Part shown: positions 1-64,000 of the stretch, piece by piece
How positions within the stretch are numbered: position 1 is the first letter of the stretch
Layout of the letters: the number at the start of each line of letters is the position of its first letter
Source of the DNA: Bacteroidales bacterium
GTDB taxonomy: Bacteria; Bacteroidota; Bacteroidia; Bacteroidales; P3
DNA: 64,000 bases
Direction: 5' to 3'
Assembly: GCA_017449525.1 (NCBI GenBank)
Contig: JAFTFL010000008.1
Location: 1,864-65,863 of the forward strand
Position numbers and translations under genes: made by a program
The notes under the pieces: model-generated
What the model was told of the DNA's origin: nothing
Seen by the model: the letters and a program-made list of their open reading frames with translations, nothing else
The model's database searches: none

Positions 1-35
1 GCGGCAGCACGGAGCGTATGCGCCCTTCGAGGGTG

Positions 36-43
36 CAAAGGTA
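36..43 (-). promoter_or_regulatory. Bacteroidota -7 promoter box (TACCTTTG on the minus strand) firing leftward out of the window
   Basis: The plus strand reads GGTGCAAAGGTACG. The same extended box recurs at several other promoters in this window. Confidence 0.45.
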
Positions 44-170
44 CGCATTTTCCCCGACACCACGCCGTACGGGCTGCGCCCTGTGGGCTGCCCTGCGTGC
101 TGTCCCTCCGTCGGAAGCCGTTGACCGTGAGGCTTGGAACACTTTTCTGTCATAATCCGAAAAAAAGACG

Positions 171-178
171 TATCTTTG
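171..178 (+). promoter_or_regulatory. -7 promoter box TATCTTTG upstream of rnfA
   Basis: Matches TAnnTTTG and lies 77 nt upstream of the ATG at 255. Confidence 0.45.
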
Positions 179-254
179 CTCTGTCGTACGGCACAGGTCC
201 CAACCTGTGCGGCGGCGGTATATATAAGTTGAACAACAAAAAGATAGGAATGCT

Positions 255-842
255 ATGGAAATAGGTATTTTCGCGTTGGTCATAGGTGCCATTTTCGTCA
301 ACAACGTGGTGCTGTCGCAGTTCTTGGGCATCTGTCCGTTCCTCGGCGTGTCGAAAGATGTGAAGAGCTCCCTCGGCATGGGAGGTGCTGTGCTGTTCGT
401 CATGTTGCTTGCTACCCTGGTTACCTACCTGCTGTATACCTACGTGCTCGTTCCGCTCAATCTGACCTACCTCCAAACGATATCCTACATTTTGGTCATC
501 GCTGGTTTGGTGCAGATGGTGGAGATTGTGCTCAAAAAGATTGCGCCAGCGCTCTACCAGACCCTCGGCGTCTTCCTGCCCCTCATCACGACCAACTGCG
601 CTGTGCTGGGCGTTGCCATCAACGTTGTTCAGAAGCACATGAACCTCCTGCAGAGCGTCGTCTACTCCTGCGCCATTGCGGTAGGCTTCACCCTCGCTTT
701 GGTCATCATGGCTGGGCTGCGTGAGCAGATGGAACTCACCAGTGTGCCCAAGGGCATGAAGGGCGTGCCGATTGCGCTCATCACGGCTGGCATATTGGCC
801 ATGGCATTCATGGGTTTCAACGGTCTCGTTCCGCTGCCGTAA
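255..842 (+). CDS. rnfA: Rnf electron-transport complex subunit A (RnfA/RsxA family polytopic membrane protein)
   Basis: 195 aa and very hydrophobic. The motif VNNVVLSQFLGICPFLGVSKDVKSSLGMG is typical of RnfA rather than NqrE or RnfE. Confidence 0.85.
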   Translation: MEIGIFALVIGAIFVNNVVLSQFLGICPFLGVSKDVKSSLGMGGAVLFVMLLATLVTYLLYTYVLVPLNLTYLQTISYILVIAGLVQMVEIVLKKIAPALYQTLGVFLPLITTNCAVLGVAINVVQKHMNLLQSVVYSCAIAVGFTLALVIMAGLREQMELTSVPKGMKGVPIALITAGILAMAFMGFNGLVPLP

Positions 843-1041
843 CCCCTTCGGGTGAGGGCATGCCGCCCCATGCAGAGAGGTGGCGAAATCTGCCAAACCC
901 GAGGCAATGACACTCAAAACGAACAATCTAACGGCTGCACAGCAACGCACAATCATTCTCAGAACAAGTTGTGAAACATCGCGTTGCGTACGATTAAGGT
1001 TTTTTTAATCCAGAGCAGCAGCCCTTAGACTGAAATAGTTG

Positions 1042-1049
1042 TACCTTTG
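1042..1049 (+). promoter_or_regulatory. -7 promoter box TACCTTTG
   Basis: Extended GTACCTTTGCA box 50 nt upstream of the ATG at 1099. Confidence 0.6.
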
Positions 1050-1098
1050 CATCGTGAAACAATAAAATGGATAATCAACCTTTAAAAAACTTACAGAC

Positions 1099-1311
1099 AT
1101 GAAGAAAGTAATGTTTATGATGGCAGTTGCCGGTATGTTTGCCTTCGCATCGTGTGGCAACAAGACTGCAGAACCCGAAGTTGCTCCCGAGGAGACTCCC
1201 GTTGAGGCAGTAGAAGAGCAGGCTGTTGAGGCTGCTGACGACATGGTACAGGCTATCGAAGAGACCGCTGAAACCGTAGCTGAAGCTGTTAGCGAGGCTG
1301 CTGCTCAGTAA
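1099..1311 (+). CDS. Small acidic lipoprotein, function unknown
   Basis: Signal peptide with lipobox (MFAFASC), followed by a low-complexity Glu/Ala/Val-rich tail. It has its own promoter and terminator. Confidence 0.6.
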   Translation: MKKVMFMMAVAGMFAFASCGNKTAEPEVAPEETPVEAVEEQAVEAADDMVQAIEETAETVAEAVSEAAAQ

Positions 1312-1340
1312 GACCATCAGTACAGAGATGTATTAGCCGG

Positions 1341-1376
1341 AGAGGCGATGCGTTACCACGGTAGCGCATCGCCTCT
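1341..1376 (+). terminator. Hairpin terminator
   Basis: 12-bp perfect stem AGAGGCGATGCG / CGCATCGCCTCT, 30 nt after the stop at 1311. Confidence 0.6.
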
Positions 1377-1590
1377 CTACTTTGTAGCAGCGGCGGGGCG
1401 GTGTTTTCGGCACGACCCTACCGCAGCCACTGCACACCCTCCTGGTGGTCTGCCGCAGGCCGTCAGGAGGCATACTACGGGGCATCGTCGCCACGTTATA
1501 TGGTGGCTGATGCCTCGTATTGCACCGTTGCAATCCCCGACGCACCGCACCGAAACCACATCAACACCAACCACATTACCCCCTATCGCC

Positions 1591-3309
1591 ATGTCCACAT
1601 CCCTCCACCGTCCGCTCCGTGCCCTATGTTGCGCCACCTTGCTGCTCCTGGCAGCCGTGCCAGCTGTTGCCCAGAAGTACACGACCTCCAATTCCAAAGC
1701 CATCAAGCAGTACGAGAAAGGCCGTGAGGCACTATTCCAGTCGCGCGGTGCCGAAGCCGTGCGCCACTTCGAGCAGGCGCTGCAGACCGACTCAACCTTT
1801 GCCGAACCGGCCATCATGTTGGCCGAATGGTATGTGGATGCTAAGGACGAGGCGCGTGCGGCCACCTACTATCGCACCCTGCTGCGCCACCACCCCGACT
1901 TCTTCGTGCGCGCCTGGGTGGCCCTGGGCAACATCGAGTTGCGCCGAGGCAACAACGCTGAGGCCGAGCAACTCTTTGCCTCCTTCCTTGAACGGCGAGG
2001 CACCTCGCCTGCCGACCGCGCCGAGGCCGAGCACGGACGCGCCTGCGCCAAGTTCCGCGCCGATGCGGTAGCGCACCCCGTCGATTTCCGCCCCGAAAAT
2101 CTGGGACCCAACGTCAACACCGCCGCTGGCGAATACCTACCAGCGCTCACGGCCGACGGCCGCACCCTGGTGTTCACACGCCGTGTGCCGCGCCGCCCCT
2201 CCACCACAGCGCGTACACCCGAGGAGGAGGATTTCTACCAGTGCACGGCCACGCCTGACGGCTGGAGCCGCGCCGTCCGCATGAGTGAACCCCTCAACAG
2301 CAACGACAACGAGGGTGCCCAGTGTATATCGCGCGACGGCCGCCTCATGATATTCACCGCTTGCGACCGACGCGATGGTGCCGGCCGCTGCGACCTCTAC
2401 ATCTGTACGCGCCACGGCGACCGTTGGAGCCGTCCGCTCAACATGGGGCCGGCCATCAACACCTCGGCATGGGAGGCACAGCCGTCGCTCTCCGTCGACG
2501 GTCGTACACTCTACTTCGTCAGCAACCGCAAAGGGGGCTACGGCGGCATGGACATCTGGCGCAGCACTATGAGCGACGGCGGCTGGAGCCAACCCGAGAA
2601 CCTTGGCCCCACCATCAATACGGCTGGCGACGAGAGCAGCCCCTTCATCCATTTCGATGACAGCACATTCTACTTTGCTTCGACTGGTCATGTGGGCATG
2701 GGCGGCAGCGACCTCTTCGTGTCGCGCCACCAGGCCGACGGCAGCTGGTCCTCACCGCGCAACCTGGGCTACCCCATCAACACCGCCGCTGACGAATCGG
2801 GCCTCATCGTGCATCCTGATGGCCATACGGCCATCTACGCCAGCGACCGTCTCGAGGGCTACGGCAGTCAAGACCTCTACAGCTTCGAACTGCCCGTCGA
2901 AGTGCGTCCGCAGGCTGTGGCCTACCGCGAAACGCTCGACACGCTGCTGCCCACCCTCGAGGTGGGTAGTACCATCACCCTGCAGAACATCTTCTTTGCC
3001 ACTGGCAGCTACGCGCTGTTGGAGCCTTCGAAGGTGGAGCTGGACCGCTTGGCCGAGTGGCTGCTGAAGCACCCGTCGGTCAAGGTGGAGCTGGGTGGCC
3101 ATACGGACAATGTGGGGCGCGCCGAGTCCAACCTCACCCTTTCTCAGCAGCGTGCCAAGGCGGTGCGCGACTATCTGGTGCAATGTGGCGTGGAGGCTGG
3201 GCGGCTCACCTCCCGTGGCTATGGCGACACGCAGCCCGTGGCTTCGAACGACACCGAGGAGGGGCGCGCCGCCAACCGTCGCACCACCTTCACCCTGCGC
3301 GAGAAGTAG
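1591..3309 (+). CDS. OmpA-family protein with TPR region, PD40 (TolB-like) beta-propeller repeats and a C-terminal OmpA peptidoglycan-binding domain
   Basis: Start moved to the ATG at 1591, which yields a signal peptide (LLLLAAVPAVAQ). Repeated DGRTLxF motifs are present. The C-terminus reads HTDNVG...NLTLSQQRAKAV..YL...RGYGD..P...N......NRR, an OmpA_C pattern. Confidence 0.85.
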   Translation: MSTSLHRPLRALCCATLLLLAAVPAVAQKYTTSNSKAIKQYEKGREALFQSRGAEAVRHFEQALQTDSTFAEPAIMLAEWYVDAKDEARAATYYRTLLRHHPDFFVRAWVALGNIELRRGNNAEAEQLFASFLERRGTSPADRAEAEHGRACAKFRADAVAHPVDFRPENLGPNVNTAAGEYLPALTADGRTLVFTRRVPRRPSTTARTPEEEDFYQCTATPDGWSRAVRMSEPLNSNDNEGAQCISRDGRLMIFTACDRRDGAGRCDLYICTRHGDRWSRPLNMGPAINTSAWEAQPSLSVDGRTLYFVSNRKGGYGGMDIWRSTMSDGGWSQPENLGPTINTAGDESSPFIHFDDSTFYFASTGHVGMGGSDLFVSRHQADGSWSSPRNLGYPINTAADESGLIVHPDGHTAIYASDRLEGYGSQDLYSFELPVEVRPQAVAYRETLDTLLPTLEVGSTITLQNIFFATGSYALLEPSKVELDRLAEWLLKHPSVKVELGGHTDNVGRAESNLTLSQQRAKAVRDYLVQCGVEAGRLTSRGYGDTQPVASNDTEEGRAANRRTTFTLREK

Positions 3310-3363
3310 GCCCTCAGCATCTCTGCGCAACACCTATATGTCGACCAACATTTCCCTACCTAT

Positions 3364-4065
3364 ATGAAGAAGAAGATAATAGTCCTTACTGGTGCGGGCA
3401 TCAGTGCCGAGAGTGGCATCAGCACCTTCCGCGACAGCGACGGCCTGTGGGAACACTACCGAGTGGAGGATGTGGCCACCCACGAGGCCTATTTGCGCAA
3501 CCCACGCCTGGTGCTCGATTTCTATAACGAACGGCGCCGTCAGCTCTTCGCCGCCCAGCCCAACGAAGCTCACCGTCAGTTGGTACGCCTTGAGGAAGCC
3601 TACGATGTGCGCATCATCACCCAGAACATTGATGACCTGCATGAGCGTGCCGGCTCCTCGTTTGTACTGCATCTGCACGGCGAGCTGACCAAGGCACGCA
3701 GTGAGCGCGACGAGCACCTGCTCGTGGAGATAGGCAACCGTGATATACGGCTGGGCGACACCGCCCCCGACGGAGCGCAGCTGCGCCCCCACATCGTGTG
3801 GTTCGGCGAAGCAGTGCCGGCCATCGAACCCGCTATGGCCTTGTGCGAGCAGGCCGACTACTTTGTGGTGATAGGCACTTCGCTGGTAGTCTACCCCGCG
3901 GCGGGGCTGATACACTACGTGCCACGCGCGACCCCCTGCTTCCTCGTCGACCCGAAGGAGGTGGCTGTGCCGCGTCCCTGCACGGTGGTGCAGGAGCCGG
4001 CCACGGTGGGTGTGAAGCGTGTGGTAGATAGGTTGTTGGAAATAGCAGTGGAGGAGCAGGCATGA
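3364..4065 (+). CDS. cobB: NAD-dependent protein deacylase, sirtuin (CobB/Sir2 family)
   Basis: N-terminal LTGAGISAESGISTFRDSDGLWE, plus ITQNIDDLHERAG and HLHGEL. Its 233 aa is typical of a housekeeping sirtuin. Confidence 0.9.
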   Translation: MKKKIIVLTGAGISAESGISTFRDSDGLWEHYRVEDVATHEAYLRNPRLVLDFYNERRRQLFAAQPNEAHRQLVRLEEAYDVRIITQNIDDLHERAGSSFVLHLHGELTKARSERDEHLLVEIGNRDIRLGDTAPDGAQLRPHIVWFGEAVPAIEPAMALCEQADYFVVIGTSLVVYPAAGLIHYVPRATPCFLVDPKEVAVPRPCTVVQEPATVGVKRVVDRLLEIAVEEQA

Positions 4066-5258
4066 GGCGGATGATGTGCTGTAGGATGGCTGTGGTGGTG
4101 CTGGTGGTGGCATGCTGCTTCGGTGTGCAGGCGCAAGAGGTGGTGTGCGGAGCCCAGCGCACCACGTTCTACATGCCGCTGCTGCGCGGACAGCGCGTGG
4201 CCGTGGTGGCTAACGGGGGTTCGGTGCTGACCAGCCAACGGGGCAAAGTGCACCTTGTGGACACGCTGCTGCACGCCGACGTGGCACTGCGGCGCATCTT
4301 CTGCCCAGAGCATGGCTTTCGGGGCACGGCCGAGGCAGGTGCACATGTGGAGGACGGGCGCGACGCGGCCACGGGGCTGCCCATCGTGTCGCTCTACGGC
4401 AAGAACCGCAAGCCTACGGCCGAGCAACTGGCCGACATCGACGTGGTGCTATTCGACCTACAGGATGTAGGCTGCCGCTTTTACACCTATATATCTACGC
4501 TGCACTACGTCATGGAGGCATGCGCAGAGCAGGGCAAGCGCGTCATTGTGCTTGATCGCCCCAACCCGAACGGCCACTATGTGGACGGCCCTGTGCTGGA
4601 CACGTCACTGCGTAGTTTCGTAGGCATGCACCCGGTGCCCATCGTCTATGGGCTCACTGTGGGGGAGTATGCACAGATGATCAATGGAGAGCGTTGGCTG
4701 AAGGGGGCGCAGCAGTGTGCGCTGACGGTGGTGCCCCTGCTGAACTACAGCCACCGCCAGGCTTATGCACTGCCCGATGACGCGGAGCCCCCGTCGCCCA
4801 ACTTGGTAAGCAAGCGTGCCGTGTGGCTCTATCCAGGCCTCTGCCTGTTTGAGGGTACGACCGTCAGTGTGGGGCGCGGCACCGACGACCCGTTCACCGT
4901 GGTGGGCACACCTACTTCGCGCCTGCACGAGAGCCACTTCACTCCGCGCTCTTTGCCCGGACGCAGTGCGCATCCGCTCCACGAGGGCAAGCGCTGCTAT
5001 GGCCCCGACCTAAGCGGTGCCGCGCTGCCAGCGGACAGCCTCCTGCTGTGGCCACTGCTGCGGCTCTACGAGAGCACCCCTCACAAAGGTTTCTTTCTGA
5101 ACAACGGCTTCTTCGACCTGCTGGCAGGCACACGCCAATTGCGCAGACAGATAGAACAGGGCCTGAGCGAAGCCGCCATTCGCACCTCGTGGCAGGCCGA
5201 CCTGCAGCAGTACCGCGCGCGACGCAAACTCTATCTGCTCTACCCCGACTTTGACTGA
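4062..5258 (+). CDS. DUF1343 family protein (NamZ-like exo-beta-N-acetylmuramidase family)
   Basis: Signal peptide, then LLRGQRVAVVANGGS ... DVVLFDLQDVGCRFYTYISTL ... VLDRPNP, which is characteristic of DUF1343. ATGA overlap with cobB. Confidence 0.75.
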   Translation: MRRMMCCRMAVVVLVVACCFGVQAQEVVCGAQRTTFYMPLLRGQRVAVVANGGSVLTSQRGKVHLVDTLLHADVALRRIFCPEHGFRGTAEAGAHVEDGRDAATGLPIVSLYGKNRKPTAEQLADIDVVLFDLQDVGCRFYTYISTLHYVMEACAEQGKRVIVLDRPNPNGHYVDGPVLDTSLRSFVGMHPVPIVYGLTVGEYAQMINGERWLKGAQQCALTVVPLLNYSHRQAYALPDDAEPPSPNLVSKRAVWLYPGLCLFEGTTVSVGRGTDDPFTVVGTPTSRLHESHFTPRSLPGRSAHPLHEGKRCYGPDLSGAALPADSLLLWPLLRLYESTPHKGFFLNNGFFDLLAGTRQLRRQIEQGLSEAAIRTSWQADLQQYRARRKLYLLYPDFD

Positions 5259-5289
5259 GCCTTCAGCCGTCGCACCGCAGGGATCATTA

Positions 5290-5630
5290 CCCAACCTTAC
5301 CCCGACTCCCCAGTTTGGTTCGAAGGACAAGGCGTAGGCTTGTGTAGTTACTCACTTCATCCCAGGTGAGAGAATTGTGCTTATAGACCTTCAGCCCTGT
5401 ATGTTCTTTATAAGAGCTGCCACCTCGAGCCCTGTTGCGGTGGGTGTCCATTGTGCTGCTGGGCAATGTGTACCTTTGTGATTTGACGGATTGCTTCCCA
5501 TTACAGCAGTCCATAATACTCGTGTTACTTCTGTCTTGCCGATACAGTAGTCGTCGAGCTATACTTCATGTTCGGGTTCATTAGCACTCTTGTACCCCAT
5601 GGAGAATGTGCCATCAGGCACAAGCACCAT
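5290..5630 (-). pseudogene. Remnant of a formylglycine-generating-enzyme (FGE/SUMF1) family gene, truncated and interrupted
   Basis: The minus strand reads MVLVPDGTFSMGYKSANEPEHEV-TAG-LDDYCIGKTEVTRVLWTAVMGSNPSNHKG. These match the FGE-sulfatase hallmarks (VPGGTFxMG, IGKxEVT, WxxVMGxNPS). An in-frame TAG and then at least one frameshift follow. The 3' part is missing. Confidence 0.6.
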
Positions 5631-5681
5631 GCCGAGCCGTACACCGTATACCTCCAAGGTGTGTGGTTATTGGAAGGTAGT

Positions 5682-7019
5682 TTACTGGTTCTGGGGGGTA
5701 CGATTGAACGTCAAGGGTATTTCGCTCTGTTGGCCTGCGGCAATATTCACTGAGGTGCGAACGGTGTCGTAGCCTGGTAGGAGAACGGCCACGATGTGGG
5801 TGCCGACGAGGAACTGCGCAGAGAAATAGGGCGTGGTACCCACGCGTTTGCCGTCGATATAGAGGTCGGCACCCGACGGTTTTGAGGTTACGAGGAGGCT
5901 GCCATAGAGGGGCGTGGGGGCTTCGAGGGGTACGGTGATGTCGGGGCTGCCGGCTGGGATGTGCTTGGATGCCGAGGAGGGGCGGTGCCCATTCAGTTTG
6001 CATTCCACCAAGTAGGTGCCCGCCTCGAGGTTGTCTACCACACGACCTCGGCCGCGCAGCACGCCGTTAATCCATATCTCGGCGTTGTTGCCTACGGTGA
6101 AGGTTACGCGGGTGGAGTTGGTTACCAGTAGGGGGGAGAGGTCGGTGGTCTGCCCGTCGAACACGGTGAAAGTGGACTCGTAGGGCTTGTAGAGCGGCTT
6201 GATGATGCGCAGGGTGTGCTGCCCCGAGGGTATTCCTTCGGTAGTGAGGGGTGCCATGCCTTGGCGTTCGCCGTCCACGTAGACGTTGCCGCCATTCGCG
6301 GTCGTGCTGCCCACCTTCAGTGTGCCGTAGGCTGGCCGCAGCTTTATTGTTTTCTCCACTTTGTGCTTGGCGTTGTCCACCACCACCTTGCCTACCTCGG
6401 CATGGTGGTGGGGCGCCTCCACTCGGTAGTCGTAGCTACCGAAGCGCACGAATTTTTCTACTACGCCGTTGGCATCGGGTTCGAACACCGTGCCATCGAA
6501 GTGGACTAAGGCGTTGTGGGGTTGTACCTTGAAAACGACGAACTGTTGCCTGGTGGAGGGCATACGGTTGGCGAGGTTGTCATCAGTCTTGCCGCCTGCG
6601 GAGAGGCGCATGATGTAGGTGCGCGCCGACTGCAAGGGCGTGGGAAATTCGTAGTTGCGCAGCGTAAGATAATCCTTGTGGTGGATGGTCAAGCGGCGTG
6701 CTTTTGCAGGCAAGTACACCCACACTTCGCCCTCCTTCTGCACTGTCTTCCACACGCCGATGGTGCCTGCTTCGAAGTTCAGCCCCTGCAGCGTTGTCTC
6801 TACTTTGACCAAGGCGCACACCTCTCCGTTCTGGTCCAACTCTTGGGTAACGGAGGTGTTGGCGGTCTGGTCGCGCCCGTCAAGATAAAAGCGTGTAACG
6901 CTCAGTTCTTGGGCTGACAGGATGCCTGTGCATAGAAGCAACATGCAGGCAGTAGCCCATACGCGCCGCCCTCCTGCGGCGATGGATGGGCGGTGGTACA
7001 TGATGTATGGTGCTGCCAT
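5682..7019 (-). CDS. Secreted PEGA-repeat protein (paralogous N-terminal module shared with the upstream gene)
   Basis: Signal peptide. Several PEGA units, for example TSKPSGADLYIDGKRVGTTP...GTHIVAVLLPGYDT. The start lies 5 nt after the stop of the preceding gene. Confidence 0.85.
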   Translation of the reverse strand: MAAPYIMYHRPSIAAGGRRVWATACMLLLCTGILSAQELSVTRFYLDGRDQTANTSVTQELDQNGEVCALVKVETTLQGLNFEAGTIGVWKTVQKEGEVWVYLPAKARRLTIHHKDYLTLRNYEFPTPLQSARTYIMRLSAGGKTDDNLANRMPSTRQQFVVFKVQPHNALVHFDGTVFEPDANGVVEKFVRFGSYDYRVEAPHHHAEVGKVVVDNAKHKVEKTIKLRPAYGTLKVGSTTANGGNVYVDGERQGMAPLTTEGIPSGQHTLRIIKPLYKPYESTFTVFDGQTTDLSPLLVTNSTRVTFTVGNNAEIWINGVLRGRGRVVDNLEAGTYLVECKLNGHRPSSASKHIPAGSPDITVPLEAPTPLYGSLLVTSKPSGADLYIDGKRVGTTPYFSAQFLVGTHIVAVLLPGYDTVRTSVNIAAGQQSEIPLTFNRTPQNQ

Positions 7020-7024
7020 GGTGC

Positions 7025-10000
7025 TTAGTAAGAATAATAGTAGTTGTAGGAATTGGAGGTAGTGCTGGATTCGCTGTCCATTTCATCGGCCATAGCAGCG
7101 ATGCCCCAGATGGTGACCCCTATCAGACTACCAGTAAGGGCCCAGCCCAGTCCGATGCCGACGGTGGGAACGAGGTGCCCACCATAGACCATGCTACCGA
7201 GTGTGAGGTCCCACCAGGCGAATTCGCGGTTCTTGGCACCACTGAATCGGAGGCCAAAGTTGCCAGCAAAGTGGTTGCTGCCGTCGTAGGCGTGGCCAAA
7301 TCCCCCATAGAGTTGAAAGTCCAGCTTATTGCTTTCGCCCGTGAGGCGCAACACCAAATTAGCAGTCCCATTACGCATGCCGTCGCCAAAGTGAGCGGAA
7401 GCTTGGAATCCGATGTGCGCTGGGACATAGGCTACATTAAGGCCGAGCATGGGCATCTCCTTGTTGTCGTCGTACGCAATTGAGGTATTGACAAACCAGG
7501 AGGCGAAGTGTGTGCGTAGGCTCTTTGTGGCCCAGTCGCTGGAAAGGCCAGCAATGGGTAGCCATAGTGGTGCGGTGGGAATGCCCAGACCAATGCCGAC
7601 ATGAGGCATCACACCGCCCTTGAAGATGCTCATGCCCGCATTGATATCGAATAGAGCTAAGTGATCCAGCACGTCCTCTTTCCAACAGAGGCGGATGCCA
7701 AGGTCTGCACCCCAATGCGAACCAGTGTCGGTAGTGGAGGTGGTGTGCATGACAACGCCGTTGACAGTGATGTCGGTAGGGGAAGTGATTCCTAATGCGG
7801 GACCACCGTAAAGTTGGAAGTCCACGTTGGCATTTTTCCGTCCGAGGCGGAGCACAGGTCCCAGGGCACCGAAAAAGGAGGAGCCGTCTGTCAGCGCCAT
7901 GGTCGTAAGCCCTAACCTTCGAGGTACCCAGGCAAACTGGCCTCCAAACTGCCAGGCATGGGGGTCGAATGTTGGATAGCCAGCCGTAGCATTCAGGAAT
8001 AAATGTTGTTTGTTCTTGAAGTTATTGGTTCTTCTATTAGAGGTGTTGGTATTGCCGCTTGCAGTGGGTTGGGTGAACTTGATGGTTTTGGTGAACGTAT
8101 TTGTAGTCACGGTGACAGTGGCGGTGCGCGCCAATTTGCCTTGGTTGCCAGTGTAGGTGATGGAGAATCCATCGGTAGTACGTTTGACGGCGAGCCAGTT
8201 GGCATCGCTTCTTGCGGTGAATGAGTCCGAGGCATTTACGCGGAAGGTGGCTGTCCCTTCGGCCGAGGTCAGCGTCATTGTGCTGTTGACTATCTGATTG
8301 GCTACATTGTAAACAAATAGCCAGTTGGTTGGGTAGATATAGACAGAGGTGCTATATATCTTTTTGCCTTCCACCCACAATTCGATGCGGTAGGAGCCAG
8401 CGGTGTAGTTTGATTGGGTGGCGTTGCCCCACCCACTGACGACCACATTATGGTTTGGGCCAGGCTGGACGTAGATTGTGTTAGAGTAGCTGTAGCCAGC
8501 AGGAGAACTGCTGCCCACCTTCAGTGTGCCATCGGGGTTGTAAATCTTGACGTAGACAATTACCTCTTTAGAGGTGTTGCATAGGCCGTCGTAGTAGATT
8601 GTGGGTTTTATATAACGCATCTCGTTTGCTTTCAGTGGACTGCCAGCACCAGTAAGCACCTTGCCGTCCTCAGCTGTATTACGGAATTCAACCCGATTTA
8701 CTCGCATATAGCCCTGCGAGGCGTAGCGCGACTCTTCGACTTTCATAGTGATGTTGTAGGTTTGGCTGCTGCCTTCTGCCACGGTGAATGTACCGCTGTA
8801 GTCTTCATAGCCCGAGGCGGTGGCGCGCACGTTGTGCTGGCCGAGCGATAGTTGCGCGGTGCTTCCTGTGATGACCTGTCCGTCCACGTAGATGTTGGCC
8901 GAGGGCGCATTGCAGTTGAACGTTACGGTGACGGTGTTCTTCAGTTCGGCTGCCACCTCGGAAGTCTTGCCCTCCTCCACCGTTACCGTTCGTGAGAAAG
9001 TGCCATAGCCGTTGCGGCTGAGTTCCAAGCGGTGTGTGCCAATGAGTACGCGCGACAGCTGTAGCGGGGTCTCACCCACAGCGGTGCCGTCCAACTTCAC
9101 TTGAGCCATAGGGGGAGTGGAGGTGATGACCACCTTGCCATAGATTGGGGTAGGAGAGGGCAGGTCGATGGTGCGGCCATTCATGGCAGGGGAGACGGTG
9201 AGCGTCTTCTTTGCAGGGCGGTGGGCGGTGCGCTGCACCTCCACATTCAGTGCCCCGCTGGCGAAGTTGTCAGTTACGCTGCCTGTGCCCCTTCGGCTTC
9301 CATTGATGAAGATGGCATCGCCTTCGGCCGCTTTGAGGATGAGCCGCGCAAAGTCGGCTCGTAGCGTGGGGGCTACGACGGTGGTCTGCTCGTCATGCAC
9401 GGTGATGGTGGTGTCGAAGGGGGCATACAGCTCCTTGATGAGCTTTAGGTTATGTCTACCCGAGAGGATGCCGCTCAGCACTTTCGGCGCGGTGCCCTGC
9501 TGCGCGTTGTCCAGCACGATAGTAGCACCCGAACTCGAAGAGCCTTTGATTTCGATGTTGCCGAAGTTGGGCTTGAGGCGTATGTCCCTTATCACTTTGT
9601 CGTGGCTCACTGTGATTTTGCCTGCATTGGAGTGGTACATGGCGCGTTCCACTCTGTAGTCGTAGGTGCCCGGAGCCATCAGTTTGCTGGTGAATTCCCC
9701 ATTGGTGCCTATCAGGGGCTTGTTGTCAAAGGTTACGACGGCATCAGTGGGCGACACCTTAAATACTACGAACTGCCCCTGATCTTCCTCCTCAACAAAC
9801 ACATGTATAGTGGCAGAAGTGAGTTCCATAATGTAGGTGCGGGCAGACTCCAACTTAATGGGGAACTCGTAGTTGCGTAGGGTGCCAGCCTGCTGGTGCT
9901 GGATGGTGATGCGCCGTGCTCTATGCGGCAGATACACCCACACTTCGCCTGTTTTCTGCTCTGTCTTCCACACGCCGATGGTGCCTGCATCGAAGGTGAG

Positions 10001-10189
10001 CCCTTGCAGTGTGGTTTGCACCTTGACGAGTGCACACACCTCTCCGTTCTGGTCCAGCTCTTGGGTAACGGAGGTGTTGGCGGTCTGGTCGCGCTCGTCA
10101 AGGTAGAAGGCTTTGACGGAGAGTTGGCTCTGCGCAAAGGCTGCGGTGGAGAAGACCAGGGCGAGTAGTAGGGGCAATATTCTCTTCAT
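7025..10189 (-). CDS. Large secreted PEGA-repeat protein with a BACON-like domain and a Gly-rich hydrophobic C-terminal domain
   Basis: Signal peptide MKRILPLLLALVFSTAAFAQ. At least 5 PEGA units (for example TSTPPMAQVKLDGTAVGETP...GTHRLELSRNGYGT). BACON-like segment FRVNASDSFTARSDANWLAVKR...ARTATVTV. The last ~320 aa are internally duplicated. Confidence 0.85.
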   Translation of the reverse strand: MKRILPLLLALVFSTAAFAQSQLSVKAFYLDERDQTANTSVTQELDQNGEVCALVKVQTTLQGLTFDAGTIGVWKTEQKTGEVWVYLPHRARRITIQHQQAGTLRNYEFPIKLESARTYIMELTSATIHVFVEEEDQGQFVVFKVSPTDAVVTFDNKPLIGTNGEFTSKLMAPGTYDYRVERAMYHSNAGKITVSHDKVIRDIRLKPNFGNIEIKGSSSSGATIVLDNAQQGTAPKVLSGILSGRHNLKLIKELYAPFDTTITVHDEQTTVVAPTLRADFARLILKAAEGDAIFINGSRRGTGSVTDNFASGALNVEVQRTAHRPAKKTLTVSPAMNGRTIDLPSPTPIYGKVVITSTPPMAQVKLDGTAVGETPLQLSRVLIGTHRLELSRNGYGTFSRTVTVEEGKTSEVAAELKNTVTVTFNCNAPSANIYVDGQVITGSTAQLSLGQHNVRATASGYEDYSGTFTVAEGSSQTYNITMKVEESRYASQGYMRVNRVEFRNTAEDGKVLTGAGSPLKANEMRYIKPTIYYDGLCNTSKEVIVYVKIYNPDGTLKVGSSSPAGYSYSNTIYVQPGPNHNVVVSGWGNATQSNYTAGSYRIELWVEGKKIYSTSVYIYPTNWLFVYNVANQIVNSTMTLTSAEGTATFRVNASDSFTARSDANWLAVKRTTDGFSITYTGNQGKLARTATVTVTTNTFTKTIKFTQPTASGNTNTSNRRTNNFKNKQHLFLNATAGYPTFDPHAWQFGGQFAWVPRRLGLTTMALTDGSSFFGALGPVLRLGRKNANVDFQLYGGPALGITSPTDITVNGVVMHTTSTTDTGSHWGADLGIRLCWKEDVLDHLALFDINAGMSIFKGGVMPHVGIGLGIPTAPLWLPIAGLSSDWATKSLRTHFASWFVNTSIAYDDNKEMPMLGLNVAYVPAHIGFQASAHFGDGMRNGTANLVLRLTGESNKLDFQLYGGFGHAYDGSNHFAGNFGLRFSGAKNREFAWWDLTLGSMVYGGHLVPTVGIGLGWALTGSLIGVTIWGIAAMADEMDSESSTTSNSYNYYYSY

Positions 10190-10207
10190 GGGTAATCGGT
10201 TTTGGGC

Positions 10208-11719
10208 TCAACGCACCAAGATGGCGGTGGCCTTGCTGTTGTCCATTTTAGGCATAGTCATGCCGACACGTGCACCGATGTATGTGGGGTCGGCTATCGT
10301 GTAGCGTGCGCCGTCCACCACAATGTAGTCGCCACCCACACTGACCGATGACGGGAAGCGCACTGCAGCATAGAGGTGCCCAGGATGGTAAATAAGTGCC
10401 ACGTCGAGCTGCACCAGGTCGCGCACCAGCCTTGAGAAAAGGATGGCGCGGTCTTCGCAATCGCTGTAGGGGTAGTGCAGCGTCTCCTCCGCAAAGAACG
10501 GGCGGTCGCCTCCCCATATTGAGTCGTCGTAGCCATAGACAAAGGCTGTCTGCACAAAGTTGAGCAGCACCTCCACCTTCTCCAGTGTGCCTTTGCCGTC
10601 AATGGCTTTCTGCAGGGTGGGGTAGAGCGAGCGGCGCACGGGCTCACTCAGCGGAGTGAGTGCATAGTAGCGCCACACCGTTTTGTAGTCCACCGCTGCG
10701 TAGCTGCGCGGATAGCGATTGAAGAAGTCTATCAGATTCTGGTTGGTTTCGATGGTGGCCTGTACTTCTGGGTAGCGTTTGGACTGCAGGGTGCGGCGTG
10801 TGCCAGTGTGCGATCCGAACAGATTGTGCTGCGCATTGACCATGCGGGCGGCCTGCTCGCCTGGCAGGGTGGCAGACGAGATGTAGAGACGGTTCACGGA
10901 GGCTTCGTTGTCAATCAAGTAGTACTCTCGGTTATCAATAGTCCAGTAGGAGTACTTGAATAGGCGACTGTCGGTAGCGAGCAAGGTGTAGAGCCGTCCG
11001 TCGGTACGTCCCATGCGCACACGGAAACCGCTTTGAGCCAGCAGGAACATGTGCATGGCGGTGCGCTCATTAACGAGTGAGGCGGCGGGGTAGCACGCCG
11101 CGGCCACCTCACGCAGCAGTTGTACGTAGGCCCAGTCGCACAGGTCGTGGTCGGTGCGAGTACGCAGGCAGTCGCTCAGCAGATTGTTGGTACGTCCATC
11201 GCAGAGCGTCTGCCACAGGCGCGACACTTCTTGCTCGCTCACGCCGCCGAGGTGCGGCAGCTGTGAGGCATCGCAGCGCAACGAGGCCTCAATGCCGAAA
11301 TAGTGCACCTTGACGTAGCGCACCACAGGCTGGGGCACCTCGCGTATAGGTGCTGGGGGCGCGGGTGCAGGCTCGGGTTTCGGGGTGGGCTGCACCTTGA
11401 CTGGTATGCGATTGCCGTCGGGAAGCGGCTGCGGACGGGGTGTGGGCTCGGGGGCCACAATAGGCACGACTGGGTCTTCCTTGATGGGCTTGGGCTCTGG
11501 CAGGGGCTTGTGCCCAGGCATGTCCTTCCAAGCCTCCTTGAGGAAGTCGGCATATTCCTTATTGATTTCGCCGAGGAAGTTGTTGTACTCCTCCTGTATT
11601 TCGCGACGGAAGTCGGCAAACGACTTGCGGAAGTCGTCCTGCTTGTCGTTCTGGGCGTTGCCCCATGCAGGGAGCAACAGCATCAAGGCGACAGCGGCGG
11701 GGCGTAGTGTGTGGTTCAT
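10208..11719 (-). CDS. Secreted protein with a Pro-rich linker and a C-terminal transglutaminase-like cysteine protease fold
   Basis: Start set at MNHTLRPAAVALMLLLPAWGNAQ. Candidate Cys-His-Asp triad in YPYSDCEDRAILFSRLV ... YHPGHLYAAV ... YTIADPTY. Confidence 0.8.
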   Translation of the reverse strand: MNHTLRPAAVALMLLLPAWGNAQNDKQDDFRKSFADFRREIQEEYNNFLGEINKEYADFLKEAWKDMPGHKPLPEPKPIKEDPVVPIVAPEPTPRPQPLPDGNRIPVKVQPTPKPEPAPAPPAPIREVPQPVVRYVKVHYFGIEASLRCDASQLPHLGGVSEQEVSRLWQTLCDGRTNNLLSDCLRTRTDHDLCDWAYVQLLREVAAACYPAASLVNERTAMHMFLLAQSGFRVRMGRTDGRLYTLLATDSRLFKYSYWTIDNREYYLIDNEASVNRLYISSATLPGEQAARMVNAQHNLFGSHTGTRRTLQSKRYPEVQATIETNQNLIDFFNRYPRSYAAVDYKTVWRYYALTPLSEPVRRSLYPTLQKAIDGKGTLEKVEVLLNFVQTAFVYGYDDSIWGGDRPFFAEETLHYPYSDCEDRAILFSRLVRDLVQLDVALIYHPGHLYAAVRFPSSVSVGGDYIVVDGARYTIADPTYIGARVGMTMPKMDNSKATAILVR

Positions 11720-11774
11720 GAGGGTGTGTGGTTGTTGTTCGCAGTGTGGACGGTGGCAGTGGGGCATGGTGGTA

Positions 11775-13568
11775 TCAGAAGTCTTCCATGCCGTATACGC
11801 GGTTCAACTCTGGGTCGGGCTTATCCTGCCAGGTGCGCACCTTGATAACTGGGCTGTCGGGGTCGTTGAGGTCCACCTGCAGGTATAGGTAGCCTGAGTC
11901 TCCGTAGTGCGTAGAGTAGTAGTCCTGCTTGATTTGTATACCGTAGGTCTCGCCCGTGTGCTGGCCGCCCTTCTTCACGTCGTTGCTGCCGAAGCGTATG
12001 TTCACATATTCATTCTTCGTGAAAGTGTGCTTCAGTCGGGTGATATACTGGTCTTTGGTGAGCTGAGTACGTTCTACATAGCGGTTGGCTCCGTAGCGGT
12101 TGTCGTTGACATTCGCACGGATTATGATGCGCCCCATAATGATGACGGCATGCTGGTCGAAGATGGATTCGATGTAGTCCGCACGCTTGAGGGCGAAGGC
12201 CGTCTTGTAGTTTTCGAGAAAACTGATGAGCACGGCGCGTGCTTCGGGTGGCCATGACCCCTTGTTCAGTATGTCGGCGGTGGCTGCCTCGTCGAGGCCG
12301 AAGGTAACGTTCTCCACTTTGCCCTCCTTATTGAAGGTGAACACCACGTTCTCCACAAAACTCTTGCGAGCTGCCTGCTTATAGGAGAAAGACATGGGGA
12401 CACTGCGTGCCACGAGTCGATCGCCATAGGTGGTAACGGTGATTTTGTTAAAGTCAAGCACGCGTACGCTACCGTTGTGCATGAGGGTGTCGAAGATGCC
12501 GCGTCCCTCGCGCGTAAAGTAGTGGTGTGCATCGGCAGGGCGGTGAGCGCGTATGGCCTTCACTATTTCGCCTACGGTGTTGGTTACGTGGTCGACAGCC
12601 TTTCCTGATGGGGCATCGAGCCGTACATCGGTGGTGGCACGACGTGGGGTGGCAGGAGTTTCCGGCGTGGTGCGCTGAGTCAGATGCACTTCGGTATAGG
12701 CCGAGGTGAGGGCGCGGCTTTGAACGGTCTCCAGCACCTCTTTCACCTCGCTGTCGAGCACTTTGGCTTGTCCCCTGTATACATATTCATATTTCAGCTT
12801 GACCACCTTGGGGGTGTAGCCCGAGGGCAGTTCGAGCACACCTCGTCCGTCGCGAGCGCTGTAGATGTTGGTCCAATCGCGTCCGTCGAAATAGGTGTAG
12901 TCCAAACTGCGAACGGGTTGTCCGCGGAAGGTGAAGTGCAGGTCAACATCCGAACCGCTGACAAGCCCCGTGTTCACTTTGATGTCGGCAAACACAGCGT
13001 TCATTCGGGCCGGTATGTAGGTAGACAACTGGTGCCCATCGCCATCTTTCACCTCGTTGGGGTACTGCATGGTTTTGAGCAGTGTATAAGCCCAGTAGTA
13101 GTCCTTCAGTGCTTCGTCCACCTTGCCTTCGCCCTCGGCCTTGACGGCCAGCCTGAGGTACTCAAGTATCTTCAGCCGTCGTCCTTCGTATATGCGCCCG
13201 ATCTCGCTGCGCTTGATATAACGACCCACGATGGCATCTGGTTCATTCTTGATGATGATGCGCTCGGTGTTGGTGAGCGTAGCCTCTGAGAAAGTCTTGA
13301 CTTTGGAGCGGTAGTAGCTCTGGTAATCAAAAGAGCCGTTGCTGTTGCGCTCATCGTCAATGATGGTGGTGGAGTCGGCCACGCGCATTGATATCTGACT
13401 GATGAGGTCGGCCAACGCCCGTTTATCGGCCTCTTCGTTGGTGGCTCCGGTGCCTTTACCACTGATGTAGACGCTACGGTTGGACACGATGTCGTCCCAA
13501 CTCTGCGCGCAGAGTGGGACGACCGAGGTCAGCAGCATGATGATGAGGGTGATGCTGGTGCGATTCAT
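11775..13568 (-). CDS. Secreted protein with an LPP20-like N-terminal domain (tentative), otherwise unknown
   Basis: Start set at MNRTSITLIIMLLTSVVPLCAQ. The N-terminus YISGKGTGATNEEADKRALADLISQISMRV resembles the LPP20 lipoprotein family pattern. Confidence 0.8.
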   Translation of the reverse strand: MNRTSITLIIMLLTSVVPLCAQSWDDIVSNRSVYISGKGTGATNEEADKRALADLISQISMRVADSTTIIDDERNSNGSFDYQSYYRSKVKTFSEATLTNTERIIIKNEPDAIVGRYIKRSEIGRIYEGRRLKILEYLRLAVKAEGEGKVDEALKDYYWAYTLLKTMQYPNEVKDGDGHQLSTYIPARMNAVFADIKVNTGLVSGSDVDLHFTFRGQPVRSLDYTYFDGRDWTNIYSARDGRGVLELPSGYTPKVVKLKYEYVYRGQAKVLDSEVKEVLETVQSRALTSAYTEVHLTQRTTPETPATPRRATTDVRLDAPSGKAVDHVTNTVGEIVKAIRAHRPADAHHYFTREGRGIFDTLMHNGSVRVLDFNKITVTTYGDRLVARSVPMSFSYKQAARKSFVENVVFTFNKEGKVENVTFGLDEAATADILNKGSWPPEARAVLISFLENYKTAFALKRADYIESIFDQHAVIIMGRIIIRANVNDNRYGANRYVERTQLTKDQYITRLKHTFTKNEYVNIRFGSNDVKKGGQHTGETYGIQIKQDYYSTHYGDSGYLYLQVDLNDPDSPVIKVRTWQDKPDPELNRVYGMEDF

Positions 13569-13575
13569 CGGCTCA

Positions 13576-14214
13576 TCAATCGTCGAATGCTTCCTGCACA
13601 AACTTGCTCACGCGGTCGGCGTATTTTTGTGCGGCAGCCGACTCTTTGGCAGCCTGCTCGAAGGCACGCATACGAGCCTTGCTTGCTGCCACTTCGTCCA
13701 CGGTGAAGTAGCCTTCGTATTGGTACGTATTAGAGCCCTTTTCCTTCTGGCGTTTCACCATGAAGGACATCTGCAACTCGCCTTTAATCTCTTTCTCTAC
13801 TTTGCTTTCGTAGGCCGAGTAGAAGTTGTCGAACTCGTTCTTTGCTTCATCGGAGAGGTTGCTGTTCATGTCCTCAATCATGCGGCCGCGGATGTGCTGG
13901 CCACAGGAGAGGGCATACTGCTGGGCGGCACTGGCGATGACGCGCTGACGTCCCACGTTGTCGATGGAGCTTTCTGCTACGCCCGTTACCTGCGACACAC
14001 CGTCTTTTTCCAACCTCTCGTAGTGCTTGAGCAGTTCCACCTCAATGGTGCGAGCTGAGCCTGCCAGTTTCCAACCGTCTTTGTTGAAGGCTTTGATGCG
14101 CTTGGTGTACTCTTTTTTCATCTCTTTCTTCATCTGACGGCTCTGCGCGTTTGCTGTAGGGGCAACCATCAGGCTCATGGCCATGACGAGCATGGGTAGA
14201 AGCAGTTTTTTCAT
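13576..14214 (-). CDS. Small secreted Lys/Glu-rich protein, possibly LPP20-like, first gene of the operon
   Basis: Start set at MKKLLLPMLVMAMSLMVAPTANAQ. Its stop lies 7 nt before the next gene's start. Confidence 0.75.
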   Translation of the reverse strand: MKKLLLPMLVMAMSLMVAPTANAQSRQMKKEMKKEYTKRIKAFNKDGWKLAGSARTIEVELLKHYERLEKDGVSQVTGVAESSIDNVGRQRVIASAAQQYALSCGQHIRGRMIEDMNSNLSDEAKNEFDNFYSAYESKVEKEIKGELQMSFMVKRQKEKGSNTYQYEGYFTVDEVAASKARMRAFEQAAKESAAAQKYADRVSKFVQEAFDD

Positions 14215-14517
14215 ACTTGTGTTGGTTTTAAATAAAATATGTGTTGAAATGAATTGTCGTAGTCGTAAGCTTTCGAGGCGGTAACGGCTGGGAAATGGTT
14301 GCCGCGTCGAGGCATACGGAGGGTTTCGTCGCCCGAGGCCCAAGGGCATAGCCCCACCGTGTGGTCGGGTGCGGCCACAGGCAGAAGCGGGCGGGACGAA
14401 GCAGGATAGTTTAGGTGTACAGCAGTGAATAGCCCACCGTCAGTTCTTTTCGGGGGGGGTGATAATCAACCAATTACAAGTGTGTTTCACTACTAATCCT
14501 ATCAAATTTACGAGGTG

Positions 14518-14525
14518 CAAAGATA
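14518..14525 (-). promoter_or_regulatory. -7 promoter box (TATCTTTG on the minus strand) for the 14214-5682 operon
   Basis: The plus strand reads GGTGCAAAGATAC. This is the only TAnnTTTG match between the OMP gene and the operon, and it implies a ~295-nt leader. Confidence 0.5.
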
Positions 14526-14674
14526 CTATTTTCCCACTACATAGGAGCGCTTGACGCAGGAAAATTGTGGCGCTCCATCCACAGGTGAGCATTGCGGAGG
14601 AGCGCAGGGAAAGAAAGATGGCGCAACCGAGGCATTGGTTGCGCCGTGGAGTGGAGGTCAGAGTCTACCACTGT

Positions 14675-15301
14675 TTAGAATTCTACTCCATACTGAATGG
14701 AAAGTTGTGTGCCCACCATGGAGCGGTTGGAGTTCAGCGTTCCCATGTAGCCTGCAGGGACGGGTTTCTCCTTGTCCTGCAGACCTTGGTAGTGAAACAT
14801 CTGGTAGTTGACCCCGATGTATTGGGCGTCAGAGATGAAGTACCTCAAGCCAATAGAGGCGGTGGACAGCATGCCCCAACGGTTCAGTTCGAACGATTCA
14901 TTGGATAGGGAGTACTCGTTGTGTACATGAGCAGCCGCTGCGCCGATGCCTATGGTGGGCTTCCACCGCTGGGCGGTTGGAATGAGGAGGAGGAACTCCG
15001 CCCCAACGTTGGTCATGCGTGCTGACTCGTCGTTGAATTCAACGAGATTGGTCTGTCCGAATGTCAGTCGCAGGTCAAGACAGCTGAGCATCAAGCCAAC
15101 GTGAGCGTTTAGGCCAAAGCCAAAGGCTGCGTTATCGTTGTCGTGGACCAGCCAAGGCGAGGGAGGTCCCATGAATTTTGTTCCGCCGAGTTGTATTCCC
15201 GCATCGGTCTTTATACGATTGTTGTTTTCCTGCGCCGAAGCTACCATTGTTGCGGATAGCAAAGCCAGTACGACAACAAGTTTTTGAAAGATGTGTTTCA
15301 T
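14675..15301 (-). CDS. Small outer-membrane beta-barrel protein (OmpW/OprF-N-like porin family)
   Basis: Signal peptide, alternating hydrophobic beta-strand pattern, Gly/aromatic girdle residues and a C-terminal ...QYGVEF ending in Phe. Confidence 0.8.
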   Translation of the reverse strand: MKHIFQKLVVVLALLSATMVASAQENNNRIKTDAGIQLGGTKFMGPPSPWLVHDNDNAAFGFGLNAHVGLMLSCLDLRLTFGQTNLVEFNDESARMTNVGAEFLLLIPTAQRWKPTIGIGAAAAHVHNEYSLSNESFELNRWGMLSTASIGLRYFISDAQYIGVNYQMFHYQGLQDKEKPVPAGYMGTLNSNRSMVGTQLSIQYGVEF

Positions 15302-15936
15302 ATGTTGTTTGTGTTAAATATGTAAGTGTATGTTCTAATGCATAGAGTATTTGTGTCTACACTTAGATTATCTAAGTATAAGACGAATTATGTCTCCTAC
15401 GATGTGTTCATTTTCTGCTCTCCTTTCTATCCACCTTACATGGATGTTACTTGTTATACAATAGATAAACTAACCAAGTAGAGAGGCCTTGACGCGCATT
15501 TTACAACTTCAACAGTAGAGAGGCCAGTTCTACAATCGTACCCCTACAGTGTCGTTGGTTTTCGAATAATCACCCATCGCATTAACTCGATGGACAATCT
15601 TTTTGTGGTTTAAACCGAGTGAAAATGTACGGAATAATATATAACTATCCAAATATTTTTCACAGATTTGGTGAAGGTGTAAGTGATATTCATAGTATCA
15701 ATGAAATAATGAGAATACAAGAGGATGGCATAGCCTATACTTACATAGGTAGCTCGGTTTGCGAACATATACAAAATAAGGAAAAGCAGTATTAAGCCAG
15801 TTATGTGGAGCCCAAATTCTCTCTAATTTGCCCGTTAAGTCTGCCCATATTCTTCAGTATATTGGCGATTTTAATGGAAAGATTATTTAGAAAGAGAGGG
15901 AAAGTGGTCCAATGGATGTACGCCGTGGGGTGCGAT

Positions 15937-16197
15937 GCTGTACGGGAGCGCGCTCGATGCTGTAGGGGATCTGCCCCTGTGCTGTACGGCATGGAAACGA
16001 TTCATGCGGTTGTGCCACACTGAAGTAGGTGGATGCTATGTACTGTGCCGTACGGCTAAGCGTCGGCTACTGTACGGCAGGGGGACTGTGTTCGGAAGAA
16101 AAGGGGGGAAGAGGGTGAGGTGCGGATAGGGCAGTGTAGTGGGGTGGATGCACCGCAGCGGTGGCGTGCTTTGCCGTTTTTCCACAGTGCAAAGGTA
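15937..16197 (-). repeat. Promoter-linked GTACGGC palindrome array, copy B (TACCTTTG box at 16190-16197 plus 4 palindromes)
   Basis: GTAC cores lie 115, 137, 203 and 247 nt downstream of the box. No convincing ORF is present. Confidence 0.6.
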
Positions 16198-16247
16198 CGA
16201 AAAAACTGCTGTTCGAACAGTGGTTGCGGCTCGGTGGGGTGCAAAAT

Positions 16248-16280
16248 AGTGAACGCTTGACTATTGGCCAAGCGTTCACT
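16248..16280 (-). terminator. Hairpin terminator (second of two) after the lipoprotein gene
   Basis: 12-bp stem AGTGAACGCTTG / CAAGCGTTCACT followed by ATTTTG on the minus strand. Confidence 0.6.
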
Positions 16281-16293
16281 ATACATGGTGTGT

Positions 16294-16311
16294 GCGGCAC
16301 GGGGGTGCCGC
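16294..16311 (-). terminator. GC-rich hairpin directly after the stop at 16319
   Basis: GCGGCAC-GGGG-GTGCCGC. Confidence 0.45.
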
Positions 16312-16318
16312 TTAGGGT

Positions 16319-17203
16319 TTAGAAGTTGACTTGAATTTCGGTGCCGTAGGTGGTGTTGAAGCGGAACGTGCCTGCGCCCTCGGCCGTGAAGGGGTTGCCC
16401 GTGAGGACGGTGGTGTGGTTGCGCATCAGCGGTACAGGGGTGAGCCGCTTTGTGAAGGCCGTGGTGGCACCTTGCTTGGCGCGGATGACTACTTCGGTGG
16501 TGAGCGAGTCGGTGGTAAGCAAAGTGTACATGGTCTTGGTGCCTGCGCTGGTGTTGGCCGAGCAGAAGCGGATGGGCTCGGAGGCGGTGGCTAACCCTGT
16601 GGTGGGGTTGAGCCGTCGGCCACCGTTGGCAATGGTGATTTCGATGGAGTCGACATCGGCAGGGGCGGCCGGGTGCACGAGTTGCAGGCGTGCCACGGCA
16701 CGTTGCAGTTCGGCGTTGAGCACGATGGTGTCGCTGCCGCGCACCGCCACATCGCCTACGAAGCAAAAGCAGTCGCGGATGACGTCCTCGGGAAAGAGGG
16801 CTGCGGTGGGCGACAGAACCACGGCGGGCTGTGAGGATTTGTAGCCCAGCACCACCAACTTGTAGTTTCCAGCCTCGAGGGTGGCTCCGTAGTCGCCAAA
16901 GGCGGAGGTGTAGGAGGCTGGTGTGTCCTTCTCTTGATGGCAGGAGTCGACGATGGTGGTGCCTGTGTTGTCGAACAGGTAGACCGAGATGCGCGATATG
17001 CCAGCGCTGTCGGCCGAGGTGCTTTTGCGTGTGCTCATGGGGGTAAGGTCGATGTCCATGCCACCCGTGCGCACCAGCAGGTAGCCCTGGCCAGAGCGAG
17101 TGTCGATGTAGTTGGACTCTTTGTCGCAGGAACTGATGCTCAAGGCAAAGACCAAAATGACGGATAGGAGTGTGGCGCGGATAAGGTGGGGGTGATGCCT
17201 CAT
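16319..17203 (-). CDS. Lipoprotein, possibly with a FimB/Mfa2-like fimbrillin fold (tentative)
   Basis: Start set at MRHHPHLIRATLLSVILVFALSISSC (lipobox). Size, beta-rich composition and the LQRAVARL motif resemble Mfa2-family anchor subunits. The functional call is weak. Confidence 0.7.
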   Translation of the reverse strand: MRHHPHLIRATLLSVILVFALSISSCDKESNYIDTRSGQGYLLVRTGGMDIDLTPMSTRKSTSADSAGISRISVYLFDNTGTTIVDSCHQEKDTPASYTSAFGDYGATLEAGNYKLVVLGYKSSQPAVVLSPTAALFPEDVIRDCFCFVGDVAVRGSDTIVLNAELQRAVARLQLVHPAAPADVDSIEITIANGGRRLNPTTGLATASEPIRFCSANTSAGTKTMYTLLTTDSLTTEVVIRAKQGATTAFTKRLTPVPLMRNHTTVLTGNPFTAEGAGTFRFNTTYGTEIQVNF

Positions 17204-17231
17204 GAGGTGTTGAGTGTTGATGGGGTAGGAG

Positions 17232-19010
17232 TTACTTCTGAAGGATGACGCTGCCGTGGTCGTCGACAATCTGCTTGTAGAACCAGTTGGGGTACAGCGG
17301 TTGCATGGGCGACTTGCAAGCCCCAGTCTCGGTGGTTTCAAACTGGCCGTTTTTCACGTGCTTGATGTTGCCGTCGATGTATTTGACGAGCAGGAAGTGG
17401 TCGAGGTTGGTCCACTCGGTCATCATCTGGCGTGCGGCCTCGTTGGAGAATCTGTTCAAGCGCGCGGTGAGCTCAGCATCACTGCTGATGGATTTCACGG
17501 CTTGGTCGTTTTGGCTGACGCTGTTGATGAAGCCCTTTTCCAGCCTGCTCTGCACGGCTTGGAGGTCGACAATCATGCTGTCGTAGCGGTTGTAGCAGAA
17601 GTTGGTTACACGGTTGAAGAGCCAGAAGGCGCTGGTGGGGCTGTACTCGGTCATCGAGCCGTTGCCCTCGCGGAAGCATTCGGGTATGTCGGTGATGCCG
17701 CAGTACATGGGGCAGTAGACGGTGCTATAGGTGTCGTCCACGCCGAACCATAGGATGCCGCCCACCTTGGAGGGGAGCCAGTTGCGGCACTGAGCCACAA
17801 AGCTGAAGCCAGTCTGCTGGGTGCTGGTGGCACGTTCGTGGACATAGTCCTTGCCGGCGTATTGCCAAGTCATGGGCCGCCAGCGGTAGGGGCAATGGAA
17901 TGGGCCAGCGCCCACATCTTGCGTCATGTCCATGGCGGTGCCCTCGTAGTGGTCGCGCATGAGGTTCATCACTTCGTGGAGGTCCACCTTGTGGTCGGGC
18001 TTTATCCAAAGCGGGAGGCGATTGCCCAAGTTGTGTCCCATGGCGTAGTCTTCGTACTGCTGCATGTCGGCGTTGACGCGGCGGAACATGGCGTAGACGC
18101 GAGCGTCGCAGAAGCGTGCCTGCCCGAAGTCGAGGGGCGCGTAGGCATCGGCAAAGCTGAAGTCGGCGTCAGAGCCGGTGTACCAGCCGTGCATGCGGGC
18201 AGGGGCGGTAACGTCGGCAGCGTAGACACATTCCACTTCGGGTTCGAAGATGTAGTCCATGTGCTTGCTGCTGATGGCAGTGTGGAGGCCTTGGCCTTTG
18301 GCCTTGTTCCACTTGGCGGGTTCTTGTGGGAAGGTGGTGATGCGCGCTTGGTTGGCATGGCCACACACGTAGCCATCGGGCACGCGGCGTGCTACCCACA
18401 CGGCCCCCGGCTTGAAGCCTTTGTAGGCTTTGTTGAGCACGGGTTTGCCCTTCACGGTGTCGTACTTTGCAATGCCTTTACCGATGAAGTCCATCACCCA
18501 CACCTCGTTGGGGTCGCAGATGGAGAACGACTCGCCCTCCGATGCGTAACCGTAGGTGTCGGCAAGCTCCGTCATAACCTTGATGGCTTCGCGGGCTGTC
18601 TTGGCACGTTGCAAAGTGATGTAGATAAGGCTCCCATAGTCAATGCCCCCTTCGGGGTGCGCCCAAAGCTCTTGACGACCACCGTAGGTGGTTTCGCCGA
18701 TGGCGAGTTGGTGCTCATTCATGTTGCCCACCACGCTGTAGGTAGTGGCGACTTGGGGAATATCCATAAGATATTTGCCGCTGTCCCAGTCGTAGACTTT
18801 GAACATGGTACCAGCGGGGTACTGGGCAGCCCGACGGTAATAGAGCTCGCCGTAGAGCACGTGGGAGTCGGCTGCATAAGTAATCATGGTGGAACCGTCT
18901 TTGGTAGCACCCTTGGTGAACAGGAAGTTGGTACATGCTTGCACGTCGTGTGCAGCCATGAAGCACATGGCTACAAGCAGCGTGGCCACAAGTCGTTTTG
19001 CTGTTTTCAT
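17232..19010 (-). CDS. Secreted dipeptidase, peptidase family C69
   Basis: A signal peptide is followed by the nucleophile Cys in AHDVQACTNFLFTKGATKDGS. At 592 aa it fits Bacteroidales C69 dipeptidases. Confidence 0.85.
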   Translation of the reverse strand: MKTAKRLVATLLVAMCFMAAHDVQACTNFLFTKGATKDGSTMITYAADSHVLYGELYYRRAAQYPAGTMFKVYDWDSGKYLMDIPQVATTYSVVGNMNEHQLAIGETTYGGRQELWAHPEGGIDYGSLIYITLQRAKTAREAIKVMTELADTYGYASEGESFSICDPNEVWVMDFIGKGIAKYDTVKGKPVLNKAYKGFKPGAVWVARRVPDGYVCGHANQARITTFPQEPAKWNKAKGQGLHTAISSKHMDYIFEPEVECVYAADVTAPARMHGWYTGSDADFSFADAYAPLDFGQARFCDARVYAMFRRVNADMQQYEDYAMGHNLGNRLPLWIKPDHKVDLHEVMNLMRDHYEGTAMDMTQDVGAGPFHCPYRWRPMTWQYAGKDYVHERATSTQQTGFSFVAQCRNWLPSKVGGILWFGVDDTYSTVYCPMYCGITDIPECFREGNGSMTEYSPTSAFWLFNRVTNFCYNRYDSMIVDLQAVQSRLEKGFINSVSQNDQAVKSISSDAELTARLNRFSNEAARQMMTEWTNLDHFLLVKYIDGNIKHVKNGQFETTETGACKSPMQPLYPNWFYKQIVDDHGSVILQK

Positions 19011-19599
19011 GCTGTGTAGGATTGGAAAAAATGTAAAAGGGGGATTTGAATATCCATGGGGGAAAAGAGGCGGAGCCAGCAGTCAAGGGAACTCAGTTGA
19101 GGCTGAGTTTGATTTTGCGCCCATGCAACTTGAGGCGTTGCAGACAAGAGAAACGTGCGTAACGCTTCACGCGACGAATGACTTTGGCGGACGGCCTGAC
19201 ATCTTGGGGTGTTGTCTTGGTGGGTGAGAACTGCAGAAAGTCCTCCTCTGGGAACAGAAACTCGTAGTGTTGCATCATCCGCGCTCCTCTATGTGATTAC
19301 TTGACTTTTTTGGCTTGTCGAGTGCGCCCTGTGGGCATCTGCTCTCGAACAAAATCGTCAAAGAAACTGCAATGGCGTTCATTTATTGTACAGCACCACG
19401 CTTTTAACGTTCTGGGTGTCGTACGGCATGGGATGCAGAAAGCATGTTGATGGCGAGGAATAAAAGGGGCGTGCCACCGCGATAGGAAGCACAATGTACC
19501 ACGATATATCCATTCTATTCCCTGTAAAACAATGCTATAGCTCTGCTGACTATTCCCGAGATGAGAACGCGTTTTGACCGAACAGTGCTACCATTTCGT

Positions 19600-19900
19600 G
19601 CTCTTCCCTGTAGCGTGGCGATGCGTGGGGTGCTGAGAAGAGAGAGTCTCTTCCCTTGCACATACAGATGTGTTTTCCTTGTGCGTGCAGTTTCCTCCCC
19701 TTGCACAGCGATGCGTGGGGCGCTGAGAAGGGAGAGTCCCTTTCCTTGCACATACAGATGTGTTTTCCTTGTGCGTGCAGTTTCCTCCCCCTGCACAGCG
19801 ACGCGTGGGATGCTGAGACGGGAGAGTCTCTTCCCTTGCACATACAGATGTGTTTTCCTGGTGTGTGCAGTTTCCTCCCCCTTGCACAGCGATGTACGGG
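19600..19900. repeat. 90-bp tandem repeat, about 3.3 copies
   Basis: Units at 19621-19710, 19711-19800 and 19801-19890 are ~92-94% identical. Partial units flank them. Confidence 0.9.
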
Positions 19901-20031
19901 ATGTACGCAATATATGGTGTGGGGTGTGTATAATATAAGGTGTGAGGTGAGCAGAAAAAAAGGAGAGGGAAAACACCGCTGATGTTTTCCCTCTCTGAGT
20001 TGTTGATATGCTACAGAGCAGAGTGAGCAAT

Positions 20032-22719
20032 TTAGCTGCACTTGCTCCAGCCGCAATGCTTACACTCCTTGCAGCCGTTGCTGTAGACCAGCTCCTGCCC
20101 ACACTTAGGACAGGTCTCGCCAGCCTTTGCGCCATCTTTGATGTAACGCTTCAGTGCGCGGCACACACCGCTGCTCCAGGTGTTGATACTCTCTTCGTCG
20201 AAATTCAATTTGCCGATGAGGTTCACCACGTTGGCTATTGGCATGCCGTGCCGAAGAATGCCGCTGATGAGCTTGGCGTAGTTCCAGTATTCCTGCCGGA
20301 ACGTACGGGACAACCCCTCTATGGTCACCTTGTACCCATCCTGGTCCAGAAACTGGAAGTCATATCGGGCGTGTTCGTCTCCTTGCTCTTTGGTGCGGAT
20401 GACCCACCCCCTTTCCACCCATTTGGGAAGGGCGATGAAGCTGGCTGCCTTACCCGTGAATATCTCATAAGGCCGACCTTCGTACATGCCCACCACGGCT
20501 ATCCAGTCTTCTTTATCGTTCTTGAAACGCACGATCTCAGCCTCGAGTTTTTTAGGACGTTTGGGCGCCTTGGTTTCGGCAAAGTGGGCTTCGCTGTTGC
20601 CTGCTTCGCTATTGGAGACAAGGACACCGCTGCGCGAGCCCTCGCGGTAGATGGTGCATCCTTTGCAGCCCGACTCCCATGCGGTCTGGTAAATGGTGCT
20701 CACCACCTCGCGAGTGGTCTCTTTGGGCACATTGACAGTGACGCTGATGGAGTGGTCCACCCACTGCTGAATTGCACCCTGCATCTTCACCTTGTTCACC
20801 CAATCGATGTCTTGTGATGTTGCCTTGTGGTAGGGCGACTGCTCGACAATTTTACTCAGCTCGTCGTCTTTCATGTTGACGACCTCTTCGGTGTTGTAGC
20901 CGTTCACCTTGAGCCAATCGATAAATTTCGGGTGGAATACGGTATACTCCTCGAAGTAGTCTCCACTATTGTCCTGTATGATTTTGTGCTTGGAGGTGTC
21001 CTTGTCATTGGGGTTTATCTTCTTTCTGCGCTTGTATGAAACGAGGAAGACTGGCTCGATACCCGAGGTGGTCTGGGTGCAGATGCTTACGCTGCCCGTC
21101 GGGGCGATGGTCAGCAGCGCAATATTGCGGCGTCCGCTGGCCTTCATTTCCTTGTACAACTCTGGGTCGGCTTCTGCCAGACGCTGTATGAACGGGTTGT
21201 TCTTTTCGCGGGTACTATCGTATATGGGGAAGCAGCCGCGCTCCTTGGCCATGTTGACCGATGATGCGTAGGCCGAGCAGGCAAGGGTGCGGTGCACCTC
21301 CACTGCGAAGCGTGTGGCCTCTTCGCTGCCGTAGCGCAGCCCGAGGGCTGCCAGCATATCGCCTTCGGCTGTGATGCCGAAGCCCGTGCGCCGGCCTTCC
21401 ATGCACTTCATCTTTATGTTCAACCACAAGTTCTTCTCCACTGCCTTTAGGTCTTCGTCCTCGGGGTCGCTCTCTATCTTGGCCAGTATCTTCTCGATTT
21501 TCTCCAACTCGAGGTCGATGAGGTCGTCCATCAGTCGTTGGCCTTGTTTGACGTGCTGGCGGAACAGGTCGAAGTTGAATGTTGCCTGTGGGGTGAACGG
21601 ATGTTCTACATAACTATATAGGTTGATGGCCAACAGGCGGCAACTGTCATAGGGGCATAGGGGTATCTCCCCGCAAGGATTGGTCGATACCGTACGGTAG
21701 CCGTAGTCGGCATAGCAGTCTGGAATCGATTCCCGTATGATGGTGTCCCAGAAAAGCACACCGGGTTCGGCCGATGCCCAGGCGTTGTTGATTATCTTGT
21801 TCCATAGGGCGCGGGCATCAATTTCCTTGCGCACCATGGGGTTCGGCGAGTCAATGGGGTACTGCTGTACGAAGGGTTTGCCATCACGCACACACTGCAT
21901 AAACTCGTCGGTTATCTTCACCGAGACGTTGGCACCCGTTATCTTGCCCTGCTCAAGCTTTGCATCTATGAAGCTTTCGGCGTCGGGATGCTTGATGGAT
22001 ATTGAGAGCATGAGGGCTCCACGCCGTCCGCCCTGAGCCACTTCTCGCGTGGTATTAGAGAATCGCTCCATGAATGGGACGATGCCAGTCGAGGTGAGTG
22101 CGCTGTTTTTCACTGGGCTTCCATATGGGCGGATGTGGGATAGGTCGTGTCCCACACCACCGCGCCGCTTCATGAGCTGCACCTGTTCCTGGTCTATCTT
22201 CATAATGCCCCCATATGAGTCGGAGTTGTTCGGATTGCCTATCACAAAACAGTTGGAGAGCGACACTATTTGGTAATCGTTGCCGATGCCCGACATGGGG
22301 CTCCCTTGTGGAATAATGTATTTGAAGTCCTTCAGCAGTTGATAGATGGTTTCCTCGCTCATCGGGTTGGGATATTTCCTTTCGATGCGGGCAAATTCTG
22401 CTGCGAGACGGTGGTGCATCATGTCGGGGTTGAGCTCGAATATGCTTTGTCCGTCGCGCAGGGCGTACTTGTTCATCCACACGTTTGCTGCCAGTTCGTC
22501 GCCGTGAAAGTAGTCGGTCGACGAGGCCATGATTTCTTCAGGGGTGTACTGCTTGGGGGTCTTCATCTCTTCTTGGGGCTCTCTGTTGGTTTGTATATTA
22601 TTTATAGGTGTAGTGTCTTGATTGAGGGGTGTGGCTGGTGCCGTCGCGGCGGATTGATGCTGCTGCTCCTCGGCGGAGACAGGTTCAATGTTGGAAAATA
22701 GGTCGGTCTGCATAGTCAT
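20032..22719 (-). CDS. nrdJ: Adenosylcobalamin-dependent (class II) ribonucleotide reductase
   Basis: Active-site segment VSTNPCGEIPLCPYDSCRLLAINL. C-terminal zinc-ribbon CPKCG...CKECKHCG. No adjacent nrdB. Confidence 0.85.
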   Translation of the reverse strand: MTMQTDLFSNIEPVSAEEQQHQSAATAPATPLNQDTTPINNIQTNREPQEEMKTPKQYTPEEIMASSTDYFHGDELAANVWMNKYALRDGQSIFELNPDMMHHRLAAEFARIERKYPNPMSEETIYQLLKDFKYIIPQGSPMSGIGNDYQIVSLSNCFVIGNPNNSDSYGGIMKIDQEQVQLMKRRGGVGHDLSHIRPYGSPVKNSALTSTGIVPFMERFSNTTREVAQGGRRGALMLSISIKHPDAESFIDAKLEQGKITGANVSVKITDEFMQCVRDGKPFVQQYPIDSPNPMVRKEIDARALWNKIINNAWASAEPGVLFWDTIIRESIPDCYADYGYRTVSTNPCGEIPLCPYDSCRLLAINLYSYVEHPFTPQATFNFDLFRQHVKQGQRLMDDLIDLELEKIEKILAKIESDPEDEDLKAVEKNLWLNIKMKCMEGRRTGFGITAEGDMLAALGLRYGSEEATRFAVEVHRTLACSAYASSVNMAKERGCFPIYDSTREKNNPFIQRLAEADPELYKEMKASGRRNIALLTIAPTGSVSICTQTTSGIEPVFLVSYKRRKKINPNDKDTSKHKIIQDNSGDYFEEYTVFHPKFIDWLKVNGYNTEEVVNMKDDELSKIVEQSPYHKATSQDIDWVNKVKMQGAIQQWVDHSISVTVNVPKETTREVVSTIYQTAWESGCKGCTIYREGSRSGVLVSNSEAGNSEAHFAETKAPKRPKKLEAEIVRFKNDKEDWIAVVGMYEGRPYEIFTGKAASFIALPKWVERGWVIRTKEQGDEHARYDFQFLDQDGYKVTIEGLSRTFRQEYWNYAKLISGILRHGMPIANVVNLIGKLNFDEESINTWSSGVCRALKRYIKDGAKAGETCPKCGQELVYSNGCKECKHCGWSKCS

Positions 22720-22930
22720 TGCCCGTCAATGTTGATGCACTCTTACAAATTTTTACATAAGGTCGTGTATTACGGCTTTCAAGCACTAAGATACATACAA
22801 TTCGCAGCGTGCAACTCTCGGCTGTTCTCCCTTTTTTCAACAACTAATCAACGAAGATGCTTCTACTCTGGATTCCAGTGTACTATGCCCTTGGGTAGAG
22901 GCGTGCTATAGCAATGATGCACCTCTTGAT

Positions 22931-23650
22931 TTACTTCACCACTAAGGTGGCTTGACTACAGGGTTTGCCGTCCTGTTCCAGCGTGCAACGGTACAGGCCG
23001 CGGGCCATCTGCCGGGTGTCTATTTGGACTTTGTCTTGGTCGGCGGACAGTTGGCGTACGAGGATTGTGCGACCTTTCATGTCGGTCAGTCGCAGTGTGT
23101 TGGCTCGGGAGTTGTGGGGCGTGGCAATGGTTGCTGTGGTGTATCCCCAAGCCGGATTGGGGTAGAGTATCAGGCTGTTGGGGGCTGGGGCAGATGCCAC
23201 ACCGTTTGAGGGCACCACGTGCACCTTCAGCAGACAGGTGCCGAGGTTGTCCAGGGTGTCGGCCGAGGTGCCTATGTTGAGCGACAGTAGGGCGTCCGAC
23301 CCTTCGGCCGCTGGGTCTATGTCAAGGTCCACGTAGAATGAGCGGTAGGTGCTGTTGGCCAACAGGTCGAACGGTGCCGATATGGCTCCGTCCACGCAGT
23401 TGCCTGCGCAAATGCCTGTTATAGTGATTCCGCTGCCGCGCAGCAGCGCACATGAGGCTATGGCGCGGTGGTCTGCGGTGTCAAGACTGGTGAACAGGAT
23501 GGGCACCATGTTGTAGTCTGACGGCAACTCCATACAGATGGTGTCCAGTTGGTGATAGGTCGAATCCTGATAGGTGAAGGCCACTCGTTGTGCAGCCATA
23601 GGGAATGTGGTAGCCACAAGGGTGGCTAATAGGAGTAAACTCTTTCTCAT
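22931..23650 (-). CDS. T9SS cargo protein of unknown function (C-terminal sorting domain)
   Basis: Signal peptide. C-terminal LILYPNPAWG...LTDMKGRTIL...GLYRCTL... matches the T9SS type A CTD pattern. Confidence 0.8.
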   Translation of the reverse strand: MRKSLLLLATLVATTFPMAAQRVAFTYQDSTYHQLDTICMELPSDYNMVPILFTSLDTADHRAIASCALLRGSGITITGICAGNCVDGAISAPFDLLANSTYRSFYVDLDIDPAAEGSDALLSLNIGTSADTLDNLGTCLLKVHVVPSNGVASAPAPNSLILYPNPAWGYTTATIATPHNSRANTLRLTDMKGRTILVRQLSADQDKVQIDTRQMARGLYRCTLEQDGKPCSQATLVVK

Positions 23651-23697
23651 GTGGTGTGTGTTTGTCTGGTGATATGGGGTTTGGTTCAGTTGAATAA

Positions 23698-23735
23698 AGC
23701 GATGCCACAGTGCGTTGGGTGCACCGTGGCATCGC
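23698..23735 (-). terminator. Hairpin terminator after dut
   Basis: 10-bp stem GCGATGCCAC / GTGGCATCGC followed by TTTATT on the minus strand. Confidence 0.6.
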
Positions 23736-23746
23736 GGTCGTACTGG

Positions 23747-24181
23747 CTATATGCCAGTGTGGCCAAAGCCGCCTGCGCCTCGTTCGGTATCGCTCAGCTG
23801 TTTGGTGGTCTCCCATTCAGCCTGCTCACACCGAGCTACAACCAGCTGTGCAATGCGTTCGCCGTCGTTGACGGTAAAGGGCTCGTTCGAGAGGTTTACC
23901 ATGATGACGCCCACTTCGCCTCGGTAGTCGGCGTCGATGGTGCCGGGTGCATTGAGTAGGGTGATACCCTTTTTCAGCGCCAGCCCGCTACGCGGACGCA
24001 CCTGTGCTTCGTACCCAGCAGGCAACTCTATGAAGAGGCCTGTCTTGACGAGTGCGCGTTCCAAGGGTTGCAGTACCACAGGGCCGTCGGGCAGGTAGGC
24101 GCGCAGGTCCATGCCTGCCGAAAGGGCTGTCTCGTACTGTGGCAGCGGATGGTGCGAACGGTTGATTACTTTCACTTTCAT
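23747..24181 (-). CDS. dut: dUTP diphosphatase
   Basis: 144 aa with [21 protein letters not shown] and GGFGHTG motifs. Confidence 0.95.
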
Positions 24182-24223
24182 GGCTGTTGGCTTTTGAGGT
24201 GCAGGTGTCGCAGTGGAGGGTTA

Positions 24224-24940
24224 CTACGCCTCTTCGGTCGTGGGTTGCTGTGCCTCCTCGGTCTGTGCTGTCTTCTCCACGCGGTGCATCACTTCGTCTA
24301 TCATGCCATAGGCCTTGGCCTCTTCGGCTGTGAACCAGTGGTCGCGGTCCGAATCCTTCTCGACTTGTTCAAAAGGTTGACCGCTGTGGAGGGCGATGAT
24401 GTCGTACAGTTCATGCTTCAGCTTCTGGATTTCGCGCACGGTAATCTCCATGTCCGTGGCTTGTCCCTCAGCGCCGCCCATGGGCTGGTGTATCATCACG
24501 CGGCTGTGTGGCAGGGCGCATCGACGTCCTTTCTCGCCTGCGCAGAGCAGCACGCTGGCCATCGAGGCGGCCAAGCCTGTGCAGATGGTCGACACTTTGG
24601 GTTGAATGTACTGCATCGTGTCGTAGATGCCGAGGCCGGCGTAGACTGAGCCTCCTGGCGAATTGAGATAGATTTGTATGTCGCGGGTGCTGTCCACACT
24701 CTCCAAGAAGAGCAGTTGTGCTTGTATGACGTTGGCCGTGTAGTCGTCTATAGCTGTACCGAGGAAGATGATACGGTCCATCATCAAACGGCTGAACACG
24801 TCCATCTGTGCCACGTTCAGCTGTCGTTCTTCAACGATGTAGGGCGTGAGCGAATTGTTTATGGCAGCAGTGTATTTGGCGTAGGTGGTGCTGCTGATGC
24901 CACGATGTTTTGTGGCATATTTTTCAAATTCTGTCATCAT
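24224..24940 (-). CDS. clpP: ATP-dependent Clp protease proteolytic subunit
   Basis: Contains IIFLGTAIDD, YLNSPGGSV, the Ser in GLAASMASVL and the His in MIHQPMGG. Confidence 0.95.
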   Translation of the reverse strand: MMTEFEKYATKHRGISSTTYAKYTAAINNSLTPYIVEERQLNVAQMDVFSRLMMDRIIFLGTAIDDYTANVIQAQLLFLESVDSTRDIQIYLNSPGGSVYAGLGIYDTMQYIQPKVSTICTGLAASMASVLLCAGEKGRRCALPHSRVMIHQPMGGAEGQATDMEITVREIQKLKHELYDIIALHSGQPFEQVEKDSDRDHWFTAEEAKAYGMIDEVMHRVEKTAQTEEAQQPTTEEA

Positions 24941-24964
24941 GGTGTGTGCTTAATGTGTATAGTT

Positions 24965-25678
24965 TTACTTATTTTTCTGCTCGGTGGTGTCGTCTCCTGC
25001 CAGCAGGTCAGGACGGCGGGCGCGTGTGCGTTCCAGGGCTTGCTCGTAGCGCCAAGCTTCTATCTTGGCGTGGTTGCCGCTGAGCAGCACCTCGGGCACA
25101 CGCCATCCGCGGTACTCGGGTGGACGGGTGTATTCAGGGGGGGCCAGCAGGCGGTCTTGGAAGGAGTCGCCGAGAGCCGACTGCTCGTCGCCGATGGCTC
25201 CTGGTATGAGGCGTATGATGGCATCGCTCATGACGGCGGCTGCCAGTTCGCCTCCTGAGAGCACATAGTCGCCTATCGATATTTCGCGCGTAATGAAGTG
25301 TTCCCTCAGCCGTTCGTCCACCCCCTTGTAGTGGCCGCAGAGTATCATCAAGTTCTGTGCCAGCGAGAGGCTGTTGGCCATGCTTTGGTTGAAGGGTTGC
25401 CCGTCGGGGGCGGTGTAGATGATGTCGTCGTAGGTGCGTTCGGCCTGCAGTGCCTCAATGCAGTTGGCCAGCGGCTCTATGGCCATCACCATGCCGGCTC
25501 CACCCCCGTAGGGGTAGTCGTCCACGCTGCCATAACGACTGAGGGAGTAGTCGTGCAGATTGTGAAAACAGACCTCTACAATACCCTTGTTGCGAGCACG
25601 CTTCACGATAGATTCGTCGAAGAACATGGTCATCATCTGTGGGAAGAGTGTCAAGATGTCTATTCGCATGGTGGTCAA
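24965..25678 (-). CDS. trmD: tRNA (guanine37-N1)-methyltransferase
   Basis: Contains [25 protein letters not shown] and [10 protein letters not shown]. Confidence 0.95.
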
Positions 25679-25730
25679 TGTGGCTGTTGGGGTGTGGTGA
25701 TGCGTGGGTAGGTGCCGTTGCGAGGTGGGA

Positions 25731-26819
25731 CTATCTAACGCGGAGGTTGCGCCCCACGCGCAGTATGGTGGTTTCTTTGATGCCGTTGAGTTGGCACAGT
25801 CGTTTCACGGTGGTGTGGTGCCGCGTTGCTATGCGGCTTAGGGTGTCGCCCTGCTTCACCTTGTAGTATTGTGTGCCGCTGCGCTGCGTGCTGCTGTTGC
25901 CCTTGCTCGACGAGGCTACTGCGCGACCCGACGAGCTGCCCACCTTGGCAAAGGAGCGGGGCGTGAGGCGGAGGGTCTCTTCGCGCAGGGTCTGGGTGCT
26001 GCAGTCGATGACGTTTTCGGGGTTGAGCGCGGCGCCCATGTAGCGCACCTCAAAGTGTAGATGGCTGCCATAGCTGCGCCCGGTGTTGCCACACAAACCG
26101 ATGGTCTGTCCAGCCCGTACGGTGTCGCCCACTTGAGCGTAGCGTTTCGACATGTGGGCGTAGTAGGTTTCGAGTCCATTGGTGTGGCGTATGACTATCA
26201 GGTTGCCGTACGACTTGTTCAGTACCGAGACGCGTACCACCCCGTCGAATGCGGCATAGATGGGTTCGCCCGTGGGCATGGCCAAGTCCACTCCATAGTG
26301 CCAGCGGCGGCGTCCGCGCGCTCCGAAGTGGGAGGTGGCGCGCGACAGGGAGGGCGTTGGGTAGGCAAACTCGTGCTTCAGCCTGTGGTTGACAAGGTGG
26401 AGCACTACGGTGTCGGTCGATTTCCACTTGTTGAGCTCTATCTTGGGATAGTGGATTACGTTGGGGTCAAAGCTGGCGTAGAGTATCTCGTCTTCACTCT
26501 CGGCACCGTCGTCATCAGGTGATTGGAATATGTTGCGCTCCGCTGGCTCGTCGGCCGCCGTTGTCAGTGGGGGGGGCGGGTCCATGAGGAAAGGGCGTTG
26601 GCTGAGCGACTGCTCTTTCTCTTGTGGGGTCTCCTTGGGGGAAACCACCAGACCCGAATATTCCTCGTCGGGGTAGACCACGTCCAGCTTATTGAGCTTG
26701 ATGACTGTCTGCCGCTCGTCCTGGGTCTGAGTCTTGTTTTTGTTTTGCGCCCAAGCCGTGGGGGCTGCCAGTAGCAGCAGTAGAAGAAGGCTGTGCGCTA
26801 TGTGGTTGGTTATCGTCAT
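25731..26819 (-). CDS. M23 family metallopeptidase with a C-terminal LysM domain
   Basis: Start set at [26 protein letters not shown]23 motifs [20 protein letters not shown] and GSHLHFEVR. LysM segment [14 protein letters not shown]. Confidence 0.9.
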
Positions 26820-26896
26820 GTGGTTTCGCGCATGTGGGGCAAGGCTGTCGACATGGCCGGGCGCCAAGCAGCGGCAGCAGTGTCCGTATGAAACTG

Positions 26897-26904
26897 CAAA
26901 GGTA
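26897..26904 (-). promoter_or_regulatory. -7 promoter box (TACCTTTG on the minus strand) for the M23-trmD-clpP-dut operon
   Basis: The plus strand reads CTGCAAAGGTACG, 78 nt upstream of the ATG at 26819. Confidence 0.6.
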
Positions 26905-27024
26905 CGTTTTTTTCGCGACACTGGGGCTTCCCCTGTTGCCTTTTTGCCCAACCTGTCGTGGCACAAGCCCTAAGTGGTCGCAGATAAAAATGAGATCTCC
27001 TGTTCACAATTCAAAAATAGTTCG

Positions 27025-27277
27025 TACCTTTGCAATTCCAAAACCGTTTTGGTGCATCTGAGCACGCAGTGTGATAAAGTAGGTTTTGTTGTCATTACAA
27101 ATTAACTTTTTGACATGGGTTTGGGGGTCAGTGCCGTACGGTGCCGACCCCTTTGCCTGTACAGCATGGTGTGTAGATTTGTTGAACGGCAGTGTGCCTC
27201 ATGTTGTTATGAGCATTACAAGCCGTACGGCTTCTGCTCCGAAGCCGTACGGCTATGGATGCCTGTGCCGTACGGCA
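27025..27277 (+). repeat. Promoter-linked GTACGGC palindrome array, copy C (orphan TACCTTTG box at 27025-27032 plus 4 palindromes)
   Basis: GTAC cores lie 104, 193, 215 and 238 nt downstream of the box. There is no plus-strand gene for the next 11 kb. Confidence 0.6.
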
Positions 27278-27332
27278 TAGGTGCGAAGGCTGTAGGGGTG
27301 ATGGGGCAGGTTGTGCTCGGGGGTGCGACGAG

Positions 27333-29624
27333 CTATTCGGCAGCAGAAGCCGTCGTCTGGTTGAGCAGGTGGGCGGCCGAGTCTACGGGCTGTAGCGTGT
27401 AGGGCAACAGGCGGCGCATGTCGGGGCTGAGGGTGCCGTAGTAGTTCTGCAAGGCGGCTATGCGGCTGCGCAGCTGTGTCTCTACCTCCGGGCGTGGTGC
27501 GCCGATGGTGCGGTAGGTGGCCGTGATGTGGGCTGCAGTGGGGAGAGAACCGATGTGGCCTATGGGGACGCGTGCCAGCAGACTGTCGAGCATGGTGCGG
27601 CAGCTGTCGGGCGCGTGGATGGCCATGGCGCGGGCGGCCTGCAGGGCGGCTTGGGCGTAGAGGTCGGTGAAGTGCTGCCCCACGTTGTCGGGCGCAGTGG
27701 CGCGGGTGCCACAGCGGAACGAGCCGTGAGTCAGCAGTCTATAGACTTCGCTGGGGAGTGGTTGGCGTGTGGTGTCGGGGCTGTAGCGCGCGGTGAAGAG
27801 CAGCGGCCGCAGGTGGGTTGATAGCTGCGGCGGACAGTAGTCCACGGCGTAGTCGGACACCTGCAGCGTGCGCCCAGCAGTGGTGCACAGGTCGATGAGT
27901 TCCCTTATGGAGTGCGCCACGGCATGGTAGGGCTGTTGCCAGGCGGCTGGCACGTCGAGCCCTTGACGGTGCAGCTGTGCAGCCAGCTGGGTGCGATACC
28001 AATCGGTTGCCAATAGGCTGATGTTCACTATCTGCACATCGCTTCGCACCCCCTCGACCTGCTGAATGTACCACAGCGGAAAGGTGTCGTTGTCGCCCAC
28101 GGTGAGCAGCACCGTTCTCTGGGGGCACTCCTCGAGGTGCGCACGCGCCACATCGCGCGCTGTGTAGCGGTGGGCGCGGTTGTGCGTAGGTAGGTTTTGT
28201 GCCCCCATCAGCAGGGGGATGCCCATGAGCAGCAGGGTGCAGGCTTGCCACCTGCTGCGCAGCCTGTTGCCGAGCGCCGTGGTGCCGATGCCCATCCACA
28301 GGCTGAAAGCATAGAAGGAGAGGACGTAGACATAGTCGCGCTCACGGGGTTCGACGGGGGGATGGTTCAGCACGAGTGCCAGCAGCAAACTCGAAGTAAG
28401 GAATAGTAGAAGGACCGCCCAAAAGTTGCGCCTGCTCATCGAGCGGTGGCTCAGCAGGCCTATGAGCCCCAACAGCAAGGGCAGCAGGAAGTAGGCCTGA
28501 CGACCCGACGCTGCGGGCTCGCCGGCCGGAGGGGTGGCACCGCTGCCCACCAGCAGGCGGTCTATTGGGGAGAGGCCGGTGATGAACTGGCCGTCCTGCA
28601 GCGAGCCGTAGCCTTGCCGGTGGTTGAAGCGGCCAGAGAAGTTCCACATGAAGTAGCGCAGGTACATGTAGCCTGCTTGGTAGGAGACAAAGTAGCGCAG
28701 GTTGGCGACAGGCTCGGTGCGCGACGTGAGGGGCTGCCCAGCCCAATAGGCATAGAGCTGCTCGTCGCCCTCGTGGTCGCGCCACAGGCGGGGATAGAGC
28801 GGGGCGTGCTCGTACTGCTCACGGCCGAGGTAGGCCTTCAGCCGCTGCGGAGTGGAGGGGTCGCCCTCGTTCAGCGGAGGATTGGCGGCGGCGCATATGG
28901 GGATCACGAGGTAGGTGCTGCATCCCAATAGCAGCAGCCCCACTCCCAGAGCCCACGTGCGCCACTCGGCACGGCTCACCCCTCCGCGGCCACGGCCGCA
29001 GAGGTAGAGCAGCAGCAGGGTCGGCACGCAAAGCAGCGGCAGCAGATGCACTCCGACCGAGAGCCCCAACAGCAAGGCCGTCAGCAGCAACCATCGGGAA
29101 CGGCCAGCCACGCGCGGTGCTCTGACCCACCGCATCATGCTCCACAGCACCGCTCCGGCCATGCAGACCGACAGGCTGTACACTTCGCTCTCCACCGCCG
29201 AGAACCACGCCGTGTCGCTCCAGGCAAAAGCGAGAGATGCCACAGCTCCTGCAGCCCATCGCACCACGGTCGGGGTGCGGCGAGGCGTCATCAGCTGCAC
29301 GATGCGGCACAGAAAGTAGGCTGCCCCACCTCCGGCCACAGCCGAAAGCAGGTTGCTCCACCACGCGGCGCGCTCGGCACTGCCAGCGAGGAGCATCAGC
29401 ACGTGAGCAAGAAGTGTGTAGAGGGGTGCACCCGACGGATGCCCCACTTGAAGCCACCGCGAGGTGGCGATGAACTCACCGCAGTCCCAAAAACTGGCGG
29501 TGGGCTCGAGAGTCAGTACGTAAGTGAGCCCTGCGACCAAGCCACAGAGGGCGGCCACAGCGCAGTCGGCACGGTGCCACAGCGGCGAAGGTCGCCGACG
29601 AGTGTTGCGGCATGCGGCCTCCAT
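27333..29624 (-). CDS. DUF2723 family polytopic membrane protein (putative glycosyltransferase-like)
   Basis: N-terminal LEPTASFWDCGEFIATSRWLQVGHPSGAPLY is the DUF2723 signature. About 12 TM segments precede a soluble C-terminal part. Confidence 0.8.
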   Translation of the reverse strand: MEAACRNTRRRPSPLWHRADCAVAALCGLVAGLTYVLTLEPTASFWDCGEFIATSRWLQVGHPSGAPLYTLLAHVLMLLAGSAERAAWWSNLLSAVAGGGAAYFLCRIVQLMTPRRTPTVVRWAAGAVASLAFAWSDTAWFSAVESEVYSLSVCMAGAVLWSMMRWVRAPRVAGRSRWLLLTALLLGLSVGVHLLPLLCVPTLLLLYLCGRGRGGVSRAEWRTWALGVGLLLLGCSTYLVIPICAAANPPLNEGDPSTPQRLKAYLGREQYEHAPLYPRLWRDHEGDEQLYAYWAGQPLTSRTEPVANLRYFVSYQAGYMYLRYFMWNFSGRFNHRQGYGSLQDGQFITGLSPIDRLLVGSGATPPAGEPAASGRQAYFLLPLLLGLIGLLSHRSMSRRNFWAVLLLFLTSSLLLALVLNHPPVEPRERDYVYVLSFYAFSLWMGIGTTALGNRLRSRWQACTLLLMGIPLLMGAQNLPTHNRAHRYTARDVARAHLEECPQRTVLLTVGDNDTFPLWYIQQVEGVRSDVQIVNISLLATDWYRTQLAAQLHRQGLDVPAAWQQPYHAVAHSIRELIDLCTTAGRTLQVSDYAVDYCPPQLSTHLRPLLFTARYSPDTTRQPLPSEVYRLLTHGSFRCGTRATAPDNVGQHFTDLYAQAALQAARAMAIHAPDSCRTMLDSLLARVPIGHIGSLPTAAHITATYRTIGAPRPEVETQLRSRIAALQNYYGTLSPDMRRLLPYTLQPVDSAAHLLNQTTASAAE

Positions 29625-30167
29625 CTACCAGTTCACCACCGACTTGTTGAACACGTCCTCGCACAGCTCTTCCACGATCTGTTCCACCAGGCTGTTCTCT
29701 ACGGCCGAAAAGTCGAGCTGCGCGTTGTAATCTTTATAACGGGTAAAGGCCTGATTGAAGTCGGCCTTGGGGTCGATGCGGTTGACAAATTTCACCTTGA
29801 TAGTAACGCTGAGACGGTTCATGGACACCTGGTCGCTGCTTGACAGCGCAGAGGCGCGTGTCTCATAGGCTGTGATTTCACCCGTAACGCTCAGGTCACC
29901 TTCGTCGTCGGCACCAGAGACGGTGAGCGATGTCTGTGAGGCAAACATGTTGCGCAGCCCGTCGCTGAGCTTCTGACTCAGTTGGGGGTTGACAGTCGAG
30001 GCGTAGTTGGGAAATGTGCCTACCGTTATTGTTTTGGCCTCCGGCGGAATGGAAGCGCCGGTGAAAGAGTAGCCTCCCACGCAGCCGACCGTTGCGAAGC
30101 AGACGGCTACGACGAGCGACCACAGCCACCCCAGACGTGCGGACTTAGATGTTGTGGCTGTCTTCAT
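29625..30167 (-). CDS. lptE: LptE-family LPS-assembly lipoprotein
   Basis: Lipobox FATVGC, then GGYSFTGASIPPEAKTITVGTFPN, the Bacteroidota LptE pattern. It directly abuts the downstream gene. Confidence 0.7.
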   Translation of the reverse strand: MKTATTSKSARLGWLWSLVVAVCFATVGCVGGYSFTGASIPPEAKTITVGTFPNYASTVNPQLSQKLSDGLRNMFASQTSLTVSGADDEGDLSVTGEITAYETRASALSSSDQVSMNRLSVTIKVKFVNRIDPKADFNQAFTRYKDYNAQLDFSAVENSLVEQIVEELCEDVFNKSVVNW

Positions 30168-30315
30168 CGATGTGCATCTCGTCGCTCAGTTGCCACAGCA
30201 TGAATGCAGCTTGCTGCTCCATGTAGTTCAAGATGTCCACCTTAATCGTAAGGTTGTTGATGGCTGCCACTTCGCTGACGAGGGCATCGATTTTCTGCTT
30301 GAAGTTGTTGTCCAT
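30145..30315 (-). CDS. Small hypothetical protein (56 aa)
   Basis: ATG at 30315 (MDNNFKQKIDALVSEV...). It overlaps the lptE start by 23 nt. Only ORF context supports it. Confidence 0.4.
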   Translation of the reverse strand: MDNNFKQKIDALVSEVAAINNLTIKVDILNYMEQQAAFMLWQLSDEMHIDEDSHNI

Positions 30316-30410
30316 AACAGTAGGTAGGTTGAATATGTACGTTGCGTTGCCTTGCAGCGCAGGGGGTGCAAGGCAGGGATGTAACGCTCGGAGGTTGTAA
30401 TTATTGCTTG

Positions 30411-31070
30411 TCAACCCTCAATGGCGATGACCGGTGCGGCTCCCTGCACCAGAAAGGCGCGGCCGGTGGCGGGCTCTACGCAGTGGTAGCGAGTGCGCCG
30501 ACGCTGCACCGAGCGCAGCACCATGTGTGGATGATTGCGCAACACGAAGAGGCTTCCCTCGGGAAGGTCGGCCAGAGTGAGTTGTTGTTGAGGGTTATAG
30601 TCGGGGTCGAAGCTACGGAGCAGTCGTTCCAGTTGTTGGCCAGTGGCGCGGTGGAGGGGCAACCGTGCCGTGTAGCGTCGCAGCAGCGCGTCAGCTTCGG
30701 TGGGGAAAGCTCCGAGCGAGTGGTAGTGCGCCAGCAGCTGCACATAGTGGCGTGCCCACTCCGCCCCGTGGGGGCGCACACTGCGGCCGTAGTCCACGAA
30801 GGTGAGCAGGTGAGCCACCTCGTGGAGTAGCACGAGGAGAAACATGTAGGGGTTGAGGTCGCCGTTGATTGTGATGGTGTGTCGCGGATGGTCAGGGGAG
30901 GGGAAGCGGTAGTCGCCCAGTTTGCTGACGCGTGCACGGGTAACGACGAGGCGCACGCCGTGATGTTTGAGTGTGCTGGTCAGCTCGTCGACAGCGGTGG
31001 CTGGCACATAGTTAGCCAGTCGGCTGTGGGAGGGGGCGCTTTCAACTGTCATACTGCAGGGTGTCGGCAC
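30411..31070 (-). CDS. SprT-like zinc metalloprotease domain protein
   Basis: HExxH in LLVLLHEVAHLLTF followed by HGAEW. The start could instead be at 31052. Confidence 0.7.
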   Translation of the reverse strand: MPTPCSMTVESAPSHSRLANYVPATAVDELTSTLKHHGVRLVVTRARVSKLGDYRFPSPDHPRHTITINGDLNPYMFLLVLLHEVAHLLTFVDYGRSVRPHGAEWARHYVQLLAHYHSLGAFPTEADALLRRYTARLPLHRATGQQLERLLRSFDPDYNPQQQLTLADLPEGSLFVLRNHPHMVLRSVQRRRTRYHCVEPATGRAFLVQGAAPVIAIEG

Positions 31071-31224
31071 TACGCTCTTGGGGCATCGCCTGGCCGAAGG
31101 TAGGACAATTGCAGTTGCGCGACTTGCGGTGTTTCGGCATGTGTACCCCCTTGGGGCTGCACGCCGTGGCGGCGAGTAGCGTGGCCGTCAGCAGGACGAG
31201 GAGTGGGAACTTGCTTCGTTTCAT
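31042..31224 (-). CDS. Small basic lipoprotein (60 aa)
   Basis: MKRSKFPLLVLLTATLLAATAC lipobox. A promoter box lies immediately upstream. Confidence 0.5.
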   Translation of the reverse strand: MKRSKFPLLVLLTATLLAATACSPKGVHMPKHRKSRNCNCPTFGQAMPQERSADTLQYDS

Positions 31225-31246
31225 GTGGGGCATAACGCAATTGGCA

Positions 31247-31254
31247 CAAAAATA
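31247..31254 (-). promoter_or_regulatory. -7 promoter box (TATTTTTG on the minus strand)
   Basis: The plus strand reads CAAAAATA, 23 nt upstream of the ATG at 31224. Confidence 0.45.
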
Positions 31255-31336
31255 TTGAGCCTCGCGCCGTGGGGCAGTGTCGGGATGAGGCGTAGGAGCG
31301 TGTGGTGCCTTGGCGAAGAAGCGGAGACAGAAAAGA

Positions 31337-31372
31337 GAGGTGGCGACAGCCTTTTTGTGCTGTCGCCACCTC
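31337..31372 (-). terminator. Hairpin terminator after the giant T9SS gene
   Basis: 13-bp perfect stem GAGGTGGCGACAG / CTGTCGCCACCTC followed by TCTCTTTTCTG on the minus strand. Confidence 0.75.
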
Positions 31373-31398
31373 CAAAGATTGCTGTGAGAAGAATTGTG

Positions 31399-34300
31399 CT
31401 ATTGCACGATGTAGCGTTTCACCGTGCTACCACTACGGGTGAGGAGCTGCACCATGTAGGCTCCGCGCTCGAGGGTGGTGGGCAGCGCATGGCTGGTGGT
31501 GCCTGTTGGCAGCAGAACGGTGTGGCAGCAGCGGCCGGTCATGTCGATGATGCGCAGTTCCACGGGACCGTCGGTAGCAGCGAGGCGCAGCACGGCTACT
31601 CCACGCGAGGGGTTGGGGCTAATCTGCCAGCTCAAGGAGCTTTCGCCCATCGGAATGTTGCCCGTTGCGTAAGCATCGATGCTGAAACGTGCCACGGCCG
31701 AACGTGCCAAGCTGTCGCACAGACGGGTGATGTACACGTCGTATGCCTCGTCGGGCTGTAGGCCTGTGAGGGTGATGGCGGTCGAGTCGGTAACGAGGGT
31801 TGTACCCTCATCGCCGATGAAGCCCTGTGGGCCATAGATGACCTCGTACTGCGCATCGCCAGTAGCCGAACTCCATTGCACCCGTGCTGTAGTGGCTTGG
31901 CGCGTCAGCACCTCGAAGCCAGCCGGTGTGGCGCACTCTTCGGTGGCGAAGGTCAGTGCGTCGCTCCATGCCGATGGTGCGCCTTCGGTGGGCAGGTTGC
32001 GCACGTAGACGGTGTAGGTGGTGCTGGACAGCAGGCCAGTGATGTGGGCCGTCGTGTCGTTGACGACAAGGCGAGGAGCGGTGGTGTCGCTGGGTTGGAA
32101 GGAGGGCAAACTGGAGTAGGTCAGTTCATAGCGACCAGTCGAGCAGCCGTCGGTCCAGGCAAGTGTGGCGCGCCCTGGCAGGGTGGCGACTATGCGCAGA
32201 GCCACTGGCTGGCACTCGGTGTTGGCCTGCAGGGTGCTGTACAGTGTGTCGTCGGTGCAGATGCGGCCGAGGGCGATCTCGTAGGTCGTGGAGGGTTGCA
32301 GGTTGCTGAGCACGTAGCGGGCAGCGGTGACGTTGGGTGCCGATGTCCACAGACTGTCGCCTTCGCGGCGATAGCGTACCACGACGGTGTCTTCGCTCTC
32401 GAAGTCGGCAATGCTTAGCAGGGCAGTGGTCAGCGTGGTGCTGTCCAGCTGTACTGAAGGAGCTGTGCAGACATAGCTGTCGCACGTCAGCAGTTTCATG
32501 TTGGCGCGGTAGGACTGCGTGTTGCCGTTCTGTGGACTGTCCATACGGAAGCCCGTGTAGTCATTCTTATAGTTATAAGCGAGGTAGGAGCCTGTGGTGT
32601 TCGTAACGACATACTTGTAGCCACTGCCGTCGAGGGCGTTGTTGCTGTCCAGCACGGCGATGACCAAACTGCTTATGCCGTCATAGCGAAAGACGGAGTC
32701 GAGGCTGTACTCGTTCCAACCAGTCGTGGCCGTTATGGAGCCGGTGTAGACCAGTTGCAGACTGTCCATGCTGACCCACTTTAGGGTGCTGTTGAACGTA
32801 CTGCGCGACACGTTGCCCATGTAGATTTTGCAACTGCTTTTCGAGGTGGAGGGCGTAGTGGATTGGTACTGGAAGGCTATGGTGTTGATGTCTTGTGGGC
32901 CGTTCATCTCGTTGGCCAATACCAGCTGTTGTGTATAGCTATACTTATAATAGGTGGCCACTGGCAGGTCGTTTTGTCCAGTGGTGCTCTCGGCATTGCC
33001 AACCATGACGCCCGTGCCGACGCACATGGTGGTGAAGTCCACCGAGTCGGCAGCGGTTATGGTGCCGTTGCAGAGGGCTTCCACAATGGCGGTGTAGTCG
33101 GTGTAGCCCTGCAGACCAGCCAGGTGGAAAGTGTTGGCCGTGGTGGTGTAGGTGCGGGAGCGTCCGGCCGAGAGCAGCCGTATGCGGTAGGTGGCGCTCT
33201 GCAGTGCTGGGGCGGCCGTCCAGCTGAGGGTGGCCTCGCTGCCTTCGGCGGCTACCTCCAGATTGCGCAACTCGTCGGTACAGGTCGGCATGGGGCTGAC
33301 CTCAATGTCATCGATATAGATTTGGTAGCTGCTGGCCGTGCCAGTGTAGTGGGTGCGGAAAGCGATGTAGCGGCCTACGCCGTTGTAGTTGGTAAAGCCC
33401 TGCTCAAAGCGTTGCCACGTACTGCTTGTGCTCGGCGAGAATAGGCCCATGGGGGTGAAAGACGACGTGTCGTAGGGCGATGTCATTACGCCTACCTCCA
33501 CCGACAGTGGTTGTGCGTGGGTGCGGTCCAGGTAGAAAGAAACCTTCAGCGAGGTAATTGCATCCTCGAAGGCTGGCATTACGAGGTAGGAGGGCTGGTT
33601 GCCCTGGGTGGATGTACTACCGTAGCCGTGGTTTAGGTAAAGGCTGTTGCCCGATGTGCCGTGGTGGAAAGCAGCTGGATACGGGTAGCTGTGGTTGTTG
33701 GGCTCTACGAAGTAGCTCACCCAGCAGGGGTCTATCGTGGCTTGTGCTCCAGTCTGGTAGCTGTCAAAGTTCTCGATGTAGGGCAGTTGGCTGTGGGCTA
33801 TCGCGTCGCAGGCCGTTCTTACGCTGCCCTCCAGGTCGCGGCTGGTGTCGCCTGCTGCACACACGGCACGCACCTTCACGTAGTAGACGGTGCTGGCGAC
33901 CAGCGCGGGCAGTGTGGCCGATGTGGTGTTGACTATGAGGGGTGCACGATGGCTGTGGCCAAGGGTGAAGGGAACGGAGTCATACTGCACTTCGTAGGTC
34001 GAGGCGGTGCCGTTTGCACGCCATGAGATGGTGGCCGTTGCGGCTGTCGTGGCTACGACGTTGAGGTCGGTCGGCTTGGGACAAGTGGGTAACAGGTCCA
34101 CGTCTACATTATCGACGTACAAGGCCCAGCCTGAAGAGCTATTACTGCTCTGCGTGCGCAGTCCTACATAACGGCCTGAGCCGTGATAGCCCGCAAGGGA
34201 GACTTCGAAGTGCTGCCAGGTGCGGGTGGTGGTTGGGCGGCAGGTGGCTATGGGGGTGAACGATGTGGTGTCTGCGGGGTCAGTCATGACGCCCACTTGC

Positions 34301-36426
34301 AGAGCCGTGTTGGCGTTGTCAATGTTGAGGTCGAAGGCCACCTGTAGTTGGTTCACGCTGTCCTCAAAGAGGGGCAGCAGGGCGTAGGCCGCCTGGGTTT
34401 GATTGCCGTGGTAGAGGTACAGGCTGTTGCTGCCCGACAGGGCGCGCATGCTCGAGGCGTAGGGCATGTTGGAGTAGTACGATACGCCGTAGAAGTTGAA
34501 GCGCGTCCAGCAGGGACTAAATGTACCACTGTTGCCAGTCTGGTAGGCATCAAAGTTTTCGCGGAAGGGCAACTCGGCGCGGCTGATGGGCGCGCAGGAG
34601 GTGGTGAAGGTGCAGCTGACGGCTTCGCTCGTATCGCGTGTGCCACAGAAGGCGCGCAGTTGCACATGGTAGGTAGTGTTGGGGCGCAGACCCGACAGCA
34701 CCGTTACGGTGTCGGGTTCCAGCAGGGCGGTTCCCAGGCGAGTGCCCGGGGTGAACGAGGCTGTGTCGTATTCAACTACGTAGCGCATGACCTGGCGCGT
34801 CGACCCCCAGCGCAGATGTGCCGAGGTGGAGGTGGTGCTGTCGGCTACTACAAAGGTCGGGCGAGGGCAAGAGGGCATCACGTGCACATCCACCTCGTCT
34901 ACGTAGATGGGATAGTTGTAGGTACCGCTGAGCAGCAGGGTGCGGAAAGCGATGTAGCGCCCGTTGCCGGTGTAGGAACCGAAGTCGGTCGTACACTCGT
35001 GCCACGTCAGCGTAGCGGGTTGGAAGGTGGCCACGGGCGTAAAGGTGGCCGTATCTGTGGGGTCTACCATCACACCCACTTGCATAGCGACGGCTGCTTG
35101 GTTGCGCAAAAGGTAAAAACTGAGCTGCAGGTTGTACAGGCTGTCATCGAACAGGGGCAGCACGGCGTACGCTGGCTCGCTGGCATAGCCGTGGCAGAAG
35201 TACAGCGCATTGCCGGCCGAGCCGTACCGGTAGTTGTTTTGCGGGTAGGGCACATAAGAGGTGGCAGTGGAATAGTAGTTGTACTTCAGCCAACAACTAC
35301 TGATGGAGGCCGATGCGCCCGTTTGGTAATTGTCGAACGACTCGTGGTAGGGCAAGGCGCTGTGGGGTACGGCGGCGCACGGGGTGGTGAACAGTGCCAC
35401 CGTAGCGGCTGAGCTGTCGGCAGTGCCACACAGGGTGCGAACCTCCACGCGGTAGTGCGTGGCAGGGGTGAGGGCTGTGAAGGGGGCCGTGGTGTCGCCC
35501 ACGATGATGCTGTAGCGCGACGTGTTGTTGTCGGTGTTGACGAGCGTGCAGCTGTAGCGCGTTGAGCCGCTCACAGGGTGCCAATGTGCCGAGGCCGAGG
35601 TGGTGCTGATGCCAGCAATCTGCACGGCCGTGGTGGCGTGGCAATTGACGGCTGGCATTGTGAACTCGTAGTAGCGGTTCTCGCCTGGATAGGCGTCGTT
35701 GTCGGCTGCCGTAGTGTTGTAGGCCACTTTGGAATGGGTGCCTGTGTTGATGGCCACCACGTCGGTCGGTGTGGAGGCGAAGCCCACTTGATACTCCCAA
35801 AGGTAGCCCAGCCAGTCGTCAATCATCTCATCCACATCGGCCGTGCCGTACACGTAGCAGATGGTGCCGTCCTCGCCCAGTTGTATCTGGTAGTTGATTT
35901 CGTCGTCCATGCAGCCAAAAGCATCTGCATACATTGATGAGTTGCAGCGCACTGTGATGCAGAGTACGCGGTGGGGTGCGGTGCCGACCACCTCGTATTT
36001 CACATAGTGGCCTGCACGGCTGTCGATAAAACCGTCCGTGGCCCAGGCGCACACGAAGGGCAGGTCGTTGGTGTCGGTCGTGAGCGAGTAGGTGTTGTCG
36101 AATGGGCTGCGCCAGTTCGAAGAGACCTGCTGCGGCCCCAGTCTCAGTCGGCCGTTGGTGCTGAAGGAGAACTGCGTGTAGTTGGCTCCACAGAAGGGGA
36201 AGGTGAATCCGATTGGGGTAACGGCGGTGCGACCCTCGTCCTCAACGGTGCGCGATGTGCCGGGGTACGAGGCGGTGAAGCTCATCGTGGTGGCCGACGA
36301 CGATGGGGTGCGCCACTTTGCCGCGTTGACACCAGTGGTGAAAGTGTAGGAGGCTGCCGATTGGGCTGTGCCCAGCAGAGGCAGCAGTAGGAGGAGCATC
36401 AGGGCTCCAAAGCGGTGTATTTTCAT
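31399..36426 (-). CDS. Giant T9SS-secreted surface protein (1675 aa) with FN3-like and choice-of-anchor-J-like repeat modules
   Basis: Start set at MKIHRFGALMLLLLLPLLGTAQ. The C-terminal ISPNPSRGVAVL...IIDMTGR...GAYMVQL is a T9SS CTD. Three tandem modules are present. Confidence 0.9.
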   Translation of the reverse strand: MKIHRFGALMLLLLLPLLGTAQSAASYTFTTGVNAAKWRTPSSSATTMSFTASYPGTSRTVEDEGRTAVTPIGFTFPFCGANYTQFSFSTNGRLRLGPQQVSSNWRSPFDNTYSLTTDTNDLPFVCAWATDGFIDSRAGHYVKYEVVGTAPHRVLCITVRCNSSMYADAFGCMDDEINYQIQLGEDGTICYVYGTADVDEMIDDWLGYLWEYQVGFASTPTDVVAINTGTHSKVAYNTTAADNDAYPGENRYYEFTMPAVNCHATTAVQIAGISTTSASAHWHPVSGSTRYSCTLVNTDNNTSRYSIIVGDTTAPFTALTPATHYRVEVRTLCGTADSSAATVALFTTPCAAVPHSALPYHESFDNYQTGASASISSCWLKYNYYSTATSYVPYPQNNYRYGSAGNALYFCHGYASEPAYAVLPLFDDSLYNLQLSFYLLRNQAAVAMQVGVMVDPTDTATFTPVATFQPATLTWHECTTDFGSYTGNGRYIAFRTLLLSGTYNYPIYVDEVDVHVMPSCPRPTFVVADSTTSTSAHLRWGSTRQVMRYVVEYDTASFTPGTRLGTALLEPDTVTVLSGLRPNTTYHVQLRAFCGTRDTSEAVSCTFTTSCAPISRAELPFRENFDAYQTGNSGTFSPCWTRFNFYGVSYYSNMPYASSMRALSGSNSLYLYHGNQTQAAYALLPLFEDSVNQLQVAFDLNIDNANTALQVGVMTDPADTTSFTPIATCRPTTTRTWQHFEVSLAGYHGSGRYVGLRTQSSNSSSGWALYVDNVDVDLLPTCPKPTDLNVVATTAATATISWRANGTASTYEVQYDSVPFTLGHSHRAPLIVNTTSATLPALVASTVYYVKVRAVCAAGDTSRDLEGSVRTACDAIAHSQLPYIENFDSYQTGAQATIDPCWVSYFVEPNNHSYPYPAAFHHGTSGNSLYLNHGYGSTSTQGNQPSYLVMPAFEDAITSLKVSFYLDRTHAQPLSVEVGVMTSPYDTSSFTPMGLFSPSTSSTWQRFEQGFTNYNGVGRYIAFRTHYTGTASSYQIYIDDIEVSPMPTCTDELRNLEVAAEGSEATLSWTAAPALQSATYRIRLLSAGRSRTYTTTANTFHLAGLQGYTDYTAIVEALCNGTITAADSVDFTTMCVGTGVMVGNAESTTGQNDLPVATYYKYSYTQQLVLANEMNGPQDINTIAFQYQSTTPSTSKSSCKIYMGNVSRSTFNSTLKWVSMDSLQLVYTGSITATTGWNEYSLDSVFRYDGISSLVIAVLDSNNALDGSGYKYVVTNTTGSYLAYNYKNDYTGFRMDSPQNGNTQSYRANMKLLTCDSYVCTAPSVQLDSTTLTTALLSIADFESEDTVVVRYRREGDSLWTSAPNVTAARYVLSNLQPSTTYEIALGRICTDDTLYSTLQANTECQPVALRIVATLPGRATLAWTDGCSTGRYELTYSSLPSFQPSDTTAPRLVVNDTTAHITGLLSSTTYTVYVRNLPTEGAPSAWSDALTFATEECATPAGFEVLTRQATTARVQWSSATGDAQYEVIYGPQGFIGDEGTTLVTDSTAITLTGLQPDEAYDVYITRLCDSLARSAVARFSIDAYATGNIPMGESSLSWQISPNPSRGVAVLRLAATDGPVELRIIDMTGRCCHTVLLPTGTTSHALPTTLERGAYMVQLLTRSGSTVKRYIVQ
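33280..35650 (-). repeat. Intragenic triplication: three ~262-aa modules within the giant T9SS protein
   Basis: Each module starts at a Cys (NCHATT / CPRPT / CPKPT). Each then contains FTT.C.....LP(Y/F).E.FD.YQTG......CW and ends in GRY(I/V)..RT....Y(V/I)D.(V/I).V...P. Confidence 0.8.
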
Positions 36427-36671
36427 AGTAATTGTGTGAATTGTATGATTTTTTGTTTGTGTCGTGGAGGGGTGTTGTGCTGCGGTTAGGGCAGCGGTGC
36501 CGTTGCTGTGGGCAAAATCGCCACTTGTGGGGATGCCTTTAGCCGCCACCGTTTCGGGTTGGTGTCGGTGCAACGAGCCAGTTTTGCGTCTTCGTCCTGC
36601 AGGTGCGAGGACAGCGATTTTTGTTTTGGAACAGAGCAGTTGTTCGTTCATCATGTGTGTCTTTCCACATG

Positions 36672-36679
36672 CAAAGTTA
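36672..36679 (-). promoter_or_regulatory. -7 promoter box (TAACTTTG on the minus strand) for the giant T9SS gene
   Basis: The plus strand reads ATGCAAAGTTAGG, ~245 nt upstream of the ATG at 36426. Confidence 0.5.
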
Positions 36680-36730
36680 GGTAAATGTAGTCTCCTGCAG
36701 AAGCCTTTCTACATCAAATCACCACAAATA

Positions 36731-36765
36731 GCGATGCCGTCACCTGCAGCAGGTGGCGGCATCGC
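36731..36765 (-). terminator. Hairpin terminator after the MFS gene
   Basis: 16-bp stem with one mismatch: GCGATGCCGTCACCTG / CAGGTGGCGGCATCGC. Confidence 0.6.
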
Positions 36766-36790
36766 CGAGGGGTATATGGGTGTGGGTTTC

Positions 36791-37987
36791 CTATGCCGAA
36801 TGGCCGGTGCTGTTCGGGGGCAGGCTTTGGTGGTGGCGGGTGAGGTGCACTTGGACAAGCATCACCGCGCTGATGGCCACGCCTACCACGTAGGGGGCTG
36901 CGGCGCTGTCGACGGGCAGCACTTGAGCCAGAGGGCTGACGATGAGGGGAGATGTGAATTGGCCGAGGTAGAGGGCGGCCGATAGCAGCGGCATCACCGT
37001 CGTGGCGGCGTTACGCCCTGCCTTGATGCTCGCTATGGTGTTCAGGTAGGGTACTCCTACGCCGTTGGCCACCCCGATAAGGACTGATCCTACGATGAGC
37101 CAGGCCACCGTGCCTCCCCATGCGTAGCAGGCATACCCCAAGGCAAAGCCTATGGGGGCTACGTACTTCAACATTTGGGCCATGCACTTCATCATCGAGC
37201 CGAATGTCAAACCGACGGCGAAGGCTACCACATCGAGTCCCACCATGATGGCCGTCACGGCTTGCGACGAGAGCGAGGTGGTGAGGCGCGCGGTGATGGC
37301 AAAATTGGTGGGGAAGATGAAGAAGATGGTCATCAGCAGCCACATGCCTACCACCGAGGGGTGGAAGCGCATCAGCACTTTGGCTCTTTCGCCCAGCGAC
37401 TTGGAGGCAGGAGCCTCGAGCCGCTCGTTGGGCAAGTAGAGCAGTACCAGCACCACGGCCACCAGTCCGATGAGGTACACCAGAAAGGCGTAGTTCCAAC
37501 CGATGCCGGCCAGCAGTCCTGCCAGCAGGGTGGCTACCACGCCGCCCATTTGGTTCATGGCCGCCGAGAGCCCCATCAGATGCGCCTGCTCTTCGGGCGG
37601 GAAGTAGTAGGACAGCAGACCTGTGGAAAGCGGCATAATCATGCCCACACTCACGCCCAGCAGGGCGCGAAAGGTCAGCACGGTGCCGATGCCCGTTGCG
37701 AAGAAGGCTCCTGCCCCTGTGCCCACATATAGCAGCAAGCCCACCAGAGCCAGCGTGCGCGTACGCATCAGGCAGCACAGCCGTGTGAAAAAGAGGTTGG
37801 TGATGATGATGAACAGGGCCGGCATACTGACGATGAGCTTCACTGCCAGTTCGGGAACATGGCTGAAGTGGTCGCGCACCACGCCTAAGGCCGGTGCCAT
37901 GGCAGCACCCGCCATCACGGTGAGGAGGGAAATGGAGAGGATGGTGGCAGTAAGCCGCCGCAGGGAATTGGATTTTTCTTTCTTCAT
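36791..37987 (-). CDS. MFS transporter
   Basis: 398 aa with about 12 hydrophobic segments and a typical MFS N-terminus. Substrate unknown. Confidence 0.85.
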   Translation of the reverse strand: MKKEKSNSLRRLTATILSISLLTVMAGAAMAPALGVVRDHFSHVPELAVKLIVSMPALFIIITNLFFTRLCCLMRTRTLALVGLLLYVGTGAGAFFATGIGTVLTFRALLGVSVGMIMPLSTGLLSYYFPPEEQAHLMGLSAAMNQMGGVVATLLAGLLAGIGWNYAFLVYLIGLVAVVLVLLYLPNERLEAPASKSLGERAKVLMRFHPSVVGMWLLMTIFFIFPTNFAITARLTTSLSSQAVTAIMVGLDVVAFAVGLTFGSMMKCMAQMLKYVAPIGFALGYACYAWGGTVAWLIVGSVLIGVANGVGVPYLNTIASIKAGRNAATTVMPLLSAALYLGQFTSPLIVSPLAQVLPVDSAAAPYVVGVAISAVMLVQVHLTRHHQSLPPNSTGHSA

Positions 37988-38130
37988 GTGGTTCGTTGTT
38001 ATAGGTTGTACAAAGATAGCAAGCTCGTACGGTTCGAAATCTTCGGATCGCCTACAACAGCCTGTTTTCTGTACACCCGATTGAGTGCCACACTTAAAGT
38101 CTCATCCTCGGTGCCTACGGTTTCAAGGCG

Positions 38131-38138
38131 CAAAGGTA
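38131..38138 (-). promoter_or_regulatory. -7 promoter box (TACCTTTG on the minus strand) for the MFS gene
   Basis: The plus strand reads GCGCAAAGGTACG, 144 nt upstream of the ATG at 37987. Confidence 0.55.
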
Positions 38139-38247
38139 CGAATTTTTTGTGCACCTCGCCTCGCAGGGTGGGTGCACACTGCCTCGACAGGAGGGGCAAT
38201 AACCGCGCCTGTGCCCATGCAGATGCCCTACGGATGATGCCCCCTGT

Positions 38248-38498
38248 GTCGTACGGCACGTGCGCCGAAAGCCAACACTGTTAGGGCTCATGCCGTACGG
38301 CATTGTGTCCGCACAACAAGGTGTACCGCAGGAGGATAGTATGGAAACTCCTCCCGGGCCGTACGACGGCCGACCCCATGCCGTACGGCATCAGCATTCG
38401 TGCTCATGGTCTGCTTCAGTGAAAGGTGAGGAAACAAGGGGGTGGCCACACTGCGCCGTGCAGCGCACGGGTCGCGCCCCATTGGTGGTGCAAAGGTA
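38248..38498 (-). repeat. Promoter-linked GTACGGC palindrome array, copy D (TACCTTTG box at 38491-38498 plus 4 palindromes)
   Basis: GTAC cores lie 105, 127, 193 and 237 nt downstream of the box. Two copies of the 14-nt palindrome ATGCCGTACGGCAT are present. Confidence 0.6.
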
Positions 38499-38674
38499 CG
38501 AAAAAAAGCAGAGTTCTCAGCGGGAAAGTGTCAGCCCCTGTGGCGGCAGCCCGTTTCGCGCAGCACATTGCTCACCGCTCCACGCGCGCGAAACAATAAA
38601 AGGCTCTCAACGGCGTTACCGAGGCACGCTTTCGCAACGTGGCTCGTGTGCCCCGCTGCGTGGCATTGAAAAGC

Positions 38675-40291
38675 ATGAAGAAGAACATCAGGCAGTCGCA
38701 CATCGTATTGATAGTGGCCGTAGCCGTGGCCGCAGGTTTTGCTGCGGGTTCGTTTCTGGCGATGCGCACCCGAGTGGGCATAGGCAGCCCGGTCAGGATG
38801 GCATCAGCCAACGGCGACCGCGGTTTACAGGAAGCCGTAAGTACCATAGCACGCAACTACGTGGACTCCATCAGCCCCGACACACTCGTAACCCTGGCGC
38901 TCGACGGTTTGCTCCATGGCCTTGACCCGCACAGCTCATACGTACCGCCATCGAACCGCAAGGAGACCGAAGAAACCATGATGGGCAACTTCTACGGCAT
39001 AGGTATGCAGATGCACATGGCCCATGACACGTGCTGTGCCGGAGGCATTGTTGCAGGAGGTGGTGCTGAGGCTGCTGGCATGCAGGTGGGCGACCGCATA
39101 CTGATGATAGACGGCGACACTGTGGCCGGCAAGGGAATGTCGACCGACGAAATACGCCACCGCCTGCGCGGCGAACGCGGCACCCGTATTGTGCTCACCG
39201 TGCAACGCTACGGCGAACGCGACACGCGCCAACTGCACGTGCACCGCGACTTAGTGAGAGTGCCCTCGGTGGCCTACAGCGGCATGTTGGACGGCGAGGT
39301 GGGAGTGGTCATGCTGACTGATTTCCACGACGGCACCTACCAGGAGGTGCACAACGCCATTGCTGCCCTCAAGCGCCAAGGCATGACGCATCTGCTGCTC
39401 GACCTGCGCAGCAACGGGGGTGGCCTCATGGACCAGGCCATCAGGATAGCCGACGACTTGCTGCCAGCCGGACGGCTGATTACCTACACCAACGGTAATA
39501 AGCAACCCCGCACCGACTACCGCTCGCACCGCAAAGGCGAGTTCTCGCAGGGCGACATCACTGTGCTCATCGACGAGGGCAGCGCATCGGCCAGCGAGTT
39601 GCTCACTGGGGCCCTGCAGGACAACGACCGCGCCACCGTGGTAGGCCGCCGCTCGTTCGGCAAGGGGCTGGTGCAACATGTGTATCCCCTCTCCAACGGC
39701 GGCTCGCTCATCTTGGCCGTGGCACGCTACTACACACCCTCTGGCCGCTGCATTCAGCGTCCCTACGACAAAGGGGTGGAAAGCTACTATCTGGACCGCA
39801 TGCAGGAGTCGATAGCCGAGGGGTTTGACTCCAGTCTCATAGCCATCACCGACAGCACCCCCTACCTCACGATGCAGGGGCGTACCGTCTATGGCGGTGG
39901 GGGCATCTACCCCGACCACGTCATACCCTACTCGTCCGACACACTGCTGGGACGGGTGCGCAGCTACTGCCGCGCCGCCCACATCGAGGAGTTTGTGTTC
40001 CGCTATGTGGCAGCACATTGGGACGAGCTGAGGAAGACCTACAGTTCGGCCGACGACTTTGTGGCACGCTATCGCACACCCGCCTCGCTGATCGACAGCT
40101 TTGTCGGCCAAGCCTCCGCAGCAGGTCGCAAGCTACCCAGCTCGGCACGCACCCAGCAACTGCTCAGCAGCTATTTGAAGGCCGAGCTGGGGCGTATGCT
40201 CTTCGACATCAGAGCCTACAGCGGCTCCCTGGTGGGATTGGACCCCGACGTGCGCAAGGCATTGGAAATAATTCAAGCACACCATAAGTAA
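38675..40291 (+). CDS. S41 family C-terminal processing peptidase with PDZ domain
   Basis: Start set at MKKNIRQSHIVLIVAVAVAAGF. Contains DLRSNGGGLMDQA and the catalytic GSASASELLTGALQD. Confidence 0.9.
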   Translation: MKKNIRQSHIVLIVAVAVAAGFAAGSFLAMRTRVGIGSPVRMASANGDRGLQEAVSTIARNYVDSISPDTLVTLALDGLLHGLDPHSSYVPPSNRKETEETMMGNFYGIGMQMHMAHDTCCAGGIVAGGGAEAAGMQVGDRILMIDGDTVAGKGMSTDEIRHRLRGERGTRIVLTVQRYGERDTRQLHVHRDLVRVPSVAYSGMLDGEVGVVMLTDFHDGTYQEVHNAIAALKRQGMTHLLLDLRSNGGGLMDQAIRIADDLLPAGRLITYTNGNKQPRTDYRSHRKGEFSQGDITVLIDEGSASASELLTGALQDNDRATVVGRRSFGKGLVQHVYPLSNGGSLILAVARYYTPSGRCIQRPYDKGVESYYLDRMQESIAEGFDSSLIAITDSTPYLTMQGRTVYGGGGIYPDHVIPYSSDTLLGRVRSYCRAAHIEEFVFRYVAAHWDELRKTYSSADDFVARYRTPASLIDSFVGQASAAGRKLPSSARTQQLLSSYLKAELGRMLFDIRAYSGSLVGLDPDVRKALEIIQAHHK

Positions 40292-40333
40292 AATACCAGA
40301 CCATCATCCCAATAAAGCCAACTATCCAGCATT

Positions 40334-41461
40334 ATGAAAAGAACCATTTTCTTCTTACTGGCCACCCTTACACTCGTAGCAGGCGCAGGGTCGGCATGTG
40401 CCCAGCAAGCTACTATGAAGGGCACTTTCAAGGGCATAGCGGACAAGAATGTGCGCCTCGTTGTGCAGCGGCACGACGGCGACAAGGTGGCGGTGGTGGA
40501 CACCGTTAAGTTTGACAAGCACGGCTCCTTCAAGCTGACCCTACCCACCTTCAATCCCACCCTCTACTCGTTGACCCTTACGCAGAAGAACAGCCCCACC
40601 CTCTTCGCACTGCTCAGCGCCAAGGAGAAAACGTCCATAGAGGCTACGTACGACCCCGGAATCAACTATCTACACCTCGACCGTACCCAGGGGTCGGACA
40701 ACCTGGAGGTGTTTGCCCTGTTCAATCGCGCCGTGGGCAGCTTCATAGGCAAGGTGCAACCCCTCGAACGCGAATTTCGCGCCGACAGCACTACCGACAA
40801 CCGTCGCAAGGAGATACAGCAGGAATACCAGCAACTCTTTGTGCGACAGCAGCACACCGTGCGCCAGATTGTGGCGGAGCACCAGAGTACACTCGTTTCG
40901 GCCTTCATATCCACCTTCTTCCTGCAAGACTTTCCAGCCTACGCAGACCTGCTCACGGACGTACGGGATGCGCTCATGCCCCGTTATGCGGACGACTTCT
41001 TTGTGCACGTCATTGACTCGCTGGTAACGGAGAGTTTGGCTCCCGGCCGTTTGGTGGCCGACATTGCGCTGCCCTCCCCCAATGGCGACACGCTGCGGCT
41101 GAGTAGCCTCAAAGGCAGGATAATCATGATAGACTTCTGGGCTTCGTGGTGTCGCCCCTGTAGGATGGAGAACCCCAACGTGGTGAGGGTGTACGACAAG
41201 TACCATGACAAGGGGTTCGAGATATTCAGTGTATCGCTTGACAACAACAAGCAGGCATGGGTGAACGCCATTGCGCAAGACGGTCTGAAGTGGCCGAACC
41301 ACGTCAGCGACCTCGCGGGCTGGGGCTCGTCGGCAGCTGCCCTCTACGGCGTACGCTCTATTCCACACACTATATTGGTGGACCGCCACGGGCGCGTCAT
41401 AGCACGCAACCTGCGCGCCGAGACTTTGGAACAGAAACTTGAAGAGCTGTTTGGACAGTAA
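40334..41461 (+). CDS. TlpA-family thiol-disulfide oxidoreductase (thioredoxin fold) with an N-terminal accessory domain
   Basis: Signal peptide and IMIDFWASWCRPC (CxxC). Confidence 0.9.
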   Translation: MKRTIFFLLATLTLVAGAGSACAQQATMKGTFKGIADKNVRLVVQRHDGDKVAVVDTVKFDKHGSFKLTLPTFNPTLYSLTLTQKNSPTLFALLSAKEKTSIEATYDPGINYLHLDRTQGSDNLEVFALFNRAVGSFIGKVQPLEREFRADSTTDNRRKEIQQEYQQLFVRQQHTVRQIVAEHQSTLVSAFISTFFLQDFPAYADLLTDVRDALMPRYADDFFVHVIDSLVTESLAPGRLVADIALPSPNGDTLRLSSLKGRIIMIDFWASWCRPCRMENPNVVRVYDKYHDKGFEIFSVSLDNNKQAWVNAIAQDGLKWPNHVSDLAGWGSSAAALYGVRSIPHTILVDRHGRVIARNLRAETLEQKLEELFGQ

Positions 41462-41546
41462 GCCGCGCTGCGACGGTCGCCATTGCCAGTGCGCATGACG
41501 GGTCATCAAGGTCGCAGGCAACCCACGTATACACACCTTATATTAT

Positions 41547-41993
41547 ATGTACACCTATCCGTACCCTCGCCCCATGGTTACCGCCGACATGGTGGTGCTG
41601 AACCCCGACCGCAAGGCAGTGCTGCTCGTGCAGCGCGGCCGTGAGCCCTACAAGGGTTGCTGGGCTCTGCCTGGCGGTTTTTTTGACATGGACGACCTCA
41701 GCACGGAGCAGACCGCCCTGCGTGAGTTGCAGGAGGAGACAGGTCTGAGCGGGGTGGAGGATGTGCAACTGCTCACTGTGGCCTCTGCACCTGGGCGCGA
41801 CCCACGCGGGCGTACTTTGAGTGTGGTCTATACGGCCGTAGCTGTGGCAGGCCAGCACGTGAGCGGTGGCGACGATGCGCGTGAGGCGCGCTGGTGGCCA
41901 CTCGAGGCGTTGCCGCCCTTGGCATTCGACCATGACGAGCTGGTGCACTTGGCGCTGCAACGCTTGCTTTCCCCATCCGACACAGTAGAATAA
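41547..41993 (+). CDS. NUDIX hydrolase
   Basis: Nudix box GGFFDMDDLSTEQTALRELQEETGL. Confidence 0.9.
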   Translation: MYTYPYPRPMVTADMVVLNPDRKAVLLVQRGREPYKGCWALPGGFFDMDDLSTEQTALRELQEETGLSGVEDVQLLTVASAPGRDPRGRTLSVVYTAVAVAGQHVSGGDDAREARWWPLEALPPLAFDHDELVHLALQRLLSPSDTVE

Positions 41994-42023
41994 TTCATAG
42001 CAAACATAACGAGAACCATCGTA

Positions 42024-43109
42024 ATGAGCAACATCACCAAGACACAAATCGAAATGGCCTTGTCGCATGTGGACGACCCCGACCTTGGCCAAAGCCTTAC
42101 CTCACTGGGCATGATAGAGAACATCAATGTGGACGGCACCGATGTGAGTTTTGACCTCGTGCTGACGACCGCAGGATGCCCGATGAAACACAAGATGAAG
42201 GACGACTGTATAGAGGCCATACACCGCCTCGTGGACCGCAATGCCAACGTTACGGTGAACCTCACCTCGCGTCCTGCGCCCAAACAGCCTGCTCCCGAAG
42301 AGCTGCTGCCCACCGTGAAGCACACCATACTGGTGGCCTCGGGTAAAGGCGGAGTGGGTAAATCAACGGTGGCCGTCAACCTGGCGCTCTCGTTGGCACA
42401 GACTGGCGCAAAGGTGGCCCTTGTGGATGCCGACATCTACGGCCCTTCGGTCCCAATCATGCTGGGCTTGGAGAATGAGAGTGTGTACGGCATGCAGCGC
42501 GGCGACAAGCAGTATATGCAACCGATGGAGCGCTACGGCATCAAGGTGATGTCGATAGGGCTGTTGGTAGACCCAGACAAGGCACTGGTGTGGCGTGGTC
42601 CAATGGCCAGCAATGCCGTGCGTCAACTCTTCAGCGACACCTGGTGGGACGAGGTGGACTACATGGTGGTGGACATGCCTCCCGGAACGGGCGACATACA
42701 ACTTACCATCGCCCAGTCTTTGCCCGTAACGGGTGCCATCATCGTCAGCACACCGCAACACGTAGCGTTGGCCGACGTGGTGCGTGGTGTGGAGATGTTT
42801 ACCAACCCGGCCATCAACATACCGGTGCTGGGATTTGTGGAGAACATGGCCTACTTCACCCCCGCAGAATTGCCAGACAATAAGTATTACATCTTTGGCA
42901 AGGGTGGGTGCGCCAAGTTGGCTGCCGACTTGGAAATACCTCTACTTGGCGAAGTTCCCCTTGTGCAGCGCATAGCCGAGGGTGGAGATAGCGGTGAGCC
43001 AGTGAGCGTTGTGGGGGCAGAAACCGCACCAGAGCGCGAAGCCTTCGCCACCATTGCAGCCAATACTATCAAGGCCATTTGCAAGCTGGAAGCTGAAAAA
43101 AAAGGCTGA
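42024..43109 (+). CDS. apbC: Mrp/NBP35 family iron-sulfur cluster carrier ATPase
   Basis: N-terminal DUF59-like segment. Deviant Walker A VASGKGGVGKST. CxxC-type region near GFVENMAYF. Confidence 0.9.
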   Translation: MSNITKTQIEMALSHVDDPDLGQSLTSLGMIENINVDGTDVSFDLVLTTAGCPMKHKMKDDCIEAIHRLVDRNANVTVNLTSRPAPKQPAPEELLPTVKHTILVASGKGGVGKSTVAVNLALSLAQTGAKVALVDADIYGPSVPIMLGLENESVYGMQRGDKQYMQPMERYGIKVMSIGLLVDPDKALVWRGPMASNAVRQLFSDTWWDEVDYMVVDMPPGTGDIQLTIAQSLPVTGAIIVSTPQHVALADVVRGVEMFTNPAINIPVLGFVENMAYFTPAELPDNKYYIFGKGGCAKLAADLEIPLLGEVPLVQRIAEGGDSGEPVSVVGAETAPEREAFATIAANTIKAICKLEAEKKG

Positions 43110-43135
43110 GACCGCTTCGATAAATATATAGGATA

Positions 43136-44203
43136 ATGGAGAGGTATTGTGTCATTATGGCGGGGGGCATCGGTAGCCGCTTTTGGCCTCTCAGCACGGA
43201 GGCCTGCCCCAAGCAGTTTATAGACATACTGGGCAAGGGCAAGAGCTTTATACGTGCTACCTTCGAGCGCTTTCGCCCGTTGGTGCCGGATGAGCACTTT
43301 CTGGTCGTAACCAATGCGGCCTACAAGCAGCAGGTGTTGCAGCACCTGCCAGAATTGTCTGAGGAACAGGTGCTCTGCGAACCAATGCGGCGCAACACGG
43401 CCACTTGCATAGCCTATGCGGCTTACCGCATAGCGGAGGGAGAATGTCATGGCAACCGTGCCATGGTCGTAACGCCAGCCGACCACTACGTGACCGACGA
43501 GGACGCCTTTCGAGCCGTGATAGCACGGGGGTTCGACTTCGTGGAAGCGCATCCCGAAGCACTCACAACCATCGGAATATGCCCGACGCGTCCCGAGACA
43601 GGCTACGGCTACATAGAGCAGGGCGCACCCTCGGGGGACAATGCTGCAGTGTGGCGGGTGGCTGCATTCAAGGAGAAACCCGACCACGCCCACGCCATGC
43701 AGTTCCTTGCCGCAGGCAATTACATGTGGAACAGTGGTATATTCCTGTGGTCGGTGCAGGCTTATCAGCGGGCACTGCAACAGTATCTGCCCGCCATGCG
43801 CACCATTTTCCGCACAGGAGACGGCATTTGGAATACCCCCAGCGAACAGCAGTGGCTTGAGACCCATTATCCACAGTGCGAGAACATCAGTGTGGACTAC
43901 GGCATACTGGAGAAGTCGGACAGTTGCTACATGCTGCGAGGCGACTTTGGGTGGAGCGATGTGGGCACGTGGGGCTCGCTCTATGAGCATGCCTCCAAAG
44001 ACGGTTCGGCCAATGCCACTGCAGGCGAGGCTCTTTTGGTGGACAGCAACCGCTGTGTTGTCAACGTAGAGCCTGGCACTCAAGCCATCGTGCAAGGACT
44101 CGACGGTTACCTCGTGGCTATGCGTGGTGGCCAACTCCTTGTATGCTCTCTCCGCGAAGAACAGCACATCAAGGACTGGGTAGCACAGCTCTCCTGTCGA
44201 TAA
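43136..44203 (+). CDS. manC: Mannose-1-phosphate guanylyltransferase (nucleotidyltransferase family)
   Basis: Contains IMAGGIGSRFWPLS and EKPD..A..F...G.Y.WNSGIF. Confidence 0.8.
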   Translation: MERYCVIMAGGIGSRFWPLSTEACPKQFIDILGKGKSFIRATFERFRPLVPDEHFLVVTNAAYKQQVLQHLPELSEEQVLCEPMRRNTATCIAYAAYRIAEGECHGNRAMVVTPADHYVTDEDAFRAVIARGFDFVEAHPEALTTIGICPTRPETGYGYIEQGAPSGDNAAVWRVAAFKEKPDHAHAMQFLAAGNYMWNSGIFLWSVQAYQRALQQYLPAMRTIFRTGDGIWNTPSEQQWLETHYPQCENISVDYGILEKSDSCYMLRGDFGWSDVGTWGSLYEHASKDGSANATAGEALLVDSNRCVVNVEPGTQAIVQGLDGYLVAMRGGQLLVCSLREEQHIKDWVAQLSCR

Positions 44204-44290
44204 ATCAAGTACAGGGAGTCGTAGATAGTGCGGCTGCCAAGCCCACCATCCAAATACTCCGCACCACGGCTGACTGGCACCAGTCTCCTC

Positions 44291-44348
44291 TTTTACTGCA
44301 AGGCCGCTGCGCTGAAACAGCGCAGCGGCCTTGCAGTAAAAGTTTTTT
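44291..44348 (+). terminator. Very long perfect hairpin terminator
   Basis: 24-bp perfect stem TTTTACTGCAAGGCCGCTGCGCTG / CAGCGCAGCGGCCTTGCAGTAAAA with loop AAA, followed by a T7 run. Confidence 0.8.
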
Positions 44349-44743
44349 TGTAGAGTTTTTAAGGTCATTAAGGCCTTCAAGGTCTTCGCGAGAGATGGCC
44401 GCCTCTACTCTTTTGTCCGCTGGGCAACACGGTGCTGAAGTCGTAGACCACGGCTTGCAAGGCTGCGCTGAAAAGCAGGAGCAACCGCAGGGAGAAACGT
44501 AAGGCTTTCTTCGTAAGGGAATAGGTATTCAGCTATAAAAAGGGGCGTAAAACCAAGTGCGGCTGCTGTAGTTGAGCCAGAGAGCATGGGTGTGGTGTGT
44601 ACATATAATAGGTGTGCCGCGCAGGGTTCCCAGTGGGGAACGGCTGCGCGGCACAGTGGCAATCGTCGGTATGGCGCACGCCGCTTGCGCAGCGGCAGTA
44701 GAAAGTATCTATAGTGAGCGCCTCAATGCCATGGGGGCGACGA

Positions 44744-45490
44744 TTATTTGCGCTTGGCCTGGTTGGCTACACTCTGCATTTTGGCGGCAATGGCCTCGGG
44801 GTCGCCGAGGAAGCGGTCAGAAGTGAGCTGCATGCGGTCGTCGAACGTGAAGACGTAGGGCACCGCCGTGGGCAGGTTGAACTTGATGATTTCTTCATTG
44901 GTCATTCCCTTGAGCTCCTTGACGATGGCGCGCAACGAGTTGCCGTGAGCCACCACAAGTAGCGTGTCGTGATGGTTGAAAGCAGGCATAATGCACTCGC
45001 GGTAGTAGGGCATGATGCGCTCGATGGTGTCCTTTAAGCTCTCGGTAAGAGGGATCTGGGCATCAGGAATCTCGTTGTAGCGTGGGTCCATGCGAGGACT
45101 ACGTTCGTCGTGCAGGTCGAGGGCTGGGGGCTGCACATCGAACGAGCGGCGCCACAACAGCACCTGCTCGTCTCCATACTTAGCGGCTGTGTCGGCCTTG
45201 TTGAGCCCCTGAATGGCACCATAACTCTTCTCGTTGAGCCTCCACGATTTCTTGACCGGCAACCAGTCCATGTCCATAGCATCGAGTATCTGGTTCAGCG
45301 TCTTCACAGCCCGTTTCAAATAGGAGGTGAAGCACAACTCGGGGCGGAAGCCCTCGACCTTGAGCAGGCGACCAGCTTCGAAAGCCTCGGCCATGCCAGC
45401 CTCGGTAAGGTCAACATCGGTCCACCCCGTAAAAAGATTCAGTTTATTCCACGCGCTTTCGCCGTGGCGTACAAGAATGAGGTTTTTCAT
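44744..45490 (-). CDS. gpmA: 2,3-bisphosphoglycerate-dependent phosphoglycerate mutase
   Basis: N-terminal LVRHGESAWNKLNLFTGW and later HGNSLRA. Confidence 0.95.
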   Translation of the reverse strand: MKNLILVRHGESAWNKLNLFTGWTDVDLTEAGMAEAFEAGRLLKVEGFRPELCFTSYLKRAVKTLNQILDAMDMDWLPVKKSWRLNEKSYGAIQGLNKADTAAKYGDEQVLLWRRSFDVQPPALDLHDERSPRMDPRYNEIPDAQIPLTESLKDTIERIMPYYRECIMPAFNHHDTLLVVAHGNSLRAIVKELKGMTNEEIIKFNLPTAVPYVFTFDDRMQLTSDRFLGDPEAIAAKMQSVANQAKRK

Positions 45491-46365
45491 TTCGTATGTC
45501 TGTTTTTATGGTCTGCGTCTCGTATGAAAGTGGCCTGCGGTATCTTGCCATTGTACGAAAGCACGATGATGACCGCACCGCCCACGATGAATGGTAGGCT
45601 GAGCCACTGGCCCATGTCAAGGCTCATACCTTGCTCGAAAGCCACCTGCTCCTCCTTGACAAACTCAATGAGGAATCGCACTCCGAAAAGTGCTATAAGC
45701 CACCAGCCGAAGAGTGTACCCGTGCGCAACTGTCCCTGCCGGCGCACATAGGTGGTGAGGCTACCCGCAAAGATAAGCAGGTAGGAAAAAGTCTCGTAGA
45801 GCTGGGTAGGATGTTTGGGCACGGTTTCACCGTTGCGCTCAAAGATGAAGCCCCACGGCAATGAAGTTTGCACGCCGTATATCTCAGAATTCATTAGGTT
45901 TCCCAAACGGATGAAGGCACCGCCCAGCGCGATGACGATGACCAGCCGGTCGATAATCCACCACGGGTTCATGCCGTGCCGACCGTAGAATAGCCACATG
46001 GCCACCAATATACCTATGGCAGCACCGTGGCTGGCCAATCCCTGATAACCAGAGAACACCCAGTGCCCCTGCACACGTTCCATAGGTAGAATCATCTCCA
46101 ACCAATGCTCGGAAGTAAGGTAATACGATGGCTCGTAGAAGAGGCAATGCCCCAATCTTGCCCCAACCAGCACCGATAAAAACATGTAGAGTAGCAGGCT
46201 GTCGAGATACTTTGTGTCCACCTTTTCATAAGTAAACATGCGGTGAATGATATAGTATCCCAAGCCGAACGCCAGCAGAAACCCCAGCGAATACCACCGC
46301 AAACCGAAATGGCCGATGTGGAAGATGATTGGGTCTACGTTCCAGTGAACAAACAGGTCAATCAT
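45487..46365 (-). CDS. lgt: Prolipoprotein diacylglyceryl transferase
   Basis: Contains RWYSLGFLLAF, GARLGHCLFYEP, GAFIRLGNLMNSE and HPTQLYE. ATGA overlap with gpmA. Confidence 0.95.
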   Translation of the reverse strand: MIDLFVHWNVDPIIFHIGHFGLRWYSLGFLLAFGLGYYIIHRMFTYEKVDTKYLDSLLLYMFLSVLVGARLGHCLFYEPSYYLTSEHWLEMILPMERVQGHWVFSGYQGLASHGAAIGILVAMWLFYGRHGMNPWWIIDRLVIVIALGGAFIRLGNLMNSEIYGVQTSLPWGFIFERNGETVPKHPTQLYETFSYLLIFAGSLTTYVRRQGQLRTGTLFGWWLIALFGVRFLIEFVKEEQVAFEQGMSLDMGQWLSLPFIVGGAVIIVLSYNGKIPQATFIRDADHKNRHTK

Positions 46366-46424
46366 AGCGGAACCGACGTTGAGTGGTACAAAAACCGCAG
46401 CAAGGCATCACGGCCACCTTGGGT

Positions 46425-47972
46425 TTACTTGGCGTAATTGATAGCACGTGTTTCTCGGATGACCGTAACCTTAATCTGTCCGGGGTAGGTCATTTCGTTC
46501 TGAATCTGACGCGACAAGTCGTAGCTGAGCTTGGTAGCTTCCACGTCATTAATCTTGTCGGCACCCACAATCACACGCAACTCGCGGCCGGCTTGAATGG
46601 CATAGGTCTTCACCACGCCAGGGTAGGTCATGGCCATCTCCTCCAACTTGTTCAGGCGGTTGATGTAGGCCTCAACCACCTCGCGTCTGGCACCAGGACG
46701 GGCACCGCTGATAGCATCGCACACCTGAATAATAGGAGCAATGAGGCTTGTCATCTCAACCTCATCGTGGTGAGCACCAATGGCGTTGCATACATCGGCA
46801 TGTTCCTTATACTTTTCGGCTAGTTTCATACCCAAAATAGCGTGTGGCAGCTCGGGCTCATTATCTGGCACCTTGCCTATGTCGTGCAACAAGCCAGCGC
46901 GCTTAGCCAGCTTCGGATTGAGTCCTAACTCTGAGGCCATAGTGGCCGCAAGATTTGCCACTTCGCGAGAGTGCTGTAGCAGATTTTGTCCATACGACGA
47001 GCGGAACTTCATCCGACCAACCATACGTGTCAACTCATGATGCATGTTGAGGATGCCCAAGTCGATGCAGGTTCGTTTGCCGACCTCAATAATCTCCTGC
47101 TCAATCTGTTTACGCGTCTTGGCTACCACTTCCTCGATACGAGCGGGGTGAATACGGCCGTCCGTAACCAACTTGTGGAGCGAAAGGCGTGCAATCTCAC
47201 GACGAATGGGGTCGAAACCTGACAGGATAATGGCATCGGGCGAATCGTCAATAATGACTTCTACGCCAGTGAGAGCCTCCAACGTTCTGATATTGCGACC
47301 TTCACGACCGATAATGCGACCCTTGACTTCCTCGTTCTCTAAATTAAAAACTGACACCGTATTCTCTATAGCATGCTCGGTAGCAGTGCGCTGAATGGAC
47401 TGGATTACAATCTTTTTTGCTTGCTCATTGGCTGTAATCTTAGCTTCCTCTACAATATCCATAATGCTACTTGAAGCCTCAGCCTTAGCCTCGTCCTTCA
47501 TCATCTCAATGAGCTGCCTTTTAGCCTCCTCAGCACTGAGATTGGCTATATGTTCCAACTTGTGTACACTTTCTTGATAGATTTTCTCAACCTCAGCCTG
47601 CCTCTTGTGCAATACCTCAATCTGGTTATTAAGATTTTCGCTGGCATTCTTGAGGTCATTATTCTTCTTCTGAAGTTCGGAAACTTGCTGGTTCAAACTT
47701 TGTTCGCGCTGTTTCAATTTGCGCTCTGCCCCTTGCATCTTGCTGTTGCGCTCTGCGATATCCTTATCACATTCGCCCTTCATTCGCATGCACTCCTCTT
47801 TGGCTTGGAGCACCTTCTCTTTTTTAATAACCTCGCCTCTCTCTTCTGCATCCTTCAATACCTGCTGGCTTTTAGCGAGCAATTTGTTCTTCAAAACTGA
47901 AGTGGCGAGCCATATACCGATGCCTCCACCAACCAATAGCGCAATAGCTGCAATAATAACTGATAGTAACAT
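46425..47972 (-). CDS. rny: Ribonuclease Y
   Basis: N-terminal TM helix, coiled coil, KH domain ([12 protein letters not shown]) and HD domain (HSREVA...LLHDIGK). Confidence 0.95.
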
Positions 47973-48146
47973 GTGATTAGTTCATTTATGAGGAACTTGC
48001 CGATCAGACCAGACCATCTTACAAAACCTACACTCGACCCTCAAGAGTTGTGGTAAACTCTATCAAAATAGGATTTGAGTGCCGGGTGTCTCAATTATAC
48101 AATCTACCCACCCATGAGCTTAATCGGTCTGTAAATAATGTTGAGT

Positions 48147-48452
48147 TTACAAACTGTTTTGAGCCGGGTGTAGGTATGAGTCTAAGACCGAATCAATACT
48201 ATTTAGTTTATCTATTAACGTAGTATCCTTATATTTCAAGTTCGATTGTATCTTCAATAGCTCGGTAATTTTGCTGAGGGCAACCATACTGAGCAAGTCC
48301 TGGTTGTCATTGTAACTATAATGCTGTCCGTAAAGTTTTGCCTGCGCATTTATCATAATAGCAGCCTCACGCAAATGTTGCTCATCCTCACTACCAATTG
48401 TCAGCCGATAGTTGCGTCCTAAAATATTTACCGTAACAGCCTGTCCACTCAT
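48147..48452 (-). CDS. zapA: Cell division protein ZapA
   Basis: 101 aa with VNILGRNYRLTIGSEDEQHLREAA..IN. Confidence 0.85.
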   Translation of the reverse strand: MSGQAVTVNILGRNYRLTIGSEDEQHLREAAIMINAQAKLYGQHYSYNDNQDLLSMVALSKITELLKIQSNLKYKDTTLIDKLNSIDSVLDSYLHPAQNSL

Positions 48453-48467
48453 CTACTTTTACCTTTT

Positions 48468-48764
48468 TTACTCATGCCTATTCAGAAGATCAAGGCACTT
48501 GTCAATGCTACGAATCATCTGATTGATTCTAAGTTTTATCTCTGTTGAATCGCCCTTTTGAATCAGCGTGTTCCTCAGTTTTACAATATTGTTTTGTTCT
48601 TTTTCTCGATTATATTCTGATGTTTTATTTTTAAGTTCTTCCTGTAAATTCTCCTTTTCCTCTGTCAGTCGCCAAATCTGCTTCTTGAGTGAGATATTCT
48701 CATTGATGAGTTGTCTTACCTTGAACTCAACACCTGTCAGTATAGTTTCATAGTCAAGCATCAC
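48468..48764 (-). CDS. Coiled-coil protein upstream of zapA, function unknown
   Basis: 98 aa with heptad-like Glu/Lys/Leu composition. Conserved position directly upstream of zapA. Confidence 0.6.
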   Translation of the reverse strand: MMLDYETILTGVEFKVRQLINENISLKKQIWRLTEEKENLQEELKNKTSEYNREKEQNNIVKLRNTLIQKGDSTEIKLRINQMIRSIDKCLDLLNRHE

Positions 48765-48790
48765 AGCTCATCATCTATAACGTTCTACTG

Positions 48791-50002
48791 TTAATGGATA
48801 TGTAGTTCATGCCCCATTCTCTCCTGCTTGGTGCGCAAGTACTTCTCGTTGTACTTATTAGGTGCAATTTCAATGGGAATGGTCTCCACTATCTCAATGC
48901 CATAGCCACTGAGACCAGTGCGCTTCATCGGATTGTTCGTAATCAAGCGCATTTTATGCACACCCAAATTGCGTAGAATTTGAGCACCAATACCATACTC
49001 GCGTTCATCGGCTTTAAAACCGAGTTTGAGATTGGCATCTACCGTGTCAAATCCCTGCTCCTGCAGATGATAAGCACGCAACTTATTAACCAGACCGATA
49101 CCCCGACCCTCTTGGCTGAGGTATACCACCAATCCTTTTCCTTCCTCTTCTATCATCTGCATGGCTCGGTGCAATTGGTCTCCGCAATCACACTTACTGC
49201 TACCAAAAATGTCGCCTGTAGCGCAACTCGAGTGGACACGAACCATCAAAGGTTCATCCTCAGTCCACTCACCCTTTCTAAGCACCAAGTGAGTCGCTCC
49301 GTTGTCCAATTGTGTATATGCAATCAGGTTAAAGTTACCCCACTCCGTGGGCAGAAAAACCTCCTCTTCCTTTCTGATTAAAGTTTCGTGCGCTATACGA
49401 TAGGCAATCAAGTCCTTTATGGCGATAATGTGCATATTGAAACGCTTTGCTACCTCTTGCAACTGCGGCATTCTGGCCATTGTGCCATCCTCATTGATAA
49501 TCTCAATCAAGGCAGCACATGGCTTCATACCCGCCAAACGCGCCAAGTCAATAGCAGCCTCGGTATGGCCTGCTCGGACAAGGACACCTCCATCACGTGC
49601 TCGCAACGGGTTTACATGCCCAGGACGACCTAAATCATTTGGCTTCGTTTTCTCATCGGCCAGAGCATTTATTGTCATAGCACGGTCATGCATGGAGACC
49701 CCCGTAGTGCAACCATTACCCAGTAAATCTACCGTCACCGTAAATGGGGTTCCCAACAGGGACGTGTTGTCATGAACCTGCATATCGAGATTCAATTCAC
49801 GGCAACGGCTTTCCGTGATTGGTGCACAAAGCACACCACGCCCGTACTGCATCATGAAGTTCACTTTTTCAGGAGAAATCTTTTCTGCAGCAATGATAAA
49901 GTCCCCCTCATTTTCACGGTCTTCATCATCAACCACGATTACGAATTTTCCCTGCCGAAAGTCCTCAAGAGCCTCCTCTATACTATTCAATTTAAATTCC
50001 AT
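48791..50002 (-). CDS. ribBA: Bifunctional 3,4-dihydroxy-2-butanone-4-phosphate synthase / GTP cyclohydrolase II
   Basis: Contains [12 protein letters not shown] (RibB) and [24 protein letters not shown] (RibA). Confidence 0.95.
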
Positions 50003-50073
50003 ATATAGTTAATCAGAACATGTGGGTATTCCACACGACTTTGCAAAATTACGAAAAAGTCTTGTCTCCTCCT

Positions 50074-52293
50074 TTATAATCCATAATTGGACATGAGTTT
50101 TATTCTCATCAACCGGATTTCTTCCTCCGTGTATTCGGGTAAATCGCAGAAATCGTTTAGGGCATCCTCTACTGCTCCGCTCTCAGAATCCTTCCAGTAG
50201 TCCATCAGTTCATCCTGATGGTCTTCTTCTATCACTTCGTCTATGTAGTAATCTATGTCAAGGTGAGTTCCAGAGCTTATAATTCTCTCAATACTGCTCA
50301 GAAGATCCTTCATATCAATACCTAAGCCTCGTGCAATGTCATCAAGCGACTTCTTTTGATCCACAGCACGTATAATTTGAAAGAGTCCCTCCACCCCTTT
50401 GTTTCCAGTGCTGTGTAGAACGATATCCTGAGGACGTTCTATTTCATTCTCCTCCACGTACCTTTTTATAAGAGACACAAAGGGGGCACCGTACTTCTGC
50501 GCTTTTCCTATACCAACGCCCGTGCAGTGCGATAGTTCCTCGATAGTGCAGGGATACTGTATAGTCATATCCTTTAATGACCTGTCTTCAAAAATGACGT
50601 AGAGGGGAAGATGTTCCTTGTTTGCAATGTCCTTCAGCAGCATTTTGAGTTGAGCAAAAAGCTGCTCGTCCCCAGCCGCACTGCCTCCGCCTCCTGTTTC
50701 CAACTCGTCATTGTCATCTGACGATGTACCAGTATAATCGTGGTCGCATGCAATGACTAAAGAGTAGGGCTCCTTAATATAGTTTTGTCCTTCCTGCGTC
50801 AGTTTCAATACTCCGAACTGCTCAACATCTTTGGAAAGAAACTTCTCGAAAACAGCCTGCCTAATGACGGCTTTCCAAAATAGTTCATCATGGTCGGAGC
50901 CTTGTCCATACTGGCGGAGTTGGTCGTGATGGTAGGCCTTGGTGTGTGCATTCACCCTACCCATTAGGACATCCACAATCTCTCTCGCTTTGAATGCTTG
51001 CTTGGTTTCCACCACAGTTTCAAGTGCCAATTGCATTTCCTCTTTGATGGATACTCTGGGTTTGGGGTGCAAACAGTTGTCGCAATTCCCACAGTTGTCC
51101 TCATGGTATTCTTCACCGAAATACTTCAAGATATTCATTCGTCTACACATGGCCGACTCGGCATACGACACCATTTCGCCTACCAACTGGTTGGCCATCT
51201 CCTGTTCTGCCACATTCTTGTCCGAGAAAAACTTATACAGTTTTTCGACATCGTTTTCTGAATAGAAAGCGATACACTTACCCTCACCTCCGTCGCGTCC
51301 AGCACGACCCGTTTCTTGATAATATCCTTCGAGGCTTTTAGGTATGTCGTAATGAATGACAAAGCGTACGTCTGGCTTATCGATGCCCATGCCGAAAGCT
51401 ATTGTGGCTACGATGACATCCACGTCTTCCATCAGAAAACGATCTTGGTTTTCGGCTCGAACTTTGTTGTCCAAGCCTGCGTGATACGGCAAGGCTTTGA
51501 TTCCGTTTATTCTCAAGAGCTCGGATAGAGATTCCACACGTCGGCGTGTGAGGCAATAGATAATTCCGCTTTTACCTGCATTGTTGCGAATGAACCTTAC
51601 TATCTCTTTATGAAGAAGCGTAGTATCAGCAGGCTTGGGACGCACTTCATAATAGAGGTTGGGGCGGTTGAATGACGAGACAAACTTTCTCGCCTGTTCC
51701 ATTCCTAAGTTCTTAATGATATCCTGCTGTACCTTGGGAGTAGCTGATGCCGTCAGAGTCAATATGGGGACTGCGGCTCCGATGGAGGATATCGCCCCAC
51801 GTAGTCTCCTGTATTCTGGACGAAAATCGTGCCCCCATTCCGATATGCAATGAGCCTCATCAATGGCGAAGAACGATATAGGGATGCTACGCAAGAAACT
51901 TACGGTCTCGGATTTTGAGAGCGTCTCAGGTGCGACATACAGGAGCTTCGTCTCACCACGAATGAGGTCTTCTTTGACCTCTACCACTTGTTGCTTAGTG
52001 AGCGACGAGTTCAAGAAATGGGCTACCCGTTCCCGTCCTGCATTGTAGCGCACTGCATCCACTTGATTCTTCATCAGTGCTATCAAGGGCGAGACCACCA
52101 CCGCCGTACCCTTCATCAGCATGGCCGGCAACTGATAGCAAAGCGACTTGCCTCCTCCTGTTGGCATGATGACGAACGTATCATTTCCATCAAGAACACT
52201 TTGGATTATCTGCTCTTGCTCGCCTTTGAATGCGCTGAATCCAAATATCTCCTTCAGTTTTTTCGATAAGTTGATGTCGCTCATTTTTTCCAA
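50074..52293 (-). CDS. recQ: ATP-dependent DNA helicase RecQ
   Basis: Contains PTGGGKSLCYQLPA and FAIDEAHCISEWGHDFRPEY, a zinc-binding CGNCDNC and a C-terminal HRDC region. Confidence 0.95.
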   Translation of the reverse strand: MEKMSDINLSKKLKEIFGFSAFKGEQEQIIQSVLDGNDTFVIMPTGGGKSLCYQLPAMLMKGTAVVVSPLIALMKNQVDAVRYNAGRERVAHFLNSSLTKQQVVEVKEDLIRGETKLLYVAPETLSKSETVSFLRSIPISFFAIDEAHCISEWGHDFRPEYRRLRGAISSIGAAVPILTLTASATPKVQQDIIKNLGMEQARKFVSSFNRPNLYYEVRPKPADTTLLHKEIVRFIRNNAGKSGIIYCLTRRRVESLSELLRINGIKALPYHAGLDNKVRAENQDRFLMEDVDVIVATIAFGMGIDKPDVRFVIHYDIPKSLEGYYQETGRAGRDGGEGKCIAFYSENDVEKLYKFFSDKNVAEQEMANQLVGEMVSYAESAMCRRMNILKYFGEEYHEDNCGNCDNCLHPKPRVSIKEEMQLALETVVETKQAFKAREIVDVLMGRVNAHTKAYHHDQLRQYGQGSDHDELFWKAVIRQAVFEKFLSKDVEQFGVLKLTQEGQNYIKEPYSLVIACDHDYTGTSSDDNDELETGGGGSAAGDEQLFAQLKMLLKDIANKEHLPLYVIFEDRSLKDMTIQYPCTIEELSHCTGVGIGKAQKYGAPFVSLIKRYVEENEIERPQDIVLHSTGNKGVEGLFQIIRAVDQKKSLDDIARGLGIDMKDLLSSIERIISSGTHLDIDYYIDEVIEEDHQDELMDYWKDSESGAVEDALNDFCDLPEYTEEEIRLMRIKLMSNYGL

Positions 52294-52397
52294 TGTTCAT
52301 AATTTAAGTGTCGCCACTCCGTTATCCTTCGCGTTTTGAAGTGTTGCCATGCAGGCTCTTGCTGTGAGGTAACGTCGTAGTGGCATCATTCACAACA

Positions 52398-52405
52398 CAA
52401 AAGTA
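52398..52405 (-). promoter_or_regulatory. -7 promoter box (TACTTTTG on the minus strand) for recQ
   Basis: The plus strand reads CAAAAGTA, ~105 nt upstream of the ATG at 52293. Confidence 0.5.
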
Positions 52406-52440
52406 CAAAAAAAAGGATAACTAACAAAATAATTCTTGCT

Positions 52441-53469
52441 TTGAAGACGGAACGCGAAATTAAAAATATTGCACTACAAGTTATTGAAGACGAGAAGAAG
52501 GCAATAGCAGGCTTGGCCTCGCACATTGACGGTGGCTTTGCTAGTGCTGTACAAACTATCTTTTTGAGTAGCGGACGGGTTATTATCACGGGCATTGGAA
52601 AGAGTGCTAATATCGCTGCCAAGATTGTTTCGACCCTCAATTCAACGGGCACTCCTGCGCTGTTCATGCATGCTGCCGATGCTATACATGGCGATTTAGG
52701 AATGGTTCAGAAGGAAGATGTGGTAGTGTGCGTGTCGAAGAGTGGAAATACACCTGAAATCAAGGTACTTATTCCCTTGCTGAAAGGGTTTGGCAATAAG
52801 CTGATTGCCATTGTGGGGAATACCCAATCCTATTTGGCTTCCCATGCCGATATTGTGCTGGATGTTACTGTTGAGCATGAGGCATGTCCGAACAATCTGG
52901 CACCGACGAGCAGCACTACTGCGCAGTTAGTGATGGGCGATGCATTGGCTGTGGCTCTGCTCGAATGTCGTAACTTTACAGCCCACGATTTCGCCCGCTT
53001 CCATCCTGGCGGTGCGTTGGGGAAACAGCTCTATATGAGGGTCAAGGATCTATATCTACAAAATGAGGTACCGCAGGTGTCGCCCGGTGCGTCAATTGCC
53101 GATACTCTGATTGAGATGACATCGCGCCGCCTCGGATGCGTGGTAGTTACCGACGGTCACCCCGTGGACAATGCGAACTCAAATGTGGGTGAAACGGCGA
53201 CATCTGCGGTCGCACGTGGACGTATCCTCGGTATCATTACCGACGGCGACCTACGTCGCATGATGAAGCATCACAGCGATTTCTCCTTACTTCACGCCGG
53301 CGATATCATGACCCCTCAGCCTAAGATGATTTTGGAGTCAGAGTACGCAGTGAAAGCTCTGGAACTGATGCGAACCCATTCGATTACGCAGCTGGTGGTG
53401 GTCGACCTCGACTATCACTATCTCGGCGTGGTACACCTACACGATATTCTGCGCGAGGGCATCCTGTAA
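52441..53469 (+). CDS. kpsF: KpsF/GutQ family arabinose-5-phosphate isomerase (SIS plus tandem CBS domains)
   Basis: Contains GRVIITGIGKSANIAAKIVSTLNSTGTPA. CBS pair at the C-terminus. The track start is a TTG and there is no in-frame ATG nearby, so the start is uncertain. Confidence 0.85.
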   Translation: MKTEREIKNIALQVIEDEKKAIAGLASHIDGGFASAVQTIFLSSGRVIITGIGKSANIAAKIVSTLNSTGTPALFMHAADAIHGDLGMVQKEDVVVCVSKSGNTPEIKVLIPLLKGFGNKLIAIVGNTQSYLASHADIVLDVTVEHEACPNNLAPTSSTTAQLVMGDALAVALLECRNFTAHDFARFHPGGALGKQLYMRVKDLYLQNEVPQVSPGASIADTLIEMTSRRLGCVVVTDGHPVDNANSNVGETATSAVARGRILGIITDGDLRRMMKHHSDFSLLHAGDIMTPQPKMILESEYAVKALELMRTHSITQLVVVDLDYHYLGVVHLHDILREGIL

Positions 53470-53518
53470 ATATTTGCTCAACGTTCCTCATATCTCAACC
53501 TTAATATACGTTGCATCC

Positions 53519-54301
53519 ATGGAACTTCGAACCGATAATGTGGTCAAGAAATATCGCAGTCGCACCGTTGTCAATCAGGTCTCAGTGCGGGTGCGTCAAG
53601 GAGAGATAGTAGGCCTGCTGGGACCCAATGGGGCTGGTAAGACCACCACTTTCTATATGATTGTGGGTATCATCAAACCGTATGCTGGCCGCGTGTTTCT
53701 CGACGACACCGAGATTACCTCCACGCCGATGTATCGCCGCGCCCAATTAGGTGTGGGCTACTTAGCGCAAGAAGCATCGGTGTTCCGCCAGATGACGGTG
53801 GAAAACAACATCAGTTCCATTCTTGAGTTCCGTCGAGACCTCAATGCTTCGCAACGGCAGGAGAAGTTGGAGGCGCTACTCGACGAGTTCGGGCTACAGA
53901 AAATCCGCAAAAGCAAAGGTATACAACTCTCTGGTGGCGAGCGTCGACGCACCGAGATCGCTCGGGCTTTGGCCAACGATCCCCACTTCCTACTGCTTGA
54001 CGAGCCTTTTGCTGGGGTCGACCCCATTGCGGTGCAGGATATTCAGGACATCGTAGCTCATCTCAAAGAGAAGAACATAGGCATTCTCATTACGGACCAC
54101 AATGTGAACGAGACGTTGCGCATTACCGACTGGGCCTACCTGCTCTACGATGGTACAGTGCAGATGAGTGATACTCCAGAGAATCTGGCCACCAATCCTC
54201 GTGCCCGCGAACTGTATTTGGGGCGCGACTTTGTGTGGTACGGCAAGAAGCAAACGCAGAAACTTTCCTCGGTGTCCAATTTAGAGGATACCCAATCTTG
54301 A
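53519..54301 (+). CDS. lptB: LPS export ABC transporter ATP-binding protein
   Basis: Start set at MELRTDNVVKKY. Walker A GPNGAGKTT, signature LSGGERRR and Walker B LLLDEPF. Confidence 0.9.
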   Translation: MELRTDNVVKKYRSRTVVNQVSVRVRQGEIVGLLGPNGAGKTTTFYMIVGIIKPYAGRVFLDDTEITSTPMYRRAQLGVGYLAQEASVFRQMTVENNISSILEFRRDLNASQRQEKLEALLDEFGLQKIRKSKGIQLSGGERRRTEIARALANDPHFLLLDEPFAGVDPIAVQDIQDIVAHLKEKNIGILITDHNVNETLRITDWAYLLYDGTVQMSDTPENLATNPRARELYLGRDFVWYGKKQTQKLSSVSNLEDTQS

Positions 54302-55074
54302 TGGGTGCTGACGGCCTTATTCCTACCGATTTTTATAGCCCGAACACTACCAATGCCGCTATGAGTTGGCGGCCAGTGGTGGTGGTGGCGGGGGCGTTAC
54401 CGCCTGCGATGGCTGAGCGGCTGCAGCGTGCGGCCTCGTGGGTAGAGATGCCTGCAGTACAGGCAATACCTGCGCCGCTGAGGCAACATGCCGACCTATT
54501 CCTGTTTCAGCACAAGGGCGTTTTCGTGGTGGCACCCAATACGCCACGTTCGGTGGTTGAGGTGCTGCTTGCCCAAGGGGCAGAGGTGGTAGTGGGGCGC
54601 ACTCTGGTGAATGCCACAACGGGGTCAATGGGGGCTTATAACGTGGCGGTGGGCGACGATGTAGCGTTGTGTAATCCGCGTTGGGTGGATCCAGTGGTGC
54701 GCGAGGTACTGGGGGCGATGCCGATAGTGGCGGTGCGTCAGCCTTTGTGCCGCTGCGGAGCTTTGGTGCTGAGTAGCCGCTGCATCCTCACTTCTGATGG
54801 GGGCATTGCCCGAATGTTGCGTCGCGAGGGGATGGAGGTCCGGTTGGTGGAGGCAGGCAAAATTGTGCTAACAGGCTACCGTAGTGGCTGCTTGGGCGGC
54901 TGCTGCGGCGTGGCGTCGGTTGGTGGTAGGCGAGTGGTGCTGACTACTGGACGCATCAACTTGCTGACGGGTGGTTCCGAAGCGTTGGCACTGCTTCGGC
55001 GCGAGGAAGTGCGAGTGTGGGCGCTGGGTGGTGGGTGGCCAGTGGACGTGGGCAGCCTGTTTGTGGTTGGCTGA
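54301..55074 (+). CDS. Conserved hypothetical protein (Ala/Val/Gly-rich), function unknown
   Basis: Long ORF whose ATG overlaps the lptB stop (TGATG). An alternative start lies at 54361. I recognise no motif with confidence. Confidence 0.55.
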   Translation: MGADGLIPTDFYSPNTTNAAMSWRPVVVVAGALPPAMAERLQRAASWVEMPAVQAIPAPLRQHADLFLFQHKGVFVVAPNTPRSVVEVLLAQGAEVVVGRTLVNATTGSMGAYNVAVGDDVALCNPRWVDPVVREVLGAMPIVAVRQPLCRCGALVLSSRCILTSDGGIARMLRREGMEVRLVEAGKIVLTGYRSGCLGGCCGVASVGGRRVVLTTGRINLLTGGSEALALLRREEVRVWALGGGWPVDVGSLFVVG

Positions 55075-55104
55075 TATGTACAATGTATATTTATACATAT
55101 TCGG

Positions 55105-55137
55105 TGTGCTGACCAAGCCTTGTGGTTCGGTCAGCAC
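55105..55137. terminator. Bidirectional hairpin between convergent genes
   Basis: 9-bp stem GTGCTGACC / GGTCAGCAC. Confidence 0.5.
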
Positions 55138-55289
55138 TCCTTCTATATGGTAATTATGAGTAAAAATCTTGATGGGTGGCCGTTTCCTCGGTGTGGGGGA
55201 ACTCCGCGTCGTTCCTCCTGCTTTACCTCATTTCCGTTCGGTTTTGGGGCAGACTTGGGTTGCCTTTCCACTGTGGGCAGCAAGTGAGT

Positions 55290-56780
55290 TTAGCGCAACT
55301 CCCAGGTGGTACCATCTTTGCCGTCCTTGACGGCGATGCCAAGGGCGTTAAGGCTATCGCGTATATTGTCGCTGGTACTCCAGTCTTTGTTGGCTTTCGA
55401 TACGGCGCGCAGGTCAAGTACTATTTGCATCAGTCCGTCCACAAGTTGGGCGCCTGCTCCGCTCTGTTCGGGTTGCATGCCGAGGATGGAGAATAGGAAG
55501 AGGTCGAAGAGTGAGCGTAGTTCCGATAGGTCGGTGGCGGTGAGTTGCGCTTTGTGGGCGGCGGCGGCGTTGATTAGGTGGGCGGCATCGAAGAGGTGGC
55601 TGATGACGATGGGGGTGTTGAAGTCGTCGTTCATAGCGTCGTAGCAGAGAGTGCGATAGCGTGCCACGTTGGCCGACGTAGTAGTGGCGGGTGCAAGGGT
55701 GTCTAGGGTGCGGTAGGCCTGGAGCAACTTAGCGGCGCCTTTTTCGGCGGCCTGCAGGGCGGCGTTAGAGAAGTCAACAGTGCTACGGTAGTGGGCTTGC
55801 AGGATGAAGAAGCGGATGGTCATCGGGCTGTAGGGCTGGGAAAGCATTTCCTCACCAGTGTCGGGATGGCGGTGAGAGCCAGCAAAGAACTCGTCAAGAG
55901 TGATGAAGTTGCCGAGGCTTTTGCCCATCTTTTGGCCGTTGATGGTAATCATGTTGTTGTGCATCCAGTAACGGCAAGGATCATGGCCTGTGGCGGCGCA
56001 TTGCTGGGCTATTTCGCTCTCGTGGTGGGGGAAGATGAGGTCCATGCCTCCGCCGTGGATGTCGAAGGTTTCGCCGAGGTATTTGGTGCCCATGGCGGTG
56101 CATTCGGTATGCCATCCGGGGAAGCCTTCGCTCCAGGGTGAGGGCCAACGCATGATGTGCTCAGGAGCGGCCTTCTTCCACAGAGCAAAGTCGGCTGGGT
56201 CGTGCTTCTCCTGTTGGCCGTCGAGCTGGCGGGTGGTGGAGAGCATCTCGTCTATTACTCTTCCGCTGAGGCAGCCGTAGCTATGAGTGTCGGCCTGATA
56301 TTTGCGCACGTCGAAGTAGACCGAGCCCTCGCTGACGTAGGCATAGCCAGCGTCGAGGATGCGCTGCACGAGGGCAATCTGCTCCATAATGTGGCCCGAA
56401 GCGTGGGGTTCAATGCTGGGGGGCAGCACACCGAGGCGCGCCATAGCGTCGTGGTAGCGATTGGTGTAGTATTGCGCTACCTCCATGGGCTCCAACTGCT
56501 CCAAGCGAGCTTTCTTGGCTATCTTGTCTTCGCCCTCGTCGGCATCGTGTTCTAGGTGGCCCACGTCGGTAATGTTGCGCACATAGCGCACCTTATAGCC
56601 GAGGTGCTGTAGGTAGCGAAATACCACGTCGAACGTGATGGCAGGGCGCGCATGGCCCAAATGGGCATCTCCGTAGACTGTAGGGCCACACACGTACATG
56701 CCTACATTGGGGGCATGCTGCGGCACAAAAAGTTCCTTCTGACGGCTGAGCGTGTTGTAGATAAGCAGTTGCTGTTCCAT
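55290..56780 (-). CDS. cysS: Cysteine--tRNA ligase
   Basis: Start set at [13 protein letters not shown]. Contains [15 protein letters not shown] (HIGH) and KMGKSLGN (KMSKS). Confidence 0.95.
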
Positions 56781-56887
56781 TATGTCAGGTTTATACACTT
56801 CAACAAAGCAGGTTACAATACAATCTTTCTTCTTACTTATTGCAATCCAACCCCTTTTATCGAAAGGTCGGCGGCCGATTGCGAAAC

Positions 56888-56895
56888 CAAAGTTA
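56888..56895 (-). promoter_or_regulatory. -7 promoter box (TAACTTTG on the minus strand) for cysS
   Basis: The plus strand reads CAAAGTTA, 108 nt upstream of the ATG at 56780. Confidence 0.5.
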
Positions 56896-57217
56896 CGACA
56901 ATTTTCTCGTACGCCCCACACAGCCCTGCGAACATCTCCCCCTCAGGAAGCCGATGTCCCCATTATCACTCTAATCCCAAAAGTCCTCAAGGACATTAAT
57001 ATTTTAATATTCATCACTTCAAATCCTTGTAGAGAGGCCGTGCAGTGGCTTCTTTTTCTCTTTTATTCATCAGAACATATTGTAATTAGAAAATAATCTG
57101 TATACTTGCATAAACTATGACTGTTCAATATTCATGTATTTGCTGTAATACTTGAGAAATTAAGTAATTAACTCCAAAATATATTGTCAAGAGGCACCTC
57201 AATATAGTATTTGTGTC

Positions 57218-57633
57218 ATGTTTTGTAAGTATCTTTTGTTGTGTGTAGGATGTGCAAAAGACGAACAGGTTCAACCGAATCCCCAAAATGAAATAATAGT
57301 GAAGAAACAGCCAAATGGGAAGTGAAGGTTGCAAGGATAATCAATTCAGAAGTCCAGAATGTATTTGGAAATACACGGACTGTAATATGGACTGTTGAGA
57401 TAGGGACAAAAACAGTCAAGAATGATCTTACACCGACAGGAGCTATTGGCGAAGAGTACCATTTCCGTGGCACCTTTGCAATAACTTCTACCCCCAATGT
57501 GCCTATCAATAGTGAGGATTCAGATGATGGACCCACCTATGTATGGGCGGACTCCAGTTTAGATGGGGCGAGGAAGATTCAAATTTCCCTTCGATTCACT
57601 GGAACTCATGGTCTTTCCCCTTACGCTCATTGA
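57218..57633 (+). pseudogene. Frameshifted small lipoprotein gene in an AT-rich islet
   Basis: The ATG at 57218 gives MFCKYLLLCVGCAKDEQ... (lipobox), which stops at 57323. The reading frame continues in the -1 frame as the 57322-57633 ORF, which has no ATG of its own. Confidence 0.5.
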
Positions 57634-58322
57634 ATAGTAAGCAATACCCTTTTACAGCACCTATGTATGAGTACAATCCGATACACACTCCTCGCCCTTT
57701 GCCCATAGCACTACTCTTTAGCTGCATACCCCCCCCCTCGCGCAAAGAAGGTCGCTACGCGGTAACCGAAAACAACAGGGGCACTTACGTTAGCACACAA
57801 TTCTAAAAAGATTCCATAGGTGGAGACCTGGTGCGCATGCTCATTTTAGCTGCCTTAGACGTGCCGGCCGACCCGACGGAAGAAACATATTAGGCAACAG
57901 CCCACACATCACCATGCAATATGACACCGACACGATAAGCGAAATACCCCATCATCGCCAACGAGCAGCAAGCTATCACCAAGAGCCAAGATGACCTCGT
58001 CATACAACCCACCGCCCAGAACGAGAGTACCGTATGGTTTGATGGCTATCAAGTGATGCACCTCCGCCGTACGCCATAAAAGACCTTAAGGACATTATTT
58101 AAAGAGTAGTGGACGCAGCAGGCTCCCGATCTTCTCCCCAAAAACGGCGCAAAAGCACTCGCCAAAACGGGCATTTATGCCCGTATTTAACCCAAGAGAA
58201 GCTTCACAACAGGTAGAAGATGTATTGAGCAGAATTATCTGCAATGGCCAAAAATACAGTTCGTACGCCAATACATAGTTCCCCGTTATTGAAAAAAAAT
58301 TGGCTGTATCGAAAACTCTTCG

Positions 58323-58330
58323 TACCTTTG
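58323..58330 (+). promoter_or_regulatory. -7 promoter box TACCTTTG for the tRNA cluster
   Basis: CGTACCTTTGCA lies 64 nt upstream of tRNA-Ser. Confidence 0.65.
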
Positions 58331-58393
58331 CACTCGATTTCGCTGGCAGGGCGAAAGGTGCAGCCCAAATGGTTGCATAGTTGAAATCGACAC

Positions 58394-58481
58394 GGAGAGG
58401 TGGGTGAGTGGCTGAAACCAACAGTTTGCTAAACTGTCGTACTCGATTAGGGTACCGGGGGTTCGAATCCCCCCTTCTCCG
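58394..58481 (+). tRNA. tRNA-Ser (anticodon GCT)
   Basis: Acceptor GGAGAGG/CTTCTCC, anticodon loop TTGCTAA, long variable arm and T-loop GGTTCGAATCC. Confidence 0.9.
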
Positions 58482-58506
58482 CAATAAGTGGCAAGGGAGT
58501 AAGACT

Positions 58507-58581
58507 CGGGATATGGCGTAGTCCGGTTATCGCGCCTGCTTTGGGAGCAGGAGATCGCAAGTTCGAATCTTGCTATCCCGA
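58507..58581 (+). tRNA. tRNA-Pro (anticodon TGG)
   Basis: Acceptor CGGGATA/TATCCCG, anticodon stem CCTGC/GCAGG with loop TTTGGGA, and T-loop GTTCGAATC. Confidence 0.9.
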
Positions 58582-58588
58582 CAGAAAG

Positions 58589-58619
58589 GGAAGCTTACTT
58601 CGGTAGGCTTCCTTTTTTT
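58589..58619 (+). terminator. Hairpin terminator with UUCG tetraloop and T7 tail
   Basis: GGAAGCTTAC-TTCG-GTAGGCTTCC followed by TTTTTTT. Confidence 0.75.
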
Positions 58620-58621
58620 GC

Positions 58622-58695
58622 GGCTCTGTAGCTCAGCTGGATAGAGCAACTGCCTTCTAAGCAGTAGGTCCTGCGTTCGAATCGCAGCAGAGTCA
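58622..58695 (+). tRNA. tRNA-Arg (anticodon TCT)
   Basis: Acceptor GGCTCTG/CAGAGTC, D-arm GCTCAGCTGGATAGAGC, anticodon loop CTTCTAA and T-arm CTGCGTTCGAATCGCAG. Confidence 0.9.
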
Positions 58696-59123
58696 CTTAG
58701 CAAGGGCTTGTTTTCCACGTCGTAAGACATTGAAGCGTATGGCAATTGGTTCGCGCGTCCGCGAGGCGTGCCGTTGTCTCGTGCGGCCTTGTGACCAATG
58801 GCGTTTGGAACAAGGGGATAATAAGAGGGGACTCCTTAGGTAGAAGCCCCCTCTTATTGTTTGCATTCAGCTCAGAAAACACTCTAAAATCTCTGAGAAA
58901 CAATCTTCTCTTGCGTAGTGATTTATCCTTGTTTTGCCCAGGAGTTATTTCTGTTTTGCATGGAAGATTATCCTCGTTTTGCCTGAGAGTATACACTTAT
59001 TTGTCTGAGAAGTTGCTCTTAGTCCATGCGGAAGAGTATCTTTATCCTATATCTGGAAAGTGTTTGTTTTCAGATAGTATAGTGAGTTGGACTGATGAAC
59101 GCCTGGCGTGGATGCAGGGGTGA

Positions 59124-59830
59124 TTATTTGGCATACTCGCAGTGGAGGCGGTACTCGGTCGCTTCGCTATCTTCATCGGCCTCAACGTTGGTCCGCATGA
59201 TGGGCCAGTCGCCGTCGTACGTACAACTATAGGTGTCGGAGCTATGGCGGTCAGCTTCCGTCCAACTTTCGGGCAGCACGTTGTTCTTGAATAGGCAGGT
59301 GGCGGTTATTTGGGCCTCGTCCAACGTCCACAGGTAGTGCTGAGGATTGTTCTTGCTGTCATAGGTGTAGGCCGTTGAGTAGCTGTAGTCATCCTCGATG
59401 TAGACTATGCTGGATATGTTGTCTTCCTACCAAGTAGATGTGGCTGTGGCCACGAGGGTCGTGTCGCCATTCTTGAGCAGGGGCTGTTTTTTTGAGGTGA
59501 CTGCTGGCATGTGGGGCATGGCTGCTGGTGGAAGCTCGTAGGAGAGCATGCGCTGTGTGCGCTTGAGGGAAAGTCTGGCAGCCTCCTCAACTTCGTTCGA
59601 CTCGTACCAGTCCATATTCGAAATTCATTCTCTTTCGTAGCTTTGTTTGGCCGTTATGAAGTGATCCTCCCCGTCATACAGTTCTATCTCTTTCAGCTGT
59701 TCTCCCTCGTATTTCAGCAGGAAGCGGTGGTCTCTGCCCTCGTCCGATTTCGCTTCAACCCTACTCAGCCGATTGTTGTCGTAGACAAAACTGGTGGTGT
59801 GGTGCTTCTCATTGTTCTTATAACAGTCAA
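59124..59830 (-). pseudogene. Decayed gene(s): ORF fragments without start codons and with an in-frame TAG
   Basis: The 59427-59615 ORF and the 59124-59426 open frame share one reading frame, separated only by the TAG at 59427-59429. Upstream, the fragment ...FVYDNNRLSRVEAKSDEGRDHRFLLKYEGEQLKEIELYDGED... (YD-repeat-like) has no ATG. Confidence 0.5.
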
Positions 59831-60170
59831 CTGCGCACCTTTTTTCGGGGTACGGCCGACACTCTATGCTGTGCGGTGTTGTGGTAGTTCGTACGCTTCT
59901 TCAGTGCAGCAGATGTGAATGTAGCACTGCCTCTGTGCTCTTCTTCCCATGCATTTGGCATGGTGGGATGCGAGTTTTGTGCAGTGCCCATCTGCTGCAT
60001 TTTCTGTGCCGTGGGTGTGCATGACTGCGAGTCATACTTCGCCCTGTGGTGCTGCAAAGGTGCTCTTTCCCTCTTGCATAAGAACCCCTCTGGCATCCGT
60101 GCAGCCGCTGTGCCAGTGCTGGATGCGATGGGGAAATTACTGCTGGGATAACTGCAGTAGCCTTGTTTTG

Positions 60171-60218
60171 CTACTTGTCTGCTGTTGTGTAAAACTACTT
60201 GTCTGCCGTTGTGTAAAG
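60171..60218. repeat. 24-bp tandem duplication spanning the stop codon of the 60195-60653 gene
   Basis: CTACTTGTCTGCTGTTGTGTAAAA / CTACTTGTCTGCCGTTGTGTAAAG (22/24 identical). Confidence 0.85.
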
Positions 60219-60653
60219 GTGGGGTGGTGTGCGGTAGGTGATGTTGGGCTGGGTGAAGGTCAAGTCATGGTTCGTGCACTGAAGTCGGTTGTATTTGTAC
60301 CTGTGGTGGTACGCATATTGGTCGAAGCGTCCCTCCATCCCATGCAGAAAAGGTAATCCCAGCCCTGGAATAATACCTGGCACGATTAAGTATACCCAAT
60401 CGCCTGCGTTCCAACGACGCTTGTGATAGTCCAGTGCAAAAGGAACTCCGTTGTGCAATCCGAATTCGAGCGGCTTTCGGAAATTAGCTATATCCAGATC
60501 GATATGGTCGGAGGATTTTGACTCGTAGTATTCGCTACCGTACAGCACCTTGGCATCTGGTACAGTGCGGATTGTGATATGGGTATAGGTGTGGCACGAT
60601 ACGAGCAGAGTTGCGCACACGGGCAGCAACAGCAGTATAGGTATTCTTCTCAT
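60195..60653 (-). CDS. Lipoprotein, function unknown
   Basis: MRRIPILLLLPVCATLLVSC lipobox. 152 aa, rich in Tyr/His. Confidence 0.65.
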   Translation of the reverse strand: MRRIPILLLLPVCATLLVSCHTYTHITIRTVPDAKVLYGSEYYESKSSDHIDLDIANFRKPLEFGLHNGVPFALDYHKRRWNAGDWVYLIVPGIIPGLGLPFLHGMEGRFDQYAYHHRYKYNRLQCTNHDLTFTQPNITYRTPPHLYTTADK

Positions 60654-60660
60654 GACGGAC

Positions 60661-61482
60661 TTATTGTTTATCGATTGAAAGGGAACTATTGCCCAGCACG
60701 TGTTCAGCCTGTGTTGACGAGTGGATGTAGATGGCCCACCACGGCTCGTTCACGCAGTCGGTTTTCGTGGTCAAGACTTTGCGTAATGCGGCGTTTACGC
60801 GACCATATTCTACTACGGGTACACCGAATGCCGCATTGATGTAGTATGACTGTTCGAACTGGCGGCATGTCTTGCCCCCGTCAACGGAATAGGATATGTA
60901 GAGGCTGAATTTATCGCTGTGTTCAAAGTCATGTTCTGTATATTCTGCTGCAAGAAGTCTATTTAAACTGTTTTCTTGTATTTTAAGAATTGTTACGCTC
61001 TTTGGCAGCTCTACAGTACAGTGTGGAGGTATGTTAATCTGCGGTTGTTCTTGGATGACTGTGGAATATGATTCGGTAGTGCTGTTGACTGTTACCCATG
61101 TTGTGCTGTATTGTCCATAGTACGCACCCGTGGTGAAACCATTTATAGTCCCTGTGCTGCTGGCTGTCGACTCCACGTGTATTGTTGGGTCATAGTACGG
61201 AGTGGAGGCGCCGTCCGTGTTGACTACGAACGATTTTGTTCGGTCGATGGTCATCACCTCGTTCGAGAGGTTGGTTACTCGCACTGAGAAATTGCCCTCC
61301 TTGTCTAAGATAGTCTCCACTTTGATGGTGGCTTGATCGTTCTCGGGATAAGCGTAGAGCTTGCGCACCGATTGGTAATTGACTCCATAGGTCTCCCACA
61401 GCGTGCCGCATGATGCAAGCTGCAATATGGCCGCCACTACGGCGACCACGCACCACAGGCGCGGGCGATAGGTGTGTTTCAT
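60661..61482 (-). CDS. Lipoprotein, function unknown
   Basis: Start set at MKHTYRPRLWCVVAVVAAILQLASC (lipobox). Its stop lies 7 nt from the next gene's start. Confidence 0.7.
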   Translation of the reverse strand: MKHTYRPRLWCVVAVVAAILQLASCGTLWETYGVNYQSVRKLYAYPENDQATIKVETILDKEGNFSVRVTNLSNEVMTIDRTKSFVVNTDGASTPYYDPTIHVESTASSTGTINGFTTGAYYGQYSTTWVTVNSTTESYSTVIQEQPQINIPPHCTVELPKSVTILKIQENSLNRLLAAEYTEHDFEHSDKFSLYISYSVDGGKTCRQFEQSYYINAAFGVPVVEYGRVNAALRKVLTTKTDCVNEPWWAIYIHSSTQAEHVLGNSSLSIDKQ

Positions 61483-61712
61483 TGAAAAGATTTGATTTAC
61501 TGGTTGTATGCTATGGTTGAAGCACATGCAATCCACCCACCCATCATGTCTCGTCGGGCGAGGCTGGGCGGAAGAATGCAAAGAAAGACGGTGTGCTGCT
61601 GCCGCGGTGTGGGCGCTGCGCTCCCCAATGTTGACTACTTGGTAGTGGGGGGGATATATGTTGGTTTGGCAGCGGTGCGGCGTAGCATGTGTTGCTTCTT
61701 TAAACTGGGGTG

Positions 61713-61720
61713 CAAAAGTA
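61713..61720 (-). promoter_or_regulatory. -7 promoter box (TACTTTTG on the minus strand) for the two-lipoprotein operon
   Basis: The plus strand reads GGTGCAAAAGTACG, ~230 nt upstream of the ATG at 61482. Confidence 0.5.
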
Positions 61721-61837
61721 CGAAAAGTTGGCCATACGGCGCGCATGGATGCCATGAAGGGTGCGAGGGTGAGGACGTGGGCAGTGAGTCGGTGCACTGG
61801 TGGCTATCCAGTGGGTGAGGGGAGTGGACAGAAAGAG

Positions 61838-61863
61838 AGCGGCACCTCGGCCGAGGTGCCGCT
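61838..61863 (-). terminator. Perfect 13-bp palindromic hairpin directly after the tmRNA 3' end
   Basis: AGCGGCACCTCGG/CCGAGGTGCCGCT. Confidence 0.7.
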
Positions 61864-61866
61864 CAG

Positions 61867-62257
61867 TGGAGCTGGGCGGAATCGAACCGCCGTCCAAACA
61901 ACTAACAAGAGAGCTTTCTACATGCTTAGTCTGTGGTTGGTTTTCGAGCCTTGCCCGGACACAGACACCCAAGCTCGGCCTTATCTTCTTTGTTGTCGCT
62001 CCGAGGTCGAAGTTCCCTTGGAGTTATCCCATCTTTATTAGCACCTCCTGGTCGATGGCCGACGGGCGTGGTCGTCGGGAGATGTCTTGTCCTCGCCCTC
62101 TTGGCGAGGATTAAGCTAACTTACTAAGCTTCGGTTAGGCAGCAAGAGCGTAGTTGTTTTCGCCAATTATTGTTCTGCATCGGTTTTCAAGGCTGCTGAT
62201 GCGTGAGCCTGCATGCTTACTCACCCATTATCATTGCTGTCAAAACCGGTCAGCCCC
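61867..62257 (-). ncRNA. ssrA: tmRNA (SsrA)
   Basis: The minus strand starts GGGGCTGACCGGTTTTGACAGC and ends GGCGGTTCGATTCCGCCCAGCTCCA, with a G3-U70 pair in the acceptor. The tag reading frame at 62135-62164 encodes GENNYALAA-stop. Confidence 0.95.
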
Positions 62258-62270
62258 TGTGGATGAGCAT

Positions 62271-62302
62271 AAAAAAGGCTCTCGCTGTGGAGAGCCTTTT
62301 TT
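62271..62302. terminator. Bidirectional hairpin flanked by A6 and T6 runs, between tRNA-Asp and tmRNA
   Basis: AAAAAA-GGCTCTC-GCTGTG-GAGAGCC-TTTTTT. Confidence 0.7.
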
Positions 62303-62307
62303 GCGTT

Positions 62308-62385
62308 TGGCGGTCCGGACGAGACTCGAACTCGCGACCCCATGCGTGACAGGCATGTATTCTAACCAAACTGAACTACCGAACC
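62308..62385 (-). tRNA. tRNA-Asp (anticodon GTC), CCA encoded
   Basis: The minus strand reads GGTTCGGTAGTTCAGTTTGGTTAGAATACATGCCTGTCACGCATGGGGTCGCGAGTTCGAGTCTCGTCCGGACCGCCA. Confidence 0.9.
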
Positions 62386-62437
62386 GTTTCTTTTCTGCAA
62401 CATTGCAAAGAACTCTTCTTCTCTCTGTTGACGGTTG

Positions 62438-62445
62438 CAAAGGTA
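62438..62445 (-). promoter_or_regulatory. -7 promoter box (TACCTTTG on the minus strand) for tRNA-Asp (and probably tmRNA)
   Basis: The plus strand reads GTTGCAAAGGTACG, 53 nt upstream of the tRNA 5' end. Confidence 0.65.
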
Positions 62446-62707
62446 CGTCTTTTCTCCGATACTGGCAAAAATATTTTCTTTCTTTTCGCTTGCAGTATCT
62501 ATAACCTACTGATGTTTAGTGTAGATGTGTGGTGCGAAAATTTTCGTGCAGTAGCGGCATGGCGTGTCTCTTCAAGGCTTTTTGCAGCGGCTGCTGTGGC
62601 GAAATGGGCTCTGTGCAGTGCGGTTGTGCACCGGTGCTTGTTTAGTGTGCTGTATGTGCGACTGTTGCACATGTTTTGGCGCTGCTGCAGGGCGTAGGGG
62701 CACGATG

Positions 62708-63712
62708 TCAATGGCGGTAGCCTATGGCGTGGCGCACTTCGTCGAGGGTTCGTCGGGCGCTCTCGTGTGCTTTTTCAGCGCCCTGCTGCATGACGCGCTG
62801 CAGGTAGTCGTCGTCGGCACTGAGTTGGGCTATGCGCTCGCGGAACGGCTCGGTGAAGGCCACCATGTCTTCGGCCAGCTGCTTTTTGAAGTCGCCGTAG
62901 CGTATTTGGCAGCGGTTGTAGAGGTCGTCGTAGTAGGCCACTTCGTCCTCGGTGCCCACGGCGCGCATCAGGGTGAAGAGGTTTTCTATCTCCACGGGCT
63001 TGGTCTGGTTGGGTTCCGACGGTCCGCTGTCGGTCTTGGCCTTCATGATTTTCTTGCGTATAGATGCAGGATCTTCGCCGAGAAAGATAGCGTTGCCTTC
63101 GCCTTCGCTCTTGCCCATCTTGCCGCTACCGTCAAGGCCGGGAATCTTCACCAGCGAGTCGCCGAAGCTGAAGGCCACCGGCAGGGGGAACGCTTCGGTG
63201 CCATACATGTTGTTGAAGCGCTGGGCGAAGGTGCGAGTCATCTCGAGGTGCTGCTCTTGGTCCTTGCCGACAGGCACGCGGGCGGCCTTGTGTATGAGGA
63301 TGTCGGCTGCCATGAGGGTGGGGTAGGTGAGTAGGCCTGCGTTGACGTTGTTGGGGTTTTGGCGCACCTTGTCTTTAAAGGAGGTAACGCGCTCCAGTTC
63401 GCCGAGGTAGGCGTTCATGTTGAGGAAGAGGTAGAGTTCGGCTGTCTCGGGCAGGTCGCTCTGCAGGTAGATGGTGGCTCGGTCGGGGTCGAGGCCAGCG
63501 GCCAGATACTCAATGAGGATGGTGCGGGCGCTGCGGTAGATGTTGCCAGGCGTAGGGTGGGTGGTCAGCGAGTGGTAGTCGGCTATGAAGAAGAAGCAAC
63601 GATAGGTGTCCTGCATCTTCACGAAGTTGCGCACTGCGCCGAAGTAGTTGCCGAGGTGCAGGTTGCCAGTGGGGCGCACTCCGCTGCACACGATGTTGTT
63701 TTCGTTCGTCAT
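62708..63712 (-). CDS. trpS: Tryptophan--tRNA ligase
   Basis: Contains SGVRPTGNLHLGNYFG and KMGKSEG (KMSKS). 334 aa. Confidence 0.95.
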   Translation of the reverse strand: MTNENNIVCSGVRPTGNLHLGNYFGAVRNFVKMQDTYRCFFFIADYHSLTTHPTPGNIYRSARTILIEYLAAGLDPDRATIYLQSDLPETAELYLFLNMNAYLGELERVTSFKDKVRQNPNNVNAGLLTYPTLMAADILIHKAARVPVGKDQEQHLEMTRTFAQRFNNMYGTEAFPLPVAFSFGDSLVKIPGLDGSGKMGKSEGEGNAIFLGEDPASIRKKIMKAKTDSGPSEPNQTKPVEIENLFTLMRAVGTEDEVAYYDDLYNRCQIRYGDFKKQLAEDMVAFTEPFRERIAQLSADDDYLQRVMQQGAEKAHESARRTLDEVRHAIGYRH

Positions 63713-64000
63713 CTTTGCTATATTGTTGTGGCTGTGGCTGTGGTTGGTTTGGGCAGTGGACTGATGTCCACGCTGTTGCTACAACGGCCACGGCTTCGTT
63801 GGCAGATGCAAGTTTACGAAGAAATGTTGATACTCTGCGCGTCTGCTGCAGTTTGGCTCGCCTCGGTGGGGTGCGACGGTGGGTGCGGAGCCTCATTTTT
63901 GCGTGTGCTGTGCTGCATAGGGTTGGATGGTGGTGCGGCGCGAGGTGCCGTACGGGACAAAATGAGGGGTGCTGTGCGGCGCTTTGAAACGGCTTTTGGT

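Follow-up and report, generated by a model that had tools for sequence, protein, structure and literature searches.

What do five tightly packed genes for apparently secreted proteins encode, when NCBI annotates two of the products as PEGA domain-containing and the other three as hypothetical? The genes (G1 to G5) lie on the minus strand of a 64,000-nucleotide stretch of DNA (the window) from a gut Bacteroidales MAG. A reading made from the sequence alone (the sequence-only reading) had taken them for an uncharacterised envelope operon rather than a metabolic one. This view held, as comparison of G1-G5 with Pfam, NCBIfam, PADLOC, PHROGs, PDB and the literature gave no match to a characterised system.

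Organization of the operon

We set the starts of G1-G5 by homologue alignments and by the genes called on a contig of 99 % identity. With these starts, the five packed ORFs running from 14214 down to 5682 that the sequence-only reading had described were reproduced, establishing gene order and packing directly; the gaps from G1 to G5 are, as claimed, 7, 55, 18 and 5 nt.

13576-14214, minus strand: G1, 212 aa (ORF with homologue-aligned start)
11775-13568, minus strand: G2, 597 aa (ORF with homologue-aligned start)
10208-11719, minus strand: G3, 503 aa (ORF with homologue-aligned start)
7025-10189, minus strand: G4, 1054 aa (ORF with homologue-aligned start)
5682-7019, minus strand: G5, 445 aa (ORF with homologue-aligned start)
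14503-14525, minus strand: putative operon promoter, two adjacent Bacteroidota-type -7 boxes (motif match only)
14620-14645, minus strand: terminator-like hairpin at the end of the OMP gene upstream (9-pair stem, 7 G-C, then ATCTTTCTTT)

The TAnnTTTG box noted earlier at 14518 is present (TATCTTTG, 14525-14518) and has a second box beside it (TAAATTTG, 14510-14503), ~300 nt upstream of G1. These two boxes are the sole minus-strand matches between 5682 and 14600, and a scan for the same motif found no internal promoter box in the gaps of 5-55 nt. The motif itself is common, with 38 occurrences in the whole window vs ~20 expected. Farther upstream, the hairpin at 14645-14620 lies between the operon and the OMP gene and would mark the transcription unit's 5′ boundary. 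All five N-termini show a basic n-region, a hydrophobic core and an Ala/Gln junction, in line with the signal peptides previously assigned to every product, although these features were judged by eye. We infer that G1-G5 form one transcription unit for five Sec-exported proteins.

The gene upstream (14675-15301), which the sequence-only reading had pointed to as a small beta-barrel OMP gene, is indeed OMP_b-brl (Pfam, E 6.9e-10). However, a terminator-like hairpin of its own and its absence from every one of the 80 related loci compared (see below) place it outside the module. Besides this OMP, the operon neighbours include NamZ and SIR2.

G3 is a candidate transglutaminase-fold enzyme

G3 consists of a signal peptide, a conserved long helix, a Pro-rich spacer (11324-11506), a middle domain and a catalytic core (10211-10585), in this order. 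The spacer and the Cys-His-Asp motifs recognised earlier (YSDCEDRAILF, HPGHLYAAV and IADPT) are all present, and an alignment of 25 homologues of 41-53 % identity shows no change at the Cys, the His or the Asp.

10289-10459, minus strand: G3 triad codons (Cys 10459-10457, His 10378-10376, Asp 10291-10289)

These residues are C421/H448/D477 in the 503-aa protein and C437/H464/D493 in the 519-aa ORF. In the AlphaFold model (pLDDT 82, pTM 0.80; numbering of the 519-aa ORF), the Cys opens helix 437-452, the His opens strand 464-470 and the Asp follows strand 487-492. The top Foldseek match of this model in the PDB was LapG (4u65_E, E 8.4e-4, probability 1.00); other matches were 4fgq (also LapG), 3isr (a putative cysteine protease of Cytophaga), PNGase, vasohibin, Rad4/XPC and menin. 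The fold alignment with LapG covers only the C-terminal ~145 of 503 residues, at 15-16 % identity. Transglut_core (PF01841) gave sub-threshold matches in 11 of 25 G3 family members (best E 0.002) and no match for the window protein; Peptidase_C93 (LapG/BTLCP) matched none of the 25 members at E up to 1, and a PDB sequence search with the single G3 sequence or the profile found nothing. The fold matches and the sub-threshold Transglut_core matches agree with the transglutaminase-like fold that had been proposed.

The G3 family comprises >2,400 homologous 90 %-identity clusters, none with a precomputed Pfam domain, and several hundred matches occur in species-representative genomes. On the basis of sequence and model, we assign G3 to a new family that lacks a Pfam model and has a predicted transglutaminase/papain-type Cys-His-Asp core. 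Since its catalytic triad is intact, G3 is probably an active enzyme; its chemistry could be that of a protease, transglutaminase, deamidase or amidase.

G1 and G2 resemble LPP20 proteins

Two LPP20-like N-termini had been suggested for the operon, and family profiles bear this out for G2 and favour it for G1.

13263-13481, minus strand: G2 LPP20-like N-domain (Pfam LPP20 E 0.0036, below cutoff)
~11778-12176, minus strand: G2 probable NTF2-like C-terminal domain (Cds6_C matches in 8 of 19 family members)

As a single sequence G1 had no Pfam match, and Pfam LPP20 matched just 2 of 43 G1 family members (E 0.024). The G1 family profile matched Helicobacter pylori Lpp20 (PDB 5ok8, E 2.1e-4), in an alignment that includes the signal peptide, and by hhalign the family matched the F7 lipoprotein subfamily at 97 % and the G2 N-terminus at 73 %. 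The window G2 scored 18.1 bits against LPP20 (PF02169; cutoff 25.9), with matches in 14 of 19 G2 family members (best E 5.9e-7), and its family profile matched PDB 4kzs, an 'LPP20 lipofamily protein' (E 6.3e-5). Between the N-domain and the NTF2-like domain G2 has a middle region to which no domain could be assigned. From these matches the G2 N-terminus classifies as LPP20-like, and G1 probably does too. They share with the LPP20 family (Lpp20/HP1456, 5ok8; 4kzs) the profile matches and the character of small envelope proteins in operons with secreted proteins. Unlike LPP20 lipoproteins, however, they have signal-peptidase-I type Ala/Gln sites, with no canonical lipobox Cys in G1 (...APTANA/QS) or G2 (...VVPLCA/QS), and G2 carries ~450 extra residues, including the NTF2-like domain. 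Only the F7 subfamily, found in other loci, has a lipobox (...C(G/S)GSK). We know of no native function for H. pylori Lpp20.

G4 and G5 are PEGA-array proteins, and G5 is truncated

The PEGA-repeat proteins of 1054 and 445 aa reported earlier are G4 and G5, both well above the cutoff of PF08308 (126 and 106.6 bits, respectively; cutoff 20.8).

9800-10132, minus strand: G4 N-domain (unannotated)
8735-9772, minus strand: G4 PEGA array (Pfam E 5.5e-37)
8315-8722, minus strand: G4 middle domain (unannotated)
8069-8284, minus strand: G4 BACON-like domain (sub-threshold, E ~3e-4)
7091-8005, minus strand: G4 duplicated Gly-rich hydrophobic C-module
7028-7090, minus strand: G4 acidic/Tyr-rich tail
6600-6908, minus strand: G5 N-domain (79 % identical to the G4 N-domain)
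5697-6557, minus strand: G5 PEGA array (Pfam E 6e-31)
5290-5654, minus strand: FGE-sulfatase remnant in the reading frame of G5, after two TAA stops

The N-domains also form a DNA repeat (6609-6907 in G5 vs 9827-10125 in G4, 79 % identical). Domain searches of the operon genes gave only PEGA, LPP20-like and BACON-like domains.

The C-module of G4 is rare (83 representative clusters in 1.84 billion). It had no match in Pfam, PDB or among local OMPs (hhalign to local OMP families ≤25 %), and its AlphaFold model had a pLDDT of 29.7. Its hydrophobic and polar positions alternate; its homologues are nearly always C-terminal, lie within PEGA proteins in 38 of 50 cases and end, in many members, in an aromatic residue. 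A location of the G4 C-terminus in the outer membrane is plausible. In related loci, the C-terminus of N-domain/PEGA proteins is an OMP_b-brl-type barrel (hhalign 95.7 % with a family matching OMP_b-brl_2 at 8.6e-17), which supports membrane tethering of the arrays.

The sequence-only reading had also seen a decayed, FGE-like sixth gene behind G5. The homology is real: the supported part (5448-5633, with an internal TAG) matches Pfam FGE-sulfatase with E 6.6e-7 and 29.7 bits (cutoff 23.3), over profile positions 4-69 of 255, and stops interrupt it, so that it contains no complete FGE domain in an open reading frame. A separate gene, however, was rejected. Translated through its stops, G5 gives a single HSP (residues 23-520) with an intact 669-aa PEGA-FGE protein of locus L085, and in the closer relatives L083 and L084 intact PEGA-FGE fusions of 721-729 aa follow G3. 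Because the remnant continues the G5 frame and is collinear with intact fusions of this kind, it is the decayed C-terminal domain of G5, and G5 is a truncated N-domain-PEGA-FGE fusion protein.

A conserved core occurs in two versions across Bacteroidales

We compared 80 species loci anchored on G3, 50 of them with full flanks. Of the 80, 59 (38 of the 50 with full flanks) have a G1-like gene in the same orientation as G3 and no more than 8 kb away from it. This linkage spans Prevotellaceae, Bacteroidaceae, Tannerellaceae and Rikenellaceae, as well as Muribaculaceae, Paludibacteraceae, Dysgonomonadaceae and Odoribacteraceae, with shuffled gene order; six full-flank loci have G3 without any recognised partner. 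G2 accompanies N-domain/PEGA proteins in 14/16 loci, and an LPP20/DUF4384-like protein (F4) accompanies a caspase in 27/29; only two loci have both module types together. The closer relative L082 has all five components in the order G1-G2-G4-G3-G5, including a G4 orthologue of 1017 aa. The nearest neighbour of a G3 sequence belonged to the same module type in 39 of 52 cases vs ~55 % expected by chance, which suggests that G3 clades track module type only loosely.

The conserved core is thus G3 with a G1-like protein. In the version found in the window, this core is joined by G2 and N-domain/PEGA proteins; in the Prevotella-type version it is joined by the LPP20/DUF4384-like protein and secreted Sel1-caspases. 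Conservation of the neighbourhood, proposed earlier as a check, was therefore seen in part: the components co-occur in relatives, but the exact five-gene set is just one of two interchangeable versions. Because the gene set recurs in these two versions across many gut Bacteroidales genomes, it is probably a real cell-envelope system.

Likeness to known systems

One parallel is LapG (4fgq, 4u65), the BTLCP of LapA/LapD/LapG adhesin release, which has Cys, His and Asp in the same order as G3 and a transglutaminase-type fold. In the Lap systems of Pseudomonas and Legionella, LapG is periplasmic and processes a large repetitive envelope protein whose gene accompanies its own. G3 differs from LapG in its length of 503 aa, its extra helix, its Pro-rich spacer and a ~250-aa middle domain, and its operon lacks a LapD-like c-di-GMP receptor, type I secretion genes and an RTX adhesin with an N-terminal retention module. 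The Bacteroidota Transglut_core structures 3isr (Cytophaga) and 3kd4 (BDI_1141, Parabacteroides), secreted proteins whose function is not known, share the core fold and triad. G3, in contrast, falls below the Pfam cutoff and has another N-terminal architecture, and 3kd4 aligns poorly (probability 0.38, rmsd 16 Å).

G4 and G5 resemble PEGA-domain envelope and S-layer-like proteins in their PEGA arrays, but the N-domain and C-module of G4 are unannotated. The proposal of a surface-layer module gained no support: we found no T9SS C-terminal domain or S-layer domain in G1-G5 (Pfam, E up to 0.1). FGE-like domains are known as non-sulfatase envelope modules, as in PorK/GldK, the FGE-fold structural lipoproteins of the type IX secretion system.

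A protein-processing model and its alternatives

We favour the explanation that the locus is a modular envelope cluster, widespread yet so far undescribed, in which G3 would process client proteins with LPP20-like adaptors; taken as a whole, this falls just short of an even chance. Speaking against it are the short fold match of low identity, the lack of a LapD, T1SS or RTX-type partner, the six full-flank loci in which G3 has no recognised partner, and the loose fit of G3 clades to module type. We are highly confident of the anatomical and modular description alone, and regard the protease-client mechanism alone as rather doubtful. In the following scheme we infer where the proteins lie, which of them are enzyme and substrate, and which act as adaptors. 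G3 would be a periplasmic enzyme, with the conserved helix and a TonB-like proline-rich spacer preceding its catalytic core. The variable part would consist of an LPP20-like adaptor and client proteins: in the window G2 and the pair G4 and G5, respectively, with G4 ending in a putative membrane-type C-terminal module, and in the Prevotella type the LPP20/DUF4384-like protein and the secreted Sel1-caspases. The PEGA arrays would be membrane-tethered in the periplasm, where G3 might cleave or otherwise covalently process them, by analogy with LapG and LapA, and G1 and G2 may recruit or restrain G3.

In a cross-linking module, which the sequence-only reading had considered alongside processing, G3 would instead be a true transglutaminase, forming isopeptide bonds between the PEGA-array proteins to give a covalent periplasmic or surface lattice. 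The superfamily fold and triad would allow this, repetitive beta-sandwich arrays are suited to a lattice, and the Pro-rich spacer could position the enzyme. However, the nearest solved relatives (LapG, PNGase, vasohibin and 3isr) are hydrolases, the caspase-Sel1 clients of the other module are not obvious lattice subunits, and the T9SS C-terminal domain that could signal surface export was not found by Pfam, making cross-linking unlikely. Similarly improbable, in our view, is a role in envelope sensing or conflict, with the locus as an extracytoplasmic version of the caspase-based conflict systems; ligand-binding PEGA, FGE-like, Sel1 and CHASE2 modules would detect an envelope insult such as a phage, toxin or host factor and trigger G3 and caspases. 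Related loci do encode secreted Sel1-caspases, whose His/Cys motifs are intact, as well as caspases standing alone, CHASE2 proteins and FGE-like domains, and the swappable clients and decaying G5 are a pattern typical of conflict loci. Moreover, Sel1, FGE-sulfatase and CHASE2 rank among the commonest fusion partners of bacterial caspase homologues (Asplund-Samuelsson et al. 2012, PMC3501461), and the same three accompany the G3 core in related loci. Those multi-domain homologues, though, carry them on the caspase polypeptide itself, and many are cytoplasmic; the G3 loci have them on separate secreted proteins linked to a transglutaminase-fold enzyme, and the window operon has neither a caspase nor a CHASE2 protein. 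All five proteins hit 0 families of the PADLOC anti-phage defence models, PHROGs gave no match, and no mobile-element context was seen. A candidate ECF sigma factor in some related loci was not backed by Pfam, which also counts against the conflict reading.

A cell-wall role, with G3 as a papain-like-fold peptidoglycan or lipoprotein amidase/endopeptidase positioned at the wall by the PEGA and LPP20-like proteins, seems very unlikely. Cys-His-Asp hydrolases of related folds (NlpC/P60 and transglutaminase-like superfamilies) do cleave peptidoglycan stem peptides, and NamZ, an exo-muramidase, is encoded close by in the window together with a TPR-PD40-OmpA protein. These two genes, however, lie on the opposite strand and occur in 0/80 related loci, Pfam found no peptidoglycan-binding domain in G1-G5, and no NlpC/P60 structure is among the listed fold matches of G3. 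Least probable is a chance adjacency of unrelated secreted proteins without a common function. Each product alone would pass as an ordinary 'hypothetical' or 'PEGA domain' protein, and the promoter motif is, as noted, common; but the same families are relinked despite rearranged order in at least eight Bacteroidales families and in closer relatives, and the short gaps hold no promoter box of their own. Chance adjacency is already contradicted by the co-occurrence data.

Returning to the protein-processing model, it is possible, if short of probable, that G3 and G1 are the shared centre of a modular system for processing proteins in the periplasm that had gone unrecognised. It would combine them with client-specific LPP20-like adaptors and with interchangeable clients (membrane-tethered PEGA arrays, PEGA-FGE proteins or secreted Sel1-caspases), and would represent a new kind of envelope proteolytic, assembly or sensing machinery in hundreds of species. 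Were the enzyme-client relation false, the locus would be an ordinary conserved hypothetical operon. Were it true, it would give roles to LPP20-like proteins, the PEGA N-domain and the G4 C-module, and also to the secreted caspases of Prevotella and to non-sulfatase FGE-like domains. Gut Bacteroidales belong to the most abundant symbionts of humans and livestock, yet a large share of their envelope proteins has no annotation. A constant core with two alternative adaptor-client sets provides a testable logic in the culturable Parabacteroides acidifaciens, Coprobacter secundus and Segatella copri. The species covered by the broad reading include Segatella copri and Parabacteroides.

Organization of the operon

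Five co-directional minus-strand genes (G1-G5) are separated by gaps of 7, 55, 18 and 5 nt. The sequence-only reading had given the same values, and they did not change after we fixed the starts by homologue alignment and by the gene calls of a 99 %-identical metagenomic contig. Genes and signals are as follows:

14645-14620, strong terminator-like hairpin closing the upstream OMP_b-brl gene
14525-14518, minus strand, TAnnTTTG box (motif match)
14510-14503, minus strand, second TAnnTTTG box (motif match)
13576-14214, minus strand, G1, LPP20-like protein, 212 aa
11775-13568, minus strand, G2, LPP20-like protein, 597 aa
10208-11719, minus strand, G3, putative transglutaminase-fold enzyme, 503 aa
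7025-10189, minus strand, G4, PEGA protein, 1054 aa
5682-7019, minus strand, G5, PEGA protein, 445 aa

The genes had been placed behind a single TAnnTTTG box at 14518. This box is present but is not single; apart from these two, 5682-14600 has no minus-strand match to the motif, which is common by itself (38 in the window). Hairpin and boxes therefore form a plausible terminator, promoter and leader boundary for the G1-G5 unit. The leader of ~300 nt has no match in Rfam, and its folding is not unusual (z = -1.69). NCBI annotates the products in this metagenome-assembled "Bacteroidales bacterium" as three hypothetical proteins and two PEGA domain-containing proteins. The proposal that every product is secreted agrees with our inspection of the N termini, all of which resemble signal-peptidase-I substrates. 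The predicted signal peptides (gene starts at 14214, 13568, 11719, 10189 and 7019) end in Ala followed by Gln in all five, a pattern that resembles the rule of an N-terminal Gln (pyroglutamate) reported for secreted proteins of Bacteroidota.

G3 is a putative transglutaminase-like enzyme

G3 belongs to no Pfam or NCBIfam family and, whether as a single sequence or as a family profile, has no match by sequence in the PDB. Its homologues form more than 2,400 clusters at 90 % identity; species-representative genomes gave at least several hundred matches, and all 80 of those fetched were Bacteroidales. Across 25 homologues (41-53 % identity) the Cys of DCEDR, the His of GH and the Asp of DPT are invariant. 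The homologues further share a long helix at the N terminus and a spacer rich in proline. AlphaFold modelled G3 with confidence (pLDDT 82, pTM 0.80). The best PDB fold matches of the model are LapG (4u65_E, E = 8.4e-4; 4fgq) and a putative cysteine protease of Cytophaga (3isr), followed by PNGase, vasohibin, Rad4/XPC and menin, all confined to the last ~145 residues; we take these proteins to share a common transglutaminase-type fold. In addition, sub-threshold matches to Transglut_core were found in 11 of the 25 family members. The invariant triad, the fold matches and the sub-threshold hits bear out the proposed fold and place G3, as a new family, in the transglutaminase-like cysteine-enzyme superfamily. 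The protein is probably an active enzyme. Although LapG/BTLCP is the best fold match, G3 is not a member of that group by sequence or gene context.

G2 is an LPP20-like protein, and G1 probably so

Two products had been called LPP20-like, an assignment that is firm for G2 and weaker for G1. Neither protein had a match in single-sequence PDB searches, LPP20 structures being reached only by family profiles. G2 from the window matched Pfam LPP20 below the cutoff; the family was matched by 14 of 19 G2 orthologues (best E = 5.9e-7), and the G2 profile found the "LPP20 lipofamily protein" 4kzs (E = 6.3e-5). The NTF2-like C-terminal domain Cds6_C was also matched in 8 of the 19. For G1 the single sequence gave no match, whereas the family profile found Helicobacter pylori Lpp20 (5ok8, E = 2.1e-4), and profile-profile comparison scored G1 at 97 % against a lipoprotein subfamily (F7) of related loci and at 73 % against the N terminus of G2.

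Domains and decay of the PEGA proteins

Both PEGA proteins, predicted at 1054 and 445 aa, were recovered, with PEGA arrays following an N-domain of ~110 aa. This domain, without a match in Pfam or the PDB, is 79 % identical in protein between G4 and G5, and the corresponding DNA forms a direct repeat of 299 nt (6609-6907 versus 9827-10125, 79 % identity). Similarity here is far above that in the remainder of the two genes, which suggests a recent duplication or gene conversion.

After the PEGA array G4 carries an unannotated middle domain, a BACON-like domain and a duplicated Gly-rich hydrophobic C-module. The middle domain (8315-8722, residues ~490-625; motifs YYDG, VKIYNPDG, SPAGYSYS and GWG) also occurs in a 574-aa PEGA protein (P0122) with one C-module copy. 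Hydrophobic and polar positions alternate in the C-module before a hydrophobic tail; its AlphaFold model, built on a 3-sequence alignment, did not reach a usable confidence (pLDDT 29.7). That the module could sit in the outer membrane, as had been suggested, is plausible. Two large protein searches returned only the protein of the 99 %-identical (sibling) contig and one partial match, and an exhaustive search of representatives found 83 representative clusters among 1.84 billion proteins, almost always with the module at the C terminus and usually in a PEGA protein. By domain-restricted HMM iteration it was found in one of 80 surveyed G3 loci (L001) and in a closer relative (L082). N-domain/PEGA equivalents at other loci end in an OMP_b-brl-type barrel or an FGE-sulfatase domain.

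A decayed FGE-like sixth gene had been proposed downstream of G5. The remnant is real (E = 6.6e-7, profile positions 4-69 of 255), but it lies (5290-5684 region) in the same frame as G5, separated by TAA stops at 5684-5682 and 5669-5667 and interrupted by an internal TAG. The G5 read-through aligned in a single HSP with an intact 669-aa PEGA-FGE protein, and PEGA-FGE proteins of 721-729 aa follow G3 in closer relatives. The shared frame and this collinearity show that the supposed gene is the decayed C-terminal domain of G5, a case of domain loss and not a dead separate gene.

In the sibling contig G1, G2 and G3 are intact, and G4 and G5 each contain a 1-nt indel (window 8646 and 6136, contig 11150 and 13659) that splits them into 518 + 531 aa and 317 + 126 aa, respectively. 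The G5 indel falls within a poly-C run (ctctcccccctac). Unsplit forms were found on six contigs; the indels could be assembly error, ongoing decay or slipped-strand variation.

The cluster is modular

We surveyed 80 species loci, calling ORFs and classifying them by domain-restricted HMMs. A G1-like gene lay within 8 kb of G3 on the same strand in 59 of the 80, and in 38 of the 50 loci whose flanks extended 6 kb or more to either side; an LPP20-like protein of some kind was present in 64 of the 80. G2 was found in 16 loci, 14 of which also encode N-domain/PEGA proteins. Another LPP20-like family (F4), which matches DUF4384 weakly, occurred in 29, together with secreted Sel1/TPR-caspase proteins in 27 of them, and the G2-type and F4-type sets met in only two loci. 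The full set of the window was present in 14 loci from at least six families, and the closest relatives found (G3 identity 50-54 %) retain all five components, arranged differently. From these distributions we conclude that the cluster is modular, with a constant core of G3 and G1 and two alternative adaptor-client sets. The nearest neighbour of a given G3 had the same module type in 39 of 52 cases, an only moderate association, and this loose fit of G3 clades to module type suggests that the sets were swapped repeatedly and not strictly inherited.

In the alternative module (L008, L012, L013, L017, L023, L039 and other Prevotella/Segatella loci) one or more Sel1/TPR-caspases lie between the G1-like gene and G3. 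These secreted caspases have intact AGHG and DAC(F/H)SG motifs and are accompanied by an LPP20-like/DUF4384-like protein of ~290 aa; in some of the loci the gene immediately upstream of G3 encodes a stand-alone CHASE2 membrane protein. Four loci (L056, L066, L073 and L079), where the HMMs detected no G1-like gene, show a third arrangement upstream of G3, comprising a LysM protein, small lipoproteins, an OMP-like protein, DUF6175 and an unannotated protein of ~315 aa. Assignment of a further family (F20) of some loci to ECF sigma factors was dropped, as Pfam gave no support.

Possible function and novelty

The operon anatomy and the modular description are highly secure. A protease-client mechanism is tentative. 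In it, G3 would be periplasmic and would have the multi-domain proteins encoded beside it as substrates, the analogy with its closest structural relatives making hydrolysis the likeliest activity. The PEGA arrays would be kept at a membrane via their C-terminal modules, and the LPP20-like proteins would serve as client-specific adaptors or regulators. That G3 is instead a cross-linking transglutaminase is unlikely. An envelope sensing or conflict system would accord with the domains found around G3, since Sel1, FGE-sulfatase and CHASE2 are among the commonest fusion partners of bacterial caspase homologues (PMC3501461), and we regard it too as an unlikely reading.

A role of G3 as a cell-wall enzyme is improbable. 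We rejected a peptidoglycan link via the neighbouring NamZ gene, as none of the related loci has NamZ or the OMP gene beside G3. The sequence-only reading had allowed that the five genes might fail to co-occur in related genomes; they do co-occur, and chance adjacency is highly improbable.

It had likewise allowed that profile searches might place the proteins in a characterized system. PADLOC and PHROGs have no match to the operon proteins, and no model in Pfam, NCBIfam, PADLOC or PHROGs matches the G1-G5 combination; a description of the cluster was not found in a literature search that was in part poorly aimed. Individually, the components are new as families or domains but belong to known superfamilies, and conservatively the cluster falls under secreted transglutaminase-fold enzymes with envelope partners. 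The combination at system level is without a described counterpart; that it amounts to a genuinely new modular envelope system is possible, at somewhat less than even chances.

Genomic surroundings

Downstream, three genes run towards the operon, and they do not recur beside G3 elsewhere: a TPR + PD40 beta-propeller + OmpA-family gene (1348-3309, plus strand), whose architecture we take to be PorE-like (T9SS component PG1058), followed by SIR2 (3364-4065) and, with a 4-nt overlap between the two, the NamZ exo-muramidase (4062-5258). The stretch 15302-17341, which lies upstream of the OMP gene, comprises an AT-rich gap (GC of 0.42 at 15-16 kb) and one gene that matches FimA/DUF6562 weakly; an Mfa2-family gene occupies the corresponding part (1698-4476) of the sibling contig. 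Judged by these matches, a type V pilus locus probably adjoins the OMP gene. Further along (58394-58696 and 61866-62385), a tRNA-Ser/Pro/Arg cluster, tRNA-Asp and a tmRNA with the tag GENNYALAA provide an ordinary chromosomal context.

Follow-up and report, generated by a model that had tools for sequence, protein, structure and literature searches.

The locus studied here raises the question of what a strong predicted promoter does in front of a run of GTAC-centred palindromes, and whether the two together make up a small RNA (sRNA) gene or a new kind of repeat element, both of which had been put forward in the original prediction. The window, that is, the whole stretch of DNA analysed, comprises 64,000 nt of an uncultured rumen Bacteroidales genome (Bacteroidales bacterium, GTDB P3; assembly GCA_017449525.1, contig JAFTFL010000008.1, positions 1,864-65,863 of the forward strand). 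The focal element, which we call copy C, occupies window positions 27025-27330. Altogether, the DNA read amounts to about 85 kb from this genome plus 22 kb from a relative (locus L238).

A family of phased palindromic arrays

The element is intergenic and about 300 bp long, and it is composed of a strong predicted promoter followed by 6-8 GCCGTACGGC-type palindromes at 22-bp spacing, with the array portion taking up about 180-200 bp per copy. In copy C and next to it, we recognized the following features:

27023-27034, plus strand: promoter box CGTACCTTTGCA, with the Bacteroidota -7 element TAnnTTTG and an A/T run upstream
27038-27052, plus strand: 5' hairpin or short dyad CCAAAACCGTTTTGG, directly after the predicted start
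27129-27169, plus strand: P1 (GTGCCGTACGGTGC, core 27136) and the degenerate P2 (CTGTACAG, 27157-27164), at register 0 and about +22
27190-27213, plus strand: distinct semi-conserved core (CAGTGTGCC ... TGTTGT) of the central 66-nt gap
27218-27303, plus strand: P3, P4 and P5 (AGCCGTACGGCT, AGCCGTACGGCT, TGCCGTACGGCA) and P6; cores 27225, 27247, 27270 and, for the degenerate P6 (GTAG), 27292, at register +89, +111, +134 and +156
26895-26906, minus strand: divergent box of an M23/LysM peptidase gene (called start 26819), outside the element and forming a 12-bp inverted pair with the copy C box

The 8-mer TACCTTTG lies at 27025-27032 on the plus strand as originally described, but the coordinates given there for the 12-mer were those of the 8-mer, the 12-mer CGTACCTTTGCA spanning two further positions on each side. 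The four GTAC cores first reported for copy C do stand 104, 193, 215 and 238 nt past the end of the box, and to them we add the degenerate fifth core, at +127, and the sixth; the automatic search set the degenerate P2 at +20. The spacings claimed for two further copies, 105/127/193/237 for that at 38498 and 115/137/203/247 for that at 16197, are exact.

The idea of a novel repeat element was thereby confirmed and extended, as at least six oriented copies (A-F) exist in about 85 kb, three of them in the window (B, C and D) and three more found through the flanking DNA, which corresponds to about one array per 14 kb. An nhmmer profile built from B, C and D, against which copy D gives E = 5e-58, finds A, E and F, each on the matching strand. 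The six-copy profile recovers A and C-F with E = 1e-31 to 1e-37 (copy B is in no searched locus) and nothing comparable across 1.8 Mb of other loci. The copies other than C for which window positions can be given, together with the isolated units, are located as follows:

34-45, minus strand: box of copy A, the array of which is outside the window, just beyond its left end (L244 5861-5665, minus strand)
15911-16199, minus strand: copy B; box 16188-16199; cores 16075, 16053, 15987, 15965 (CTAC), 15943 and 15921
38222-38500, minus strand: copy D; box 38489-38500; extra unit 38451-38468 (register -66); cores 38386, 38364, 38298, 38278 (degenerate), 38254 and 38232
38129-38140, minus strand: proximal box of an MFS transporter gene, directly downstream of copy D, the order being promoter, array, promoter, gene
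about 320-480 nt past the window end (L243 9406-9205), minus strand: copy E, following tRNA-Lys
60-77, no strand assigned: isolated unit CCACGCCGTACGGGCTGC, about 20 nt upstream of the copy A box (13.9 bits)
179-196, no strand assigned: isolated unit CTCTGTCGTACGGCACAG, in an operator-like position, starting a few nt past a TATCTTTG box directed at an Rnf/Nqr-family gene (16.1 bits)
19414-19431, no strand assigned: isolated unit GGGTGTCGTACGGCATGG, in a 1-kb intergenic region between RNR and C69 peptidase genes (15.0 bits)
58062-58079, no strand assigned: isolated unit CTCCGCCGTACGCCATAA, about 260 nt upstream of the promoter of a tRNA cluster (16.0 bits)
63943-63960, no strand assigned: isolated unit AGGTGCCGTACGGGACAA, upstream of tRNA-Lys

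From the 26 well-defined units of the six arrays, the unit emerges as a symmetric dyad of about 20 bp with the consensus CCnrTGCCGTACGGCAynGG. Its base profile is mirror-symmetric to ±10 nt with GTAC at the center, and the outer CC/GG represent a symmetric preference without complementarity within each unit. The first and last bases of the putative loop (G...C) are complementary in 23-24 of the 26 units, so that the dyad passes through its own center, like duplex operators do. Being fully symmetric, the units have no polarity and their orientation cannot be defined. Core variants such as GTGC, GCAC, GTAG and CTAC are tolerated inside otherwise conserved units, and there are signs of homogenization within arrays, with an A in place of the G right after the core (CCGTACAG) in five of the six units of copy B and GTGC cores in three of the five units of copy E.

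All copies follow the same 22-nt core register (0, +22, a 66-bp gap, then +88, +110, +132 and +154), with core-to-core distances of 22, 88-89, 110-111, 132-134 and 152-156 in six of six copies; 22 bp is about two helical turns. The layout of two units, a gap and four units is common to all six, unit number and the 66-nt gap being constant, and at the +66 position copies A, C, D and E carry a CAnnTGTTGTG-like sequence. As had been noticed at the outset, the sequence between the motifs is poorly conserved: linker identity is 0.31, against 0.27 expected at random, whereas core identity is 0.67, and indels are nearly absent despite the randomized linkers. Constraint is thus visible in the spacing and the cores only.

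In the window, CCGTACGG occurs 11 times versus 0.71 expected, a count reached in none of 100 shuffles, and TACCTTTG 12 times versus 1.06 expected. When units were scored with a weight matrix made from the units themselves, 14 of the 15 strongest matches (at least 14 bits) fell in the non-coding 19% of the window (binomial p = 1.3e-9), which refutes an equal frequency in coding DNA and upholds the intergenic restriction first suspected.

The promoter side is equally regular. The 12-mer CGTACCTTTGCA with its A/T run also precedes the tRNA cluster (58321-58332, plus strand) and tRNA-Asp/tmRNA genes (62436-62447, minus strand), and it is found upstream of the M23 peptidase and MFS genes as well. 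Among the six copies, the predicted promoter, of the canonical sigma-A type, is a box identical to the tRNA/tmRNA box in four, a TATCTTTG box in one and a tRNA-Lys gene, which has its own promoter, in one; short dyads similar to that of copy C stand immediately behind the box in A, B and F. Judged by this likeness to the boxes of tRNA and tmRNA genes, the view of the copy C box as an orphan strong promoter is plausible, and no plus-strand gene follows until 38675, barring one 173-aa gene call that is probably spurious.

A different palindrome in the closest relative

Synteny was followed through a TMEM260-like protein, for which the closest relatives are 45-48% identical. The closest one available, L238 (48% identity in this flanking protein), uses a different palindrome at 22/44-nt spacing: TGCGACnnGTCGCA units are present at five intergenic sites within its 22 kb, one of them directly behind the orthologous gene, and CCGTACGG arrays are absent from these 22 kb. 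Some of the L238 arrays are young tandem repeats, for instance one with a 44-nt period, 6.8 copies and 84% match, and those at L238 276-576 and 7329-7439 are contiguous. Only one L238 array is read into by a nearby same-strand promoter box, and one is placed between box and start codon.

Arrays were absent from six of the seven related loci fetched (five distinct places); the five related loci other than L238 held neither palindrome in arrays. Across L238 and these five, the repeat sequence is species- or lineage-specific. Within the species there is no variation to draw on, every assembly being 100% identical.

Among the matches listed in wider searches were no further members. In a genome collection, the matches listed for CGTACCTTTGCA-N85-115-TGCCGTAC were tRNA-Ser variable arms (Prevotella, Arcicella) and chance coding sequences. 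A metagenome scan with three phased half-motifs gave chance matches, microsatellites of GTACGGC that look eukaryotic, and a single GC-rich, unrelated contig bearing a tandem repeat of 22 nt, a period that is an artefact of the search pattern. A scan of viral contigs found nothing related, and a literature search on the motif found nothing relevant.

Strand behaviour and competing explanations

Base composition, arm mismatches and hairpin stability track one chromosome strand and not the promoter strand. On the plus strand of the window, arm mismatches total 22 of G-T type versus 4 of A-C type; read on the promoter strand, they are 13 of G-U type versus 1 of A-C type in C, E and F, and 9 of A-C type versus 3 of G-U type in A, B and D. 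All six copies show positive GC skew on the plus strand, and in all six the unit hairpins are at least equally stable on that strand, the six units of copy B giving -9.2 kcal/mol in sense versus -23.8 in antisense, and those of copy A -26.1 versus -37.7. Replication-associated mutation bias could by itself account for the mismatch asymmetry (p = 0.04, strongest local skew). Since such a bias suffices, we take the asymmetry to reflect no purifying selection at the RNA level, and not as proof of a function at the DNA level.

This behaviour bears on the sRNA reading, according to which each promoter would produce one of several paralogous non-coding RNAs of about 250-300 nt, with 6-8 short GC stems and GUAC loops or long duplexes between palindromes, which by analogy with CsrB/RsmZ might act as a sponge and titrate an RNA-binding protein. 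We consider it doubtful, although a predicted strong promoter or tRNA gene stands 5' in the same orientation in six of six copies, so that, at the level of predicted boxes, the arrays have the promoter of their own that is typical of sRNAs. The element also contains no conserved ORF (an ATG 20 nt before P1, taken as a candidate small ORF, is present in C and D only, and 22 nt is not a multiple of three), the start is followed by short hairpins, the fold of copy C is better than those of its shuffles (z = -4.4; z = -2.2 for copy D) and copy F ends at a strong hairpin, which is the terminator hairpin of a convergent gene. Yet the sense hairpins of A and B fall far short of their antisense counterparts in stability, the sense strands of A, B and D tolerate A-C mismatches, and no intrinsic terminator or terminator-like site follows B, C or D. 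A conserved RNA architecture was rejected, given that the MFE folds of C and D disagree, pairing different palindromes, and RNAalifold finds no covariation (term +0.42; pairings only from palindrome to palindrome). With Rfam 15, only tRNA and tmRNA match at gathering thresholds, and only chance miRNA matches, far below gathering, appear in E-value mode. One array per 14 kb is moreover well above the density of known sRNA families, and in L238 a single array is served by a same-strand box. The RNA with 4-5-bp stems and GUAC tetraloops that was first envisaged is weakened by these results, while the alternative proposed with it, a 10-14-bp dyad recognized by a dimeric regulator, fits better.

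The remaining explanations place less weight on RNA. A selfish minisatellite or MITE-like repeat, i.e., a 22-nt tandem repeat with a mobile promoter that spread through intergenic DNA and is now decaying with no function for the host, seems quite unlikely to us: the P. gingivalis BrickBuilt repeat offers a precedent, a 23-nt intergenic repeat with promoter activity (PMC4596501), and the clearly young arrays of L238 and the homogenization within B and E agree with it, but TRF calls no tandem array at B, C or D, the gap and unit number are identical in six copies, and neutral decay does not yield random linkers beside preserved cores and spacing. No terminal inverted repeats, on which ground a MITE was rejected, and no target duplications surround the copies, and their 3' ends carry no inverted box copy or other terminal repeat, the box after A and D being in direct orientation. 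That the arrays are cis-acting 5' leaders or upstream regions of the genes beyond them (riboregulators, attenuators or upstream activating sequences) is improbable. Beyond A, B, D and E the next gene does lie in the sense direction, A, D and E being immediately followed by a second box and a co-oriented gene (in copy A, an acetyl-CoA hydrolase gene) and B upstream of an OMP gene, and the L238 array between box and start codon would suit this explanation too; C and F, however, face the 3' end of a convergent gene in antisense and have no downstream gene, the genes beyond the arrays have no functional relation to one another, and anything from about 30 to 100 nt separates the last unit from the next box. 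Least of all do we expect clusters of restriction-modification or orphan-methylase targets, or chance palindromes. GTAC and CGTACG are typical type II targets, as is ACGCGT, the core in the relative, but bare GTAC is common in the window (229 sites), conservation over 12-20 bp goes well past a 4-6-bp target, and the core variants in conserved units are at odds with such a target, so that the bare methylation or restriction site initially suggested fails to account for the data; chance as the origin of the motif is excluded by the shuffles and by the non-coding bias of the matches.

Copy C is a member of a lineage-specific, high-copy intergenic element of this Bacteroidales genome. The explanation that we favour, tentatively and while holding it somewhat short of probable, is that this element works at the level of DNA, as a REP/BIME-like array that is set behind a promoter and offers binding sites to a co-evolving protein. 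The constrained object would then be DNA rather than sense RNA, and the array would serve as a multivalent platform to which a sequence-specific protein, evolving together with its candidate sites, would bind, making the element a palindromic-unit system of the REP/BIME kind. The binder may sit on duplex DNA as a symmetric dimer, or it may be an enzyme of the REP/RAYT type that works on hairpins of just one DNA strand. Several points weigh against this explanation. A promoter or tRNA gene 5' of every copy is expected of a transcription unit and is not needed by a DNA-only model; no binding protein was recognized, and no Y1_Tnp/RAYT match exists among the called genes or scanned ORFs in the roughly 107 kb examined; mutation bias could explain the mismatch asymmetry; the units lack the tag of canonical REPs and keep a fixed layout; and the comparison covers one genome and one relative. 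Because the array always lies just downstream of a strong promoter, with no terminator, one may further speculate that an occupied array forms a barrier or roadblock that decides whether the promoter reads through into what lies beyond, although we regard this as rather unlikely. More unlikely still is a genome-wide recognition system, peculiar to this Bacteroidales clade, in which arrays and candidate protein co-evolve, each species having its own palindrome and keeping the 22-bp geometry, with hundreds of cassettes of promoter and phased operators that would gate read-through into adjacent genes in sense or antisense, or with arrays processed to 22-nt hairpin units. An invertible promoter between palindromes (cf. 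the Mpi-type inverted repeats with CGTACG) was rejected, as an upstream unit occurs at copy A only.

If the REP/BIME-like reading holds, this would be the first palindromic-unit system of that kind described in uncultured rumen Bacteroidales, with features absent from known repeat families, namely full dyad symmetry, a rigid phase of two helical turns, a fixed composite architecture and a promoter heading every copy. That the relative shares the 22-bp geometry and not the palindrome points to a co-evolving protein partner. Should read-through from strong promoters be gated by the arrays, a global regulatory module of a new type would have come to light in a phylum where little is understood of gene regulation. 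In practical terms, arrays of this sort yield spurious ORFs, may break assemblies and can pass for sRNA genes.

Comparison with known repeat systems

CRISPR arrays resemble the present ones in having a promoter leader and then partly palindromic repeats that alternate with non-conserved spacers. Their repeats, however, measure about 23-55 nt, with spacers of similar length, whereas here the total period is 22 nt and the "spacers" of 6-10 nt are too short for guides; unit number is fixed, many small arrays exist per genome, and the neighbouring genes are housekeeping genes, with no cas genes among them.

Iteron- and centromere-like arrays, such as the 22-bp iterons of R6K and pPS10, parC of R1 and sopC of F, are single plasmid loci beside a rep or par gene. 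The whole-turn phasing of their sites, at about two helical turns, the two gapped blocks and the position beside a promoter are all found here as well, but in six chromosomal copies that occupy unrelated contexts with no adjacent cognate gene.

CsrB/CsrC and RsmY/RsmZ are RNAs of a few hundred nucleotides with their own promoter, a repeated short hairpin motif and several paralogues per genome. The predicted promoter, the length, the repetition of one short motif and the multiplicity of copies are comparable. They differ in that the motif is here a full palindrome instead of a loop motif, arrays are rigidly phased and lack a terminator, copies are far more numerous, and hairpins are not kept on the transcribed strand throughout.

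BrickBuilt, an element of P. gingivalis, consists of 23-nt tandem repeats in intergenic DNA; it is predicted to form stem-loops and has promoter activity (PMC4596501). The two systems have in common their occurrence in Bacteroidales, an invariably intergenic location, a period of 22-23 nt, predicted stem-loops and an association with promoter activity, and the 5' terminal repeat of BrickBuilt, AAGACCTTTGCA, shares ACCTTTGCA with the box described here (PMC4596501). BrickBuilt is, on the other hand, a contiguous, high-identity tandem repeat of 1-23 copies, unlike the arrays of this genome with their random linkers and fixed unit number, and its leader and tail end in IS5-like terminal inverted repeats, of which the present copies have none; it is set apart by its description and not by a comparison of repeat sequences (PMC4596501).

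REP/BIME sequences, with their RAYT (TnpA-REP) proteins, are found in E. coli, Pseudomonas and Stenotrophomonas; REP families are species-specific and co-evolve with RAYT, and TnpA-Y1 genes with atypical hairpin repeats on their flanks have been reported in Bacteroidetes (PMC3733652, PMC6006769). They have a RAYT gene that is usually flanked by repeats, and none was seen in the DNA read here (about 85 kb plus 22 kb). The canonical GT[AG]G or CGTC foot tag is absent from the present units, which have GTAC at the center and are shorter, with a 12-bp core in a dyad of about 20 bp; REP/BIME vary in number per cluster and mainly form HH/TT dimers, an arrangement that is undefined for symmetric units; here a strict 22-bp phase and a fixed arrangement of two units, gap and four units prevail, and a promoter leads each array. 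In turn, both consist of short GC-rich palindromes that occur in many copies and only in extragenic DNA, both are clustered with regular spacing and change in sequence between relatives, and both can sit between convergent genes and be transcribed. The density of BIMEs in E. coli is also of the same order as that of the arrays in this genome.

Anatomy of the repeat family

The novel repeat element proposed at copy C (27023-27303, +) by the original prediction proved to be a family of six oriented copies in about 85 kb, with GTAC cores in a common register. The cores of copy C lie 104, 193, 215 and 238 nt past the promoter box and the core offsets of the copies at 38498 (-) and 16197 (-) are identical to those first quoted; copy C additionally holds a degenerate core, CTGTACAG, at +127 and a GTAG at +260, both previously unlisted. 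Searched with an nhmmer profile built from B, C and D, the window gave no further full copy. When the same genome was extended 10 kb rightward (L243) and 6 kb leftward (L244), three copies were added, all oriented alike relative to the 5' promoter.

Copies with arrays in flanking DNA
Copy A: box at window 34-45, -, array just beyond the window
Copy E: directly downstream of a tRNA-Lys gene
Copy F: led by a TATCTTTG box

A six-copy profile scored A, C, D, E and F at E = 1e-31 to 1e-37 (copy B lay outside every locus searched with it) and gave no comparable score elsewhere in 1.8 Mb of fetched loci except at GTACGGC microsatellites. Our data comprise about 85 kb from a single strain plus 22 kb from one relative; by extrapolation, the genome would contain a few hundred copies.

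Taking the first core as 0, the following cores stand at +22, +88/89, +110/111, +132-134 and +152-156 in the six copies; the degenerate second unit of copy C, at +20, is the exception. Some copies also have weaker units, at -66 and +176. The 66-nt gap holds a different semi-conserved sequence, CAGTGTG...TGTTGTG. With MAFFT, about 145 nt were alignable over all six copies with single-nucleotide gaps only. Identity reaches 0.67 in the cores and 0.31 in the linkers, against 0.27 for random sequence, so the visible constraints are the cores and their spacing, and the poor conservation noticed between motifs is real. The unit consensus, CCnrTGCCGTACGGCAynGG, has a base profile mirror-symmetric to ±10 nt, which would suit the dyad suggested for a dimeric regulator. 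Unit by unit, complementarity is nil at the outer CC/GG positions and in slight excess at positions 2-5. In the proposed stems with GUAC tetraloops, the bases opening and closing the supposed loop can themselves pair in almost all units; the dyad thus passes through the unit centre, as in duplex operators.

The sequence CCGTACGG occurs 11 times in the window (0.71 expected). A weight matrix made from the units gave 15 matches of at least 14 bits, of which 14 fell in the non-coding 19% of the window (p = 1.3e-9); this bears out the suspected intergenic enrichment.

Isolated units
60-77: about 20 nt upstream of the copy A box
179-196: begins a few nt past a TATCTTTG box facing an Rnf/Nqr-family gene
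19414-19431: GTAC unit in the same intergenic region as a 90-nt tandem repeat

The placing of the first two is consistent with operator function, judging from sequence. The tandem repeat (19618-19894; 3.1 copies, 91% match, 45-nt sub-period) follows the ribonucleotide reductase gene and the terminator of that gene, within an intergenic stretch of 1 kb (19011-20031); it may represent a second type of phased hairpin repeat in the genome.

Promoter box and gene surroundings

The box of copy C, TACCTTTG, sits at 27025-27032 as first reported, in the full 12-mer CGTACCTTTGCA (27023-27034); the window has 12 occurrences of TACCTTTG, versus 1.06 expected. The 12-mer and its preceding A/T run were also found before tRNA, tmRNA and protein genes.

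Other 12-mer boxes
58323, +: tRNA cluster
62445, -: tRNA-Asp/tmRNA
26904, -: M23 gene
38138, -: MFS gene

By its sequence, the 12-mer is recognizable as the strongest local form of the Bacteroidota TAnnTTTG -7 element, and the copy C box would drive transcription. A perfect 12-bp palindrome, CTGTTCGAACAG (16209-16220), lies ~10 nt upstream of the copy B box, with CTGTTCACAA at the equivalent place in copy C; it may be part of a promoter upstream element, or another operator. Among the matches listed (L003-L117; e.g. L010, L028, L004), CGTACCTTTGCA followed ~88 nt on by TGCCGTAC is common in Prevotella and Arcicella, but such pairs are unrelated to the element: they are a strong promoter plus a tRNA-Ser with variable arm TGCCGTACGGG...CCCGTACCG.

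The window is a chromosome segment (GC ~57%) of an uncultured Bacteroidales from ruminant gut metagenomes (ENA ERZ28653770 scaffold_20). Copy C occupies a 513-bp gap between two genes, amid minus-strand housekeeping genes (TMEM260-like/DUF2723, LptE, M23/LysM peptidase, TrmD, ClpP).

Genes on either side of copy C
27333-29624, -: TMEM260-like/DUF2723 gene
Called start 26819, -: M23/LysM peptidase gene

The longest ORF of the peptidase (25731-26966) begins at TTG 26966, upstream of its own box (26895-26906); the public-assembly start, 26819, agrees with its promoter position. Elsewhere in the window, an AT-rich 600-bp stretch between copy B and an OMP gene (15302-15900, GC about 0.42) has no convincing ORF, and a 6-kb region (47000-53000) has a GC of 0.39-0.48 yet carries the housekeeping genes for RNase Y, RibBA and RecQ. 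A 299-nt direct repeat (6609-6907 and 9827-10125, 79% identity) common to two adjacent PEGA-domain genes suggests paralogous domains, and a perfect 25-bp inverted repeat with a 3-nt loop (CTTTTACTGCAAGGCCGCTGCGCTG / CAGCGCAGCGGCCTTGCAGTAAAAG, 44290-44342), directly past an NTP-transferase gene, is probably a terminator.

RNA or DNA level

An RNA product of the promoter-led arrays, the sRNA of the original prediction, accords with the promoter or tRNA gene 5' of all six copies, the predicted start followed by short hairpins, the lack of an ORF in the arrays and folding z-scores of -4.4 (copy C) and -2.2 (copy D). However, there is no Rfam match, no terminator was found past B, C or D, C and D differ in which palindromes pair with each other in their MFE folds, and RNAalifold helices in the aligned copies run only from palindrome to palindrome, with no covariation.

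The most telling evidence on this question is the behavior of the arm imperfections. Read on the strand of the promoter, the mismatches in C, E and F are 13 of the G-U type versus one of the A-C type, and those in A, B and D three versus nine; counted on the window + strand, they come to 22 G-T versus four A-C altogether. Linker GC skew on the + strand ranges from +0.01 to +0.35 over the six copies, whichever the promoter direction. Unit hairpin energies, which like linker composition track the chromosome strand and not the promoter direction, are -9.2 sense versus -23.8 antisense in copy B and -26.1 versus -37.7 in copy A, while in C, E and F the sense strand is the stronger. Since mismatches, skew and energies all follow the chromosome strand, no purifying selection on sense RNA hairpins is visible. 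The pattern fits a DNA-level element under replication-strand mutation bias, or one needing hairpins on one DNA strand. The + strand mismatch excess is only marginally beyond that predicted from the strongest local skew (p = 0.04), and selection for hairpins on that strand is therefore not claimed.

We tentatively infer that the element is a DNA-level, REP/BIME-like phased array of palindromic units read by a cognate protein. Given that the dyad symmetry is full and the phasing two-turn, a symmetric dimer is favored, which would occupy one face of duplex DNA cooperatively; alternatively, a RAYT-type enzyme would act on single-stranded hairpins. As every array lies just past a strong promoter, without a terminator, the occupied array might be a barrier controlling read-through, a more speculative and rather doubtful proposal. 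Read-through would reach the next gene in A, B, D and E, and the convergent gene, in antisense, in C and F.

A relative's palindrome and known systems

For the flanking 763-aa protein, identity to the closest homologues is no higher than 45-48%, and arrays were absent in six of the seven related loci retrieved, which represent five distinct places. The closest locus (L238), from Bacteroidales MAG GCA_017470685.1 of the same ruminant study, contains no CCGTACGG clusters; five of the intergenic regions in its 22 kb hold TGCGACnnGTCGCA units instead, spaced 22 or 44 nt apart.

TGCGACnnGTCGCA units in the closest related locus
274-576: units at 274/318/362/406
7250-7600: units at 7450/7472
9172-9230: units at 9172/9216
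12301-12380: units at 12301/12323/12345/12367, directly 3' of the orthologous gene
17449-17530: units at 17449/17471/17515

Two of these arrays are young tandem repeats detected by TRF (44-nt period, 6.8 copies). By analogy with REP and RAYT, in which a species-specific palindrome co-evolves with a protein (PMC6006769), a species-specific palindrome in a conserved geometry is the hallmark of a protein-co-evolving site. Bacteroidetes TnpA-Y1 genes were reported with atypical hairpin repeats on their flanks (PMC6006769).

A GC-rich metagenome contig (L188, 985-1290) carries ~13 tandem 22-nt units, GTGCCGTACGGCGGCYCACCC, straight after the stop of a 182-aa ORF. No relationship to the element is implied, the 22-nt period having been imposed by the search pattern; the ORF, by eye, is presumably YaeQ-like.

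Like REP/BIME sequences, the element is an extragenic, palindromic, clustered, abundant and species-specific repeat, but it lacks their defining GT[AG]G or CGTC tag. BrickBuilt of P. gingivalis, from the same order, is also intergenic, with a 22-23-nt period and promoter activity (PMC4596501); however, BrickBuilt is a contiguous minisatellite of high identity, carried in a MITE whose ends are IS5-like (PMC4596501); the element has neither feature. Sponge sRNAs, iteron/centromere arrays and CRISPR arrays each have one aspect in common with the element and differ in the others. The element is considered to belong among the intergenic palindromic repeat arrays, but to no described family of them.
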